The translations under genes were made by a program, and so were the position numbers. From a virus (lineage: Duplodnaviria; Caudoviricetes): 58,260 nt of DNA. The notes beneath the pieces were generated by a model that worked only from the letters and a program-made list of their open reading frames with translations, was not told the origin of the DNA and searched no databases. The stretch lies in the IMG/VR virus record IMGVR_UViG_3300042344_000667, positions 1 to 58,260 of that record; one strand, 5' to 3'. Position 1 is the first letter of the stretch, and every line of letters begins with the position of its first letter. Positions 1 through 58,260 of this stretch are shown here, one piece after another.

Positions 1-13
1 AGGTAATTCGAAT
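1..13. repeat. 13-bp terminal direct repeat (left copy); putative cos cohesive end
   Basis: AGGTAATTCGAAT at 1-13 is identical to 58248-58260 and lies ~150 bp upstream of terS. Confidence 0.75.
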
Positions 14-160
14 CGCTCCATACGGCTAGGTACAATTCGCCGAAGTATCTTCTATTCGTCAAACAATGCGTCCCCTACCCCGTCCGCTTTCGAAAAAGCC
101 GGGCATTATATCACAAGATTTTGCTTTACGCTAGCTGGACATTGCGTGTAACATCTATTT

Positions 161-688
161 ATGCCATTGATTACGAGATCCGAGGCAGCGCGCGCGCTGG
201 GCGTGACACCAGAGGCGGTGTATGCAGCAGTGAAAGCAGGCCGCTTGCCGGTAGTGCGAACAGCGGATGGTCGCGAGCTGGTGAACAGCGAAACCATGCG
301 CGAGCACTGGGCGAAAAACACACAGAAGCGAATTGGTCGAGGACCAAAGCCGCCGTTGGGAGAGAAAGCATTTCCGGCAGCCAGATCGCGGATGGCGAGG
401 ACTGAGGAGTCAATTCCTGATTACGACGAGTCAAGAGCACGCACCGAGCACCTAAAAGCAGAGTTGCTCGAGTTAGATCGCAAGCAAAAAGAAGGATTAC
501 TGATCAAGGCAGACGAGGTGGAGTTGCAATGGGTTGAGATTGTGACGCTGGCTAGGACAAAGATTATGGGTATTCCAACCAAGGCAAAGCAAAGGATCCC
601 TGATCTTGATACTGATGCGGTATCAATGCTGGAAGATATTGTTCGCGAGACACTGGAGGACTTGTCGGAGAGCGCGGCTGATGAATGA
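161..688 (+). CDS. terS: Terminase small subunit (Nu1-like)
   Basis: N-terminal HTH (TRSEAARALGVTPEAVYAAVKAGRL), Nu1-like coiled coil (ESRARTEHLKAELLEL...EGLLI); directly upstream of terL. Confidence 0.85.
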   Translation: MPLITRSEAARALGVTPEAVYAAVKAGRLPVVRTADGRELVNSETMREHWAKNTQKRIGRGPKPPLGEKAFPAARSRMARTEESIPDYDESRARTEHLKAELLELDRKQKEGLLIKADEVELQWVEIVTLARTKIMGIPTKAKQRIPDLDTDAVSMLEDIVRETLEDLSESAADE

Positions 689-2534
689 GGACAACCTGCT
701 AAGGGTAAAAAAAGCAGCGTTTATGGCGTTTCGACCGCCAGAAAAGCTGACTTTGAGCGAGTGGGCAGATCGTTATGCATTTTTAAGCGCAGAAAGCAGC
801 GCAGAGGGCGGCAGATGGCATACTTTGCCGTATCAAAAAGGAATTATGGATGCAATAACGGATGCAAAGGTTGAACAGGTGACGGTGATGAAGAGCGCCC
901 GCGTGGGGTACTCGAAGATTTTGAACCACACCATTGCATTCCATATTCACCAGGATCCGTGTCCGATCATGCTGGTGCAGCCAACAATTGAGGATGCGCA
1001 GGGATATTCGAAGGAAGAGATCGCGCCGATGTTGCGTGATACGCCTTGCTTGAAGGGTTTGGTGAGCGAGTCGAAGGCGAAAGATGGCGCGAATACGATT
1101 TTGCAAAAGCAGTTTCCAGGTGGAACGCTGAGCATGGTGGGCGCTAATAGCCCGCGCGGGTTTAGACGTGTGAGTCGGAGGGTGGTGTTATTTGACGAGA
1201 TCGACGGTTACCCAGCCTCTGCGGGTGCGGAAGGCGACCAGATCAAGCTTGGTATCCGAAGGACTGAGTACTACTGGAATCGCACAATTGTGTCCGGTAG
1301 CACGCCGACAGTGAAGGACTTCAGCCGTGTGGAGCGCATGTTCCTGCAAACGGATCAGCGTCGCTATTTCGTCCCGTGTCCTGATTGTGGTCATATGCAG
1401 TACCTGAAATGGCCAAACATTCGCTGGACTGATGGTGACCCGAGCACAGCGGGGTACTGCTGCGAGTCATGTGGCGTAATAATTCCACATTCTAAAAAGC
1501 GTTGGATGGTGGAGCGCGGTGAGTGGCGCGCTACTGCACCGGGCAACGGGAAGCATGTGGGGTTTCATATCTGGGCGGCCTATAGCTACAGCCCGAATGC
1601 AACGTGGCCAAATCTGGTGGAAGAATTCTTGGATGCAAAAAATGACGCAGAACAGCTAAAAACGTTCGTCAATACGGTGCTTGGCGAGACGTGGGAAGAC
1701 GAGTATGCGTCGAAGGTTGGCGCCGATTCTCTGCTCGAGCGTGCAGCAGAGGAGCAGTATCAGCAATATGTGCCACCTGCCGAGGTACTGGCGTTGACGA
1801 TTGGCTGTGACGTGCAGGATGACCGCCTGTCGCTCAGCGTGTGGGGATGGGGCCGCGAGGAAGAAGGCTGGCTGATCGATCGCGTGAAGCTATATGGGAG
1901 TCCATCTCGACCAGAGGTATGGAAGCAGTTGGACGAAATTTTGCAGAAGCCTTACCTAAACGAGGCCGATGAAGAGATGAAGGTGCTGTGTTGCGCGATT
2001 GACTCCGGCGGTCATCACACGCAAGAGGTGTATCAGTACAGCAGGGAGCGTGCAGCAATGGGCGTGATTGCGATTAAGGGTATGTCGCAGAAGGGCAAGC
2101 CACCGCTTGGCAAGGCATCGAAGGTAGACGTGGACTACAAAGGTAAAGCGCTAAAGAAAGGGGCACAGTTGTTTCCGGTCGGCGTCGACACGGTGAAATC
2201 GCTGTTGTTTGGTCGGTTGAAGCACAATGAGCCCGGGGCGGGATATTTGCATTTCTTCCCAACGATTGGAACGGATTATTTCGAGGAATTGACAGCCGAG
2301 AAGCAGATCCTGCGGTTTAGGAACGGCTATCCCGAGCGTGTGTGGGTGAAGAAGAGTCAGGCTGCAAACGAAGCGTTGGATGAAATGAATTATGCGTATG
2401 CGGCATTGCATCGTTTGTACCAGAAGATGGACAGGAGGACGATATGGGATCAACTCGAAAGGCGCGGTGAGGAGAAGCCGAAGCGTGTGCGTGCGGCGGC
2501 GGCACCGAAGCGGAGTTTTGTGAAGCAGTGGTGA
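681..2534 (+). CDS. terL: Terminase large subunit, lambda gpA family
   Basis: Walker A-like MKSARVGYS, Walker B VLFDEID, STPT, CPDC zinc motif, nuclease GCDVQ/IDSGG/NEALD; ATG at 681 preferred over TTG at 606. Confidence 0.95.
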   Translation: MNEDNLLRVKKAAFMAFRPPEKLTLSEWADRYAFLSAESSAEGGRWHTLPYQKGIMDAITDAKVEQVTVMKSARVGYSKILNHTIAFHIHQDPCPIMLVQPTIEDAQGYSKEEIAPMLRDTPCLKGLVSESKAKDGANTILQKQFPGGTLSMVGANSPRGFRRVSRRVVLFDEIDGYPASAGAEGDQIKLGIRRTEYYWNRTIVSGSTPTVKDFSRVERMFLQTDQRRYFVPCPDCGHMQYLKWPNIRWTDGDPSTAGYCCESCGVIIPHSKKRWMVERGEWRATAPGNGKHVGFHIWAAYSYSPNATWPNLVEEFLDAKNDAEQLKTFVNTVLGETWEDEYASKVGADSLLERAAEEQYQQYVPPAEVLALTIGCDVQDDRLSLSVWGWGREEEGWLIDRVKLYGSPSRPEVWKQLDEILQKPYLNEADEEMKVLCCAIDSGGHHTQEVYQYSRERAAMGVIAIKGMSQKGKPPLGKASKVDVDYKGKALKKGAQLFPVGVDTVKSLLFGRLKHNEPGAGYLHFFPTIGTDYFEELTAEKQILRFRNGYPERVWVKKSQAANEALDEMNYAYAALHRLYQKMDRRTIWDQLERRGEEKPKRVRAAAAPKRSFVKQW

Positions 2535-2577
2535 GTTACGGCGCTAAAGTACCAAGAAGCCTGAAGTTAGAGGTCGA

Positions 2578-3165
2578 ATGGCGATTCCCCCGTCCATAAC
2601 AGCCGGCGTGGACGTGGTGTGGACTGACGCTGCGACCACGGATATTTTCGGCAACGCGGTAACGAGTGCAACGCATAATCTTATGTATTATTTCAGATTG
2701 AATACAGCAGGCGAGGGTGTTACCGCGACCGGTACTGCGTATTCAGATGGTTGGCGGATCACGATTCCTGCTGCAACCAGCGCCGGAATGGATGCCAGCA
2801 CTGGGTGGTATTTCCAGGCTGTGCTGACTGCGATCAGCGGTGGTGCGGTCAGTGAGTACAGCCGAGGTCAGATCGAGGTCCAGGCATCATTGGCTTATGC
2901 CGGATCGCCTGCAGCATTTGACGGCCGAACGCAGGCGCAGAAAGATTTAGAGGCGGTTCAGGCTGCAATTCGCTCCTTGATGACAGGGGGTGCAACGCAG
3001 GAATATCGCATTGGCAATCGCAGCCTGAAGCGATATGACCTGACTGATTTGCTCGCCCTGGAGTCGCAGTTGAAGGCAACTGTGGTGCGTGAGAATAAAG
3101 CGAAAATTATCGCCTCTGGTTTAGGCGATCCAAACAATTTGTTTATCCGTTTCGGTAACGGCTGA
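2578..3165 (+). CDS. Head-tail joining protein with C-terminal gpW-like domain
   Basis: C-terminal LEAVQAAIRSLMTGGATQEYRIGNRSLKRYDL motif; lies between terL and portal. Confidence 0.7.
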   Translation: MAIPPSITAGVDVVWTDAATTDIFGNAVTSATHNLMYYFRLNTAGEGVTATGTAYSDGWRITIPAATSAGMDASTGWYFQAVLTAISGGAVSEYSRGQIEVQASLAYAGSPAAFDGRTQAQKDLEAVQAAIRSLMTGGATQEYRIGNRSLKRYDLTDLLALESQLKATVVRENKAKIIASGLGDPNNLFIRFGNG

Positions 3166-4673
3166 TGGGCATCCGCACCAACATTCTGCGTCGTATTGGC
3201 CTCCAGCCGATTCCCAAGGCACTGCCACCTGTGAGGCGGCGTAATTATGCGGGCGCAATCATCAGTCGCCTAACTGCGGATTGGATGTCGTCACAAGCGA
3301 GTGCGGACGCTGAAATTCGCACCAGTCTGCGCAAGCTGCGTGATCGCAGCCGCGAAATGGTGCGGAATAATCCGTACGCAAAGCAGGCAAAGCGGACAAC
3401 GCAAATCAACGTTGTCGGCAGTGGCATCAAGATGCAGTCGCAGGTTGCATTGCTGCGCGGTAATCGCCGTGATGAGCGGACAAACAGCTTGATTGAGCAG
3501 GAGTGGGCGTCTTGGTGCCGCGCTGAGCATTGTGATGTAGCTGGGCGCCAAAGCTTCCACATGATGGAGTGGTTGGCAATTGGCGCACTGCCGGAGTCAG
3601 GAGAGGCGCTGTTCAGGATTGTTCGCCGTCCGTTCGGTGGCAGTCGAGTGCCATTGGCGCTCCAAATGCTTGAGGCTGATTACCTGGATGAGGAGTATCA
3701 AGGCCCAACCCTCGCCCAGGGGAACGAATGGCGTATGGGCGTGGAGGTCAATGAATGGGGCCGCCCTGTGCGGTACGCCTTCCTCACGCGCCATCCAGGT
3801 GACTATTGGTTCCAGAATGCGCCGCAGCGAAATGAAAAGCATGTCTTCCTGCCGGCGGAAGATGTCATTCATTTGTTTATCCCAGAGAGGCCACAACAGC
3901 ATCGTGGCGTGCCGTGGTTCCACTCTGTGATGGCCGATGCGCATCAACTTCAAGGGTATGAAGAAGCTGCTGTGATTCGGGCGCGCGCTGGTGCGTCAAT
4001 CATGGGTTTTATTACGAATCAAGAGGGCGAGCTAAATGCTGACGACGTCGACAACGAGCGTCGGATCAGTGAGTTTGAGCCAGGGATGTTCAAGTATTTG
4101 ATGCCGGGCGAGAACGTGACGGTGCCAAGCATCGACTCGCCAGATCAGCAATTTGAAATGTTTGTCAAAAATAAAGTACGTCGATTTGCGAGCGGTTTTG
4201 GCTGCTCGTATGAAACGCTAAGCCGTGATTTTAGTGATACGAATTATTCGAGCAGCAGGCTGTCGTTGCTTGAGGATCGGGAGCACTGGAAGGTGGTGCA
4301 GGCTTATCTGATTGAGCATTTCCACTTGCGCGTATTCCGTGAATGGCTGTCGCTGGCTGTGCTTGCTGGTGAGCTGCCGTTTGATGACTTTGAAGCGCGG
4401 CCTGAGCGTTATGACACGCCGCGCTGGATGGCGCGTGGCTGGGATTGGGTGGATCCGCTCAAGGAAGTGAAGGCTTATCGCGAGATGGAGCAGGCGGGTT
4501 ATATGACCAAGGCGCAAATTGTTGCGAAACTTGGCGGTGATTTTGACGATAATTTAGCCGAGATTGCTCGCGAGCAAGCTGCTGCTGAACGTTTGGGTGT
4601 TGAGTTGGATCGGGACATCATTGAGCAGCCGATGTTGCCGGCTGATCAACCGTTACCGCAGGAGGAAGGCTGA
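3165..4673 (+). CDS. Portal protein, lambda family
   Basis: LRDRSREMVRNNPYAK, GVEVNEWGRPVRY, QHRGVPW, NYSSSRLSLLE, WVDPLKE motifs. Confidence 0.95.
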   Translation: MGIRTNILRRIGLQPIPKALPPVRRRNYAGAIISRLTADWMSSQASADAEIRTSLRKLRDRSREMVRNNPYAKQAKRTTQINVVGSGIKMQSQVALLRGNRRDERTNSLIEQEWASWCRAEHCDVAGRQSFHMMEWLAIGALPESGEALFRIVRRPFGGSRVPLALQMLEADYLDEEYQGPTLAQGNEWRMGVEVNEWGRPVRYAFLTRHPGDYWFQNAPQRNEKHVFLPAEDVIHLFIPERPQQHRGVPWFHSVMADAHQLQGYEEAAVIRARAGASIMGFITNQEGELNADDVDNERRISEFEPGMFKYLMPGENVTVPSIDSPDQQFEMFVKNKVRRFASGFGCSYETLSRDFSDTNYSSSRLSLLEDREHWKVVQAYLIEHFHLRVFREWLSLAVLAGELPFDDFEARPERYDTPRWMARGWDWVDPLKEVKAYREMEQAGYMTKAQIVAKLGGDFDDNLAEIAREQAAAERLGVELDRDIIEQPMLPADQPLPQEEG

Positions 4674-7573
4674 TGGGCGCAATGCCGACTGATGGAATGA
4701 GGGAAGAGGCGCGACGTTATCGCGCATGGAAAGAAGAGGGACGCAAGGGTGGAACTGAGGTTGCAGCCAGGCGTGCTGGGCAGATTTTGAGCGGTGATGA
4801 GCTGAGCGATGAGACTATTCGCACGATGAGTGCATGGTTTGCTCGTCATGAGATTGACAAGCGAGCTGATGGTTTCAGTCCTGGCGAAGAAGGGTATCCA
4901 TCGCCTGGCAGGGTGGCATGGGCGGCCTGGGGAGGTGACTCGGGTAAAACATGGAGTGATGCACTTGTGGCTCGCATGGAATCTGACCGTGAGTTGACTG
5001 TTGATCTGACTGCGCCACAGGTGCAGTTGTATGAGGCTTACGAGGAAATAGCCGAGGAGCTTGGCCAATTTGGTCAGGATGCTGGACCGCATGGTTCGCA
5101 TTACATGGCGCAGAGCCCTTTCGCGGGTGACGGCATGGTGTGCGCGAATTGTGTGTTTTATGCGGGTCCGCGTGCTTGCGAGATTGTGAGCGGCGATATC
5201 GCTCCTGAAGGTGTTTGCAAGTTTTGGATTATTCCAGAGCGATTGATGAGCGAATCACCAGAGACGGGGGAAGGGCGACCGTATCCCAATGAGCATGCCG
5301 CGAGACTGCGTGATCCCGATCAGTACGATCGTTTCCGCCGTCGCAATAATGCAGCCGGTAAAGGTGTTGATTTTATTTTCGGTATCAAGACTGGTGAGAG
5401 TGGTGCTGAATTGCAGGCAATTCGTTTCAAGCTTTCTGAGTTCACTGCTGCTGAAGCGCGTACGTGGCTGCGTGAGCGTGACTATGAGCCGCTTCAATTT
5501 GAAGAGGCAACAGGTGAGCGTTCTAAGGTGGACGAAATTGAGAACGCAGCCGTGACTGAAAAACGTGCAGCGCCTGACGCGCTGAAGGAGGGTGATTTTG
5601 TTTCGTGGAACAGCTCTGGCGGTCGCGCGCGCGGTCGTATTGAGCATGTGATGCGCGAGGGTACGTTGGGCGTGCCTGACACTGAATTCAGCATTGATGC
5701 AACCGAAGAGGATCCGGCTGCGTTGATTCGGATTTATCGCGACGGTGAGGCGACTGAGACGATGGTGGGTCATCGTTTTAGTACTTTGACCAAGATCGAT
5801 CCGATCCGTGCGACTGAGGGCGGCAAGTTTCAGCGATCTGAGGTCACATCATTCCGCGCGCTGGATGAAGAGCGGAGCTTCGAATTTCCGTTTAGCTCTG
5901 AGTATCCGGTGATGCGCTACTTCGGGAATGAAGTGCTGAGCCACGAGATGGATGCAGCAAACCTGAGTCGTCTGAACGATGGCGCCCCGCTGCTGTTTAA
6001 TCACGATCCTGATCGCGTGGTCGGCGTTGTGGAGCGCGCTTGGGTTGATGGGCAGAAACGACGCGGTTATGTGAAGGTGCGCTTCTCGCGTAACAAGTTT
6101 GCGCAAGAAGTGCTCGACGATGTCCGCGATAATATTTTGCGCGGCATCAGCTTCGGCTATTCGATCGACAAGATGGAAGAGCGCGGAGATGACTTTGTAG
6201 CGACCAGATGGTCGCCTTACGAAGTCAGCGTGGTCTCTATACCTGCTGACCCTACGATTGGAATCGGCAGGTCTCTAACTGACGAGACCGTTGTTCAAGC
6301 GGCCCCAGCCGCATCACCAACACCTGAACCCGAAATGGAAAACACTCCAGATCTGGAGGTGATCCGGTCCGAGGCCGTCGAGGCCGAGCGTACCCGTATC
6401 GCCGCCATCAGTGCACTGGGCGATAAGCACCAGATGCAAGACCTGGCTCGCGAGCTGATCGACGGTGGTCGCACTATCGACGAAGCTCGTGCTGCTGTCC
6501 TTGAAAAACTCGGCACTCAACCCGTGGAACAAGTCATTCGCTCTGCTGACATCACCTCTAACGATGTCGGCCTCTCCGATAAGGAGACCCGTTCGTTCAG
6601 CTTTGCTCGCGCACTGAACTTCCTTGCTAACCCCAGCGACGTTTCTGCTCGTCGGGCTGCCGAGTTTGAGATCGAAGTCGGTAAGGCTGCTGCTCAAAAG
6701 TATGAGCGCTCCTCTAACGGCATCGTGATCCCCAACGAGGTGCTGCGTCGTGATCTGGTGGTGGGCACTCCTACTGCTGGTGGCAACCTGGTTGCCGATG
6801 AGCTGCTGGCCGGTAGTTTCATCGACCTGCTGCGCAATCGTCTGGCACTGGCCCAGGCTGGCGTCACCATGCTGACCGGCCTGCAGGGCACCATCAGCAT
6901 CCCCCGTCAGACTTCTGCTGCTACCGCCTACTGGGTGGGTGAGAACGGTTCGCCGACCGAGAGCCAGCAGGCAATCGATCAGGTCAACATGACCCCCAAG
7001 ACTGTGGGTGCTTTTGTTGATTACAGCCGTCGTCTGCTGCTGCAGTCTTCCATCGATGTGGAAGGCATGATCCGGAACGATCTTGCTCGCGTGATCGCTC
7101 TCGAGCTTGACCGCGCTTCCATCTACGGCACCGGCTCTAGCAACCAGCCCCTTGGTCTGACCAACACCACCGGTATTGGCAGCCAGACCATCACCACCTT
7201 CGGTACTTTTGCTGAGTACATCGGCATGGAAACCGATGTGGCATCTGCCAACGCCGATGCCGGCAGCCTGCGTTACATCATCAACGCTGCTGCTCGCGGT
7301 GCTCTGAAGTCGACCGAAAAAGCGACCAATACTGGCGCTTTTGTCTTTGAGGACAACGAGATCAACGGCTACCCCGTGATCGTGTCGAACCAGCTCCAGA
7401 ACAACGATGCGCTGTTCGGCGACTTCTCCATGATGATCATGGGCATGTGGTCTGGTCTGGATCTGACTGTTGATCCTTACGCCGGTGCTACCGCTGGCAC
7501 CGTCCGCGTTATTGCTCTGCAGGACGTGGATGTGGCTGTGAAGCAGCCTGGCGCCTTCTGCCTCGGCACCTGA
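4673..7573 (+). CDS. Multidomain head polyprotein: accessory N-terminal domains, HK97-type prohead protease and major capsid protein
   Basis: Protease motifs (FSSEYPV, LLFNHD, ISFGY, EVSVVSIPAD) at ~5860-6275; HK97-fold capsid (AYWVGE, PKTVGA, ALFGDFS) after ~6335. Confidence 0.9.
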   Translation: MGAMPTDGMREEARRYRAWKEEGRKGGTEVAARRAGQILSGDELSDETIRTMSAWFARHEIDKRADGFSPGEEGYPSPGRVAWAAWGGDSGKTWSDALVARMESDRELTVDLTAPQVQLYEAYEEIAEELGQFGQDAGPHGSHYMAQSPFAGDGMVCANCVFYAGPRACEIVSGDIAPEGVCKFWIIPERLMSESPETGEGRPYPNEHAARLRDPDQYDRFRRRNNAAGKGVDFIFGIKTGESGAELQAIRFKLSEFTAAEARTWLRERDYEPLQFEEATGERSKVDEIENAAVTEKRAAPDALKEGDFVSWNSSGGRARGRIEHVMREGTLGVPDTEFSIDATEEDPAALIRIYRDGEATETMVGHRFSTLTKIDPIRATEGGKFQRSEVTSFRALDEERSFEFPFSSEYPVMRYFGNEVLSHEMDAANLSRLNDGAPLLFNHDPDRVVGVVERAWVDGQKRRGYVKVRFSRNKFAQEVLDDVRDNILRGISFGYSIDKMEERGDDFVATRWSPYEVSVVSIPADPTIGIGRSLTDETVVQAAPAASPTPEPEMENTPDLEVIRSEAVEAERTRIAAISALGDKHQMQDLARELIDGGRTIDEARAAVLEKLGTQPVEQVIRSADITSNDVGLSDKETRSFSFARALNFLANPSDVSARRAAEFEIEVGKAAAQKYERSSNGIVIPNEVLRRDLVVGTPTAGGNLVADELLAGSFIDLLRNRLALAQAGVTMLTGLQGTISIPRQTSAATAYWVGENGSPTESQQAIDQVNMTPKTVGAFVDYSRRLLLQSSIDVEGMIRNDLARVIALELDRASIYGTGSSNQPLGLTNTTGIGSQTITTFGTFAEYIGMETDVASANADAGSLRYIINAAARGALKSTEKATNTGAFVFEDNEINGYPVIVSNQLQNNDALFGDFSMMIMGMWSGLDLTVDPYAGATAGTVRVIALQDVDVAVKQPGAFCLGT

Positions 7574-7575
7574 TC

Positions 7576-7815
7576 ATGAAGATCGAGATCCTGCGTCAAG
7601 TCATGATCTCGGGGGAGCCGGTTCAGGCTGGCTCCTTTGTCGAGGTCAACGAGGCTGACGGCAATCTGTTGGTTGGTAGCGGTAAGGCCGTTGTGGTACC
7701 TGCCGTGGAGAAGCCCGCACCTGTTGAGGTGACGGAAGAGCCTGCTCCAGTGCCTGCTGTTAAGCCGGTGCGGAAGGCTAAGACTGTGACTTCTGAATTC
7801 CCTACTAAGGACTGA
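7576..7815 (+). CDS. Small head-associated protein
   Basis: Follows the capsid gene; G..VEV..ADG..LV..GKA pattern and Pro/Lys-rich tail. Confidence 0.55.
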   Translation: MKIEILRQVMISGEPVQAGSFVEVNEADGNLLVGSGKAVVVPAVEKPAPVEVTEEPAPVPAVKPVRKAKTVTSEFPTKD

Positions 7816-7817
7816 TC

Positions 7818-8228
7818 ATGTCTATCCTCTCTACTGGCCTGGAGAAGCTCCAGCATTTTGCGCTGGCTCCTACTGCTCAACGCACCTCCAACCTGGACGG
7901 CACTGCCGTTGACATGAATGATTACGAGGGCGACCTCGTGATCATCCTTGATGTTGAGGCTGGCGGGACCTCGACTTTGGATGTAAAAATCCAATCGAGC
8001 GACACCTCTGGTGGTAGCTACACCGATGTGACCACCGTGTTCAATCGCGGCGGCACTGAACAGGCTTCTGGCGCCGTGGCTTTCGCCCAAGCAAGCACCT
8101 CTGCTTCCAAGCAGTTTCTGGTGTTTCCTAAGGGCGCTGCTAAGCGTTGGATCAAGGCTGTGTCGACCACTTCGACCTCGACCCACACCTATTCGATTAA
8201 TGGTGTTGGCGTGAAGAAGTACGGCTGA
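7818..8228 (+). CDS. Putative capsid decoration protein
   Basis: Beta-rich Ser/Thr/Gly protein in the head operon, followed by a terminator. Confidence 0.5.
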   Translation: MSILSTGLEKLQHFALAPTAQRTSNLDGTAVDMNDYEGDLVIILDVEAGGTSTLDVKIQSSDTSGGSYTDVTTVFNRGGTEQASGAVAFAQASTSASKQFLVFPKGAAKRWIKAVSTTSTSTHTYSINGVGVKKYG

Positions 8229-8243
8229 TAGCCGTACTGCATT

Positions 8244-8276
8244 GGCCCTGGGTTGCTTCGGCGGCCTGGGGCTTTA
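8244..8276 (+). terminator. Intrinsic terminator of head operon
   Basis: GCCCTGGGTTGC-TTCG-GCGGCCTGGGGC hairpin followed by TTT. Confidence 0.6.
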
Positions 8277-8286
8277 TGCTGTTTAC

Positions 8287-8571
8287 ATGGCATTCACCGA
8301 AGACCTGAGCGTATTTTTCGACCTTCAGGGTTTCGGTGTACCTGTTGTGCATGAAGGTGTGACTGGCGTTGGCATTTTAGATATGCCAAGCGAAATGCTC
8401 GCTGATGGGGTGGTGTTGAGCACGGATTACAAGCTGACTGTCCGTAGCGCAGTGTTTAACGAATTTTTGAGCGGCGATACGGTAACCGTTGATGGCGTTT
8501 CGTACAAAGTTCGCAATCCAAGTCTTGTAGACGACGGTAAAATTACAGAAGTAATGCTAATGAGGGTTTAA
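8287..8571 (+). CDS. Head-tail connector (FII-like)
   Basis: MAFTEDLSVFFD...GDTVTVDGVSYKV...DDG pattern and gene position. Confidence 0.7.
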   Translation: MAFTEDLSVFFDLQGFGVPVVHEGVTGVGILDMPSEMLADGVVLSTDYKLTVRSAVFNEFLSGDTVTVDGVSYKVRNPSLVDDGKITEVMLMRV

Positions 8572-8573
8572 TT

Positions 8574-8900
8574 GTGCCTGAGATCTACGGGAGCTGGGCT
8601 AGCAGGAGCGATAATATAGTCATTCTCGGAACCCTTGCTGCGACTGGGTCGACGCCTGGAGTTGAAGTTTCAGGTAATAGTTTTACGTTTGTTCATGATA
8701 CGACTGCAGGCAATATCACCGTTGTCGACGAAGGCAGCCTTGACGGTGTGAGTTGGTTTTCGCTTGATGAAGCAAAAAGCCATAGCCAGTCTGGAGTTCA
8801 TGCGTATTTTTATTCGCCAAGAATTGTTCGCTATGTGAGATCTAGAGTTACGGCAATTCAAAATGGCGCATCTATTACAATTGCAATGGCATGCGATTAG
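8574..8900 (+). CDS. Hypothetical beta-rich virion protein
   Basis: ORF in the structural operon with EGSLDGVSWF motif. Confidence 0.5.
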   Translation: MPEIYGSWASRSDNIVILGTLAATGSTPGVEVSGNSFTFVHDTTAGNITVVDEGSLDGVSWFSLDEAKSHSQSGVHAYFYSPRIVRYVRSRVTAIQNGASITIAMACD

Positions 8901-8902
8901 CC

Positions 8903-9067
8903 ATGGACCGCGACACCTTCAAGAATTGGGTCAAGGTCATGCAAGCGCTAGAAGAAGCTGAAAAGACAGATAGCTATATTTATTATCGAGCGAAATCAAT
9001 TGTGACCAAGCAGGTCGATCCTGGCGCGTTTGGTCCGCTTCCCAAGCGAGGATTCAATGACCACTAA
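8903..9067 (+). CDS. Small hypothetical protein (54 aa, not in ORF track)
   Basis: MDRDTFKNWVKVMQALEEAEKTDSYIYYRAK...; fills the gap between two structural genes. Confidence 0.55.
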   Translation: MDRDTFKNWVKVMQALEEAEKTDSYIYYRAKSIVTKQVDPGAFGPLPKRGFNDH

Positions 9068-9482
9068 GCGCGAACGGATTCTGAGTGCGATTGCAAGCGC
9101 ACTTGCTAGCACTGCGGGCGTGAATGGTCGCGTGTATCGCAGCAGGGTCACTGCAATGCAGCGCGCTGAGTCGCCTGCAATTGTCATTGAACCGATCAGT
9201 GACACGCCAACGCAAAACACCAGCTTGCCGACATTGGATTGGCGCATGCGTGTGCGTGTAACGGTAATCGTGCGCGGTGACACGCCAGATCAACTTGCTG
9301 ATCCAATTATTGAGAGCATGCACGCCAAGATGGTGGCTGATTTGACGCTTGGCGGCTATGCGATTGACGTGCAGCCGGATGAAGTGACCTACAACATGCT
9401 GGACGCCGATCAGCCTGCCGGTGTAATTTTCAATGATTATATTGTTCAATATCGTACAACTGTTGCGAGTTTGGCCACGTAG
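9057..9482 (+). CDS. Tail terminator / completion protein (gpU-like)
   Basis: RERILSAI...RVYRSR...PAIVI, DLTLGG motifs; upstream of the tail tube gene. Confidence 0.7.
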   Translation: MTTKRERILSAIASALASTAGVNGRVYRSRVTAMQRAESPAIVIEPISDTPTQNTSLPTLDWRMRVRVTVIVRGDTPDQLADPIIESMHAKMVADLTLGGYAIDVQPDEVTYNMLDADQPAGVIFNDYIVQYRTTVASLAT

Positions 9483-9507
9483 AGTCTGATAAGTCGCGCG
9501 ATTTACA

Positions 9508-9747
9508 GTGATTGATGAGTTTCAAGGGCAAGGTGGCTCGTACATCCTTGACCCCGAGACAGGCATCCGCACCCTCGTTCAGCGGACGCTGCCACCTGTT
9601 CCACAAGAGGTAATTTCCAATGCCCCTTCTAACTCGGAAACGCCTGATCCTTCTGGAGACGGAGACGACTTACGGGACGGATCCGACTCCCGACGGAGCG
9701 GACGCCGTTCTGGTTCGCGATCTGAATATCACTCCTCTGCAGAGTGA
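9508..9747 (+). CDS. Small hypothetical protein overlapping the tail tube start
   Basis: GQGGSYILDPETG N-terminus; C-terminal half overlaps the next gene in another frame. Confidence 0.4.
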   Translation: MIDEFQGQGGSYILDPETGIRTLVQRTLPPVPQEVISNAPSNSETPDPSGDGDDLRDGSDSRRSGRRSGSRSEYHSSAE

Positions 9748-10555
9748 TGTTGTCAGTCGTGACTTGATTCGTCCTTATCTGGGCGCGTCTCAGCAACTGC
9801 TGGCTAACACTCGTGTTGAGTGCACCTTCAGCGTTGAATTGGCTGGTTCTGGCACTGCTGGCACCGCTCCTCGCTATGGCAAGGCTCTGCTTGCTTGTGG
9901 TATGAGCGAAACCATCGTGGCTACTACCAGCGTGACCTATGCGCCCGTCAGCGCAAGTTTTGGTAGCTGCACCATCTATTACAACATTGATGGTCTGCTG
10001 CATAAAGTGACCGGCGCGCGCGGCACTTATACGCTGAATGTAGCCGTCGGCGAGATCCCCACCATTGATTTCACTTTCACTGGTGTGTACAACGCTCCCA
10101 CTGACACCGCAGCGCCTTCGGTCACCTACGCCAATCAAGCCAACCCGGTAGTCGCCAAGAATGGCAATACGACTGACTTTCAGTTGCTGTCCTATAGCGG
10201 CTGCCTGCAGTCGGTGACTTTCGACATCGGCAACACTCTGGTGTACCGCGACTTGATCAACTGCACCAAGCAGGTGCTGCTGACTGATCGCGCCAGCACT
10301 GGCAGTGTGACCATCGAAGCGCCAACCATTGCGCAGAAGGACTACTTCACTGCTGCGCTTGCTGACGGCGCGCTTGGCAACCTGCTGTTCCAGCACGGCC
10401 AGACCGCCGGCAACATCGTTGATTTCGCCTCCACCAAGGTCGACATCGGCGATGTCAGCTACAGCGATCAGGATGGCATCCACATGCTGACCATCCCCTA
10501 CACCTGCGTTCCCTCGACCGCAGGCAACGACGAGTTCAGCCTCGTCTACACTTGA
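9620..10555 (+). CDS. Major tail tube protein
   Basis: ETETTYGTDP N-terminus, Thr-rich beta protein of 311 aa, C-ending codon bias, followed by terminator and tail chaperone genes. Confidence 0.85.
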   Translation: MPLLTRKRLILLETETTYGTDPTPDGADAVLVRDLNITPLQSDVVSRDLIRPYLGASQQLLANTRVECTFSVELAGSGTAGTAPRYGKALLACGMSETIVATTSVTYAPVSASFGSCTIYYNIDGLLHKVTGARGTYTLNVAVGEIPTIDFTFTGVYNAPTDTAAPSVTYANQANPVVAKNGNTTDFQLLSYSGCLQSVTFDIGNTLVYRDLINCTKQVLLTDRASTGSVTIEAPTIAQKDYFTAALADGALGNLLFQHGQTAGNIVDFASTKVDIGDVSYSDQDGIHMLTIPYTCVPSTAGNDEFSLVYT

Positions 10556-10576
10556 TTCGTTGGACAGACGGATGAT

Positions 10577-10602
10577 GAGGGCCGGTAATGCGGCCCTTTT
10601 TT
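10577..10602 (+). terminator. Intrinsic terminator
   Basis: AGGGCCG-GTAATG-CGGCCCT hairpin plus T run. Confidence 0.75.
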
Positions 10603-10640
10603 ATTGGGTGTATGCTGTTGCAGTATCGCGTGAATTACGC

Positions 10641-10967
10641 ATGGCATTTGTCCGCAAAAAGGTAAAGGTTTTCTCTTGGCCCGTTTCCATCGAGGAGCCC
10701 AGCGATGGTGGCACTTTTGATACGGCCACCTTTGACGCGAAGTTCAAGCGCGTGGGACGGAAGGAATTTCAAAAGCTGGGCGAGAAAGGTGAGCTTGACC
10801 TGCTCAAGGTAATTATGGTCGGCTGGGATGGGATTCTTGACGAGGACGGCAAAGAGGTACCGTTTTCGCTTGAGGCAATGCGCGAATTTAGCGATGATCA
10901 TTACTGGATTCGCGGCGTGTTGAAGGCTTATACCGAGACATTTGAGGGTGGTCGCCAGGGAAACTGA
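10641..10967 (+). CDS. Tail assembly chaperone (gpG-like)
   Basis: GWDGILDEDGKEVPFS motif; ends at slippery G GGA AAC (10958-10964). Confidence 0.85.
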   Translation: MAFVRKKVKVFSWPVSIEEPSDGGTFDTATFDAKFKRVGRKEFQKLGEKGELDLLKVIMVGWDGILDEDGKEVPFSLEAMREFSDDHYWIRGVLKAYTETFEGGRQGN

Positions 10968-11311
10968 AAGATGCTGCCGTCTATTGGGCGGACGGCGGCA
11001 AGCGAATAGAAGATAAAACAAAGGAGGACGCTGCTGTGTTTGGCATCGTCCTCCCTGAGCAACCTGCCGAGCAATCGAACGATTTCGAGGTTTGGGAGGA
11101 GAATTGGGATGTGGTGATGATGTTTTTGCGTATGCAAACGCAATGGACGACGACGATGGCGGGTTATATGGGACTGCGATATGACGTGCTTGTTTGCCCC
11201 GGCGGAATGTTCGACCTCTACAATGTGGAGAATCGCCGCGAGATGCTTGAAGACCTCCAGATCATGGAGGCTACGGCGTTAAGCGAATTGGCCAAGGACA
11301 AGGATGGCTAG
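10958..11311 (+). CDS. Tail assembly chaperone -1 frameshift extension (gpT-like)
   Basis: -1 frame is open from the slippery site (KLKDAAVYW...) into EVWEENWDVVMMFLRMQTQW...GLRY; directly precedes the tape measure gene. Confidence 0.8.
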   Translation, partial: GKLKDAAVYWADGGKRIEDKTKEDAAVFGIVLPEQPAEQSNDFEVWEENWDVVMMFLRMQTQWTTTMAGYMGLRYDVLVCPGGMFDLYNVENRREMLEDLQIMEATALSELAKDKDG

Positions 11312-14300
11312 CAAGCAGGTTCAAGACATTAAAGTCCGCCTTGGCATTGAAGGCTTTGAGGGGCTGGACCGGCTAAAGGGTTCTTTTCGCGAACTTGGAA
11401 AAGTAACGAATCTTAGCGATAAGGATATTTCTCGCGCTCGCGATAGTCTTGTTAATTTTGCTAAAAATGCTGGGAATACAGAGCAGGTAACCAAGGGCCT
11501 GCTTGAGGCGCTTAAGGGTCTTCAAGGTCAGGCGACAAGAAGCTCTTCAGCGTACAATAAATTAAGCGAAGACATTATCAAATTAAATCAATCTTTAAAG
11601 TTAACAGATTCTGAAATTCAAAAGCAAGCAGAATTGCTTGCAAAATCTGCTCGCGCGCATTCTCAGTCGGAAGCGTCAATCAAAGGGCATGTAAAAGCCC
11701 TGCAAGATCTTCGCACTCAGGCTTCGCTTGGCGGACAAGCATACATTGGCATTGGAGCTGAAATTGATCGATTAAATACTAAACTTGAAGAGGGCACCAA
11801 AAAAAGTCGCTCATATCGGAGTGTCCTTGGTCAAGCTTTGTCTGGCGATCCAGAAAAGCTTTCTGCTCAGCTTGAAAAGCTTAAGCAGACTTTGGCTGAC
11901 ACTGGCAACACGGCCGAGCAAACTGGTCGCGCGATGGCTCAACTGGCTATCGGTGGAGCCACAGAATCACGCGCTCGTATTGCTGCATTTACAAAAGAAA
12001 TCGAAGATCAGCGCCGAGCTATTACGCGATTAGACGAAGCCTTTTTGGAGCTTCCTAGGACTTCTGCTATTTATGCTCAAAGACTTAACGAATTAAATCT
12101 TGAGCTCAATAACACTGTAATCGCAAGTACTCGTTATTACGAAATTCTTGCAGATATTTCAACACTTCAACTTGAGCTTCAGAGGGCTCAGTCCATTGGT
12201 CGCGGGCAGGTTTTATTTGAGCGACTTTTCCTGCCAGAAGGAACGGCATCAAGGCTTGCGTCAACCCAAAAAAACCTGGGCATGGTCATTGGCGCATTGC
12301 GCGAAGAAATGTCCATGCTTGATACAAGCACGGCAGAAGGAAGCGCTAAATTTGCCCAGCAATCTCGTCAAGTTGCACAATTAGAGGAGCAACTTAAAAA
12401 ACTAAATAATCAATACATTAGCGTTGGTCAATCGCAAGCTGCAGCAGCGCAAACTGAAATTAATCCATATCAGCCATCTGGCGCAAGAAATCTGCTTTTC
12501 GACAAAGAAATTGCTCGTCAAGCCGCTGAAGGTGTCAAAGAATTCAGAAAAACATATAATGATGCGATAGATTCGCTAATTAGCGCAAAACGTAATTTTA
12601 GAGAAGAAGAAGCTCGCCTTATTGAGCAAAATAATCAACAGCAAGAAAGTGCTCATAGAGCCGAAATGGCTCGTATTGAAGCTGAAAATAATGCTGCAGT
12701 TACTGCGTTCGATGAACAGTTAAGGATTAGAGCAAATTTACTTGACGCACAGCGAAAAGCAGCAGCTTCCGCCATGGGTTTTGGCGGGCGTGAGTTATCA
12801 CCTCTTTACGAAAGAATCACGGGGCTAGCTGGCGCTTCGGTTCAGCGCGAACAGCTAATGATGGGGCGAAGCGCAACTCAAGTCTTAACAGACATGCTGA
12901 CTGCCTTTGAGAAGGGCGGTCGAGGCGTTGACATTGCACAAAAAAGCACCCAAATTGGGGAAAGCATTGCGCAAGGCGTTACAGCAGGGGCAACAGACAA
13001 AGGAATCCTGGCTTCTGGCGCAAATACACTTTCAGAGCAATTTATTTTTTCGCTTAAAAAAGCTTTCAGAATTAAAAGCCCCTCTGGCGAGTCGCGCGAT
13101 GAGATTGGGGTACCTATTGGACAGGGTATTGGTCAAGGCATTATTCAAGGTCTCAAAGAGGTTCGTGGCGATGTTATCTCTGCTGTTCGTTTGTTGTTTT
13201 CTGATATAGCAGCTACTCCTCAACGCGCTAATTTACCTGCGCAGCAAACTGCTCTTGCTGACAAGCTTCAGTCTTTCCTGGCTCGCACTTCAGCCAAAAC
13301 ATCCACCTTTCTTCCTTTTGCTCGTTTAATGGGAGAAGAAGCCGTCTCTTCCCCCGCGCTCACTCTCGCCACGTACAGAAAAGCGTATGAGCGAGGTGGC
13401 ATTGTGCCTTCGATGTACATGCCGACCGAGCAACGTAGGAATGTTCGAGGCGTTTCTGGTCTTCCTGGCTTTGGGCTGGAGCAAGAGATTGTTGCCGGGG
13501 CAATTCGCAATGTTGGTCGCACTGGCGCCTTTGTGGGTCCCCTGAGCGGCCCTCGGGTTTCGCTAGGAGGCGCGCGCTCACCCTTTGCAGCCGGAATTGG
13601 CATGCAGCAGCCTGCGGGAACACCCGCAGAGTTTCAAGGATTGGCGAATGCTCTTGCCTCTGTTGCAAAAAATGTTGACGTAGCGGCTCGTCAGATTCAA
13701 GACGTTGGATTCCTGAATTTACCGACAAGAACAACTGGCGCGCGAGGGTTTGCTCTTAATGCGGCAATCAACCAAGCCGCATGGCAGCGTCGAGGTGCAA
13801 CATCTTTTGCGGGGCAGTCTGCACCACTTTTTGGTGCGTCTTCTCCTGTGCCTGCGCAGGGTTCGTTCCGTTATGGGATGGCAGCCGCGCAGTCGTTTCC
13901 AGTTGAGGGAATGCTTGGCGGTGGTCGCTCTATGCAGTTTGGTAGAGAAGCTGCCGCTAGTTCAACAAGGGAAGCAATTGTTTCTTATCGTCAAGCTGTA
14001 TCAAATTTTTGGGAAGGTGAAACAGGCACCTTTGAAACAGTTCGACGTATTGTGTCATCAGGCGTTCAATTAAGCGCAAGTCGTCTTGCAAGGCGTTTGA
14101 CTGAATCTATTGAATTACCAAATATTTCTGGCATTGGTCGTCGGATTGGTGGCGCCATGCCAAGCCTGTCTGGTCTTCGCGCAGGGTTGTCAAATATTTC
14201 GATACCAGGTGCATCGGCGCTGCATGAGCTTTTAACCGGAGACAAAGCCTTTATGCAGCGACTGGAAAGGCAAGATATGGCGTATGGCGTTTCAAGACTT

Positions 14301-17300
14301 GGCGAATTTCCTATATCTGGGATGGCGCAAATTGGAAATATCGGTGCAGGTGGTGGCTCTTTTATTCCGCTAATGGCCGGAGCTGCTGGCGGTGGCGGTG
14401 GCGGTGGTCGTCCTCCCGCTGCAGTCATCCCTCCTGCCGCTCCATCTGAGTATGAAAAGCTCACTGCGGCTGTAAGCCGTTTTGGTGATGTAAATCGCCG
14501 TAGTACTGCTGATTTGCGTGAGTTTTCTGGAAGCTTGGCTTTGCTTCAGGACATACTTGATCCAACGGCTGCTGATTTTAAGCAGGTAAATCAAGAAATT
14601 GAAAAACAAGGACGGTTGGTTGACCGTGAGCTGGAAAAGCGGCAACGAGGCGCCCGCCGCCGTATGAGCGGAATGGAAGTCGCTCAAGCTGCTGGCGCTG
14701 CATTGAGTGGTGGCATCTTTGGCGGTCCCGAGGGTTTCCTCGGTGGCGCAGTTGGCGGCGTGTTTGGCGGCGTGGGGGGTGCATTTGCTGGTGCTGCTGC
14801 TGGTGCGCAAGTTGGCATGCTGAGGCAACAGCTTGGTGGATTTGCTGACTATGCAGCACAGATCCAGAAAATGCAGATCGCACTGCGAGATGCGGCTGGA
14901 AGCCAGGATCAATTCAACCAAGCCGTTGAAGCAGCTAATTTTGCGGTGCGCAACCTGAATGTGCCGCAAGACGTTGCGATTCAGGGCATGACGAAATTGA
15001 CCGCTGCGGTGAGAGGAGCAGGCGGTCAGGTCACCGATGCCGAATTGGTCTTCAAGAATGTGACCGCAGCAATCAAGGCAACCGGTGGGTCGGCGCAGGA
15101 TGTTGACGGTGCCATCACTGCGATGGTTCAGGTGTTCTCGAAAGGCAAGGTAAGCGCAGAAGAGTTAAGCGGTCAGCTTGGCGAGCGCTTGCCCGGCGCA
15201 GTTACGAAGTTTGCCCAAGCGAACGAAATGACGCTGCCTGAGCTGTCAAAAGCGCTCGAGCAAGGTCAGGTTGGCTTGAACGAGCTAATGAATTTCATCG
15301 TGCAGCTTGGTGATGAATACTCTGGTACCGCAAATCAAATCGCAGATTCCAGTCAGGATGCTGGCGCTCGCCTGACGGTGGCATTCAACGATATGAGGAT
15401 TGCGATTGGCGAAACGCTTCAGCCAGTTGGTGCTCAACTACAGGAAACTTTCGCAAAATTTGTAACCGATATTACGCCAGCAGTGGCTGCAAGTGCTAAA
15501 GCAATCGCGGACGCCTTCTCGTTCTTTTTAGACAATGAGATTCTTTCCGGAATTGCCGCTTTTGCCCTAAAGCTTGGGCTTGTCACGGCGGCGACTGTTG
15601 CGTTACGCGCTGCAATCACATCGCTTGCTCAGATAAATATTGTTAGCTGGTTCACCGGCGTCAGTTCTGCGGCTCGAATTACTGGCGATGTAATGGCAGC
15701 TTCTGCGGTCAAAACTACAGGCTTCGCTACTGCAATGCGCGGTCTGTTTGGCATATTAAGAAGCATTGCTGCACTTGGTGCAATTACCGTCGCAATTGAT
15801 GTAGTTGTTCGCAATTTTGCGCAACTCATGGCTGCGCGTCAAGCTTTTAGGGAGCTAAACGCAAAACGAGATCCCGTTGGCGCAACTGGTCCTCAGCCAG
15901 CAATGACAGCGGAAAGGCGCTATACAGGTGCCGCAAGAGAAAAAGTGATTGAAGACATAAACAAGCAGCGAGAGCACGCTGCTCGTCTTAGGAGAGAAAT
16001 ACAAGATATTGAATCACGGTTGCTTGTGGCGGAAAGTGTACCGGGAGCGGGACGCGCTTCTCTGTTTACCGCAGGCTTAAAGGCCCAAGCCGACCTAAAA
16101 AGGGTTCAACTTCGCGAAGCGGAAGAGGTAATTAAGCTTGATCTAAAAACGTTCAAAACTCGCGAGCAGATTCAATCTGAATACTTGCGCGGCATGAATG
16201 AGCGCTTCAAGACGGTAGATGGCGGCGAAGGCAAAGCAGATAAAGAAGCTGAAAAGGCTGCTCGTGAAGCTCAACGCCTATACGAGGAAAATCTTCGCAA
16301 TGCAATGCGCTTGCAAGACGTTGGCCTGCGAACGCTTCAGCTTGAAGAGCTGACAACGCTTGAGAGAGAGCGCCAACAGCTTGTCAACCGCGACGCCGAC
16401 AGAATTGAGTTTGCAATCCTTGACCTAAAGCAAAAACAATTTGGCCTTGATATCAGGCAAACGCATTTGAATGAAGTCAACGAGCGCTTGGAAGACTTGC
16501 GGGTCCAGGGGCTAAGGCAAGGGCTTGATGTTTCAAAAACAGCGGAAGAAATTTCTAAAAATAAAATTGAATATTTAGAGCTTCAGCTTGAGGCTGAAAA
16601 AAATATCACTGACCAACTTGAGCTGCAACGGCAAATTATTGAAGCCACGGGACTGACGCGGGAAATGCGTCAAGCCGGTCGTCGCGCTGCGATTGGCGTT
16701 TTTGATTACGGCCAAGCTGGCGCTGCCAATTTTGCTGGTGGCGAGCAGATCTACCAGCCTCAAGAATTTATGACGCCAGAAGCTCAGCGCTTCCAAGAAA
16801 TGCGTCAACAACTGGAGGAAATGATTTCCCTTCAGAATCAAGTGCAAGCTGGCGCCATGCAGATGGGAGAGGCGTTCTCCAGTGCATTTATTGAAACGAT
16901 TACGGGCTCTAAGTCAGCAAAGCAGGCACTTGCCGACTTGATGGCGTCAATTGGCAAGCATTTTCTGGACATGGCGCAACAAATCATTACGCAACAAATT
17001 GCGATGATTCTTTACGGCACCATCATGAAAGCGCTTGGGGTGGGTCTCAGCGGTGGAGGCGCCGCTCCTAACTACAGCGGTGTTTTCAGTAGCGGTCAGG
17101 CAGGGTTCAATCCATCCGTGTTTACGGGGCCAAGTTTGCTTCCGGCGGCCAATGGAGCGGCGTTTGCTCAAAACGGCATTCAACCCTTCGCAATGGGCGG
17201 CATCGTCACCAAGCCGACATTCTTCAAGTACGCGAAGGGTGGCGAGATGCAAAACGGCCTCATGGGCGAAGCCGGGGCTGAGGCGATTATGCCGCTCAAG

Positions 17301-17615
17301 CGTGGTGCTGATGGCAAGCTTGGCGTCGCCGCTCGCCTGGACGGTGCCATGAAACGGTACCGTTCGACGCCTGGTAGCGCAGCCGCCGCAGCAGAAGGTG
17401 ACAGCGCCTCGCTGGCTGCGGCAGGGGCGGCCACAATGGAGCCGATTGACGTCCGCTACAGCGTGGAACGCATCAACAACGTGGATTACGTCACCGCTGA
17501 TCAGTTTCAGCGCGGCATGGCACAGGCTGCCCAACAGGGCGCAATCCAAGGCGAACGCCGCGCCATGCGTAGCCTCAAAAACAGCGCCGCCACACGTAGA
17601 GGAGTCGGCATCTAA
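11304..17615 (+). CDS. Tail tape measure protein
   Basis: 2103 aa, Ala/Gln-rich helical; tape-measure core (QVFSKGKVSAEELSGQLGERLPGA) and lambda-type C-terminus (FAMGGIV...MGEAGAEAIMPL). Confidence 0.92.
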   Translation: MASKQVQDIKVRLGIEGFEGLDRLKGSFRELGKVTNLSDKDISRARDSLVNFAKNAGNTEQVTKGLLEALKGLQGQATRSSSAYNKLSEDIIKLNQSLKLTDSEIQKQAELLAKSARAHSQSEASIKGHVKALQDLRTQASLGGQAYIGIGAEIDRLNTKLEEGTKKSRSYRSVLGQALSGDPEKLSAQLEKLKQTLADTGNTAEQTGRAMAQLAIGGATESRARIAAFTKEIEDQRRAITRLDEAFLELPRTSAIYAQRLNELNLELNNTVIASTRYYEILADISTLQLELQRAQSIGRGQVLFERLFLPEGTASRLASTQKNLGMVIGALREEMSMLDTSTAEGSAKFAQQSRQVAQLEEQLKKLNNQYISVGQSQAAAAQTEINPYQPSGARNLLFDKEIARQAAEGVKEFRKTYNDAIDSLISAKRNFREEEARLIEQNNQQQESAHRAEMARIEAENNAAVTAFDEQLRIRANLLDAQRKAAASAMGFGGRELSPLYERITGLAGASVQREQLMMGRSATQVLTDMLTAFEKGGRGVDIAQKSTQIGESIAQGVTAGATDKGILASGANTLSEQFIFSLKKAFRIKSPSGESRDEIGVPIGQGIGQGIIQGLKEVRGDVISAVRLLFSDIAATPQRANLPAQQTALADKLQSFLARTSAKTSTFLPFARLMGEEAVSSPALTLATYRKAYERGGIVPSMYMPTEQRRNVRGVSGLPGFGLEQEIVAGAIRNVGRTGAFVGPLSGPRVSLGGARSPFAAGIGMQQPAGTPAEFQGLANALASVAKNVDVAARQIQDVGFLNLPTRTTGARGFALNAAINQAAWQRRGATSFAGQSAPLFGASSPVPAQGSFRYGMAAAQSFPVEGMLGGGRSMQFGREAAASSTREAIVSYRQAVSNFWEGETGTFETVRRIVSSGVQLSASRLARRLTESIELPNISGIGRRIGGAMPSLSGLRAGLSNISIPGASALHELLTGDKAFMQRLERQDMAYGVSRLGEFPISGMAQIGNIGAGGGSFIPLMAGAAGGGGGGGRPPAAVIPPAAPSEYEKLTAAVSRFGDVNRRSTADLREFSGSLALLQDILDPTAADFKQVNQEIEKQGRLVDRELEKRQRGARRRMSGMEVAQAAGAALSGGIFGGPEGFLGGAVGGVFGGVGGAFAGAAAGAQVGMLRQQLGGFADYAAQIQKMQIALRDAAGSQDQFNQAVEAANFAVRNLNVPQDVAIQGMTKLTAAVRGAGGQVTDAELVFKNVTAAIKATGGSAQDVDGAITAMVQVFSKGKVSAEELSGQLGERLPGAVTKFAQANEMTLPELSKALEQGQVGLNELMNFIVQLGDEYSGTANQIADSSQDAGARLTVAFNDMRIAIGETLQPVGAQLQETFAKFVTDITPAVAASAKAIADAFSFFLDNEILSGIAAFALKLGLVTAATVALRAAITSLAQINIVSWFTGVSSAARITGDVMAASAVKTTGFATAMRGLFGILRSIAALGAITVAIDVVVRNFAQLMAARQAFRELNAKRDPVGATGPQPAMTAERRYTGAAREKVIEDINKQREHAARLRREIQDIESRLLVAESVPGAGRASLFTAGLKAQADLKRVQLREAEEVIKLDLKTFKTREQIQSEYLRGMNERFKTVDGGEGKADKEAEKAAREAQRLYEENLRNAMRLQDVGLRTLQLEELTTLERERQQLVNRDADRIEFAILDLKQKQFGLDIRQTHLNEVNERLEDLRVQGLRQGLDVSKTAEEISKNKIEYLELQLEAEKNITDQLELQRQIIEATGLTREMRQAGRRAAIGVFDYGQAGAANFAGGEQIYQPQEFMTPEAQRFQEMRQQLEEMISLQNQVQAGAMQMGEAFSSAFIETITGSKSAKQALADLMASIGKHFLDMAQQIITQQIAMILYGTIMKALGVGLSGGGAAPNYSGVFSSGQAGFNPSVFTGPSLLPAANGAAFAQNGIQPFAMGGIVTKPTFFKYAKGGEMQNGLMGEAGAEAIMPLKRGADGKLGVAARLDGAMKRYRSTPGSAAAAAEGDSASLAAAGAATMEPIDVRYSVERINNVDYVTADQFQRGMAQAAQQGAIQGERRAMRSLKNSAATRRGVGI

Positions 17616-18067
17616 TGGAATACGCCTACGGCCACCTACTGGACATCGGCCCCAGCGGCCAAGCAGCCCAATACCGCTTCCAGAACTACGCGATCAACCA
17701 AAACGTAGACGGCTACTTGTTTCTGCCGTTCAGCTTTGGTGGAGCGGTAGCCACACTTCAAGGCGACAACCTTGATGCGGCACTCCAGTTCGCCAACATC
17801 GAAATGACCCGCGCGTGGATTGTCGAGGCCCTCGATAACCTATGGGTTGCCAAGGTCACCACGGTGCTCTGGGAACCCTCCACTGGAGCAGTCCAGCGCA
17901 CCCTTTACACCTACTGGGGCACCTGCTCTAGCGGCGGCTGGGATGAGGTCAACATCCAAGTCAGCTTAAACTCAGTGCTTGACGCGGTTCAAACCAACAT
18001 CCCGGGGCGCCGCCTTCATCGCTGGCAGGTCGGCAGCATCCCGTTTACAGCTCAAATCAGTGTGTGA
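17615..18067 (+). CDS. Minor tail / tail-tip protein
   Basis: Coupled to the tape measure stop; YLFLPF...LNSVLDAV...P.RRL pattern. Confidence 0.6.
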   Translation: MEYAYGHLLDIGPSGQAAQYRFQNYAINQNVDGYLFLPFSFGGAVATLQGDNLDAALQFANIEMTRAWIVEALDNLWVAKVTTVLWEPSTGAVQRTLYTYWGTCSSGGWDEVNIQVSLNSVLDAVQTNIPGRRLHRWQVGSIPFTAQISV

Positions 18068-18404
18068 GCACCTGATTGGCCGACGCTATGAATACGGCGG
18101 TGACGACTGCATCCACCTCGTCATCGACGCGCTAAAAGCCCTAGGTAAAAACCCGCCAGACGTCGCTGACGATTGGTATCGGCTCAGCCCACGCGGCATC
18201 TTGCGGGAGCTGTCGGTTTACTGCGACACTCTGGATGCTCCCATCTACGATGGTGACATCATTCTGTTTGGCGCCAAGCCACCTGAATTCGGAGTCCAAT
18301 GGCAGAGTGGCATCCTATTCATAAACCACTTGATTTCCGCAGTGGACTGGAAACCGGTGGCAAGCTTTACGATCCGCCGCTCTTACCGTATGAGATCGCG
18401 CTAA
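18062..18404 (+). CDS. NlpC/P60-like tail tip protein (gpK-like)
   Basis: LIGRRYEYGGDDCIHLV and DGDIILF motifs; start uncertain (GTG near 18062). Confidence 0.6.
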
Positions 18405-21400
18405 TTGAAGCGCTTGGTTGCACTGAACAGGAATACAAAGAATTTGTCCGTTACGCACGCGATGCGGCTTATGTGCGTCCGGCTGAGTATGAAAATATCC
18501 CCAAAATTTATGCAGCAATGGTGCCAGTAGTTGCTGCTGTAGCGGTATCCGCAAAATCTGTTGCAACAACCATCGCAGTTAATGTTGCAATCGGCTTGGC
18601 GCTTACTGCTATCAGCATTCTTCTGGCACCAAAAGCACCAGCCCTAGAAACACCTGCCAAAATTCGCGGCAAAAAGCTCGCGGATCAGATCGGCCCTAGC
18701 CGCTTCAACCAAACCACCAGCTTCGATAACGTCAGCAGCCTTGCCGAATACGGTCAGCCAATTCCCATTCCCTTCGGCAAGCGGGGCACTGGCGCTGACG
18801 GCGCTCTAACCGGCGGTTTGATCCTTGCACCGGCACTGGTATGGAGCCGCATCTACAGCTACGGCAGCTACCAAGCGTTTGAAGGTATCTACGTCGCTGG
18901 CGAGTACGGCAGTGAGGCCCCCGAGCTTGGCGGCATCCGCGTTGGCACCACAGCGCTGAACAGCCTCGGCAACCGCGATTTTGCAGTGTTCTGGTCAAGC
19001 CAGTTAGGCGAAAATAGACCAGGGACAGCACGCTTAGTCGCTGGCACCCACATAGAAGGGGACGGCACCACCGGCACCGTTGGCCGCCAGATTTTTACCG
19101 CTCCAACCGAGGACGGACAGTTCAGCCAGGGATTTTCCATGGCTTACACCCCTCAAGCGGATACGTCGTTTGGAACAGCCGAGCCAATCCACAACGGCAC
19201 GGCATTCCGCTTCAACTGGGAAATTATCTCGGCGCCCTATGCAGCAACCGAAGGCCCGGACAATAAAGAAGCACGGTTTGAAACCCAAGCCCGCCGCCGA
19301 AAAATCGCAGGTTCCGATGCTGATGTTTTGCATCGCTACGCCGATCAACCCAAAGAGGATATTCCGCAGGTTGGGATGCCTGGCGTGGGACGTGCCTACT
19401 CTCGCCGCATGGGGTTTGTTGCACACAGCGGCACTAATGGCGGTGCTGACGTAGAAAATCGCACGATCGTATCAGTAGCCGAAAACGATACCTTAACATT
19501 CGAAATCAATGGTAATAACTGGAAAGACTTTAATCAAGATGATTTCAAGGACACAGAGGTTAATGTCAAAGACTTGAAGGCTTCTGCTGATTCTTGGAGA
19601 GCAAGGGCTTCTGATTTGTTGGCCATAGGCTCTAAATGGATTATCGGCGCTTCGGTGTGGGTTGTTGAAAGCAGAAGCCCCGCCACTTGGACACAGTTTC
19701 AAACCCAACGCATTACATTTAAATGCACCGCAATTACCGGCGTAGCAACTGTCGGGCTGGCTGGCAGAAGAACAGTAGAAGAACCACTCGGCGGCTACGA
19801 AGGTAGTGTCTTTAACCCCAACAAACACTGCGGCGCAGCTTTCTTCAACATCTGCCGTCTGCATATGGCAAGCATCCGTCCCGTGCGACGTGATGCCCAA
19901 GTCATCGAAATTGGACTCCGTAGCCAAGTCTGGAACCGCGCCAACGGCCTGTGCAACTTCAACGCAATTCCTACGCCTTTCAAACTGCACCAACTCGATA
20001 AACAGGACATTACGCTCACAACGCCTCGAATGGATAAGTACTTCGAGCGCACATCGTGCTTTTCTATTTGGGTACGCCCAGTTGAGGTTTATGGCCAAGC
20101 CCAGCAGCCTTGGCGCAGGATGCCGCAAGTTTTCTGCGTTACTGGTAATGCCCCGGTCGATCAGTACAACTACATCCGTATTCGTCCTAAGCAAATTGGA
20201 TACTACGAGTACCGATTTATTCCGCGCACGGGATCGGATATTGCAATCAACAGCATAGATACAAATAGAGTTATCCGATTAAATGCGAATACTGGCAGCA
20301 TCTTAGGAATAGACTTAGACACAGACTATGGCGGTTTTAGAGTCACAACCAATGGCGATGACACTATAACTATCGCTGACATTCGCGTGAACGACGAACT
20401 TGTAACAGACCCGCAAGAAGCCAGCAGCGTAACCACCACACAAACCACGCTCCCAACAGCGCTATCCCAATACGACCAAAGCTCGAGCAATGGCAGCATC
20501 CAGCAAGTCGTCAATGCGTGGCTCACCGAAAGACTGGGATATGCACGCGATTATCCCGGTCGCGTCCGCAGCGCCACCATCACATTTGATAAGCCCGGCG
20601 TGGGGCAAATTGTCTTCAACGTAAACGCTACATCTGTAGCTGGCACACTTGGCGTCACCATCGGTCCGGTCTATCTCAGCGCAAACCTTGAGAATCCTTA
20701 CCAGTGGACAAACGTCTCGTACAACGTCATTTCTGCAAACGGCACGTGGAATACATCCCACAGATTCACTGTCGTCATTCCGGTCAACAATGACTTTTCG
20801 CGTGTAGGCGGCTACTCGGCAGTGAACGTTGCCTTTGCTGTTACTGCTGTCCAAGCTGTATCAACAGTGAACAGCTCCACGGTCAGCAGCGCTGAGCGCG
20901 TATTTGAAGAAAACTCACAGGTCTCAGACTGCAGCCATTATCTGGAGTTGACCAAATCCAATGAAAGCGGACCCGAGCATCAGATCGTTTACGTCAACGA
21001 GTGCATTTCCAACGAAACACTTGCCGAGTATTACGGCATGTCCACACTGGGATTCACCGTAAAGTCCAGCGGTCAACTTGGCGGCATCGGTCAAATCCGC
21101 GCCTGGGTCCCAACCGGCATCAGTGTTTACCGCTTGATTGAACAGGACAACAAACCCAGCAACCTTTTCGCCGATCTTGTCTACTACCTCCTGACCAGCA
21201 AGAGCCAAGGTGTCGGCAACGTCGTCCCTACAGAGCTGATCGACGTTGACTCACTCACCACAACCGCCCAGTACTTACGCGCCAACAAGATCTTCTTTGA
21301 CGGCGTGGTGGAAGACAGCGACAGCCTGCGCTCGTTCCTGTACGACAACGCTGCGCTTCAGCTATGCAACTTCACAATTAAAAACGGCCGTTTCGGCATG

Positions 21401-22171
21401 ATGCCGGCGCTGCCCTACGACAGCAGCTACCAGATCAGCACCACGCCCATCGCAATCGAGCAGATTTTCACCTCGGGCAACATCATCCAAGACAGCTTGC
21501 AGGTCCAGTACATCGACGCCGCCCAGCGTTCAAACTTCCGTGCTCTGGTTAGTTGGCGCGTCACCGTCGAAAACGATCTACCAACGCAAGCCTCCGCTTT
21601 GGTCGACTGGGCCGACATCCCCGAAGGCAGCCGTTCCACGACCCAGCAAGCTTTCGATCTAACTGACTTCTGCACCAACCGTGCCCAAGCACTGAAGACC
21701 GCACGGTTCCTGCTGAGCATCCGCCGCCGCGTCACTCACACCGTCAGCTTCAAAACCGTACCCGACGCCCTCGGCATCCAACCCGGTTCCTACATCCGCG
21801 TTATCACCGAAGCCACCACCTACAGCGCCACCAACAACGGCGGTATCACGGACGCTGGGACCTTGGTCAGCGTAACCTCCATCGCCAACGGGACCTACGA
21901 CGCCCTGATCTACAACCCCAGCACCGGAGCCGTAACCGAGCAACGCATTACGATCCAGAACAACACTGTTACAGATTCCGCCTTGCGCGGCTGTCTGTTT
22001 ACGTTGCTCAGCCTCCAGACCAGCGCATCCGTTTATCAAGTGGAGCAGCTCACACTGGACGAAGACGGCTTGGTGAATATCAGCGCCGTAGAAGTGCCCG
22101 TCGATTCCACCGGCGTTAGCATTGTGGCTAAGGACGTGCTTACTGAAGCAAATTTCCGCGTACTGGAGTAA
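18299..22171 (+). CDS. Central tail tip / host-specificity protein (gpJ-like)
   Basis: 1290 aa; YGQPIPIPFG, SNLFADLVYYLL, LGIQPGSYIRV motifs. Confidence 0.75.
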   Translation: MAEWHPIHKPLDFRSGLETGGKLYDPPLLPYEIALIEALGCTEQEYKEFVRYARDAAYVRPAEYENIPKIYAAMVPVVAAVAVSAKSVATTIAVNVAIGLALTAISILLAPKAPALETPAKIRGKKLADQIGPSRFNQTTSFDNVSSLAEYGQPIPIPFGKRGTGADGALTGGLILAPALVWSRIYSYGSYQAFEGIYVAGEYGSEAPELGGIRVGTTALNSLGNRDFAVFWSSQLGENRPGTARLVAGTHIEGDGTTGTVGRQIFTAPTEDGQFSQGFSMAYTPQADTSFGTAEPIHNGTAFRFNWEIISAPYAATEGPDNKEARFETQARRRKIAGSDADVLHRYADQPKEDIPQVGMPGVGRAYSRRMGFVAHSGTNGGADVENRTIVSVAENDTLTFEINGNNWKDFNQDDFKDTEVNVKDLKASADSWRARASDLLAIGSKWIIGASVWVVESRSPATWTQFQTQRITFKCTAITGVATVGLAGRRTVEEPLGGYEGSVFNPNKHCGAAFFNICRLHMASIRPVRRDAQVIEIGLRSQVWNRANGLCNFNAIPTPFKLHQLDKQDITLTTPRMDKYFERTSCFSIWVRPVEVYGQAQQPWRRMPQVFCVTGNAPVDQYNYIRIRPKQIGYYEYRFIPRTGSDIAINSIDTNRVIRLNANTGSILGIDLDTDYGGFRVTTNGDDTITIADIRVNDELVTDPQEASSVTTTQTTLPTALSQYDQSSSNGSIQQVVNAWLTERLGYARDYPGRVRSATITFDKPGVGQIVFNVNATSVAGTLGVTIGPVYLSANLENPYQWTNVSYNVISANGTWNTSHRFTVVIPVNNDFSRVGGYSAVNVAFAVTAVQAVSTVNSSTVSSAERVFEENSQVSDCSHYLELTKSNESGPEHQIVYVNECISNETLAEYYGMSTLGFTVKSSGQLGGIGQIRAWVPTGISVYRLIEQDNKPSNLFADLVYYLLTSKSQGVGNVVPTELIDVDSLTTTAQYLRANKIFFDGVVEDSDSLRSFLYDNAALQLCNFTIKNGRFGMMPALPYDSSYQISTTPIAIEQIFTSGNIIQDSLQVQYIDAAQRSNFRALVSWRVTVENDLPTQASALVDWADIPEGSRSTTQQAFDLTDFCTNRAQALKTARFLLSIRRRVTHTVSFKTVPDALGIQPGSYIRVITEATTYSATNNGGITDAGTLVSVTSIANGTYDALIYNPSTGAVTEQRITIQNNTVTDSALRGCLFTLLSLQTSASVYQVEQLTLDEDGLVNISAVEVPVDSTGVSIVAKDVLTEANFRVLE

Positions 22172-22545
22172 TGGCTTTTCCGACACTGACGCCAACCAGC
22201 CGCGAGTTCAGCCCTGGTGCGTGGCCCATCAAAAACTACAACTCACAATCCGGCGCCGAGATCCGAATTTTGTATGGGTCTCAGCGAACCAACGCCAAGC
22301 TGGGCCTTAGCTACGAAAACGTAACTGACGCAAACGCCCAGCTTTTCATCGACGACTTCAACTCAAACATCGGCACACTTCGCACTTTTACACTTCCTTC
22401 CGCTACGCGAAACGGCTGGAGCGGTAGCGCGGCAACTTTGGATGCGCCACCTGGTACAAAGTGGCGCTACGAAAGCGAGCCGCAAATCCGCTCAGTGAGA
22501 CCCGGCCGTAGCAGCGTTACAGTGAATCTGGTGGCGGTGATCTAA
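22171..22545 (+). CDS. Minor tail protein (distal-tail/gpM-like)
   Basis: MAFPTLTPTSR...W.Y...P.I pattern, within the tail operon. Confidence 0.55.
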   Translation: MAFPTLTPTSREFSPGAWPIKNYNSQSGAEIRILYGSQRTNAKLGLSYENVTDANAQLFIDDFNSNIGTLRTFTLPSATRNGWSGSAATLDAPPGTKWRYESEPQIRSVRPGRSSVTVNLVAVI

Positions 22546-22970
22546 TGGCCAAGGTTTATACCGGACGCGATGGCCGCCTGCTGATCAACGACACCGAGCA
22601 GATCAAGGTCAGTAACTGGACCTTGACTGGCTCTCTTGAAGTGCTGGAAACCACCACGCTTGGCGAATCACAACGCAGTTACGCGCCAGGCGTCCAAGAA
22701 TTCAACGGCAGCGCCACACTGCTGTACTACAAAGACGACGCAGGCCGCAACGACGCCGCCACAGCTTTGAAGAGAGTGCTGCGTGTTGCTGGCGTATCCA
22801 GCAGCGATACCGTCACAATGCGTCTGCGTTTGGCGGATGGCAACACAAACAGCGACGTGCAACTGACTGCTTACATCACCAGCGTCTCGTTTGGTGCCAG
22901 CGTGGGTGAAGTCAGCTCTGCCCAAATCAGCTTCCAAGCCACTGGCGCACTCACGGCGGTGACAATCTGA
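22545..22970 (+). CDS. Tail-tube-like protein
   Basis: WTL...LETTTLG...G..EFNGSATL...ISFQATGAL, a tube-fold pattern. Confidence 0.6.
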   Translation: MAKVYTGRDGRLLINDTEQIKVSNWTLTGSLEVLETTTLGESQRSYAPGVQEFNGSATLLYYKDDAGRNDAATALKRVLRVAGVSSSDTVTMRLRLADGNTNSDVQLTAYITSVSFGASVGEVSSAQISFQATGALTAVTI

Positions 22971-23866
22971 TGGGCATCTACCTCGGCAATGTCGGCAATA
23001 TTGAGCTGACTCGCCTGTCGCTTGAAGGCAGCAAAGAGTCTGTGGTCAATCCGTCAGACGTCAATGCCGCTCGCGATCGATTTAGCTTTGATTTTGACCC
23101 TAGTTATTTAATCAGTGGTGACCTAGTTGAGATTGCCACAACAGATAGCACGAATCTTGATTTCGTCGCCGCAAGTGGATGGGCGAATAACACTGTTCAA
23201 CCAAGTGGAAATTGGTACGCATTTATTGATGAACTAGGCGGTATTCGTCTGTACACAAACTTTGACGACAGCCTTGAGGGTGCTAGTACCGGCCTCGTGG
23301 CCCTCAATGCAATTGCTCGCAATATTCCAATCAGAGTTAAGGTGCGTAACCGTGATGCCAGATTGCTGGGGTGTGTGTCTGACTATGAAATTAATACAAC
23401 GCGAGAAACGGTCGATGTCACTGCATTGAGCGATGAATACAGGCAGCAATACAGCAGCCTGATCACTGGCAGCGGTCGCTTAACCGCTCAATGGGATTAC
23501 GTAAAAGAAGGCAATACAGAGCCGGTCAACTATCTGATGCAGCTTGTATTGCGCACAGAGGTTGGTTCATCATTTCACGCAAAATTTTTCATTAAATCTG
23601 CGGGTACACGCGCGTCCGGTGGTTCGTTTGATTCCGCTCAAATCAATGACGCATTGTGGTGGGAGTTCGATGGCTTGATCACCTCTAGCGCTACAAGCTT
23701 TGCATCGGGCAATATCATCGTCAGTTCTGTCGATTTTGTTGCAACTGGTCCTATCAGGCTGCGCGCCAAGACACGCACAACCGAATACTTGCTCCAAGAA
23801 TCTGGAGACAAATTCAAGCTTGAGCAAGATGGCGCATCATTCTTGCTTTTGGAGCAATCCGACTGA
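22970..23866 (+). CDS. Tail protein with C-terminal tube-like domain
   Basis: ETVDVTAL...GSGRL...DFVATGPI; ends with LLQESGD/LEQDG/LLLEQ motifs. Confidence 0.55.
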   Translation: MGIYLGNVGNIELTRLSLEGSKESVVNPSDVNAARDRFSFDFDPSYLISGDLVEIATTDSTNLDFVAASGWANNTVQPSGNWYAFIDELGGIRLYTNFDDSLEGASTGLVALNAIARNIPIRVKVRNRDARLLGCVSDYEINTTRETVDVTALSDEYRQQYSSLITGSGRLTAQWDYVKEGNTEPVNYLMQLVLRTEVGSSFHAKFFIKSAGTRASGGSFDSAQINDALWWEFDGLITSSATSFASGNIIVSSVDFVATGPIRLRAKTRTTEYLLQESGDKFKLEQDGASFLLLEQSD

Positions 23867-23918
23867 CACTAAACTGGTGTCAGGCCATGCCTACCAGCAC
23901 TTATAGCCGCACATCACC

Positions 23919-25589
23919 ATGGCAGACCTCAGGATCACCGAATTAGCAGCGCTCTCCAGCGGTGACCTGGCTGCAGGTGACTTTCTGGCAGTCGCTGATA
24001 TCAGCGCTAGTGAAACCAAAAAAATTACCGTTACTGACTTTACCGGCAAAGCGGTCACGCTGATCGCTGACGCCACCATCCCTGGCGCCAAGATTCTGTT
24101 CGGCACTGCCGAGATTGCAGGCACTGCGCTGGAAGATGGCGCTGTTGACACGTTGCAGCTTGCTGCTGATGCTGTAACAGCCGCCAAACTCGCTGACGAA
24201 TCCAGCGTCGATCTCGTCACGACGCTTCCGGCCTCTGGCGCCTTCGTCGGTCAGATCGCGCTCGACACCGCCGACAGCAAGATCTACTGCTGGAACGGCA
24301 GCACTTGGGTCAGCATCAAAGCCGCTGGCTCAATTAACACTGTCATCGGTGGTACGGCCGGAGTCGTCAACGTTACTGTCACCACAACTGGCGACAGCGT
24401 AACGGTCAACACGACACTGGACGCTACTGGCGCAGCAGCGCAATTCCTCGCCGGTCCAACTGCCGGAGCTGGCGCAGTCACCTACCGCACGATTGCAGCC
24501 GGCGATCTCCCTACGGCAACCACCGGTGCCAAAGGCGCTGTTGTCGTCAACGGCAACGGTCTGACAATGAGCGGCGACACCATCGCCATCAACAACACGG
24601 TCACCGCCGAATCCAGCAATTATCACGTCGTTCAGTACAACGCCAAGGGTCTGGTCACCGGCGGCCGGCAAATCATCGCGGCCGACGTCCCTGTCGCCAC
24701 GGCTAGCAGCATCGGTGTCGTCAAACCCGGCTCCGGCCTTGGTGTCGATGGCGCTGGAACACTCAACCACAGCAACTCAATTACACCCGGTAGCGCCGCC
24801 AAGGTCACCTACGACAGCCAAGGCCACATTGTTGCTGCACTGGCACTGTCCGCAACAGATATTCCCGAACTAGACGCCAGCAAAATTACGACTGGTACGT
24901 TTGCATCAGCGCGGCTTGCTGCCAATAGCGTCACAGCACAACAGCTTGCCGACTACGGCATTGCGCAAGTCAGTAGCAGCCAGCCAGTTCCTGAGTTTGC
25001 GGGCCAGCTCTGGATCAACCCGACCGACCGCACCGCTTACGTGTGGGTTGGCCAAGTCTCCCCAGCTCAGGGCTACTACCTCCCGCTCAACAACGAGTTC
25101 GGCGCCCAAGCCAACCTCCGCTTCGGTGGTACGTACAACGCCAGCACTAACACAATCGCCAGCCTCAATAACTATGGCGCAGCGGCAGGCCTGACTGTTG
25201 GTTCAGCTCTGGTTGCTCCAACCAGAGCAAGTTCTGGTCTCTACTTGCTGGTTACTACGTCAGGTACTGGCACGGCTCCGGCACCAGCCGTTGCACTAGA
25301 CGTTGGCGACTGGATCTTGAGCCCAGGTTCTGGTACCACTTGGACTCACGTCAACATCGTGGGCGCAGGCATCAGCGTCATTGATGCGGGCGACGTTACT
25401 TTCAACGGTGGAGCACTCAGTCCGGCAATGACCGGTGTGGCAGACGCCGAAGCTGCGTTGATCACACTGTGGGGCCGCGTGCAGGTTGCGACAGTGTCAG
25501 TGGCTGGAATTGTGCGTGAAACTACAGAGATCGCCGTAGATAGCGTTGGAGCAATGACAGTTGGAGTGGTCGATGAAGGCACCTACTGA
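23919..25589 (+). CDS. Tail fibre protein 1
   Basis: MADLRITEL start, AVTAAKL repeats, KVTYDSQGHI, IPELDASKITTG fibre motifs. Confidence 0.75.
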   Translation: MADLRITELAALSSGDLAAGDFLAVADISASETKKITVTDFTGKAVTLIADATIPGAKILFGTAEIAGTALEDGAVDTLQLAADAVTAAKLADESSVDLVTTLPASGAFVGQIALDTADSKIYCWNGSTWVSIKAAGSINTVIGGTAGVVNVTVTTTGDSVTVNTTLDATGAAAQFLAGPTAGAGAVTYRTIAAGDLPTATTGAKGAVVVNGNGLTMSGDTIAINNTVTAESSNYHVVQYNAKGLVTGGRQIIAADVPVATASSIGVVKPGSGLGVDGAGTLNHSNSITPGSAAKVTYDSQGHIVAALALSATDIPELDASKITTGTFASARLAANSVTAQQLADYGIAQVSSSQPVPEFAGQLWINPTDRTAYVWVGQVSPAQGYYLPLNNEFGAQANLRFGGTYNASTNTIASLNNYGAAAGLTVGSALVAPTRASSGLYLLVTTSGTGTAPAPAVALDVGDWILSPGSGTTWTHVNIVGAGISVIDAGDVTFNGGALSPAMTGVADAEAALITLWGRVQVATVSVAGIVRETTEIAVDSVGAMTVGVVDEGTY

Positions 25590-25747
25590 TGTCAAGCTTC
25601 AATTACAACGGCGAATACCTCCCTCGCGGCGGCGTTGAAGGCGAAATGCTGATCAAAGTCAGCAATGCTGACTATTACCTGCAGTACAAAACGCTGCCCG
25701 AAATCTTCGACGAATACGACATTGTGATCGACGAGGGTGAGTATTAG
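25589..25747 (+). CDS. Small fibre-associated protein (52 aa, not in ORF track)
   Basis: MSSFNYNGEYLPRGG...VIDEGEY; TGATG coupling to the upstream gene. Confidence 0.6.
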   Translation: MSSFNYNGEYLPRGGVEGEMLIKVSNADYYLQYKTLPEIFDEYDIVIDEGEY

Positions 25748-25787
25748 TAGACTGCCTGAGTAACGCCGTCCCGCAGGGAGTTAAGGC

Positions 25788-28142
25788 ATGGCCACGTACA
25801 AGCATCTTCGTAGCAGCACTGCAAATAAGCGTCCCACAACAACGATTGTTGACGGCCAGCTCGCAATCAACACAAACACCGCTAGCCCCGGCCTGTTTTT
25901 CAAGGATTCTGCTGGTACAGGCATCGTCAAAGTAGGCCCAGTACACGTCGGCACCACAGCACCAAACAGTGTGCCGGCTTCCGGCGGAAGCAGCGGAAAC
26001 TACACAGGTGAGCAGTGGCTGGACACAAGTGTGTCTCCTGCTCAGATGAAAGTCTGGAACGGCAGCACCTGGGTCGGCATCGTCGCCGATGAACTGCCTG
26101 TCTCGAAGCTACAAGATGGCGCAGCCCGTCAGCTCATCCAAACTGATGCTGCTGGTACTGGTGTTGAGTGGACCAGCAACGTAGACGTGCCCGGCACGCT
26201 GGACGTTACCAGCACCGCAACATTCGACAGCATTGCGCAGCATCCGTTGGGTACTGCTGGCGCACCGACGATTACCTTCACCGGTGACACCAACACCGGC
26301 ATCTACTCCCCCGGCGCAGACCAGGTAGCCATCTCGACTAATGGCACTCGGCGTTTGCTTATCACAAGCGACGGAAAGGTTGGATTAGGAGCAGCAGGTG
26401 TTTTTCAGCAAGGTTCTGGAATTGACGGAGGATCTGGAGCAGGAATACTTGATCTTTATAACGGGGCTACGGGAAACACAACCCTTGAGAATACAGGTGC
26501 GTTTCCAATTATTTTCAAAACCAACGGATCGGAGCGTGCTCGCATCACCTCGACAGGGCACGTTGGCGTTGGAACATCAACTCCAAACGTAACTGGTTTT
26601 GGTGGCGCAACTGTTTTAACAGTATCTAATACTGCATCTTCAGTAAATACAGGCGTTGTAGAGATTCAGGGCGGATCCAGTGGAAACGGCATACTTAGTT
26701 TTTTGTCAGGCGCACAGCGTCAGGCAATGCTTACAAATACTCCTGATGGGCAGCTTCAGTTCTGGACTGGAGGCGCATCAATCAGCGAGAAACTGCGCAT
26801 CACATCGGCAGGTGCTCTAGGTCTGGGGACTAGTAGCCCTAGTACAACTCTTTCCGTCGCTGGAGGTATTTCCGGCACGGCTGGCATGAACATCAGCGGC
26901 GCTGGGTGGGGCGTGCTGCCTTACGTTGCAAACTCGCTGGTCATTGATAACAACGCTGGCGAGGCTCGATTCTTTGCAACTGGTGCCAACGCAACAACCA
27001 GAGGATCGTTCATCTTCTACAACGGAGAAACTGACGGCGGCGCAGGTGCCGCGATGGTTATTGACACCTCATCGCGTGTAGGGATTGGCACTACGACGGT
27101 TACTGGGTATCAATCAAACATTGTTCATCTGAATGGCTCTACCGGAGCCGAGCTGCACATCACTACTGGAGGAACAGGAACAGCGCAGTCTGATGGCCTG
27201 AGTCTCTATGTCCGCGATAGTGATGGCTCAGCGGGGCTAATGATGCGCGAAAACAACGCGCTTACATTTGGCACAAACGATAACGAACGCGCCCGCATCG
27301 ACAGCTCCGGCAGGTTGTTAGTTGGCACGTCTATTGCTCTTGCCACGGGAAACACTAATTTATTGCAAGTTTCTAGCAGCGACGGGGCAACCTTGTCTTT
27401 ATGTCGCTTTGATAGCACAGTAAGCACAAGTGAATACCTTGGAGGAATTAACTTTTTAGGTAGAGATACGTTTGTTGCTAACGAGGCTGCGTTAATAAAA
27501 GCGGAAGCAGATGCTGCCCACACAGATACTTCCTCCCCCGGCCGCCTAGTATTTTCCACTACCGCCGACGGAGCGAGCAGCCCGACGGAGCGGTTGCGTA
27601 TTACGAGTGGTGGCGCGGTTCTTGTTGGCGGCACATCACCCACTGGAATCGGTATGCTAGAAACGCCCTCTGTACAAACTTGGCAAACAACCAACGCCAG
27701 TGCAAACGTTTTTCGTCTTGCAAAATACACAATCGGCACATCTACGCAAACGATTCTTTCAATTACGGTTCCAGCGGCGCCTTATTTTATTAGCATTGAA
27801 GCGACTTTTATCGGCTCTAGAGCGCCAACTGGTAATGTCGGCACAAGTCGAATAGCCAAAGAACATTATTTGATCTCTCGAAACGGTAGTGGTTCAGATG
27901 TTGTCTTGAACTCAGACGTCAACAGTCTCGACTTTGAAGTTGCGTCTACAACTGCAGGTGGCACCAACAATAAAGATGTAATGGGTGCATCTATTCAAAG
28001 AGGTGGCGCCGAAGCCAATACTGGTCCACAAGTAGTAACCATTGCACTTGATAGTGGCGTGAATACCAGTTCTACCGGGCAAGTTCTTGGAGTATTTGAC
28101 ATTATGGTGCTAGGAGGCACCTCTGGACTCGGTATCGCCTAG
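25788..28142 (+). CDS. Tail fibre protein 2 / receptor-binding protein
   Basis: GQLAINTN..SPGLFFKD N-terminus, GDTNTGIYSPGADQVAIST, repeated ER(A/L)RI(D/T)SSG..G.GT units. Confidence 0.8.
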   Translation: MATYKHLRSSTANKRPTTTIVDGQLAINTNTASPGLFFKDSAGTGIVKVGPVHVGTTAPNSVPASGGSSGNYTGEQWLDTSVSPAQMKVWNGSTWVGIVADELPVSKLQDGAARQLIQTDAAGTGVEWTSNVDVPGTLDVTSTATFDSIAQHPLGTAGAPTITFTGDTNTGIYSPGADQVAISTNGTRRLLITSDGKVGLGAAGVFQQGSGIDGGSGAGILDLYNGATGNTTLENTGAFPIIFKTNGSERARITSTGHVGVGTSTPNVTGFGGATVLTVSNTASSVNTGVVEIQGGSSGNGILSFLSGAQRQAMLTNTPDGQLQFWTGGASISEKLRITSAGALGLGTSSPSTTLSVAGGISGTAGMNISGAGWGVLPYVANSLVIDNNAGEARFFATGANATTRGSFIFYNGETDGGAGAAMVIDTSSRVGIGTTTVTGYQSNIVHLNGSTGAELHITTGGTGTAQSDGLSLYVRDSDGSAGLMMRENNALTFGTNDNERARIDSSGRLLVGTSIALATGNTNLLQVSSSDGATLSLCRFDSTVSTSEYLGGINFLGRDTFVANEAALIKAEADAAHTDTSSPGRLVFSTTADGASSPTERLRITSGGAVLVGGTSPTGIGMLETPSVQTWQTTNASANVFRLAKYTIGTSTQTILSITVPAAPYFISIEATFIGSRAPTGNVGTSRIAKEHYLISRNGSGSDVVLNSDVNSLDFEVASTTAGGTNNKDVMGASIQRGGAEANTGPQVVTIALDSGVNTSSTGQVLGVFDIMVLGGTSGLGIA

Positions 28143-28227
28143 ATATTTTAGTCCTACTCGCTAAAATGCTTGGCGTGATACACTAAACAGATCAGCGGTC
28201 GCGGATTCGCCAAGACTGCCGAGGTAG

Positions 28228-28256
28228 CCGAGCCCCTGGGAAACCGGGGGCTTTGG
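28228..28256 (+). terminator. Putative intrinsic terminator
   Basis: AGCCCCTGG-GAAA-CCGGGGGCT hairpin plus TT. Confidence 0.5.
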
Positions 28257-28347
28257 TGTGCTTGGGCGAATTCCTTGACCAGCGTGGTAGTGTGGTAGGG
28301 CAGCGGTGCGTCAACACCCTGCCCCTGGCCACGATCCCCTGGAGACC

Positions 28348-28521
28348 ATGACCACAGAATGGTACTGCGTCGTGCCCCACACGCCCTGGGCCAAAGACGG
28401 AAAAGTCTTTTTGTCCAACGACGAAGACAGTTTCTACACCCAAGAGTTCCGAAACCGCGAAGAACTGGAAGTTTTTATCCAGCAGTTGCGTGCCGTCGCT
28501 GATGAGGCGTGGCCAAACTGA
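28348..28521 (+). CDS. Small accessory protein (paralog of the 38892-39305 N-terminus)
   Basis: HTPWAKDGKVFLSNDEDSFY...ADEAWP. Confidence 0.6.
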   Translation: MTTEWYCVVPHTPWAKDGKVFLSNDEDSFYTQEFRNREELEVFIQQLRAVADEAWPN

Positions 28522-28544
28522 TTAACCATTACCACTAATCGCCC

Positions 28545-28700
28545 ATGACTGAAGAACAAATTGAAATGCTTCGCTGCATCATCAAACAAGAGATTGAAGC
28601 GGCTGGTATTGATGGTATGGAGCACGGCGCTTGGGGCTGGGCGGAACGAGTGCTTGATGAAAACTGGGAAGAGTTTAGAAAATCCTTCGACGTCCAGTAG
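28545..28700 (+). CDS. Small acidic hypothetical protein (51 aa, not in ORF track)
   Basis: MTEEQIEMLRCIIKQEIEAAG...FRKSFDVQ. Confidence 0.55.
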   Translation: MTEEQIEMLRCIIKQEIEAAGIDGMEHGAWGWAERVLDENWEEFRKSFDVQ

Positions 28701-28903
28701 TCACCTTCTCTAGTCACCTTCTAATTTGACTCAAATTTGAAGTTGGCCGGTCCACGTCGATACTGTTCTTGCGCAGGACGGGCCTGGCGGGTGCATTTTT
28801 TGCCAGCCAGACTTATTCTTGAGCAAAGCAGAAAACCTGCGTTACTGTCGGCATTGAACAGACATCAGGATTCTCAATAAACGCCATTTATTGAAAAACC
28901 AAC

Positions 28904-28930
28904 TAGCCGGGCCATCCGTCCGGCTTTTTA
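28904..28930 (+). terminator. Putative intrinsic terminator
   Basis: AGCCGGGC-CATCC-GTCCGGCT hairpin plus TTTTT. Confidence 0.55.
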
Positions 28931-29045
28931 ATATGCTATTATGCTTAAGCTTATCTTCAGCATTATGTCCATTACTCTGAATCGGTAATCCGCCGTGTCT
29001 TTCGGTGGCGATACTGCTAAATTTGCTTTATCGCCACTTTTTCTT

Positions 29046-29357
29046 ATGGCAACCACTTTTGAATGGCACGTCGCCAATATGGAGCACTACACCGCTGACG
29101 GTGTGGTATTTACGGTGCATTATACGATTAGCGCCAACGATGACACCTACAGCAGCTCGGCGTACGGATCTGTCGGCCTTGAAAAACCCGAACCCGGCAG
29201 CATGATCTCTTACGCCGATCTGACCGAAGAGCTGGTGATTGGCTGGGTTAAGGAGCATTTTGGCGCTGAGAAGGTCGGCGAGATCGAGGCTGCCCTTCAG
29301 GAGCAGCTCAACCAGCAGCACGCTCCCACCACTGCACCTGGTGTTCCATGGGCTTGA
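29046..29357 (+). CDS. Fibre-associated phage protein
   Basis: GVVFTVHY, YADLTEELVIGWVK and terminal GVPW motif, typical of genes after tail fibres. Confidence 0.6.
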   Translation: MATTFEWHVANMEHYTADGVVFTVHYTISANDDTYSSSAYGSVGLEKPEPGSMISYADLTEELVIGWVKEHFGAEKVGEIEAALQEQLNQQHAPTTAPGVPWA

Positions 29358-29543
29358 TCATCGTCGCTGCTGCATCACTGCTAGCTATCGCCATTCTTGG
29401 AATGATGGTTTGGCAGTGGTGTCACACCTCTGACTGGCAGGATCGGCTTTGGTGATGACTGTATTTGCATTTGCGCTGGCATGGGCAGCCGGAATACTGA
29501 TGGCCTACTCCCTAGTGGCAATCAACCCCCGCGATGACGACTG

Positions 29544-29678
29544 ATGGCTGTACGCGCTAAAACCGGCACCGCAAGCCTTGACCGTCCAGTTCGCAAACCG
29601 AAGCTGACGCATCAGGGCAATGGCAAGCGCTCCAAACCACGCGGAAGCCGCAAACTTCTGCGTGGGCAGGGTCGCTAA
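29544..29678 (+). CDS. Small basic protein ending RGQGR (44 aa)
   Basis: MAVRAKTG...THQGNGKRSK...RGQGR. Confidence 0.55.
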   Translation: MAVRAKTGTASLDRPVRKPKLTHQGNGKRSKPRGSRKLLRGQGR

Positions 29679-29699
29679 CCTAGAGCAAGGAGGTACGTC

Positions 29700-30038
29700 A
29701 TGGCAGTTTCACCCGGCACGTACAACATCAGCCTGCAACGCCGGGCGGATTACAACGTCACGCTGCAGTTTAAAGACAGCACTGGAACTGCCATTGACCT
29801 CACAGGTTGGACTGTAGCCGCACAAGCTTGGAATCAATCTCGCGTAAAAAAATACGCTGATTTAAGCGTGGCATATACAGATCGCTCAACCGGTACTGTT
29901 TCGATCTCCTTGACGGACGAACAAACCGCCACGCTTCCTAATGAAGCATGGTATGACGTGTTGCTGACTGATACTGCTGGAATCAAGGAATATTACTTGG
30001 AAGGAATAATTTTTGTATCAGAGGGATACACGGCATGA
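29700..30038 (+). CDS. Ig-like/BppU-type virion protein
   Basis: IDLTGWTVAAQ...GTVSISLTDEQT...WYDVLL...YYLEG. Confidence 0.6.
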   Translation: MAVSPGTYNISLQRRADYNVTLQFKDSTGTAIDLTGWTVAAQAWNQSRVKKYADLSVAYTDRSTGTVSISLTDEQTATLPNEAWYDVLLTDTAGIKEYYLEGIIFVSEGYTA

Positions 30039-30196
30039 CGACAGTCAATGTGACGACAACTCAAAATACTGTTGTCGTCTCCGATGACGGCAAAACCGTC
30101 ACGATCTTGCGTGGCGATGTAAGCAGCGACGCTTTTGCCGCACTAGAAGCACGAGTAACCGACGTTGAAAATTCATTTGACGGCGGAACCTACTAA
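30035..30196 (+). CDS. Small protein ending FDGGTY (53 aa, not in ORF track)
   Basis: ATGA overlap with the upstream gene; short coiled coil plus DGGTY terminus. Confidence 0.55.
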   Translation: MTTVNVTTTQNTVVVSDDGKTVTILRGDVSSDAFAALEARVTDVENSFDGGTY

Positions 30197-30236
30197 GCCC
30201 AAGGTCGTTAACCTATTGAAGTAGCCCGTTGCTGCC

Positions 30237-30488
30237 ATGATTGAAGTCATTGCCGCAGTGGCCGGCGCGTCGATCTCTGTTGCTGCCATGGTCGCAATGG
30301 GGTTTTCACGCAAGTCCGACGAGGCTCGTGATGCGGTTATTCGCCTCACGAGTGCCGTCGAACACATCGCAACACAATTAGAAGTATTGCATTCAGACAT
30401 TAAAGAAGATCGCAAAGAATTTTTCTCGCGTCTTAATACCGTTGAACAAAGGGTCTCTAAGCTGGAAGTACGCCCACCGTCCTGCTGA
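30237..30488 (+). CDS. Membrane-anchored coiled-coil lysis-region protein
   Basis: N-terminal hydrophobic helix, C-terminal RLNTVEQRVSKLE. Confidence 0.6.
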   Translation: MIEVIAAVAGASISVAAMVAMGFSRKSDEARDAVIRLTSAVEHIATQLEVLHSDIKEDRKEFFSRLNTVEQRVSKLEVRPPSC

Positions 30489-30491
30489 CCC

Positions 30492-30632
30492 ATGGACTTC
30501 CTGTCCCATCCAGCATTCTGGATCATTATCGCGGCAGCTTCTGAGCTGATCGCACTGTCGCCTCTTAAAGACAACAGCATTATCCAACTTGTCTTTCACG
30601 CTCTGCGCGCGCTCAAAGGAAAAAAGCTCTGA
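30492..30632 (+). CDS. Putative holin (46 aa) with A AAA AAG slippery site
   Basis: MDFLSHPAFWIIIAAASELIALSPLKDNSIIQLVFHALRALKGKKL; hydrophobic with basic tail, upstream of the endolysin. Confidence 0.6.
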   Translation: MDFLSHPAFWIIIAAASELIALSPLKDNSIIQLVFHALRALKGKKL

Positions 30633-30863
30633 TCAGCTTTGGCAAGCCAGGCTGGCAGCTTCGACTGGAACAGGCCATCAGGCAATGGTGGTTTGAGCTG
30701 ACACTGCCGGCCAAACTTGATCAAGCTGAGGCAGAGTGGCATGCAACGCAACCACCTGCGATCGAGCCGCCTGTCATCATCGAGCACCCGGTTGACCCTG
30801 AACTGCAAACCGGCAACAGCCGCCTCCTCGGTGGCGCAATGAGTATTCACGCCCCTTGGACTG

Positions 30864-31949
30864 ATGACGCAAAACAAAATCCGCCTGCTTGATCTTTTTA
30901 AATACTATCGGCAGCTCCCACACCAGTCTGCGGCGTTGTCTGAATTAGAAGAAGCAATTAACAAGGCCAACCCGCACATCCTTGGTCGCGAGCAGGGTTG
31001 GTTCAAGACTTGGAGTCAAGGCGGCAAGCAGGGTGATTATGCCCCAGCGCTAAAACTCATTAAAGAATTTGAAGGCTGTCACCTCACCGCTTACCCAGAC
31101 CCTCTCAGTGGCGGTGACCCCTGGACAATCGGTTATGGCACCACTCGCTACCCAGGCGGCAGGCGTGTCAGCCGTGGCGACAAGATCACCGTGATCGAGG
31201 CGGATATGTTTGTCCGCACCGAAATCGATCAAATCGCTAAAAAGCTCGGCGAAACAGTGCCGCACTGGTCGGCGATGACGGATGGGCAACAATCTGCCCT
31301 TATTTCCTTTTCTTACAATCTTGGCAGCGGCTTCTATGGCTCTGCTGGCTTTGAGACGATCAGCAAGCGTCTGCGCGAGCAAGACTGGAATGCAGTGCCA
31401 GCAGCACTTGAGTTGTATCGCAATCCGGGTACGAATGTGGAGGCTGGTCTTCTTCGCCGTCGTCGCGCGGAAGGAGAACTCTGGCGCTCTAGCTTGCCGA
31501 AGCAGCCTGAGGTTCAGCAGGATGCTGCCAAGCTGACACCAAGCAGCCCGTTCAGTGCTCGACTGACGCCGCACATCACGTTACGCGAATTTGCACTTGG
31601 ACAGGAAGCACGCAGGTTTGATCACCAGTACCAGGTCGACACAGCGGCTGAACTGGCGGCATTCCTTGAGCGGGCGCGGACGGCTTTTGGCAACAAGCCG
31701 GTGATTGTTACGAGTGGCTACAGGCCGCCAGCTATCAATAAGTCTGTGGGCGGAGCTTCGGGTTCAGAGCACCTGTTCAATGCACCTGGAGTCGGCGCTG
31801 TTGATTTTTATATTGAAGGAGTTGACATTTATAAGCTTCAGGACTGGTGTGACAAAAACTGGCCCTTCAGTCTTGGGTATGGCGCACCAAAAGGATTTTG
31901 CCATCTTGGAATTCGCGCAGGGCGTCCTAGAGTTCGCTGGGATTACTAG
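30864..31949 (+). CDS. Endolysin: GH24 lysozyme plus peptidase M15-like domain
   Basis: IKEFEGCHLTAYPD...WTIGYG...GLLRRRRAE, then TSGYR...N..VGGA..SEH...AVDF...FCHL. Confidence 0.9.
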   Translation: MTQNKIRLLDLFKYYRQLPHQSAALSELEEAINKANPHILGREQGWFKTWSQGGKQGDYAPALKLIKEFEGCHLTAYPDPLSGGDPWTIGYGTTRYPGGRRVSRGDKITVIEADMFVRTEIDQIAKKLGETVPHWSAMTDGQQSALISFSYNLGSGFYGSAGFETISKRLREQDWNAVPAALELYRNPGTNVEAGLLRRRRAEGELWRSSLPKQPEVQQDAAKLTPSSPFSARLTPHITLREFALGQEARRFDHQYQVDTAAELAAFLERARTAFGNKPVIVTSGYRPPAINKSVGGASGSEHLFNAPGVGAVDFYIEGVDIYKLQDWCDKNWPFSLGYGAPKGFCHLGIRAGRPRVRWDY

Positions 31950-31958
31950 GACCATTTC

Positions 31959-32474
31959 GTGATTCTTGCCGACCATCAGATCCGTGAGCTTTGCCAGAAA
32001 GAGGCAATGGTCACGCCCTATGACGAATCGCTGCTGAATCCGGCAAGTCTTGATGTAAGACTTGGGCGACTCATTCTTGTTGAGGTTGAGCACACCGAAA
32101 AACTGCAGCCAACTGACATCAGTCATCACACAGAGGCTGACCCATACTGGCTTGCGCCCGGTGAATTTGTTCTTGCAGAAACTCAGGAAACATTCAACCT
32201 TCCTGAAGATGTTGCGGCTCAATTTATTTTGAAAAGCAGCCGTGGCCGCGAAGGTTACTCTCACGCGCTTTGCGGCTACTGCGACCCAGGATGGCATGGC
32301 AGCAAGCTGACGCTTGAACTCCACTCCCTCAGGAGGTTTCACTCATTGCCGCTATATCCAGGCATGAAAATTGGGCAGATTGTTTTCTCTTTGATGTCAG
32401 ATCAACCTGAGCGCTCTTATGCGGTCACTGGTCGCTACAACGAAGATCGATGCGTGACCGCCAGCAAGGGCTAG
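31959..32474 (+). CDS. dcd: dCTP deaminase
   Basis: NPASLDVRLG, PGEFVLAET, KSSRGREG, DPGWHG..TLEL, PGMKIGQ. Confidence 0.9.
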   Translation: MILADHQIRELCQKEAMVTPYDESLLNPASLDVRLGRLILVEVEHTEKLQPTDISHHTEADPYWLAPGEFVLAETQETFNLPEDVAAQFILKSSRGREGYSHALCGYCDPGWHGSKLTLELHSLRRFHSLPLYPGMKIGQIVFSLMSDQPERSYAVTGRYNEDRCVTASKG

Positions 32475-32505
32475 CTACCCTGTAACCGAGCCCCGACTCG
32501 CCCTT

Positions 32506-32871
32506 ATGGAGCACCAGATCGATGGCGTCGAACTGGTTAGCAAAAAAGTTACAAGACAGCGATTCAGGGCATCAATCTTTGACGCATGGCATGACTGCTG
32601 TGCATATTGTGGTCGTCACGCCACCACAATTGATCACGTAAAGCCAAAAGCGAGAGGCGGGCTCACGGTTCCCGAGAACTGCGTGCCCGCCTGTCTTTCT
32701 TGTAATGCTTCAAAAGGTCACACTTCGTTGTGGACGTGGTGGACGATGCAACATCACTGGAACTGGCATCGCGCACAACAGGTTTACGAATGGATCACTG
32801 GGGCCTGTTACCCTTCAAATGTTCAATATAGATTTGCACCTGCCATAGATCATTGGCATACCGGCAGATAG
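32506..32871 (+). CDS. HNH endonuclease
   Basis: CAYCG...TIDHVKPKARGG...NCVPACLSCNASKG. Confidence 0.85.
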   Translation: MEHQIDGVELVSKKVTRQRFRASIFDAWHDCCAYCGRHATTIDHVKPKARGGLTVPENCVPACLSCNASKGHTSLWTWWTMQHHWNWHRAQQVYEWITGACYPSNVQYRFAPAIDHWHTGR

Positions 32872-32998
32872 CACCACCGGGGCTGCAGGCGGCATAACGC
32901 ACCTCGCCAATGCCCGGCTCTTCGCCAATCTCAATAAAATAACCATCGCCGCAGTCAATTGCCCCTGTAGGCACTGCAGTCTCTTGCGAATCGGCCAC
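32795..32998 (-). CDS. Hypothetical protein
   Basis: Last ORF of the minus-strand cluster. Confidence 0.4.
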   Translation of the reverse strand: MADSQETAVPTGAIDCGDGYFIEIGEEPGIGEVRYAACSPGGAICRYANDLWQVQIYIEHLKGNRPQ

Positions 32999-33260
32999 CG
33001 GATGCTCTCCCTTCTGGAAAACCTAAATTACATCTTGCCGCAACTGCCTTCCAGTGGATGCATTGCTGGCAATATGGATGACTGTCGTCGATCGCGCGAG
33101 CATCAGCATAAAGCTGCTCTGCCTCTGGTACCGCTAGTTCCAGGTTGATGGCTCCAAGCGGCAGATCGAGCTTGCCTTTCTTGGTTTTAATGCGCACCCG
33201 CCAGCCGGGTGGCGCCTCGTAAAGCACCATCCGACCGGCGTGGTAACGCAAACTTGCCAT
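32955..33260 (-). CDS. Cys-rich hypothetical protein
   Basis: C-terminal CQQCIHW...RCNLGFPEG...ARDCS. Confidence 0.55.
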   Translation of the reverse strand: MASLRYHAGRMVLYEAPPGWRVRIKTKKGKLDLPLGAINLELAVPEAEQLYADARAIDDSHPYCQQCIHWKAVAARCNLGFPEGRASGGRFARDCSAYRGN

Positions 33261-33262
33261 TT

Positions 33263-33799
33263 TTACACGGGTATTTCCCGGAGTTTACAGATCAAGTCAT
33301 CAATTGTCCCATCATTCACGATATGACGACTGAAACCGTCAAAATCGTCAAGACTGCCTTCGCTGACGTGACCGTGTTCATGCGGCACACCAGGTCGCTC
33401 GATGCGCCACATTTCACCACCCAGCAGCTTGATCATTGCTGCTTCATTCGGGAAGCGCACGTCGTCCGCAACCACGGCCGAGTACTGCTGAGCGCGCCCT
33501 TTCCAGCAGCGCACCCAGATATCAGGATGAATACAGGCTCGTCCCCACTCTGTGCCCAAAGTTTGCAACATGTGCCGCACGCTCACGCCAGCGTCACCGA
33601 CGACAACCTGCTTAGCCTGATGAACCAGGTAATTCGCGCCATGCCTGTCATAGCCAAGTGATTCCAGCATCGGAATCAGCATCAGCTTGAGCGTTTCAGC
33701 AAACGGCACAATGACGTAACCGCGCTGCTCCAGCTCGCTAGCAACAGTTGATTTGCCCGACTGCGGTGCCGGACTATAAAGACCAATAATTTTTTGCAT
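33263..33799 (-). CDS. Deoxynucleoside monophosphate kinase
   Basis: IIGL...SGKST P-loop, RHMLQTLGTEWGR, DDVRFPNE, HVSE. Confidence 0.88.
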   Translation of the reverse strand: MQKIIGLYSPAPQSGKSTVASELEQRGYVIVPFAETLKLMLIPMLESLGYDRHGANYLVHQAKQVVVGDAGVSVRHMLQTLGTEWGRACIHPDIWVRCWKGRAQQYSAVVADDVRFPNEAAMIKLLGGEMWRIERPGVPHEHGHVSEGSLDDFDGFSRHIVNDGTIDDLICKLREIPV

Positions 33800-34471
33800 T
33801 AAAGAGTACCAGTTGAAATGTGACCGGCGCGCATGATTTCGGCAGTGTCATTTTTGAACTGCTCCCACAGGCCGGTATACGTGCCACGCAAGCCAATCTC
33901 GGCATTGTCGCGGTCGTAAAGCTCATAAAGATAATTAAGGAAATCAGACTTGCCGGTCTCGATTTGCCATGGCTTCAGCTCTTCGCAAAGCATCTCGGCA
34001 GTCAAGGGACGGATAATCCCAGTAAACAATTCTTCCATTGAAAAACCAAGGTTTGAAATAGGTTTCGACACCCCAGGTCACAGGGTGAACGCCAAAGGAC
34101 CCCACCCCTGCACTTGGCAGGTACATGTAGGTCTAACGCTGGGCGTCAGGTGCATGGTAAAGCCGCTCGAACTGCATCGAAGGCGGCTCTTCAAAGTCTT
34201 CATCTTCCTGCTGAAGATCAGCGACGCAAAGATCAGACTCATCGCGAACGATCCAGCTCACAAGCGAACTGTGCTCTTTAACCATGATCATGCCAATGCG
34301 AGGTGAGCGGCTGATCCAACGGATAAGGGCCGCTTCAAGGGGATTCAAGAAGGGATGGCTTCGCATAATTCGTTTTGAAGTAGTAGTAGGGAGCAGTCCC
34401 GTGCGTATTCTGATCCGCCTTCTGGCAGACCGAGGCCGCAGCGACCGATCCAGTGCAAGCATGCCGCACAT
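33799..34471 (-). other. Cluster of small hypothetical ORFs (33799-34071, 33944-34126, 34133-~34365)
   Basis: Overlapping minus-strand ORFs between the kinase and the Cys-rich gene; exact starts uncertain. Confidence 0.4.
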
Positions 34472-34632
34472 GGACCGCCATTATGCGCGGGCTTATATTT
34501 CTGTAACCGATTCTTCAGTTTCGCTTCGGCTTTGCCAGCAGCAGTTTCCTTGTAACAAGCTGGGCACTGCAGCAAGCTGGTTGTCATACGGCTGCAGGTT
34601 ATGCAGGGTCGAGCATTCTTAGAGACTGCCAT
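34345..34632 (-). CDS. Cys-rich hypothetical protein (paralog of 32955-33260)
   Basis: CITC...CPAC plus CAACLHW..RCGLGLPEG...ARDCS. Confidence 0.55.
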   Translation of the reverse strand: MAVSKNARPCITCSRMTTSLLQCPACYKETAAGKAEAKLKNRLQKYKPAHNGGPCAACLHWIGRCGLGLPEGGSEYARDCSLLLLQNELCEAIPS

Positions 34633-34843
34633 CAGGAAAAGCGACGCGACGGTATGAGGGCAGGCGAATAATTCTGGGTTCGCCTCTTTTGTGCTGTGCA
34701 GCGCCTTGCGGCAGCTCAACCTCAACGGTGAATGTCTTGTAGCCGCATTTCAAGCATTTGCGATGTCTTGTAATAGATTCCGCAGTGTCTCTAGCAGTAT
34801 GCGTAACGCGCATTTCGTAGTGATCGCAGCTAGGGCATCTCAC
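34619..34843 (-). CDS. NrdR-like N-terminal zinc-ribbon protein
   Basis: RCPSC...RVTHT...ITRHRKCLKCGYKTFTVE; no ATP cone. Confidence 0.65.
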   Translation of the reverse strand: MRCPSCDHYEMRVTHTARDTAESITRHRKCLKCGYKTFTVEVELPQGAAQHKRGEPRIIRLPSYRRVAFPDGSL

Positions 34844-35465
34844 CGAATGCTGCCTCCGCGATAGTCGGGAACTGTTCGGTGAAAATGTCGCGGCAGGCAA
34901 TGGCGATCTCTTGGTGCTCTAGCTGGGTGCCGTGAGCAGAGCGCAGTTGGATGTAATGCAACCACGAACGCAAAGAGCCGCACATATAAAGGGTGGTCGG
35001 CGTGCATAGCGGCAGAATCCTGCGTGCGGTCTCCTTGGCGATGCCTTCCTCGAGCATCTGCTCATACAGGGTGAATGAACGCGCAATTACGTCGCTTGTG
35101 CGCTCTGCCCAGTAGTTCTGCATATACGGTTCCAGCTCATCGATGCTGTTCTGCCGATTTTTGTGGTCCTGCAATCGTTGGTGCGGTGCGTCGGCGATGT
35201 CGGTCTTGGCGTAGCGGGTGCTGAACTCTTGAAAGGCAAACGAAGAATGCCGCAAAATCTGCGCCGCAATGTCCCGCTCAGTCTCAATTTGAACGCACAT
35301 TGTCGCCATCTGAAACGGACTCCAGTGGGAATGCTTGATCAGGTAACGCAGCAGTCGAGGTGCTGTTTCATCGTTTTCCTGGTTGGCTGGATTGGACACT
35401 CGCGCCATCCGCACAATCAACTTTTCCGCATCCGGCGTGCAATGCACCAAGCTGACGCGACTCAT
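34830..35465 (-). CDS. thyX: FAD-dependent thymidylate synthase
   Basis: HWSPF, QILRHSSFAFQEFSTRY ThyX motif, KETARRILP, LRSWLHYIQLR. Confidence 0.95.
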   Translation of the reverse strand: MSRVSLVHCTPDAEKLIVRMARVSNPANQENDETAPRLLRYLIKHSHWSPFQMATMCVQIETERDIAAQILRHSSFAFQEFSTRYAKTDIADAPHQRLQDHKNRQNSIDELEPYMQNYWAERTSDVIARSFTLYEQMLEEGIAKETARRILPLCTPTTLYMCGSLRSWLHYIQLRSAHGTQLEHQEIAIACRDIFTEQFPTIAEAAFGEMP

Positions 35466-35674
35466 TTCACCACCTCCACCTGAGCCATCGGCCAGCGTGC
35501 AGCGGCATATTGCCTTGCCTTCGTCGCTGATTCTGCTGGAATGCTGAATTTCATGGGCCTTGCTCCTGGTTGCTTTACGATTAAATTAAACATTTTTGTT
35601 CTGACACCTGCTGGCGCTCTGCTGATCCCTTCCCCGTGCTGTGTTTTGCCAGCGTCTTCCTCGACCCAGTGCAT
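35462..35674 (-). CDS. Hypothetical protein
   Basis: Coupled to thyX; AES..KA..YA.ARWP motif. Confidence 0.5.
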   Translation of the reverse strand: MHWVEEDAGKTQHGEGISRAPAGVRTKMFNLIVKQPGARPMKFSIPAESATKARQYAAARWPMAQVEVVK

Positions 35675-35682
35675 GATGAAAA

Positions 35683-35886
35683 ATGGAATGGATTAAAAAC
35701 AACATTTCGCCCGAGCAGGAGCTGCAGCATGAACTCGCTGCTCGTTCGATGACGGAGCGTGAGGCTAGCCTCTACCGCTCCTGCGTGATGTACCAAAACA
35801 TGCTTCAGCAAGCAGTTTGGGAAATTATGCGCCTTGAGCTGGCACTTGAAGATCTGCAAGCGCAAGATCCCTCGCTTCTGCCTTGA
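35683..35886 (+). CDS. Hypothetical protein, opposite strand to its neighbours
   Basis: Helical 67-aa ORF; 3' end overlaps 35825-36247. Confidence 0.5.
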   Translation: MEWIKNNISPEQELQHELAARSMTEREASLYRSCVMYQNMLQQAVWEIMRLELALEDLQAQDPSLLP

Positions 35887-36247
35887 TCTCGTCAAAAACA
35901 GTTTGACCAAGCTCCTCAAGCAAAAGCTCGTCCAATCTTTGCTGATAGATCGTCACGAAGCTGGTCGGCTGCTGGGGCGTCGTCGAACTTTCCATCGCTT
36001 GCTTTACCTGCGTAGCAAACGCAACGCAGATGCGACGTTTTTTCTTGACGCGATGAATCCAATCTTTATCGGCAGGAATGCCTGATGCTTGCGCTGTAAT
36101 TTGCGCTTCATTAACCTTGTCGTCCATTGCTTGGACGGCGATCACAAGTTCAGCGTGCAGCTTGCGGGCATCAGTAGCCGTCAGCTCGTGAATTTGATGC
36201 AGCGAAACTTGACGCTCTAGAGATTTGCTGTTGAAGGTAAATTCCAT
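35825..36247 (-). CDS. Hypothetical coiled-coil protein
   Basis: DKDWIHRVKKKRRI motif. Confidence 0.55.
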   Translation of the reverse strand: MEFTFNSKSLERQVSLHQIHELTATDARKLHAELVIAVQAMDDKVNEAQITAQASGIPADKDWIHRVKKKRRICVAFATQVKQAMESSTTPQQPTSFVTIYQQRLDELLLEELGQTVFDEIKAEARDLALADLQVPAQGA

Positions 36248-36261
36248 AATTTCGCGAAGTA

Positions 36262-36283
36262 AGGGGCGACCGAAGCCGCCCCA
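36262..36283 (-). terminator. Hairpin/terminator after the SSB-like gene
   Basis: Minus strand GGGGCGGC-TTCG-GTCGCCCC-TT. Confidence 0.5.
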
Positions 36284-36289
36284 GGTTGA

Positions 36290-36700
36290 TCAGAAGGGCA
36301 GTTCGTCTTCGAAGGTTGAGACCACGCCGTTAAACGCAGTTGCAATCTGCTGAGCAGCTTGTTGCACCACTGGTGGCGGAGCTGCCACTACGGGTGCGGG
36401 TGCGGGCGCCGGAGCGACTTGCTGTACACGTGAATCAGGCTTGAAGCTCAAGCTCAGATACGGCTTTCCGGAATTCGACTGCTTTTTCCAGCCTGAGATC
36501 CGCACCGGGATTTCCTGCCGTTCACCAATCGGCTGCCCGTTCATCAAGTACTGAGCAAGCGCATACGCCTGATCAGCCGGGATATTCATGATCCCGTCAT
36601 ACTGCGGATAATTCTTGGATGCATCGTAACGATCACCAAGACGCTGTTGAAGTTGCTCTGCGGTCTGTTGAAACAGCGCGCCACTAGCGGTAAAAGTCAA
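36290..36700 (-). CDS. Single-stranded DNA-binding protein (DUF736-like)
   Basis: SGALF, P.YDG, ISGWKKQSNSGKPYLSLS, acidic tail EDELPF. Confidence 0.75.
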   Translation of the reverse strand: MTFTASGALFQQTAEQLQQRLGDRYDASKNYPQYDGIMNIPADQAYALAQYLMNGQPIGERQEIPVRISGWKKQSNSGKPYLSLSFKPDSRVQQVAPAPAPAPVVAAPPPVVQQAAQQIATAFNGVVSTFEDELPF

Positions 36701-37029
36701 GAGACTGTCTCCTGGATTTTGGGCTTCCGACCACGCTTTGGACGCAATGCATCCTCAGGGGTTTTGGCAATGCACATCACGTAACAGCCGTCGCCATCCG
36801 TGTTCTTGCGCATTGAATATCGCAGCTCACCGTCTTTCGACATCTGGCTGACGACCTGGGCGACCGTGGTCGGCTTGAACCCATCGCCCGTTTCCGAATT
36901 ATAGAACGAAACGGAGATCGCGTCACCTGCCTGCATGGCGAGAATTTCGTCCCGCAGCGGGGTGGTCTTACTGCGACGCGCAATGCGACTGCGCGCCTCT
37001 TCGATCGATACCTTTTCGAACTCCGACAT
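36697..37029 (-). CDS. Putative DNA-binding protein
   Basis: AMQAGDAISV pattern, AT-hook-like KRGRKPK. Confidence 0.5.
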   Translation of the reverse strand: MSEFEKVSIEEARSRIARRSKTTPLRDEILAMQAGDAISVSFYNSETGDGFKPTTVAQVVSQMSKDGELRYSMRKNTDGDGCYVMCIAKTPEDALRPKRGRKPKIQETVS

Positions 37030-37060
37030 AACGCAAAATAAAACGAACTCGATAAACAGA

Positions 37061-37609
37061 CTACACTCTAGCTTCGATTGCAGCAACCAATTGCGCTGCC
37101 TCCTCGGCTGTCAGTTCGCCCTGTGCGGTGAGCTGATCAACCCTGGCACGCATCGCTGGCATTTGATCTGGCGTCGCTTGATGGATTGCATTCCACGCCG
37201 TCACGTAATACCCAGTTGGCTGCAGCGTTTGCACAAGCTTGCGGCGTTTCGGTGGCTGCCACTCACACACCACCTGCTCACGAATATCGGGACTGCCGAA
37301 CACACGAATGCACGGTTCATTACGCCTTTTCGGAAACGGCATGATGTCCGTCGTTGCATACAACGTCAAACGCTTGCCAATCCATGCTTGAACATCGCTG
37401 CCAAACATCGCACGGACAGCAACGGCATTCACCTTGGGAAGAACTAGCTGTAATGCGGTTTCTTCGAATCCCATCACAACCTTGTCCTCGAGGCCGCGTT
37501 CACCCTCGATCTGCTCCTTTGCGACAGATTTAATCGTGTAATTTGCTTTTCCGTTTGGGATCAGGCCAGCTTTCAAGAAGCGGCCTGGATACAGCTCATC
37601 AAAATTCAC
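37061..37609 (-). CDS. Hypothetical recombination-associated protein
   Basis: RFLKA...TIKSV...LVL.KVN...FG.D...WIGKRLTLY; sits between the exonuclease and SSB. Confidence 0.5.
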   Translation of the reverse strand: MNFDELYPGRFLKAGLIPNGKANYTIKSVAKEQIEGERGLEDKVVMGFEETALQLVLPKVNAVAVRAMFGSDVQAWIGKRLTLYATTDIMPFPKRRNEPCIRVFGSPDIREQVVCEWQPPKRRKLVQTLQPTGYYVTAWNAIHQATPDQMPAMRARVDQLTAQGELTAEEAAQLVAAIEARV

Positions 37610-38442
37610 TCGAGGCCCTCCAGTTCAAGGTCATCAGCATCGGTTGCATTCGCAGGATCATCCGCATGCGCCCAGCGCGGTACATCCATCTCAACAGTGC
37701 CCCATGACGGCCACTGATCAGCTTCCATGCAGCGCTTGACTGCAACGATCGCTTCCTCGCGGCGGCGATGGCCCTCCTCAATCAGATCGGGGCTGAGTAC
37801 GTTGACGCTGATGTTATGCGGCCACTGCCACTCATACGCAACAAGGATGTGAGTGTGCGGGGGCTCGCCGTAACGATCAGCCCAGCCTGCGCTGTAATGC
37901 GCCATCTGCAAGTCATACGCCAGCGAATACGACTGCGCCGCAAACATCCGAGGACTCGCGGACCGTGCCTTTTTGAGGTCCACAAGGATGCCGCGATCAG
38001 GATGCTCTACATCAGGCTTGTACCGGCAGTCGACCTCCATCAGGCTGTCATGCCAGAAGTGAGGCTCCTGCCCTTGACCATCCCTGAGCAGTGAAGCTGC
38101 ATCTGGATCACGCATCAGCGCCTCCACAACGCGCAGTGCATTGTCCTGCCAGTCGCGGGTGATCACATCACGACCGGCGGCTTCGGCCTGGAACTCAGAC
38201 CAGATCGCTTTTCCCTCCTTGGTGCGGCGATCACACTGAGGTGCAACCAGATACCTTGTCGAGTACTCGGCCGGCTCCGTAATCAGGCAATCGACCAAAC
38301 TGCCCTGACGCATTGCATCTGTGGGTAGGAATGGCTTGCGATCTGGATCGACGTGCTTTGCCCAGTAGTCACGCGGTGTGCCACTGATAATTGTCTTGAG
38401 CTTCGACGCTGACAGCGCTGGATGTGAGTGGTAATCAGACAC
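37606..38442 (-). CDS. PD-(D/E)XK exonuclease (RecE/ExoVIII-like)
   Basis: YHSHPALSASKL, RYKPD...LVDLKK, YDLQMAHY; start is GTG. Confidence 0.85.
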   Translation of the reverse strand: MSDYHSHPALSASKLKTIISGTPRDYWAKHVDPDRKPFLPTDAMRQGSLVDCLITEPAEYSTRYLVAPQCDRRTKEGKAIWSEFQAEAAGRDVITRDWQDNALRVVEALMRDPDAASLLRDGQGQEPHFWHDSLMEVDCRYKPDVEHPDRGILVDLKKARSASPRMFAAQSYSLAYDLQMAHYSAGWADRYGEPPHTHILVAYEWQWPHNISVNVLSPDLIEEGHRRREEAIVAVKRCMEADQWPSWGTVEMDVPRWAHADDPANATDADDLELEGLE

Positions 38443-38635
38443 GATGAGATAAGTCGCGAGCGAGCTTTAGGTTTTCAAGTGAGTGGCGAAGCGCGAGAAA
38501 TGACTCCGCCATGCCGTCTTGCCAATAAATCTTGCCGAGCACCTGATCAAGCTGGTCTCGGATTGGGACCAATGCGTCCCGAAATTCCTCTGGAGTCATA
38601 AGTGGATAAAGGTACCTATAAAGGCTACCATAGCC

Positions 38636-38923
38636 CTACACGAATTGTCCAGCCCCATGCCTGAAGCCTTTGATCGAGAGCTGATCTTCTTCATGCACCG
38701 TGGTGGCATGAAAGCTGCCGCCATCGCGCGCGCACTCGAAATCCCGTACAGCCGGGTCTTGCGGACCCTTCGGCCCCCAATGTCGAATGACACCCGCAAT
38801 GATGAAACAATTCGTGATCAAGTAACTGGCAAGGATCACGAGCCGGATCAAGGCAACCCGATCTGACTCGCGATCACATGCGCTGGCCCGCTCACCCAGC
38901 GCTTTTGCGAGCAGTCTCCACAC
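38636..38923 (-). CDS. Small membrane protein of a type I associate with cyanophages
   Basis: MWRLLAKALGERA...DRVALIR...YLITNCFIIAGVIRHW. Confidence 0.6.
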   Translation of the reverse strand: MWRLLAKALGERASACDRESDRVALIRLVILASYLITNCFIIAGVIRHWGPKGPQDPAVRDFECARDGGSFHATTVHEEDQLSIKGFRHGAGQFV

Positions 38924-41264
38924 GGCGAATACCTGTGATCAAGTAAGCGTAGTCTCGCGTTTCCGTAACCCAGGTTTGTGCGTCGCATACGTCGCACTTG
39001 CCGATTCGACTGCTGCTGCACCCAACGCTGTAAACGCCATACGTGGTGCCGCATGACTTGCAGCACTGGTAGGCGTTGCGCAGACGCTCCAGCAGATCGT
39101 CAGACTGTTTGGGCCAGGCTTCATCAGCGATCTGCCAGAGGTGGTCGACAAATGCTTGAAGCTGTTCTCGGTTTTTGAAGTCTTGCTGGTAATAAGAGTC
39201 ATCGTCATTGGACAGGAACACCCTGCCGTTCTTGACCCAGGCTGTATGAGTGCAGTTACCACCTTTGGGATCATGTTTTTTTGACGACGCTTGAGGATGG
39301 GTCATTTGTCCAACTCCTTAACGAGCAAATTCGGCGGTGACGACAAAAGCATCTTCCTCGTCAATGGCTTCAAGCTCATCAGCGATTGCGAGGAGTTGGG
39401 TGCGGATAGCCTGAGATTGACGCCACTGCACATTAGAGATGAAATTGCCCATGTGCGGCGAGCTGGCTGGCTCTTGTTGATCTTGCACCACCTGATCCGC
39501 AGCAGCGCGAAGGACGGCGGCGACATCGGATTTGATCTGGTCAATCGACTTCGGACAGGCGTAGTAAGGTACGTCGTAGCGATTAAGTGTTACGGCGTTC
39601 AGTACTGCTTGCGCGGCGGGGGAGAGATCAAAAGCGGGTGCCATGGTAGTCACAAGACGAACAATGAACGCGATATTGAGGGGGATAACTACCAAGCACC
39701 GTAGAAGGGTTGGAATCTAGCAATTCACAACCACAGGCTGGACAAGCAATTCCGTTTCTACGGGGACGTGTGAAGTCATAAAGAGTACCGTGCTTTTTGT
39801 TGTGCTCTTCAAGTGAGATTAGGCCAGTCATTGACGGTAATTGATCAAGTGATGGATTGCGATCCAGAGCATGGGATTAGCCAAAAAACCAATCATAAAT
39901 GCTTGTATCATTCGGTTGTCAATCATCGGGGGTCTCCAGTCGATAGGGAGCAGTGAGTTGGCCGTGCTCGTCAACAAAGCCCGCCTCCTGCAGGAACTGC
40001 CTGGCGGCAGCACGATCACCGGCCAGAGCTCGGTCAAGCAAGGTGGGAGCGGTTAATTCAGTGGCAAACTCTTCAAGGGTGTCAACCGTTACCCCGTGCC
40101 AATACTCGTCGCCATCGCTGTAGTTGTCCCAGGTGGCGGCCAAGTGCAGCAGCACGTTGGCAATGCCCTCGCGAACGCTTTCGCCGTACTCAAACTCTTC
40201 TATTAGACGCTGGGCGCGGGAGGTGAGATGGTCAGTCATTGGACTGCTCCTCCACAAGCGGCAGTGTGGGGCCAAGGCTTTCAAGCCAACACAACATGCA
40301 CCAGTGCCCTTCGTGGCCTTCAATGTCGCTGCTGATGTAATGCTTGTGCGTGCCGTGTTTGGGGCACGCAATTTGCTTCTGGGAAATCTTTAGATTCAAG
40401 AAATCAGTCATCGAGCTGCTCCAGTGCGCGGCGGATGGTGTCAACCTCAGCTTCACTCCAAAAATCTTTTGGATATTTCAGCGTTTCCAGCGCCTGCTCC
40501 TTCAAGCTCTGAGGTTTAGGCCGGCGTGTGGCGCGGAGTGCGTTTGCACCAATATTGGGATAGTCATGCTGTAGCCACTCACAGCACGCCTCCAGCTCAG
40601 CGGCTGCTCCTGCTCTGTAAATATCTTCAAACATTGCATAGAGTGATCTCCCTGCTTCAAACTGTTCTGACCACTTTTGGATCAGCTCCGGCGGCGGGAC
40701 AATGGGGTGCTCAGTTGTCATCAGTTTTCTCCAGGTTGGAAGCGGTTTGTTCAGCCCATGCCAGCAGGTCGCGAACGCGCACCATTTGGCTACCTTCTTC
40801 TGGCCCTTCAGCAACACGCCAATGGCAATCGGCAGTGTCTTTGATTGCGTTGTAGATGACAGCGCGGATGAGTTGAGCAGAGGTTGTGTGGAATTCTTGA
40901 AGTTTGGAATTAGTCATCGAGCTGCTTTAGTGTGTGGCAAATTGTTGATCCTCGTAGTGCGTAGATCTAAAAATCACAGTAGTGAAAAGCCGCATCAAGC
41001 AACCAGCAATACTCCAAATAAGCGATCTGCCATTCAAGATCACTATCGAACATGTAGCGCCATTCACGCATCATCCTCAAGCTCCTTCAGCATTTGCTGA
41101 AGAATATCAACATTCTCAAGGCTCTTGGCAATGACGCTAAGCAGCAGATACGTAACAAGTCCAGGAAAAAATAATCCCAAAACTCCAAATGCAAGTAAGG
41201 AGAAGCGACCTTTAAATCCCAAAGTCTCAGCGCATGTCTTGCAAAAATCGCTCGCCTTGCTCAT
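38892..41264 (-). other. Array of ~8 small, tightly coupled accessory ORFs
   Basis: ORFs 38892-39305, 39318-~39650, 39628-39831, ~39919-40239, 40232-~40411, 40404-40721, 40711-40917, 41064-41264; many start MT and carry CxxC pairs. Confidence 0.6.
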
Positions 41265-41929
41265 GCCGCCACCTCCCGAACGCCAAACACTAGCTCAGCA
41301 ACCTTCGACTCACGCATCTTTCGCAACCACCTGCGCTGCTCACCATCCCACCGGAACCCAGCATCCTTTGCCTTTTGACGGTCGTCATAGCTCACCATCG
41401 CCATGTATAACCGCTTTGGTTCCAACGCTTGCGTCAGCAGCAATTCCAAATCAGGCTCGCGCTCCATTACCTGCGCCAGATAAATGCAATCAGTCAGCGC
41501 GCGATGTGCTGCCCACACTGGTACGCCATAAGCAAGCGCAAGATGCGTCACAGCAGGGCGGCTCCGTGTGACACGAGGCCACTCCACATCATCCATCGTG
41601 CAAATCCACTGCTGACCGAGCGCAGGCAGCGAACCGTGACCGAACCATTGCCGGTCGAAGTCAGTGTTATGAGCCACGATGTAGTCAGCCTGTTTTGCCA
41701 TTGCATAGAAATACTCCATGCCAGCGCGAACAGCTTGCGGGCGTTTTGTTAGCTCCGCCCTGATTCCGTTAATGTGCGCAACCGGATTCTCATCCGTTGG
41801 CAACAAAAACGAGCACTGCCCCAAAACAGCACGCTCATCAACGCTAAATAAAATTCCGCCCACTTCAATGCAGCGCGCATCAGCAGGCGTCAGACCAGTC
41901 GTCTCTGTGTCAACAATTAGTAAATTCAT
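41261..41929 (-). CDS. DEDDh 3'-5' exonuclease (DnaQ-like)
   Basis: IVDTETTGL, VAHNTDFD, AHRALTDC; C-terminal AKDAGFRWD domain. Confidence 0.9.
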   Translation of the reverse strand: MNLLIVDTETTGLTPADARCIEVGGILFSVDERAVLGQCSFLLPTDENPVAHINGIRAELTKRPQAVRAGMEYFYAMAKQADYIVAHNTDFDRQWFGHGSLPALGQQWICTMDDVEWPRVTRSRPAVTHLALAYGVPVWAAHRALTDCIYLAQVMEREPDLELLLTQALEPKRLYMAMVSYDDRQKAKDAGFRWDGEQRRWLRKMRESKVAELVFGVREVAA

Positions 41930-42294
41930 CGGCGTAAACGATTAGAAAAATCGAACGTGTAACCCTTGCTTTCGGGTTCGCGATAAGTTTTGCCTTTGCA
42001 AATATCGCAGATGCAAGTTTCGCTTACATCAAATGACCTTGCGAGTGAAAGCAGCGTTTCACCCATGCTTCGTCTGCGCTTAATCTCCTCGATCTGCGCA
42101 TCAGACATCCATTCCTTCTTGCGGCCACGCTTAATTGGATCCTGCTCCAATGGTGGGCGGCGGCGAATTCGCCTAATCACACTGGTAAGCGCAGGATGTA
42201 CATTTACGATTCGCGAAATCGAATCGTAGTCGTAACCTTGACTGCGAAGATCCCAGATACGATCTTCCTTGACAATTGAAATACGTTGCTTCAT
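41926..42294 (-). CDS. Double-HTH DNA-binding protein
   Basis: LRSQGYDYDSISRIV and GETLLSLARSFDVSETCICDI. Confidence 0.6.
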   Translation of the reverse strand: MKQRISIVKEDRIWDLRSQGYDYDSISRIVNVHPALTSVIRRIRRRPPLEQDPIKRGRKKEWMSDAQIEEIKRRRSMGETLLSLARSFDVSETCICDICKGKTYREPESKGYTFDFSNRLRR

Positions 42295-42429
42295 GGATTA
42301 AGCAGCACTGCCTGCCTATAAAAACGTGCAAGGTTCGAATTCATCAGCTTGTGCCTAGCCTCAACGGCGGTCACCGCTCTGATTACCTCGTAAAGATTCA
42401 GCGTCGGAAAAGCAAACACAAAGCGTCGC

Positions 42430-42768
42430 TCAGTCATCGAGTTGCTGCAGTGCTCGGCGGATGGTGTCACATACGAGGTTGCCACCGTGAGTCATTCGGA
42501 ATACGGTTGCAATTCCATCCAACTGCTCTAGCGCCTGCTCCTTCAGGCTCGGCGGTTTGGGACGGCGGGCGGCGCGGAGTTTGTCAGCGCGTATTTCGTC
42601 CCAGCCTTCTTTCAGCCACTCACAGCACGCCTCCAGCTCCTGGTCTGCGCCCCATTGGGCGGCCTGGGTGGCTACATCAGTTACCCACTGGTCAACAGGC
42701 ATCGCCTTGGCGCCAAGAAACCACTGCCGCACCAGCTCCGGCGGTGGGGTGATGGGATGCTCAGTCAT
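42430..42768 (-). CDS. Hypothetical protein (paralog of 40404-40721)
   Basis: MTEHPITPPPELV...ELEACCEWL...RRPKPPSLKEQALE...DTIRRAL. Confidence 0.65.
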   Translation of the reverse strand: MTEHPITPPPELVRQWFLGAKAMPVDQWVTDVATQAAQWGADQELEACCEWLKEGWDEIRADKLRAARRPKPPSLKEQALEQLDGIATVFRMTHGGNLVCDTIRRALQQLDD

Positions 42769-42897
42769 GCCGCACCACCTGCTGCGTGCCGGAGTGGGTG
42801 GGGCTGTGGTGTGCGCCAGCCTCAATGCCAAGCATTGCAAACGCCCACGCTGCAATCAATGCAGCGCAGATGTCCCCAAGTCGATGTGGTGTCATCA

Positions 42898-43125
42898 TCA
42901 ATCCTCCGCAAGCCGAACCAGTGTGTGCCCTGCCAGCATGCCGCGCACCTTAATCAATGCATGCGAATAATCACGCGCCTCAAAGCGCACCGTCTTGACT
43001 AGCTGCGTCGACCGGCTTCGAACAGTCGCAACAAAAGGGCGCTCCTCCCTCAAGCCACGCAATGCCTCTGCGCGGCCAGGCGACTCCGGCACCCCAGCAC
43101 GTTCCAAAATCTCAGTCCAATCCAT
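42898..43125 (-). CDS. Hypothetical protein
   Basis: MDWTEILERAGVPESPGR start; first gene of the minus-strand accessory run. Confidence 0.5.
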   Translation of the reverse strand: MDWTEILERAGVPESPGRAEALRGLREERPFVATVRSRSTQLVKTVRFEARDYSHALIKVRGMLAGHTLVRLAED

Positions 43126-43486
43126 AAGCGGTAACCCTTAGGGCTCGCCCACCCTACCCCAAATCTGGCTTAAGCGCAATGTCTTGCATAATCCAGGTCG
43201 GCAATAGGTGGTGTCCGCTGCCAGGTCAGCCATGCATCATCCTTCCGTTTGCGATGCCCGCAACAAACTCAACGACTGGATCGCCCACCACCTTCCCATC
43301 CTCTGCAGCGAAGCTGCCAGCGCCGAAGAAGCTGACATGGTGAGCAGCCTTGGTCGCCTAGCTCTCTGGACTCGCATTCAACTCAGCGCCATCGAAGAGC
43401 GACGAACCCAAGACTTCGAATCACAGATGTAAAGGTTTTGTCGCATTAGATGGCCCAGATGTGCTGCAGCAGCAGGGATCTGGGCT

Positions 43487-43843
43487 CTATCCTTCGGACC
43501 CTAGCACCCGCTGGGCATCCTCCACACTTCGCACGACAGCAGCCACACCACCCGCCTCCAGCACCACACGCCGCCAGTTCTCCTGCTCTGGCCTCACCCT
43601 TCCCGTAGCCGTCTTCACCTCCAAACTCACGAACTGCGCCACCTTCTGTCCCACCATCTCCGGTGTCACCGTCACTGTCCGCCAGCCCAGCAGATCAGCA
43701 GCGCCAGCTCCGCCGACACCAAACTCAACCCACCGCCCAGTTCTCGGATCTGGCAACTTACCCACATTGTTCCGAAACATTCGCACCCATGGCAGCTTCC
43801 CCAGCGCCAACCTGATCCGTTGCTGTATCGCCGTTTCGCTCAT
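43487..43843 (-). CDS. VRR-NUC domain nuclease
   Basis: MSETAIQ...FRNNVG...GAADLLG...LEVKT..GR...EQ..W....AGG..AVVRS. Confidence 0.88.
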   Translation of the reverse strand: MSETAIQQRIRLALGKLPWVRMFRNNVGKLPDPRTGRWVEFGVGGAGAADLLGWRTVTVTPEMVGQKVAQFVSLEVKTATGRVRPEQENWRRVVLEAGGVAAVVRSVEDAQRVLGSEG

Positions 43844-44064
43844 GTCTGCTAAATTTGCGGCCTAGAACCTTTCTGAGGTCTAGGCGATACCGTAGAGGCC
43901 GGCTGCGGGCAATAGGTGGACACCGCGTGAGGACCCACTACCGGCCACCCTCTTACAGTGACCACGTTCCCGCTCTGCTTTCGCATCGGGCAGTAGCCGG
44001 CCCCGGGTTCACTGGGGCTTGGCACTGTCTATCTCGCTACCGTAAGGCAAGTCGCGGGCGGTGC

Positions 44065-44250
44065 ATGCAGGCACACCTGGTTGAAATCAACGCCAAAGTC
44101 ATCATCCGCAGCGACATCCCAGCCGATGAGCTGCCCGCAAATATTTATTCGCAGCTTTCAGAATTTATTCACAACGACGACGACATCATCGATTTAGACA
44201 TAGGTGTATTCGTCCTTCCGCGCTGGGACGATGCGCCTGCCCCGCAGTAA
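44065..44250 (+). CDS. Small acidic hypothetical protein
   Basis: MQAHLVEINAKVIIRSD...; downstream of the structured intergenic region. Confidence 0.5.
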   Translation: MQAHLVEINAKVIIRSDIPADELPANIYSQLSEFIHNDDDIIDLDIGVFVLPRWDDAPAPQ

Positions 44251-44527
44251 ACGCGATCAAATTCACCTCGCGTGGAATTATGAATGCGCTTACTGCGCTG
44301 AACCCCTCGGACGTTCCGGTACCCTTGATCACGTCATCCCAAAAGCCCTCGGTGGCTCAGCAGAACTTCACAACACAATTTCCTGCTGTCTCGCTTGCAA
44401 TAGCTCCAAGGGCCATCGCGATTGGATCACTTGGTATCGCACTCAGCACTTCTGGTCTGATACCCGTGAATGGGCAATCGTTCTGTGGCTAGGGCAGAAG
44501 CAACCACGCCATCCACAACAACGCTGA
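44231..44527 (+). CDS. HNH endonuclease (second copy)
   Basis: CAYCA...TLDHVIPKALGG...NTISCCLACNSSKG. Confidence 0.82.
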   Translation: MRLPRSKRDQIHLAWNYECAYCAEPLGRSGTLDHVIPKALGGSAELHNTISCCLACNSSKGHRDWITWYRTQHFWSDTREWAIVLWLGQKQPRHPQQR

Positions 44528-44555
44528 ACACACGCCCACATACGCAGCGCACAGC

Positions 44556-44789
44556 TCAAGAATTAGCTTCAAGCTCATGGATCAACACCTTGAGTTCACC
44601 CACATATTCACGCAACTTCGCGGCTAGGTGCATGTGCCTAACATCACCTGTTTCGAAATACGCACAGTTATGACGGTCGACAGCCTGTAGCGCTTCCTTG
44701 ATCAGTGCATTCCATGGCGCTCTCACCGGAGTATTCCACTCGCGGCGGCTCGCTTCGCTTCCCGTGCAGCCATCACGCGACGCGCCCAT
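44556..44789 (-). CDS. Hypothetical protein
   Basis: REWNTPVRAPWNALIK...DRHN pattern; start uncertain. Confidence 0.45.
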   Translation of the reverse strand: MGASRDGCTGSEASRREWNTPVRAPWNALIKEALQAVDRHNCAYFETGDVRHMHLAAKLREYVGELKVLIHELEANS

Positions 44790-46132
44790 CCTGGTTTATA
44801 TCCCCTATCGCGGGCGATCGTTTCCAATTCTGACAAAGTTCGAGCCTGCGCCTGCTCTTTTTGCTTACTCTTAACCTCCGCTCTCTCCATCGCGGCCGCC
44901 TCTCGCATCGTAAATTCCACCAGCTCGCCATCAACCTGCTGCGGACCATTCCGCTGAATCGTCGTGTAAATATGTCCGCACATCGGACACACTGGCGCTG
45001 GCTCATGCACGCCAAAACACATCGGGCACTGCTTCACCGCAGGCGCATCTGATTTCTTCTTTTTCTTCCTTCCTTCCAAGCTCCACTCGCGCTGGATATC
45101 AGGCATCCCGTGCTCAAATACGCATCCCGCATGATCGAGCACCGTGCAATGCTGCTTCCCATCAGCAAGCCTGAGACCGCGACCAATAGCCTGCAAATAA
45201 AACGTCAAGCTCTTCGTTGGACGCAGCAAAATAATGCACTCGATCCCAGGTACATCAACGCCCGCTACCCATAGCTGGGCGTTGCACACCACATCCAGCC
45301 TTCCCGCACGCAATCCTTCTAATGCCTGCTTGCGCTCATCCTTCGTCGACTTGCCCGACACCGAAACTGCTCGATATCCCGCCGCTTTGAATTGATCCGC
45401 AACATGCTCTGCATGGCTAATGCTTACGCAAAACGCTACAGCCGGTCTACCACTGCACATCTTTCGATAATGCTGCACAGCATCACCCGTAATCGAAGCC
45501 TTGTCAACGGCCTCCTGCAGTTGCTCCAGCGCATAATCCCCGGCCCTGGTTCGGATGCCGCTTAGCTCTGGTTTGCTGGGAGCAAAATATTTAATCGGCG
45601 ACAGCATGCCATCATCAATAAGAGCAGCAGTGCTACAGGTCGGGATGATGCGGTCAAACATCTCCCCCAAGCCGCGACCATCAAGCCTGCATGGCGTACC
45701 GGTCAGGCCAAGTATTGGCGGATTGCCGGCAGCAGCCAATACCTGCTTATAGGTGTTCGCAACCGCAAGGTGACACTCATCGATAATGATCAACCCAGGC
45801 TTAATCGAAAACGATCGTCGCATCGCCGTCTGCACCGAAACCACCTGCACATCGCGGTACATATTGGTTGGCTTGCCAGCCATAATGAAGCCATGGGGTA
45901 TCTCAGCAGCGCGCAATCGAGCTGAGGTGTCATCCAAAATCTCGCGCAAATGCGCCAAAAACCACACGCGATTACCCTTCGCAATCGCAGATTTAATAAT
46001 CTCAGCGGCCGTAAAAGTCTTCCCTGCCCCAGTTGGAGCACACAAAATAGGCGCGCGGCAGCCTTCGGCATAAGCTGCGCGCACGTCTTGGATCGCTTTG
46101 ATTTGATGGGGGCGGAGTGCGCTCATGAGCAA
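44723..46132 (-). CDS. SF2 DEAD/DEAH-type helicase (RadD/YejH-like)
   Basis: LRPHQ, APTGAGKT, IIDECH, GLTGTP, QAIGRGLR, C-terminal CPMC..CPMC. Confidence 0.92.
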   Translation of the reverse strand: MLMSALRPHQIKAIQDVRAAYAEGCRAPILCAPTGAGKTFTAAEIIKSAIAKGNRVWFLAHLREILDDTSARLRAAEIPHGFIMAGKPTNMYRDVQVVSVQTAMRRSFSIKPGLIIIDECHLAVANTYKQVLAAAGNPPILGLTGTPCRLDGRGLGEMFDRIIPTCSTAALIDDGMLSPIKYFAPSKPELSGIRTRAGDYALEQLQEAVDKASITGDAVQHYRKMCSGRPAVAFCVSISHAEHVADQFKAAGYRAVSVSGKSTKDERKQALEGLRAGRLDVVCNAQLWVAGVDVPGIECIILLRPTKSLTFYLQAIGRGLRLADGKQHCTVLDHAGCVFEHGMPDIQREWSLEGRKKKKKSDAPAVKQCPMCFGVHEPAPVCPMCGHIYTTIQRNGPQQVDGELVEFTMREAAAMERAEVKSKQKEQAQARTLSELETIARDRGYKPGWARRVMAAREAKRAAASGILR

Positions 46133-47532
46133 TCAAAATGAACAGACTTACTGGCGCGTGTAGCAGCCACATAAAGCAATGAATTCCGATAATCAGACGT
46201 GCAACGATTTACATCACCGTCGACAAAAACATGCTTAAAAGTGCTGCCTTGAGACTTGTGGACTGTCATTACGCTTGCCGAATAAATAATAGGGAAATAT
46301 TTATCGTATTCGCGAACCGCAGCCCAAAATAAGTCGCATAGCGGAACCTTGTATTTCTTTAGATCGCCAATTTTTCGCTTAAATGCGCGGCGCTGCTTGC
46401 GCACGGTCTCATCGTCAAGCAGGGGGCAATATGCAGTAAAAATCATATAACTTTTTCTCAATATTAAGCGTTGAAATTTTCCTTCAAGTCTTACAGAAAG
46501 CTCTCTAGGTTGCCCGGAAGGGGTCCGATATTGCAATGGCCTTCCAAAAGTAAAATCAAGATCTACCAGATCAACCCTTTCAACTACTGCCTCCGTCTGA
46601 GAATAAATAACCTGCGATGGAACTCCGGGCTCCGCAGGTGGCAATTCAGTATATTTTGGAAAAGCAATGGTTTCTCCTGGTATCCAGCAGCTCAACGCCT
46701 TGTTACCGTGTAAATCAAGCCGAAGAGCTTTGGTCAAAAACTTGCATTCAGTATTGGTATGCGTTACAGCCCTAGCATCTAAACCGTAACTACGACAAAA
46801 CTCAAAAAAAGATCTCATCCATTCGAACTTATACCGGTAAACGTGAATTGATGACTCTTTGTCTACAATGCCGCGTGCGGGAAAAGTATGAAAATTGAAA
46901 AAATCATTGCGGATGGAAGTTGCGTAATCAAGGACTGGGCCGGAATGCCTGAGGACTTTTGTTAAGGAAAAGTTTTTCCTGTTTCTATCAAATTGATGGC
47001 ACATATTTTTACTATAAACAAAGCCCGTCTCATCTCCATCCTCATCGTGTACCGTTGATTCAACAGGTGGGAGCTGATATGGGTCTCCAGAAAAAAGTAA
47101 GCCAGCCTCGCACTCGTCAGCGATAAGTTGAATTGAATTTGCGGCTTCCTGGCTGACCATTGAAGACTCATCGACAACCACCAAAGCAAGCCTCTTCTGC
47201 TTCCACTGCTTGGCCAATTCCTTTGCCCTCTCAACGCTTGGTTTCTCAAATACGGTTTGATCTTCATGTTTTCTCCCTTTCTGCCCGATAAAAGATGCGA
47301 CAGTTAAAACCTTAAAGTTTCGCATTTTTTCCCTTAGCACGCTTCCAGCTTTATGAGTTGGGGTCAAAAAGACAGTCAACTGAGGATTTAGCCTCTTGGA
47401 CGCAAGCTGAAGGGTTGTCGTCTTGCCGGTGCCAGCGGCGCCATGAAACGACGCGCACAAGCCGACCTGTTGGAGGCCGTAAATGCCTCGGATCGCCCCG
47501 AGCTGGTCTTCTGTCGGTTTTGGTTGGGGCAT
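46123..47532 (-). CDS. SF1B helicase (Dda/RecD-like)
   Basis: GAAGTGKTT, VVDESSMV, GDPYQLPPV, TVHKSQGSTF, LYVAATRA. Confidence 0.88.
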   Translation of the reverse strand: MPQPKPTEDQLGAIRGIYGLQQVGLCASFHGAAGTGKTTTLQLASKRLNPQLTVFLTPTHKAGSVLREKMRNFKVLTVASFIGQKGRKHEDQTVFEKPSVERAKELAKQWKQKRLALVVVDESSMVSQEAANSIQLIADECEAGLLFSGDPYQLPPVESTVHDEDGDETGFVYSKNMCHQFDRNRKNFSLTKVLRHSGPVLDYATSIRNDFFNFHTFPARGIVDKESSIHVYRYKFEWMRSFFEFCRSYGLDARAVTHTNTECKFLTKALRLDLHGNKALSCWIPGETIAFPKYTELPPAEPGVPSQVIYSQTEAVVERVDLVDLDFTFGRPLQYRTPSGQPRELSVRLEGKFQRLILRKSYMIFTAYCPLLDDETVRKQRRAFKRKIGDLKKYKVPLCDLFWAAVREYDKYFPIIYSASVMTVHKSQGSTFKHVFVDGDVNRCTSDYRNSLLYVAATRASKSVHFDCS

Positions 47533-47594
47533 GGGGGTTGCCGTACTGCCTCACGGACTGTAGCATGGCAAAGCACTGGCGCAACTCCAGCACA

Positions 47595-47753
47595 ATGCCC
47601 CCAAAACAACCCCGCTCTGCCATTACTCTCGATATCCCGCCAGAGTTGCTGCACTTCTGCGACCAGCGCGCCAAACTGCTTTCCGTATCAAGATCGGCCT
47701 TCATCAGGCTTTTGATCGTCCAGGCCCGAGAGACCGCAGGCCAGCAATCGTAA
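47595..47753 (+). CDS. Ribbon-helix-helix regulator
   Basis: ITLDIPPELL..CD..A....VSRSAFIRLLI; divergent from the helicase, coupled to the primase. Confidence 0.7.
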   Translation: MPPKQPRSAITLDIPPELLHFCDQRAKLLSVSRSAFIRLLIVQARETAGQQS

Positions 47754-50593
47754 TGAAAAACATAAAATCCAGTGACTGGGTGGCAGTAGCCGCTGCCCTT
47801 GGCGGACTTGATCGCCATCAGCTCAATGGCTCACCATCGAAGTGCCCTCTCTGCGGCACTGACGACTCCTTTATTTTTGATAGCGAAACCGGATACTGGC
47901 AATGCTCGGGTCCGCACCCCGACTTCGGTCGCTGTAGCGGTATTCGTCACGATGGCGGGCCTGATGTCCTTTCTAATTTTCTTGCTCGATTACTGAAAAC
48001 AACTCCTATTGAACAAGACCAAAACATTGAAGCCTTTATTGCTTCTATGAAGATTGACTTTGAGCAGTCAAGAGCATTTGTCAAAGCCCTGCAAAAACCG
48101 CCAACATCCATCAGACTTCGCGGTTTCTACGACAAAACAGACCCACGCAAATCAGAGGACAAAGGCGCCAAAGGAGCAGCTTCAAAGGAGTTGGTACAAG
48201 CATGGGTTGCTGACCGTCGCGGTGTTTACGTAGTAGTCAACGATGGAGGTGACAAAGACGCCGAAATCACCAATTGCCGCTCTTTCTTTTGCGAATGGGA
48301 CAATAAGCCTAAGGACTGGCAGGTAACTGCTTGGCAGGAACTTGAACTTCCAGAACCTACAATCCAGGTCGACACTGGCGGTAAATCAATCCACAACTAT
48401 TGGGTACTGGCAGAGTCAATCGCCCCAGATGCTTGGCGTGACATCCAAACACGTCTTCTTGAGTTTGCAGACGCCGATCGTTCGCTGAAGAACCCTTCTC
48501 GGGTGATGCGCCTACCAGGCACTCCACACCCCGCAACTGGAGAAGTGTGTCAAATAATCCACGCATCTGATAAAATTTACCTCGCAAGCGATATATCAAA
48601 ACTGCTACCTCTTACAGAGCAAATCAAACAACAAGAGGCGGCATCGAAATCTTCATACACCCCTCAAGATATATCTGAAATTAAAAAAGCTTTATCTTTT
48701 ATCGCGCCGCGCATCCCAGGCGGTGAAACCTATTTCTTTTATCGCAATCTTCTCTGGGGACTTGTCAAGGCAGTTGAAGAAGCTGGCAGCACCCTCGATG
48801 AAGCCGTCGCAATCATGGAGGCTCATTCACCTCAATGGAAGGGCATTCGTCAAATCGCAACATCAGGTGGTGACAAAATCAACCCCGGCACCTTCTGGTA
48901 TCACTGCATCCAAAACGGCTACAAACAACCCAAGCGTACCGTCGCACCTCCACCTCAAATAGCCCAGCAGGTCACTACCCCAACTTCAGATTTCCCCTTC
49001 CGCCTCCTTGGCTTTGATCGCACTACTTTTTACTATCTTCCAAAATCTTCTGCTCAAGTAATATCGATTACTGCCGCTCAACACAACAAAAACTACTTCT
49101 ACCTTCTCGCTGAATTGGAATGGTGGGCGCATGGTTTTTCGGCCGAAAACGGGCGCATAGACTGGGATTCTGCTCAAGATGCCATCATCAGCGCCTCCAT
49201 CGCTCAAGGCGTTTATGATCCATCCCGCATCCGTGGCCGTGGTGCATGGACCGATGCTGAACGTGTCATCTTTCACCTAGGCAATCGCTTAATCGTTGAT
49301 GGCAAATCGCATCCGATTACTAATCTCCCGGCCAGTTTTGAAAGCTATTACTTCTACGAACACGCCAAAGCAATCGACGGCCCCGGCTCTGAACCTTTAT
49401 CTGATAATGCCGCTCGCGAAATATCAAACATTGCTGAACGCTTCCGCTGGGAAACACCCGCATCCGCTCAGCTCCTTCTTGGCTGGATTGTTCTCGCACC
49501 TGCATGCGGCGCCCTTAACTGGCGTCCGCACATCTGGATCACAGGTGGCGCGGGCACTGGCAAGACCACCATCCTCAAGCAGTTCATGAAGCCACTCCTC
49601 GGCGGCATGTACGAAGGCGCTACCGGCGGCACCACTGAAGCTGGCTTGCGCGGTCAGCTCCGTTCAGACGCCATCCCTGTCGTTTTTGATGAGCTTGAGC
49701 AGAACGAACAGAAGGACAAGCAGATCGTTCAGAACATCCTTGCTCTCGCTCGCATCGCCTCATCTGAAGGCGGAAAGATCTATAAGGGCACCGCGACCGG
49801 CGGATCCAACACCTTTGAGATCCGCTCCATGTTCTGCGTCTCTTCCATCAACGTCGCTTTGGTGCAGCGGGCTGACCTGGATCGCTTTTGCGTTCTAGCC
49901 CTCCGTAAAGACGAAATGGAGCGCGACGACTGGACCTGCTTCGAGCAGGCCATCCTCGACACCTGTACTGAAGAGAACGGTCGCCGTTTAATCGCGCGCA
50001 CCCTTAAGCACATCCCATCCATTCGCAAGAACGCCAAGACCCTCGCCACTGCCCTCTCGCGGCGGTTTGGCCAGCGTTTTGGTGATCAATACGGAACGCT
50101 CCTTGCCGGCGCGTGGAGTCTGGAGCCAAACGGCGGGGGGGAGCTGTCGCTGGAACACGCGCTCCAATGGATTGATCAGATGGATTGGGAGTCGCGCGAG
50201 ATCGACGGCAACGACGCTGACGAGACCAAGTGCCTCAACCACATCCTTCAGCACCTGCTGCAGGTTGAGGGTGGCAAGCGCATGAGCGTGATCGAGCTAA
50301 TCGGACTCGCCAGGCGTGGTGTGATGTTTGCATTGCCTGGCCGCGATCAGCCGTCTGACGAGGTGGAGACGATCCTTGGTCGCTATGGCTTGCGCGTAAT
50401 GGATGGGGAACTAGCCATCGCAAATAACAGCACAAACCTGCAGGCAATCTTGCGCGAGACGCCGTGGGCTGGGACGGCCTATCGGCAGGCGCTAAGGAGG
50501 GTGCGAGGAGCGTCTGCAAGCGGCGCAGGAATTCGTTTTAAGGGCATGGGGGTGTCACGGGCGACCCTTGTGCCACTCGAGCGATTGGAATAG
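47753..50593 (+). CDS. Primase-helicase: Zn ribbon, RepB-type primase, PriCT-like domain, P-loop helicase
   Basis: CPLCG..D; VDTGGKSIHNYW and KNPSRVMRLPG; GGAGTGKTT and VFDELE. Confidence 0.88.
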   Translation: MKNIKSSDWVAVAAALGGLDRHQLNGSPSKCPLCGTDDSFIFDSETGYWQCSGPHPDFGRCSGIRHDGGPDVLSNFLARLLKTTPIEQDQNIEAFIASMKIDFEQSRAFVKALQKPPTSIRLRGFYDKTDPRKSEDKGAKGAASKELVQAWVADRRGVYVVVNDGGDKDAEITNCRSFFCEWDNKPKDWQVTAWQELELPEPTIQVDTGGKSIHNYWVLAESIAPDAWRDIQTRLLEFADADRSLKNPSRVMRLPGTPHPATGEVCQIIHASDKIYLASDISKLLPLTEQIKQQEAASKSSYTPQDISEIKKALSFIAPRIPGGETYFFYRNLLWGLVKAVEEAGSTLDEAVAIMEAHSPQWKGIRQIATSGGDKINPGTFWYHCIQNGYKQPKRTVAPPPQIAQQVTTPTSDFPFRLLGFDRTTFYYLPKSSAQVISITAAQHNKNYFYLLAELEWWAHGFSAENGRIDWDSAQDAIISASIAQGVYDPSRIRGRGAWTDAERVIFHLGNRLIVDGKSHPITNLPASFESYYFYEHAKAIDGPGSEPLSDNAAREISNIAERFRWETPASAQLLLGWIVLAPACGALNWRPHIWITGGAGTGKTTILKQFMKPLLGGMYEGATGGTTEAGLRGQLRSDAIPVVFDELEQNEQKDKQIVQNILALARIASSEGGKIYKGTATGGSNTFEIRSMFCVSSINVALVQRADLDRFCVLALRKDEMERDDWTCFEQAILDTCTEENGRRLIARTLKHIPSIRKNAKTLATALSRRFGQRFGDQYGTLLAGAWSLEPNGGGELSLEHALQWIDQMDWESREIDGNDADETKCLNHILQHLLQVEGGKRMSVIELIGLARRGVMFALPGRDQPSDEVETILGRYGLRVMDGELAIANNSTNLQAILRETPWAGTAYRQALRRVRGASASGAGIRFKGMGVSRATLVPLERLE

Positions 50594-50640
50594 GACTAGT
50601 CTCATGCGAGTCTCAAATGAGACAAATGGGACCGGCAAAG

Positions 50641-50892
50641 CGTAACGCTGTTACGGATGCTGTAACGCCGAGATCCCTTGCACCGCAAGGGTTGTTACGC
50701 TTTTACGCCTTGTTACGCTTTTCCACGGAACACCCCTATAAACACCCCCCTATATATATAATGTTGCGTATAAATACCCCCCTCTTCTTCTTCTTATCTT
50801 CCTATATAGAGATATGTGTTACAACGTTACAACCCTTGCGCTGGAAGGGATCTCGGCGTTACGGTCCCCGTAACAGGGCGTAACAGCGTTAC
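50641..50892. repeat. Long imperfect inverted repeat around an AT-rich core; putative replication origin
   Basis: 50641-50699 pairs with 50825-50892 (e.g. GTAACGCCGAGATCCCTT / AAGGGATCTCGGCGTTAC); many GTAAC/GTTAC; core with TATATATATAA. Confidence 0.7.
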
Positions 50893-50987
50893 AAGCCCCT
50901 TTGGGCACTGGAAATGGGCTCCCCCCCCCACAACCGGAGAAGCCGCGCGCGCAGTCCGTGGCCGGAATTCCCGCCTACGCTCAAGCC

Positions 50988-51716
50988 ATGGCCCGCTCCA
51001 TCGAATTCGACGCCGAAAAGCTGATCGGGAGCATCGACGCCTTGCGCGGTGCTCAGCTTCCATTCGCTGGTAACCGCGCCCTGCAGCAGCTCGGTTTTCA
51101 GCTCAGGCAGGACCTGCAGCGTGAGATGCGCGACAAGTTCGAGAACCCGGTGCCGTTCACGCTCTCTAGCCCGCGTTATCGGGTGGATGGGCTCGAGCTG
51201 ACGGTGTCGATTTCGAAGGACGGGGCGAAGGGGCAGGATCCGGCGCGGTATTTGTTCCCGGTGACTGCTGAGGGGGGCGGGGCTGGTGGCGGGAAGCCTG
51301 CGTACATCACACGCTTCACTAGGGCCGTGCGAGCGCTTGGTGTGGTGGATGCGAGCTACTACGCGATTCCGTTCCTGAAGGGTCGTGGCGTGCGGGTGAA
51401 CGCCTACGGGAACATGTCGCCTGGCCAGTATCAGCAGGTGCTGCAGGGGCTGAAGACGGGCATGGGCGCGGGCAGGCAGGGGTCGCAATGGCGGTACTTC
51501 TCGGTGCCGGATGGTCGAGGTGGCGGTCGCAACACGGGTCGGTTGAAGCCGGGCATCTACCGAGCGAAGTCGAACGACGTGCAGCTCCTGTTCACGTATG
51601 CGCGCAGGCAACCGACAGTGCCGGTGCTGTTTGATTTCGAGGGTGTGGTGGCTCGTCGTTCGCAGGAGCTGCTGCCGTCGCTGCTGTCGCGGGCGCTTGA
51701 CAACGCGCTGAAATAG
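50988..51716 (+). CDS. Putative neck/tail-completion protein (gpZ/HK97 gp10-like)
   Basis: QLPFA..RAL...FENPVPFTL, NAYGNM, FDF motifs. Confidence 0.5.
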   Translation: MARSIEFDAEKLIGSIDALRGAQLPFAGNRALQQLGFQLRQDLQREMRDKFENPVPFTLSSPRYRVDGLELTVSISKDGAKGQDPARYLFPVTAEGGGAGGGKPAYITRFTRAVRALGVVDASYYAIPFLKGRGVRVNAYGNMSPGQYQQVLQGLKTGMGAGRQGSQWRYFSVPDGRGGGRNTGRLKPGIYRAKSNDVQLLFTYARRQPTVPVLFDFEGVVARRSQELLPSLLSRALDNALK

Positions 51717-51726
51717 GTGCCATAAT
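51697..51726 (+). promoter_or_regulatory. Sigma70-type promoter
   Basis: TTGACA-18 nt-CATAAT upstream of the ligase-like gene. Confidence 0.6.
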
Positions 51727-51750
51727 TCGTGGCGTTATCGCTTACCGGTT

Positions 51751-52473
51751 ATGTCGGTTGATTCGTTGAGGAAGCAGGTGCGGCAGGCAGACGCGGCTTA
51801 CAGGGCCGGCCAGGCGCTGATGACCGATGCCGAGTTCGATGCGCTGTGTGCAGAGCTGCGCGTGGTGGCACCGATGGCGCCAGAGCTGCAGCAGCCAGGC
51901 GGTGGTACGGCGCTGTTGTCGCTCGATAACGGCCTGCTCGAGGATTGGTGGCCTGGTGTGCCGGTGTTGGTGCAGCCGAAGATCGACGGCGCTGCAGTGG
52001 CGCTGCGCTACGAGCGTGGTGTGCTTGCTGCGGCGTGGACACGGAGCGGCCGCGATTGCATGGCGGTGGTGCAGGGGCTGGTGCCTGCGCGGCTGCCTGT
52101 GAGTGATGTGTTGGAGGTGCGCGGTGAGCTGTGGGGGCACGATGGCCGCCAGAGCACGCCAGCGACGGCTCTGAGGCGCATGAAGGGTGGTTCAGGTGGT
52201 TTGGGCTTCATCGCATACGGAGGCGCCTTCCAGGAGCGCACAGAGATCGATGCGATGGCGTTGATCGGCGACCTGGGTTTCGACGTGGTCGATTCACTGC
52301 TCACCACCCGCATCGATGAGGTGCAGGGGCTGCATGCGAAGTGGAAGGCAGGGAGGCTGTGGAATCGCCCGTGGGGTACCGATGGCGTGGTGGTGAAGGT
52401 GGTCTGCCGTGAGCTGCAGCGCGAAATGGGCGAGACCGGCCGCGCACCTCGGTGGGCGCTGGCCGTTAAGTGA
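51751..52473 (+). CDS. Truncated NAD-dependent DNA ligase (domain Ia plus adenylation domain only)
   Basis: AY..G...MTDAEFDAL, LLSLDN, QPKIDG, EVRGE, TDGVVVKV, PRWALAVK then stop. Confidence 0.85.
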   Translation: MSVDSLRKQVRQADAAYRAGQALMTDAEFDALCAELRVVAPMAPELQQPGGGTALLSLDNGLLEDWWPGVPVLVQPKIDGAAVALRYERGVLAAAWTRSGRDCMAVVQGLVPARLPVSDVLEVRGELWGHDGRQSTPATALRRMKGGSGGLGFIAYGGAFQERTEIDAMALIGDLGFDVVDSLLTTRIDEVQGLHAKWKAGRLWNRPWGTDGVVVKVVCRELQREMGETGRAPRWALAVK

Positions 52474-52503
52474 TCGCTTTGTTTAACTCTTATTTTTTTA
52501 ATC

Positions 52504-52833
52504 ATGAAACGCACAGTGATTTTTTTTGCCGCAATTCTTCAGCAGTTGGTGCCTGCGCCAGCAGATGCACGGCCAGTGACTGCAACGGTTTACGACGGTT
52601 GGTATCACGGTCGCACTGAATATTGCGGCGGCACATATCAACACTGGGGAATTTCAGCAGCGCATCCATGGCTGCCGTGTAACACGCGGGTGACGGTGCG
52701 ACACCGAGGGCGCGTGCTCGTCGTGCCGATCCGTGACAGGTGCGATTGCAATTCGATCGATCTCAGTGCTGGTGCTGCACATCGCCTTGGTGTGCCGCTG
52801 GATGGCATCGCGACAGTGCAGATCTCATATTGA
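52504..52833 (+). CDS. RlpA-like double-psi beta-barrel protein with signal peptide
   Basis: YHGR...AAHPWLP..TRVTV...IRDR...IDLS.GAA..LG. Confidence 0.8.
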   Translation: MKRTVIFFAAILQQLVPAPADARPVTATVYDGWYHGRTEYCGGTYQHWGISAAHPWLPCNTRVTVRHRGRVLVVPIRDRCDCNSIDLSAGAAHRLGVPLDGIATVQISY

Positions 52834-52871
52834 GACTCACTGCGCCGGAAGGAATCTCATCTGTCTCAACT

Positions 52872-53288
52872 ATGAAGCTCATCACCCGTCACACCCGCGC
52901 TCCACGCGCTGGCGCCTTCATTCGCTGCCCTTACTGTCAAGAGGTATCGCTTGTGCATCACTTCTGCTGGAGCGCGCTCACTTGCGCGCATTGTTCGGAG
53001 TCGGTCTCGAAGCCGAGTTGGGCTTACTGCGATCGCACCGAGGTGGATCCGCTCACGATCCTGCAGCTCGGCTCACCCGTCACTCTCCGCGATGACGACG
53101 AGTGGGCATCGTGGTTGCCTGATGGCGATCGCGTGATCTCGATGTACGGCACTGGCGGTCATGTATCGCACAGCCGCAATCGAATGGAAGGCCGCATCCA
53201 GATCTCGCGTGAGGTTGCGTTGCGGCAGGTTCAGACACATCTTGAATACGGCTGGAAGATGGACACACGCGGCAAGGGGCTGATCTGA
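52872..53288 (+). CDS. Zinc-finger hypothetical protein
   Basis: CPYC...HFCWSALTCAHC. Confidence 0.6.
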   Translation: MKLITRHTRAPRAGAFIRCPYCQEVSLVHHFCWSALTCAHCSESVSKPSWAYCDRTEVDPLTILQLGSPVTLRDDDEWASWLPDGDRVISMYGTGGHVSHSRNRMEGRIQISREVALRQVQTHLEYGWKMDTRGKGLI

Positions 53289-53554
53289 TGAGTACTGGAT
53301 CTCGTTCGCTGCGGCTTGCTGATCAGCTTGCGCGTCAGCCGTATGTATGGCCCGGTGGCTACCCGCTGCATGGTGTCACCGACGATGGTGGCGTGATCTG
53401 TCGTATCTGCGCTGTTGATGAACGTGAATCAATCGCGTTGACTGACGGGCGTGATGGATGGTGCTTGATTTCGCTTCGGGTGAACTGGGAAGACCCGGAG
53501 CTGCGATGTGATTGCTGTGGGCGGGTTGTGGAGGCAGCGTATGAAGACGATTGA
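53288..53554 (+). CDS. Cys-containing hypothetical protein
   Basis: YVWPGGYP, DGGVICRIC, NWED..LRCDCCG...EAAY. Confidence 0.65.
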   Translation: MSTGSRSLRLADQLARQPYVWPGGYPLHGVTDDGGVICRICAVDERESIALTDGRDGWCLISLRVNWEDPELRCDCCGRVVEAAYEDD

Positions 53555-53954
53555 AAAGGACAGGGACCCGCTGTGTGTCGGTTTTTATTGCTTTCTTGCG
53601 CAGCCAAAAAAATTTAGGAACCCTGGAGGTTCGGTTTTTATAGGGGTATTTTTACTTTTATTTACATACACATTCCGATCCGTTTTTACCCCCTTCCGCC
53701 CAGCCGCAGCGAGAGACGCGGGATTGCGCCGCCAAAAAACACACCCCTATTATATATAGATAGTGCTGCATGGTTTGCAACAGCATGCAAGTGCGATTGC
53801 AGGAGAGGTGTAGCGAACCGCGTGGAGGGTTGGCTACATCGCAATCGCGATTGCAGGCGCCGGCATGCACGGGCGCAGAGAGTTAGCAACACAAACTCGC
53901 GGTGAGTTTGCATCGGTTACTGCTGCGCGGTTGGTATTTGCAATTTGCGCCGGC

Positions 53955-54214
53955 TTGGTGAAGCTCACTACCCCGTGGGGTTGGTGAAGCTCACTACCCC
54001 GTGGGGTTGGTGAAGCTCACTACCCCGTGGGGTTGGTGAAGCTCACTACCCCGTGGGGTTGGTGAAGCTCACTACCCCGTGGGGTTGGAGATGCTCACTA
54101 CCCCGTGGGGTTGGTGAAGCTCACTACCCCGTGGGGTTGGTGAAGCTCACTACCCCGTGGGGTTGGTGAAGCTCACTACCCCGTGGGGTTGGTGAAGCTC
54201 ACTACCCCGTGGGG
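53955..54214. repeat. Tandem array of 10 x 26 bp (TTGGTGAAGCTCACTACCCCGTGGGG)
   Basis: Nine exact copies; copy 6 (54085-54110) has two substitutions (TTGGAGATGCTC...); no spacers. Confidence 0.97.
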
Positions 54215-54412
54215 TGAGTTAGCTACCGCTACCCGTGCGGGTTTGGGTTGCTAACTGCGCGCGGGTTGCTGATGCGATCGCGCGGCGGGGTTGCTGATGC
54301 AAACCCGAGGCCGCCCGCTGATGGGGTGACCTGTGCCGAGGGTGGCCCGGGTGGCTGTGCCGGGAGCAACCCGGCCGGGTGGGCCGGTGGCACCCTCGCT
54401 ATGGGGTGTGGG

Positions 54413-54442
54413 TTGCCAGGTGGGCGGGGGCGGCTATATAAA
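54413..54442 (+). promoter_or_regulatory. Sigma70-type promoter for the terminal module
   Basis: TTGCCA at 54413 followed by TATATAAA at 54435, in otherwise very GC-rich DNA. Confidence 0.5.
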
Positions 54443-54467
54443 GGGTGGGCGTTATCGCTTATCTCTT

Positions 54468-55418
54468 ATGTCGACCTTGATTCCTGCCGATCAGGCCCTC
54501 GCGATCCTGCGCGCTGCGGGCGTGAACGCTGCTAAGAGCCCCGCGCGCGGGCGCTGCCGCACCCTTTGCTATCTGGTGGGCGGTCAATACGTGAACCTCG
54601 GCCGACTGCGGGAGCTCGCCCGGGAGGCTCAGGCCGCCCAGGCTGAGCCCGCCCGGGTGGTGGCTGAGCCTGAGGCTGAGGCTGTCGCCCACCTGTGCCG
54701 CAAGTTCCCCATCAGCACCCCCGCCACCTGGATCCCTGCTGTCGCCCGCCTGCAGGCCCGGGGTGCGGCTGTGACCGTGGGCGCAATCCTGCGGGAGACT
54801 GAGCGCCCTGCCCCTGTGCTGCCGGGTGAGGCCCGCCCCGGTGCTGCCCCTGAGCCCCTCGCCCAGGTGGAAGTCGACCCTTACAAGCGGGGTGAGTGGC
54901 AGCGCACAGGTATTGGCCCCGATCCTGTGGCCGTTGCTGAGCGCAGGGCGGCCAGGTGGGCTGAGCGCAACCCAGAGCACTCTTATCGAGTTGTGGTTGT
55001 GGCCCCACGTCCGGTGCTGCCGGGTGAGACTGAGCCCCCGGCCCCTGTTGCGCAGGATGGCCCGGCCCCTGATCTGCCGAACCTGGCCACCCCCGCGCCC
55101 ACGGGTGACGGCTGGGCGGGGCAGCCGTGGGACCCCGGCACCCCTGAGGCCCGCGCGCGGGTGGCGCAGCAGGGTGAGCGGGTGGCAACCCTGTGGCCCA
55201 TCGCCCAGGCTGTTAAGGGTGCGGGGTTTGATCTGCCGCCCGTGTGGTGGGCTGATGGCCCGATCCTGGCTGGTGAGCGAACCTATGGGGAGGCCCTGGC
55301 TGCGCTGCCCCTGGGCGCAATTGCGGCAGCCGCTGCCGCCCTGGCTGCGCTGCCGCCCGTTACGGCTGCGCAGGATCGGGCGCTCAGGCTGTGTCGGGGT
55401 GACCTGGCCGCAGTGTGA
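54468..55418 (+). CDS. Ala/Pro-rich hypothetical protein
   Basis: Long ORF; ATG at 54468 follows the conserved leader; internal PVLPGE repeat. Confidence 0.6.
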   Translation: MSTLIPADQALAILRAAGVNAAKSPARGRCRTLCYLVGGQYVNLGRLRELAREAQAAQAEPARVVAEPEAEAVAHLCRKFPISTPATWIPAVARLQARGAAVTVGAILRETERPAPVLPGEARPGAAPEPLAQVEVDPYKRGEWQRTGIGPDPVAVAERRAARWAERNPEHSYRVVVVAPRPVLPGETEPPAPVAQDGPAPDLPNLATPAPTGDGWAGQPWDPGTPEARARVAQQGERVATLWPIAQAVKGAGFDLPPVWWADGPILAGERTYGEALAALPLGAIAAAAAALAALPPVTAAQDRALRLCRGDLAAV

Positions 55419-55522
55419 CAATTGCGCAGCCTTGCCACCCGGTAGGGGCTGCGCTGCTCACCTGGCCCCATAGTGGGTCTGCGCCCGCAGGGCGCCCCTT
55501 TATCTCTTACCTGTTGCCTCTG

Positions 55523-55690
55523 ATGTTGAACCGTTCCGCCGCTGCCGCCCTCGCTGCAGGCCTTGCTTTCGGATCCTGTGCCCTGGCTGTTTGCCTGACT
55601 GCGGGGATTAATCAGGCCCTGGCCCTGGCCGCATGCCGGGAGGATGCCGCCTTGGCCCGTATCTCTGCTGATCACTGCGCCCTGCGCTGA
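55523..55690 (+). CDS. Small membrane or secreted protein
   Basis: MLNRSAAAALAAGLAFGSCALAVCLTAG; preceded by TTATCTCTTACCTGTT. Confidence 0.5.
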   Translation: MLNRSAAAALAAGLAFGSCALAVCLTAGINQALALAACREDAALARISADHCALR

Positions 55691-55727
55691 TTCTCCCGCC
55701 TCTCTTATCTCTTACTTGTTAACTGCC

Positions 55728-56465
55728 ATGCAAACCCTTTCTCACCCTTACGATCCCGCCGCCCTAACTGCCCTCGGATGCGACAGGGTGGCCACTGATG
55801 TTGCCCACGGCCCCGTGGTGAGCTCCCGCGCGGCTGTCGTTGTCCGCTACGGCTGCGATTCTCAGGGCCGGGGCCAGTGGGTCGCGACCCTTAAGCGCAG
55901 TTCTCGCGACAGGGCCGCCCGGCTGGCCGTACCTGCCGCCGATGGCCCGGATGCGGCAGCCGCTGCCCTTCTAAAACGGCAGGGCCTGCCATGGCGCGCC
56001 CTGCCCGCTGTGGGCTCACTTGACGGGGGCGAGTCCTATGCGTACGTAACGGCCCTCACCCCCAGCGAGGGCGAGGCCCTGGCCCATGGCGCCCAGGCGA
56101 TACAGGCCCTGGCCGCATGCCGGGAGTTGGTGGCGGCCTGTGCTGCCGGGGCTGATGCTGAGGCCCTGGCCCTGCCGCTGATGCTGGCCAGGATGGCCAC
56201 CGGGCAGGAGAGGGGCGCGCGCCCAGTGGTTGCTGGGTTCGCCCTGATGCGTTACGGGGTTGAGGTTAGGGGCATCCTGGGCGAGGCCCTTTTCACCCTG
56301 CCCGATACCTACAGCCCCGCCCACGTCTTGGCCTGCGCTGAGGTTGCCGGCTGGCTTTTGACCGCTGAGATGCGGGCGGTAGCCGCCCGGCATCGTGAGG
56401 TTTGCGCATCTGAGCCTCACCCGGACGGGGTGGCGATCGCGCGGGCTGCCCGGGGGGTGGCCTGA
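55728..56465 (+). CDS. Hypothetical protein
   Basis: ATG follows the TTATCTCTTACTTGTT leader. Confidence 0.6.
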   Translation: MQTLSHPYDPAALTALGCDRVATDVAHGPVVSSRAAVVVRYGCDSQGRGQWVATLKRSSRDRAARLAVPAADGPDAAAAALLKRQGLPWRALPAVGSLDGGESYAYVTALTPSEGEALAHGAQAIQALAACRELVAACAAGADAEALALPLMLARMATGQERGARPVVAGFALMRYGVEVRGILGEALFTLPDTYSPAHVLACAEVAGWLLTAEMRAVAARHREVCASEPHPDGVAIARAARGVA

Positions 56466-56716
56466 TGGCACGCCAGCACAGGATCCAGCCCGGCGATCGG
56501 GTGCGTTACAGCTCCACCTTCTGTCAGCAGATGGGGGCGGTTACCGGCTGGCTCCCACAGGCCCGGGGTGTGGTGGTGGCCCTGTGGGGTGGCGGCCAGG
56601 ATCTGGCCCGTATCCGTTGGGATCACCACCCGGATGGCCCGGGCACCCTGGGCGGCGCCCACGTGGAGAACCTCCAGCGCCAAACCCCTGACGGCAGGTG
56701 GGCGCCCCGCCGCTGA
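56465..56716 (+). CDS. Small SH3/KOW-like protein
   Basis: IQPGDRVRY...GVVV...ARIRWD...VENL; TGATG coupling. Confidence 0.55.
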   Translation: MARQHRIQPGDRVRYSSTFCQQMGAVTGWLPQARGVVVALWGGGQDLARIRWDHHPDGPGTLGGAHVENLQRQTPDGRWAPRR

Positions 56717-56799
56717 TGGCCACCCGGTGCCCTGCCCCTGCCCGGGGTGGGCACCCTGTGGCCCTCGCCCGGCCTCTTACCTATTACCTGTTACCTCAA

Positions 56800-57885
56800 A
56801 TGCAAACCACAGCAACCGCCACCCGTTGCGCCCCCGTGAGGATGCCGGCTGATATCAGCGCCCACCTGGCCCGGTTTGGCCTCACCCTGGGCGACCTGTT
56901 GACGGATTCAAACCCCAAAATGCAAAAGGGCAGCGCTCAGGCTGTGGGGGTGATTCTTCACCACCTGCCCGCGCGCGCCCTGGCTGCCGCTGTCACCCCC
57001 GGGCACCGGGGCAGCACAGCACCCCGTAGTTATTTGCCCGCCCTCGCCCACCTGGCCGATAGAGAGGGGCTGGGCGAACAGGCCCGCGCCCATAACGGCT
57101 GCCCCTGGGCTACGGCTGGCTGTGCTGCCGGCTGTCTCAACTGGGCGGGCCACGGGGGGCTTAGCCCGGCTGTTGCTGCTGCTCGTGGGCGTCGCACTCT
57201 TGCGATGCTGGCGGATCCTGGCCTTTACGGGCGGGCGATTCTGTGGGCGATCGTGAGGGCGTGGGCGCGCGCCCAGGCTCAGGGGCTGCCCCTGGCCGTG
57301 AGACTGCGCGGAACCGATGAAGGCCCCCGGTGCGGCTGGCATCGGCTGGGGTTGCTTGTGCCGGTTGCTGATGCTGTGGCCCTGGCCCATAGGTTTGGCG
57401 CTGCTATCAGCCCCGGGGCCGTCACTCTGGCCGAGGCTTTGGGCGTCTTGCGCAGTGAGGGCGCTCTCTACCTTTATGAGTATTCAAAGGCGCCCCTATC
57501 AGGCCCTTTGGGGCTCTGGGCTCAGGCTGATGCCGGGTTTGACGTGACAGCCAGCCTGGCTGCCGATCGGGCTACGGCTGTGGCTGATGCGGCCCTGGCT
57601 GTTCGCGCGGGATTCCGGTTGGCTGTGCCCGTGGCCCTGCGCAAGGGGCAGCCGCTGCCGGTGGCCCTCGCCCTGGCCCCGGATCACGGGCCAGCCGTAA
57701 CGGTGCCTTGCGTTAACGGTGACCTCTCAGATCACAGGTGGGCGGATCCTGAGGGCGTAGCCGTGATCCTGCGCAGCAAAATGAGCCGAGGGGCAGGGCC
57801 TGAGGCTGCCCCGTTCCACCTGGCCCCGATCGCTGACGCCCAGCCCCTGGCTGATGGGGCCGCCCGTCTGATCTGGGCGCCCTGA
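56800..57885 (+). CDS. GP88-like protein with radical-SAM-like Cys motif
   Basis: NPKMQK, CPWATAGCAAGCL, VRLRGTDE, YEYSK, NGDLSDHRWADP. Confidence 0.7.
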   Translation: MQTTATATRCAPVRMPADISAHLARFGLTLGDLLTDSNPKMQKGSAQAVGVILHHLPARALAAAVTPGHRGSTAPRSYLPALAHLADREGLGEQARAHNGCPWATAGCAAGCLNWAGHGGLSPAVAAARGRRTLAMLADPGLYGRAILWAIVRAWARAQAQGLPLAVRLRGTDEGPRCGWHRLGLLVPVADAVALAHRFGAAISPGAVTLAEALGVLRSEGALYLYEYSKAPLSGPLGLWAQADAGFDVTASLAADRATAVADAALAVRAGFRLAVPVALRKGQPLPVALALAPDHGPAVTVPCVNGDLSDHRWADPEGVAVILRSKMSRGAGPEAAPFHLAPIADAQPLADGAARLIWAP

Positions 57886-57911
57886 GCCTTATCCCATAGC
57901 CTCAGCTCCTG

Positions 57912-57944
57912 GCCCTCGCCCTTTACCGGGCGGGGGCTTTTGTT
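57912..57944 (+). terminator. Intrinsic terminator closing the terminal module
   Basis: GCCCTCGCCC-TTTACC-GGGCGGGGGC hairpin plus TTTTGTT. Confidence 0.7.
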
Positions 57945-58247
57945 GTGCCCTCGCCCTGTTGATCGGGCGGGGCTTTGCTGTGCCGAGCGTGGGCAGTTGC
58001 GCCCCGGTTGCTGTCACACTGGGCGGCTGATTCCAGCCCGGGCGCCCCGTAACTTGGCTTGCAATTGCGCAGGGGTGAGCATCAGCAACCGCCCCGCAAT
58101 ATCGGCAGCCGCCCGCCCTCATTGGTGGGCTTTTGTATTTGTATTTGTATTTGCGAAAATCTGCTAAGTGTTAGAAACCCCTTGCAATCCTAAGTGCTGC
58201 AAATATCTTTATACAAACTCGGGTCCCTCTGGCGCCCGGGACTCGCG

Positions 58248-58260
58248 AGGTAATTCGAAT
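58248..58260. repeat. 13-bp terminal direct repeat (right copy)
   Basis: Identical to 1-13. Confidence 0.75.

Follow-up and report, generated by a model that had tools for sequence, protein, structure and literature searches.

The right-terminal module of the window, by which we mean the whole 58,260-bp stretch of DNA analyzed here, forms an operon complete in itself, with a conserved promoter and terminators of its own. With moderate confidence, we interpret it as a conserved autoregulated accessory or early operon with an amplified operator, in which the repeats are predicted protein-binding sites rather than a barrier to DNA entry. The first-pass annotation had described this region as a compositionally distinct gene module fenced off by a repeat element and possibly injected first; its observation was confirmed, while its interpretation was supported in part.

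The window represents a complete siphovirus genome from lake water. Its ends are cohesive-type and 13 nt long, which places the module directly at the right physical end of the molecule. An identical 13-mer occurs at the left and right ends of the record; on the right, a conserved inverted repeat (GGGTCCC...GGGACTC) precedes this 13-mer, AGGTAATTCGAAT (also bases 1–13), and together they form a putative cohesive end (58203–58260). The independent contig L043 ends at the homologous 13-mer, and the record of the relative G001 continues straight across the homologous site, in agreement with the earlier proposal of a cos-type genome carrying the module at its right end. Terminal repeats are restricted to these 13 nt, with no long ones in the window. 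A cyanobacterial host is suggested by a single capsid-gene match (341 nt, 73%) to Synechococcus phage S-CBS3, the sole hint in this direction.

Transcription would begin at a sigma-70-like promoter read from the sequence (TTGCCA-N16-TATATA(AA); 54413–54442, plus strand) and would extend through genes A, B, C, possibly D, and E to two or three terminators. The consensus scan requires a T as the sixth base of the −10 hexamer and therefore missed this promoter. Its elements (TTGCCA/TTGACG/TTGCTA plus TATATA(A/T)) are kept in all five close relatives with enough upstream sequence, as well as in L035 and L043, and the leader is conserved in the same loci. The shared leaders described previously were likewise recovered: the pyrimidine-rich leader TCTTAYCTNTTRCC gave nine matches at up to two mismatches, six of them upstream of B, C, and E, a number that none of 100 shuffles reached. 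Between A and B, a GC-rich hairpin (55481–55495, plus strand) is followed by the shared leader. Gene B (55523–55690, plus strand; 55 aa) has a hydrophobic N-terminus and is 78% identical over 55 aa to its counterpart in L035, and gene C (55728–56465, plus strand; 245 aa) represents a family of unknown function that is present in L036, L043, L044, and L045 and has 71 metagenomic relatives. ORF D (56465–56716, plus strand; 83 aa) is unsupported, with no homolog in the eight related loci searched and no family match; among the five co-oriented genes proposed earlier, A, B, C, and E thus have homologs in related loci, whereas D has none. Two tandem intrinsic-terminator-like hairpins (57911–57938 and 57949–57972, plus strand; a 35-bp × 2.1 repeat) mark the operon end, and a third (58111–58130) precedes a TTTGTA × 3.7 microsatellite, this last pair spanning 58111–58153 (plus strand). 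The expectation that the module has its own promoter and terminator was therefore borne out. No integrase or repressor was recognized in the scanned ORFs, which makes prophage expression unlikely. The operon may be expressed early; the sequencing runs listed for the region included no RNA run.

Noncoding DNA does separate the module from the remaining genome, over 913 bp (stop at 53554 to ATG at 54468) rather than the ~750 bp first estimated. A terminator-like hairpin with a T run (53618–53632, plus strand), also terminator-like on the minus strand, closes the upstream replication-gene operon, and L035, L036, and L043 carry a homologous hairpin plus TTTTATAG elements. An AT-richer tract (53580–53760; 46% GC over the 200 bp from 53601 to 53800) is followed by a palindrome ("TGCA") cluster (53760–53950) containing the 14-bp perfect palindrome GCAATCGCGATTGC at 53841–53854 and two copies of GCGATTGCAGG; GCGATTGC-type elements occupy the corresponding place in L036 and L043. 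Regarding the motifs proposed to flank the module, the (GTATTT)3 run is present at 58132–58153, whereas GTATTTGC occurs at chance level, with four copies genome-wide (13020−, 29461+, 53934+, and 58147+).

The 26-bp tandem array spans 53955–54215 with 10.0 copies (98% matches), as claimed, and is the only high-scoring array in the window (score 508; runner-up 100). Each unit is quasi-palindromic, the form expected for dimer-bound sites, so the array constitutes a lattice of ~20 alternating half-sites able to form a single long hairpin (folding z-scores of −13.8 for RNA and −13.0 for DNA; none of 100 shuffles was equally stable). The exact motif GGTTGCTGATGC has exactly four copies in 58,260 bp (54264+, 54289+, 57363+, and 58079−), all at the positions reported initially. 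A generalized half-site, GGTTGSTGAWGC, produced 16 matches in the window at up to one mismatch, 14 of which fall inside 53953–58090, and no shuffle out of 100 reached 16 (mean 1.8, largest 6). The promoter-proximal half-sites (54245–54306, plus strand) comprise a degenerate copy at 54245 and the exact copies at 54264 and 54289, the last lying inside the dyad GGGTTGCTGATGCAAACCC. A lone half-site is located within gene E (57363–57374, plus strand), where synonymous shuffles expect 0.02, and the proximal operator region recurs in inverted orientation over 32 nt (58073–58104, minus strand; half-site 58079–58090), forming an imperfect inverted repeat with 54275–54306 (78% complementary). According to our model, the basic element would be the half-site GGGTTGCTGATGC, present as a conserved dyad ~110–150 bp upstream of the promoter; in the window phage it would have been amplified into the 26-bp × 10 lattice, with further single half-sites placed within gene E and, inverted, just past the terminators.

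Gene A (54468–55418, plus strand; 316 aa) encodes the candidate binder of these half-sites. The protein consists of a conserved N-terminal domain (residues 1–55), a mosaic Pro/Ala-rich middle, and a conserved C-terminal domain (~218–316); it gave no family or fold match, and no DNA-binding fold could be assigned. Half-sites (2–12) occur within 800 bp upstream of A in all six loci with the window-type N-terminal domain (≥81% identical, with ≥350 bp of upstream sequence) and in none of the five with other domain types (L035, L036, L043, L044, and L045), against a background of six matches in 370 kb, a co-occurrence that is confounded by physical adjacency and relatedness. In keeping with this co-occurrence, L036 shares 96% of A residues 58–180 yet has a different N-terminal domain and a different array (24 bp × 5). 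In the family at large, however, the type of N-terminal domain and the sequence of the array are not simply coupled: L013 and L019 have a common 18-bp unit and different N-terminal domains.

We propose that the N-terminal domain of A is the likeliest binder of the half-sites, so that A would autoregulate the operon and might also loop or insulate it between the upstream and downstream sites. However, ~110 bp separate the −35 element from the nearest half-site, a placement unlike that of a simple repressor, and ten tandem sites exceed what autoregulation needs. Lambda OL-OR looping and the "stoperators" of mycobacteriophage L5 are operator systems with distant auxiliary sites, and the module resembles them in that a short sequence-specific site recurs close to a promoter and reappears singly within the transcription unit and past its end. 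It differs from them in its unusual ten head-to-tail copies, and its binder is a candidate in which no repressor-type fold was found.

The same repeats could also be read as iterons beside the AT-richer tract of a lambda- or P1-type replication origin, with gene A or the C-terminal part of the primase-helicase as initiator and the copies in and after gene E as control sites, a reading that we consider unlikely. It draws on the replication genes located 3 kb upstream of the array region (two helicases, a 946-aa primase-helicase, and a ligase domain), on the location here of the genome's only large array, on the AT-rich stretch directly adjoining the arrays in L022 and L043, on a repeat position kept among relatives while the repeat sequence differs, and on the strong hairpin or cruciform potential of the array. 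Iterons lie on both sides of the rep gene in P1 and F and are dyad-symmetric in lambda ori, and the region shares with lambda ori, P1 incC/incA, and P4 ori/crr its tandem dyad-symmetric repeats, AT-richer tract, nearby replication genes, and copies a few kilobases away. Unlike iteron origins, however, the window-type array varies from 0 to 10 copies among close relatives, being absent from L046 and L050 despite the same gene A domain and promoter, and it is tied to an enzyme cassette rather than to a rep gene; arrays follow the gene E cassette even where the neighboring genes differ. No initiator family was recognized, the noncoding/array region contains no DnaA-box-like sites, and the GC skew changes sign near 47–50 kb, where gene orientation switches, away from the array.

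Gene E (56800–57885, plus strand; 361 aa) belongs to the GP88/phrog_1617 family, its score passing the gathering score of Pfam PF17338 (GP88). It has an alpha/beta barrel-like fold and an invariant Cys-x6-Cys-x3-Cys motif. Among predicted viral structures, its model matches those of GP88 and Gp37/Gp68-like proteins, and it matches solved radical SAM enzymes weakly; E is predicted to be a GP88-family enzyme with a weakly radical-SAM-like fold. DUF5131 (Gp37/Gp68), which the gene E model resembles, is listed by RadicalSAM.org as a radical SAM subgroup, whereas the cysteine motif of E is Cx6Cx3C rather than CX3CX2C. Compared with PF17338/DUF5131, gene E resides here in a GC island with arrays upstream. 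In many loci, Pro/Ala/Gln-rich linkers join variable N-terminal domains to it, an arrangement that makes DNA tethering of the enzyme probable. Across 33 E-bearing loci, 48 of 54 array regions are concentrated within 2 kb upstream of E, an interval making up 15.9% of the sequence, and an upstream array is present in 22 of the 28 loci having at least 1.5 kb upstream of E.

Phages that are otherwise unrelated also carry the cassette with arrays upstream of it, which speaks against the proposed staged entry; in L005, nucleotide-metabolism genes separate the cassette from the terminase gene. Among five relatives with enough upstream sequence (gene A N-terminal domain 81–95% identical), the 26-bp unit is present in 0 copies in L046 and L050, 3.7 in L047, 6.5 in L051, and at least 9.4 in L049, compared with 10 in the window; proximal exact half-sites persist in the array-less relatives (both in L046, one in L050). 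By these copy numbers the proposed "fence" is not conserved; if the array were an essential stop signal, relatives could hardly do without it.

The copy numbers also weigh against a T5-like first-step transfer, in which entry would start with the right 4 kb and halt at the array, the remainder following only once module products with anti-defense or takeover functions were available. Consistent with such staged entry, the module adjoins the right cohesive end, which by analogy with lambda, whose right end exits the capsid first, should leave the capsid first; it also has its own host-type promoter and terminators, repeats and palindromes at its inner border, and distant GP88 homologs lying within ~2.5 kb of a record end in 5 of 9 records matched (four mycobacteriophage records and phage HMO-2011). 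T5 itself has terminal repeats of ~10 kb, defined pre-early genes, and an injection-stop signal. The window shares with its first-step-transfer region a terminal siphovirus segment, an inner border of repeats and palindromes, and genes readable by host polymerase, but differs in its 13-nt ends, its dispensable array, and the presence of the cassette in unrelated phages; furthermore, the five module proteins matched no PHROG family of known function and no PADLOC family. To our knowledge, two-step entry is known only from T5-like siphoviruses, and we regard it as unsupported and very improbable here.

The module is GC-rich as described (69.2% in 54230–58110, versus 53.2% in 1–50000 and 59.5% in 50000–54229), but the rise is not limited to it: in a 1-kb profile GC is already elevated by ~50.9 kb, and genes 50901–51716 and 51751–52473 already have 64–66% GC and a GC3 of 0.76–0.77. 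Enrichment of GGG/CCC (observed/expected 1.16 in the module versus 0.53 in the rest of the genome) and scarcity of GAA and AAG (0.49 and 0.82 of base-composition expectation) were reproduced. TCGA is also scarce by base composition (0.27 of expectation), but its three occurrences compare with 3.1 in synonymous shuffles, indicating no depletion beyond codon usage. Avoidance of restriction-type sites, invoked as shaping the module's k-mers, exists genome-wide rather than being module-specific, which further disfavors staged entry: GGGCCC, CCGCGG, CAGCTG, and ACGCGT are absent from the entire 58 kb, and the module has none where 11.7 are expected (0 of 3,000 shuffles gave none). The cassettes of relatives retain these hexamers, as in L043 (9 GGGCCC and 7 CCGCGG).

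An assembly chimera joining the phage to unrelated high-GC DNA might be imagined from the abrupt GC change beside a repeat array able to mislead an assembler. This explanation, a refuter named by the first-pass annotation, was rejected and is exceedingly improbable: junctions and gene order are repeated in five independent records (L035, 57,405 bp; L036, L043, L044, and L045), the E-type gene of L036 continues into terS and terL, four independent lake-water runs contain both sides at similar depth with no differences in the listed pieces, and the module has the hexamer avoidance of the backbone.

Recent import from a high-GC donor, either a host or a high-GC phage, would make the module a moron as defined by Hendrix, its composition not yet assimilated to the backbone, which we judge quite improbable. 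Like lambdoid morons, which are promoter-gene-terminator units of deviating composition, it has its own promoter and terminators, differs in GC content, and lies beside cos; in addition, genes A and C are mosaic, a 367-bp patch (54640–55006) is 93.7% identical to L036 within flanking matches of 65–70%, and the backbones of L035, L036, L043, and L045 are higher in GC. Yet every relative examined has the cassette at the same place, rather than as an insertion polymorphism, and the module is purged of the hexamers that its backbone avoids while the cassettes of relatives keep them. A one-genome-per-species set of 185,579 bacterial and archaeal species yielded only two matches, both of them metagenome-assembled contigs whose genes are ordered as in the phage.

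The composition of gene E across phages bears on the same question. Grouping at the 90% identity level divides the E sequences into 22 lineages (pairwise identity 42%–89%, median 60%), and E has 60–76% GC versus 48–62% in its flanks, being higher in all 20 lineages with measurable flanks. Its GC3 is 0.67–0.78 versus 0.41–0.62 in 17 of the 19 loci compared, the exceptions being L035 and L036, whose backbone GC3 is 0.73–0.74. A GC island present in 20 of 20 lineages at a median protein identity of 60% implies that the composition is old, and together with the shared hexamer avoidance it rules against the recent high-GC transfer that had been named as a second refuter. Collectively, these sequence comparisons indicate that high GC is an old, intrinsic property of the cassette, ancient and maintained in many phage lineages rather than the mark of a recent import, and that the package as a whole is old and common to many phages.

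The main elements of the first-pass annotation, a GC-rich terminal gene module (54230-58110; genes A, B and C, ORF D and gene E) behind a tandem array of ten 26-bp units (53955-54215), were all present where it had placed them. The GC rise that it reported holds for the module but is not confined to it, as two genes at 50.9-52.5 kb already reach 64-66% GC. ORF D, counted as a fifth gene, found no support in a homologue search of related loci.

The genome is 58,260 bp long and rated 100% complete in IMG/VR. Four sets of family scans placed terminase small-subunit-like and large-subunit genes at its left end and also found structural genes, among them a 2,103-aa ORF as long as a tape-measure gene. 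The genome further encodes an endolysin, dCTP deaminase, dNMP kinase, thymidylate synthase, a RecE-like exonuclease, a polymerase exonuclease subunit, two helicases and a 946-aa primase-helicase, and family scans added a ligase adenylation domain and a DPBB lytic transglycosylase. The NAD-dependent DNA ligase at 51751-52473 consists of a 240-aa adenylation domain only, and a separate 88-aa protein (53288-53554) belongs to a PHROG family likewise labelled DNA ligase; the ligase may be split or reduced. No integrase or repressor was present among the part of the ORFs scanned, a search for tRNA genes found none, and Rfam gave no credible match in 50000-58260. The sole link to a cultured phage is a 341-nt match (73%) to the capsid gene of Synechococcus phage S-CBS3; megablast of 53400-58260 against cultured phages returned no match. 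The public runs holding the sequence were mostly labelled lake-water metagenomes, with no RNA runs among the matches listed. Given this single capsid-gene match and these mostly lake-water runs, the label of cyanophage is only plausible.

Several observations place the module at a physical end. The same 13-mer occupies positions 1-13 and 58248-58260 of a record that IMG/VR classes as linear without end repeats. The independent contig L043 ends at a homologous 13-mer (7179-7191) with one base different, and a related 13-nt end site occurs in contig L041 (140-153). The sequence continues across the site in the 57,405-bp relative G001 and in locus L036, and a conserved inverted repeat precedes it in the window, L043, G001 and L036. 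End-repaired 5′ cohesive ends leave such identical short terminal repeats in an assembly, and the 13-mer is probably a 13-nt 5′ cohesive end. The shared 13-mer, the stop of L043 and the read-through in G001 and L036 together indicate that the module adjoins the right physical end in this lineage, as had been proposed. Logan contigs from four runs were too short to span the array or to show the ends.

The gene order ...-A-(B)-C-E is common to the close relatives L035, L036, L043, L044 and L045, with terminase genes following E in L036, and both sides of the module have similar depth in four independent runs. An assembly chimera is rejected on these two grounds. Relatives of gene E (56800-57885) were found in 33 other viral contigs, most of which share almost nothing else with the window. 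Together with closer relatives, the E sequences represent 22 lineages at the 90% identity level (median pairwise identity, 60%). Their GC content is 60-76% versus 48-62% in the flanks, and it exceeds the flank in all 20 lineages with measurable flanks. All three codon positions show the excess; in 17 of the 19 loci compared, E has a GC3 of 0.67-0.78 versus 0.41-0.62, and in the two exceptions (L035 and L036) the backbone is itself GC-rich. Sharp borders enclose an island of 2-4 kb. Among 185,579 prokaryote species, each represented by one genome, only two matches were found, both metagenome-assembled contigs with the phage's own gene order. A recent foreign import is rejected, because high GC persists across the 22 lineages and the prokaryote matches are phage-like contigs only; recent transfer does not leave a composition that persists across such divergence. 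This persistence points instead to selection acting on the DNA or mRNA, to locally biased repair, or to continual exchange within a shared pool of GC-rich genes.

The module resembles a moron in having its own promoter and terminator and a deviating composition (69.2% versus 53.2% GC). It differs in that presence and absence do not alternate between collinear relatives, as the cassette occurs in every relative having the region (L007, L035, L036, L037, L038, L043, L044 and L045). Genes A and C are strongly mosaic, and a 367-bp patch in gene A (54640-55006) is 93.7% identical to L036 (4675-5041) with flanking matches at 65-70%, which indicates recent recombination within the module. This mosaicism and the patch mark the locus as a recombination hot spot, and GC-biased gene conversion is a candidate cause of the high GC.

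The palindromes GGGCCC, CCGCGG, CAGCTG and ACGCGT have 0 copies in the entire window versus 7-30 expected. Within the module, synonymous-codon shuffling predicted 11.7 copies of the four, and none of 3,000 shuffles reached zero. Relatives' cassettes do carry avoided sites (9 GGGCCC and 7 CCGCGG in that of L043); because the hexamers are missing from both module and backbone here, the same pressure has shaped the two. The proposal that restriction shaped the k-mer content therefore stands for the genome as a whole, but nothing singles out the module, and the reported depletion of TCGA does not go beyond codon usage. Several unrelated loci bearing E also lack CCGCGG, CAGCTG and ACGCGT, which points to shared host restriction systems. 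The backbone (1-53554) avoids GGG/CCC (observed/expected, 0.53) and also GGCC (0.63) and CCGG (0.68), an avoidance not shared by the module (1.16 for GGG/CCC). The GGG/CCC contrast is a true signature difference beyond GC content.

The 26-bp unit of the array is a quasi-palindrome, so that the array forms a lattice of alternating half-sites and folds as one long hairpin (fold z = -13.8 as RNA, -13.0 as DNA). The half-site GGTTGSTGAWGC is almost confined to this region, where the copies noted in the first-pass annotation stand at 54264, 54289, 57363 and 58079. The copy past the terminators lies in a 32-nt stretch (58073-58104) that repeats, in inverted orientation, the operator region next to the promoter. 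The second motif said to flank the module, GTATTTGC, occurs at chance frequency. A transposon reading of the 32-nt inverted repeats was rejected: no target-site duplication was visible by eye and no transposase family matched.

Metagenomes yielded six more relatives in which the N-terminal domain of gene A is of the window type (81-95% identical), five of them readable upstream (L048 has only 173 bp there). Promoter and leader were kept in all five, with the promoter conserved as TTGCCA-N16-TATATA; terminator hairpins lie at 57911-57972. The array itself varied widely, with 0 copies of the 26-bp unit in L046 and L050, 3.7 in L047, 6.5 in L051 and at least 9.4 in L049, so that the suggested boundary or stop signal is not kept among relatives. 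Exact proximal half-sites persist where the array is absent, both in L046 and one in L050. Half-sites occurred upstream of A at 6/6 loci with the window-type domain (the window included) and at 0/5 loci with other domains, against a background of 6 matches in 370 kb. Loci with other domains carry different repeats in place of the array: five units of 24 bp in L036, five units of 35 bp in L043, and five GTAC-N4-GTAC palindromes in L035. Of the 54 array regions in the wide family, 48 fall within 2 kb upstream of E. A simple co-variation of array and N-terminal domain across this wide family was rejected, as L013 and L019 share an array unit and not the domain. An exact 11-mer search of other loci found no array words on both sides of the cassette except in L030, which has one operator copy downstream; fencing on both sides is thus not a general feature.

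Contigs L012, L021, L024 and L025 start in E and L049 starts in the array. Several metagenomic contigs thus break at arrays or at the GC island; these repeats disrupt assembly from short reads, and the array copies counted, the ten of the window among them, may be misjudged.

Two other sequence elements were noted around the cassette. The leader motif GTTAYCGCTTAYC immediately precedes the start codon of the ligase-domain gene (motif at 51734-51746) and that of gene A (54451-54463), and a two-mismatch variant precedes a small minus-strand ORF (43123-43135, minus strand). It seems to resemble the complement of a conserved stretch near the 16S rRNA 3′ end. In distant phages, CTTACC-type words lie ahead of E, and L020 and L033 have whole arrays of them. 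The GTATT words of the first-pass annotation may belong to a second conserved repeat, GGAYCCGGCT-N5-6-GTATT (period 21-23 bp, 3-4 copies), found in many phages directly after the upstream gene, about 1-1.7 kb upstream of E (loci L002-L034; for example L022 1593-1674 and L005 8770-8890). In the window the element occurs once, in hairpin-like form, at 53616-53650.

We hold with about even confidence that the module is a conserved operon, self-contained and of accessory or early type, with an amplified operator in its control region, and that the auxiliary sites may loop or insulate it. The array would then be the amplified operator of the module operon. The most likely candidate binder of its half-sites is the N-terminal domain of gene A, judging from the co-occurrence of domain and sites, an association confounded by adjacency and relatedness.

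An iteron-type replication origin is a reasonable rival, though an unlikely one. Such origins have at least three direct repeats, bound by an initiator, beside an AT-rich unwinding element; the repeats are found here, and the AT-richer tract is only 46% GC and lies about 200 bp away. If essential, the repeats would be kept in close relatives, which is not so here (0 to 10 copies), and the zero copies in two relatives weaken the reading. A DnaA-box-like pattern had one match in the genome and none in the region. A partition centromere was rejected, as no ParA- or ParM-like gene was present among the ORFs scanned.

Staged entry as in T5, in which the module would be injected first and halt at a stop signal, is highly improbable. 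The terminal position and the repeats agree with it and nothing else specific does; the analogy with lambda is the sole basis for having the right end enter first. In T5 the segment is carried on long terminal direct repeats, whereas the window has only its 13-nt end repeat, and PHROGs and Pfam found no homologues of T5 pre-early genes among A-E. A T5-type stop signal would be expected to be kept among relatives, yet the array is dispensable among them, being absent from L046 and L050.

Pfam and PHROGs assigned only gene E, through PF17338 (GP88; 27.9 bits versus a gathering cut-off of 24.4, E = 2.6e-6) and phrog_1617 (E = 2.8e-23), apart from a match of C to phrog_38220 at chance level (E = 0.32). 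For A-D, no meaningful match came from Pfam, PHROGs, NCBIfam or PADLOC. A, B and C are families restricted to these phages, without assigned function. PF17338 is carried by most metagenomic relatives of E. The predicted model of E is confident (mean pLDDT 87.6). The protein has three invariant cysteines, C101, C108 and C112 (Cx6Cx3C), and many invariant basic residues, and it lacks the CX3CX2C cluster motif of radical SAM enzymes, expected after the first strand. In VIA-align, 15 of its best 16 rows were solved radical SAM enzymes, whose fold is a partial TIM barrel, all weak (Z only 4.7-5.9). Foldseek against the PDB returned nothing at E ≤ 0.001 for E or A, and the profile of E matched no PDB sequence below E 0.5. 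In a viral structure library, E matched a Gp37/Gp68-like protein (E = 8e-11) and predicted GP88 proteins. ESM Atlas gave only viral hypothetical or DUF7227 clusters at 0.90. DUF5131 is listed as a radical SAM subgroup (PMC9477430). The fold likeness is weak, and we do not assign E to the radical SAM superfamily. A literature search on PF17338 found no paper and no published function for GP88, and one on GC content, tandem repeats and replication origins in cyanophages and siphoviruses listed nothing relevant.

No DNA-binding fold could be assigned to gene A (54468-55418) by Pfam, Foldseek or VIA-align (best Z 4.8), and Pfam found nothing in eight N-terminal domains and two other pieces. VIA-align rows of RbcS/SSUL-like and origin-binding proteins were treated as noise. 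Residues 131-178 of A (54858-55001) form a small beta-alpha-beta domain with several weak Rubisco small-subunit-like matches (Foldseek E above 1, VIA-align Z 3.8); the likeness is probably noise, though intriguing should the host be a cyanobacterium.

In many phages, Pro/Ala/Gln-rich linkers join E to variable N-terminal domains, an architecture suggestive of tethering of the enzyme to a sequence-specific partner. The genes for dCTP deaminase, dNMP kinase and a thymidylate-synthase-family protein are clustered at 31959-35465, and these nucleotide genes together with an Fe-S-type enzyme raise the question of a modified base in the phage DNA. A further reading, doubtful at present, is a new phage system: an Fe-S, radical-SAM-like GP88 enzyme with exchangeable, sequence-specific DNA-binding domains, tethered at arrays of its own target sites, with GC actively maintained. 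If so, the enzyme would act on DNA at the arrays, for example in site-directed modification or in control of replication or transcription. The cassette would in this lineage sit on the genome end that enters the cell first, and its GC richness at all three codon positions would be upheld either through selection at the DNA or mRNA level or through repair biased towards GC at a recombination hot spot.

Collectively, these results define a cassette widespread in freshwater phages, in which a GP88 enzyme goes together with variable N-terminal domains and arrays upstream. They also show that a sharply bounded GC-rich island, even with promoter and terminators of its own, need not have been imported recently. 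The trait is maintained across this family, so that horizontal transfer or a moron should be called from composition with caution. The natural series of 0-10 array copies offers a means to test what amplified operators do, and residues 1-58 of gene A with the GGGTTGCTGATGC half-site form a candidate pair of DNA-binding domain and site. The GP88 family thereby gains a genomic context and testable partners.
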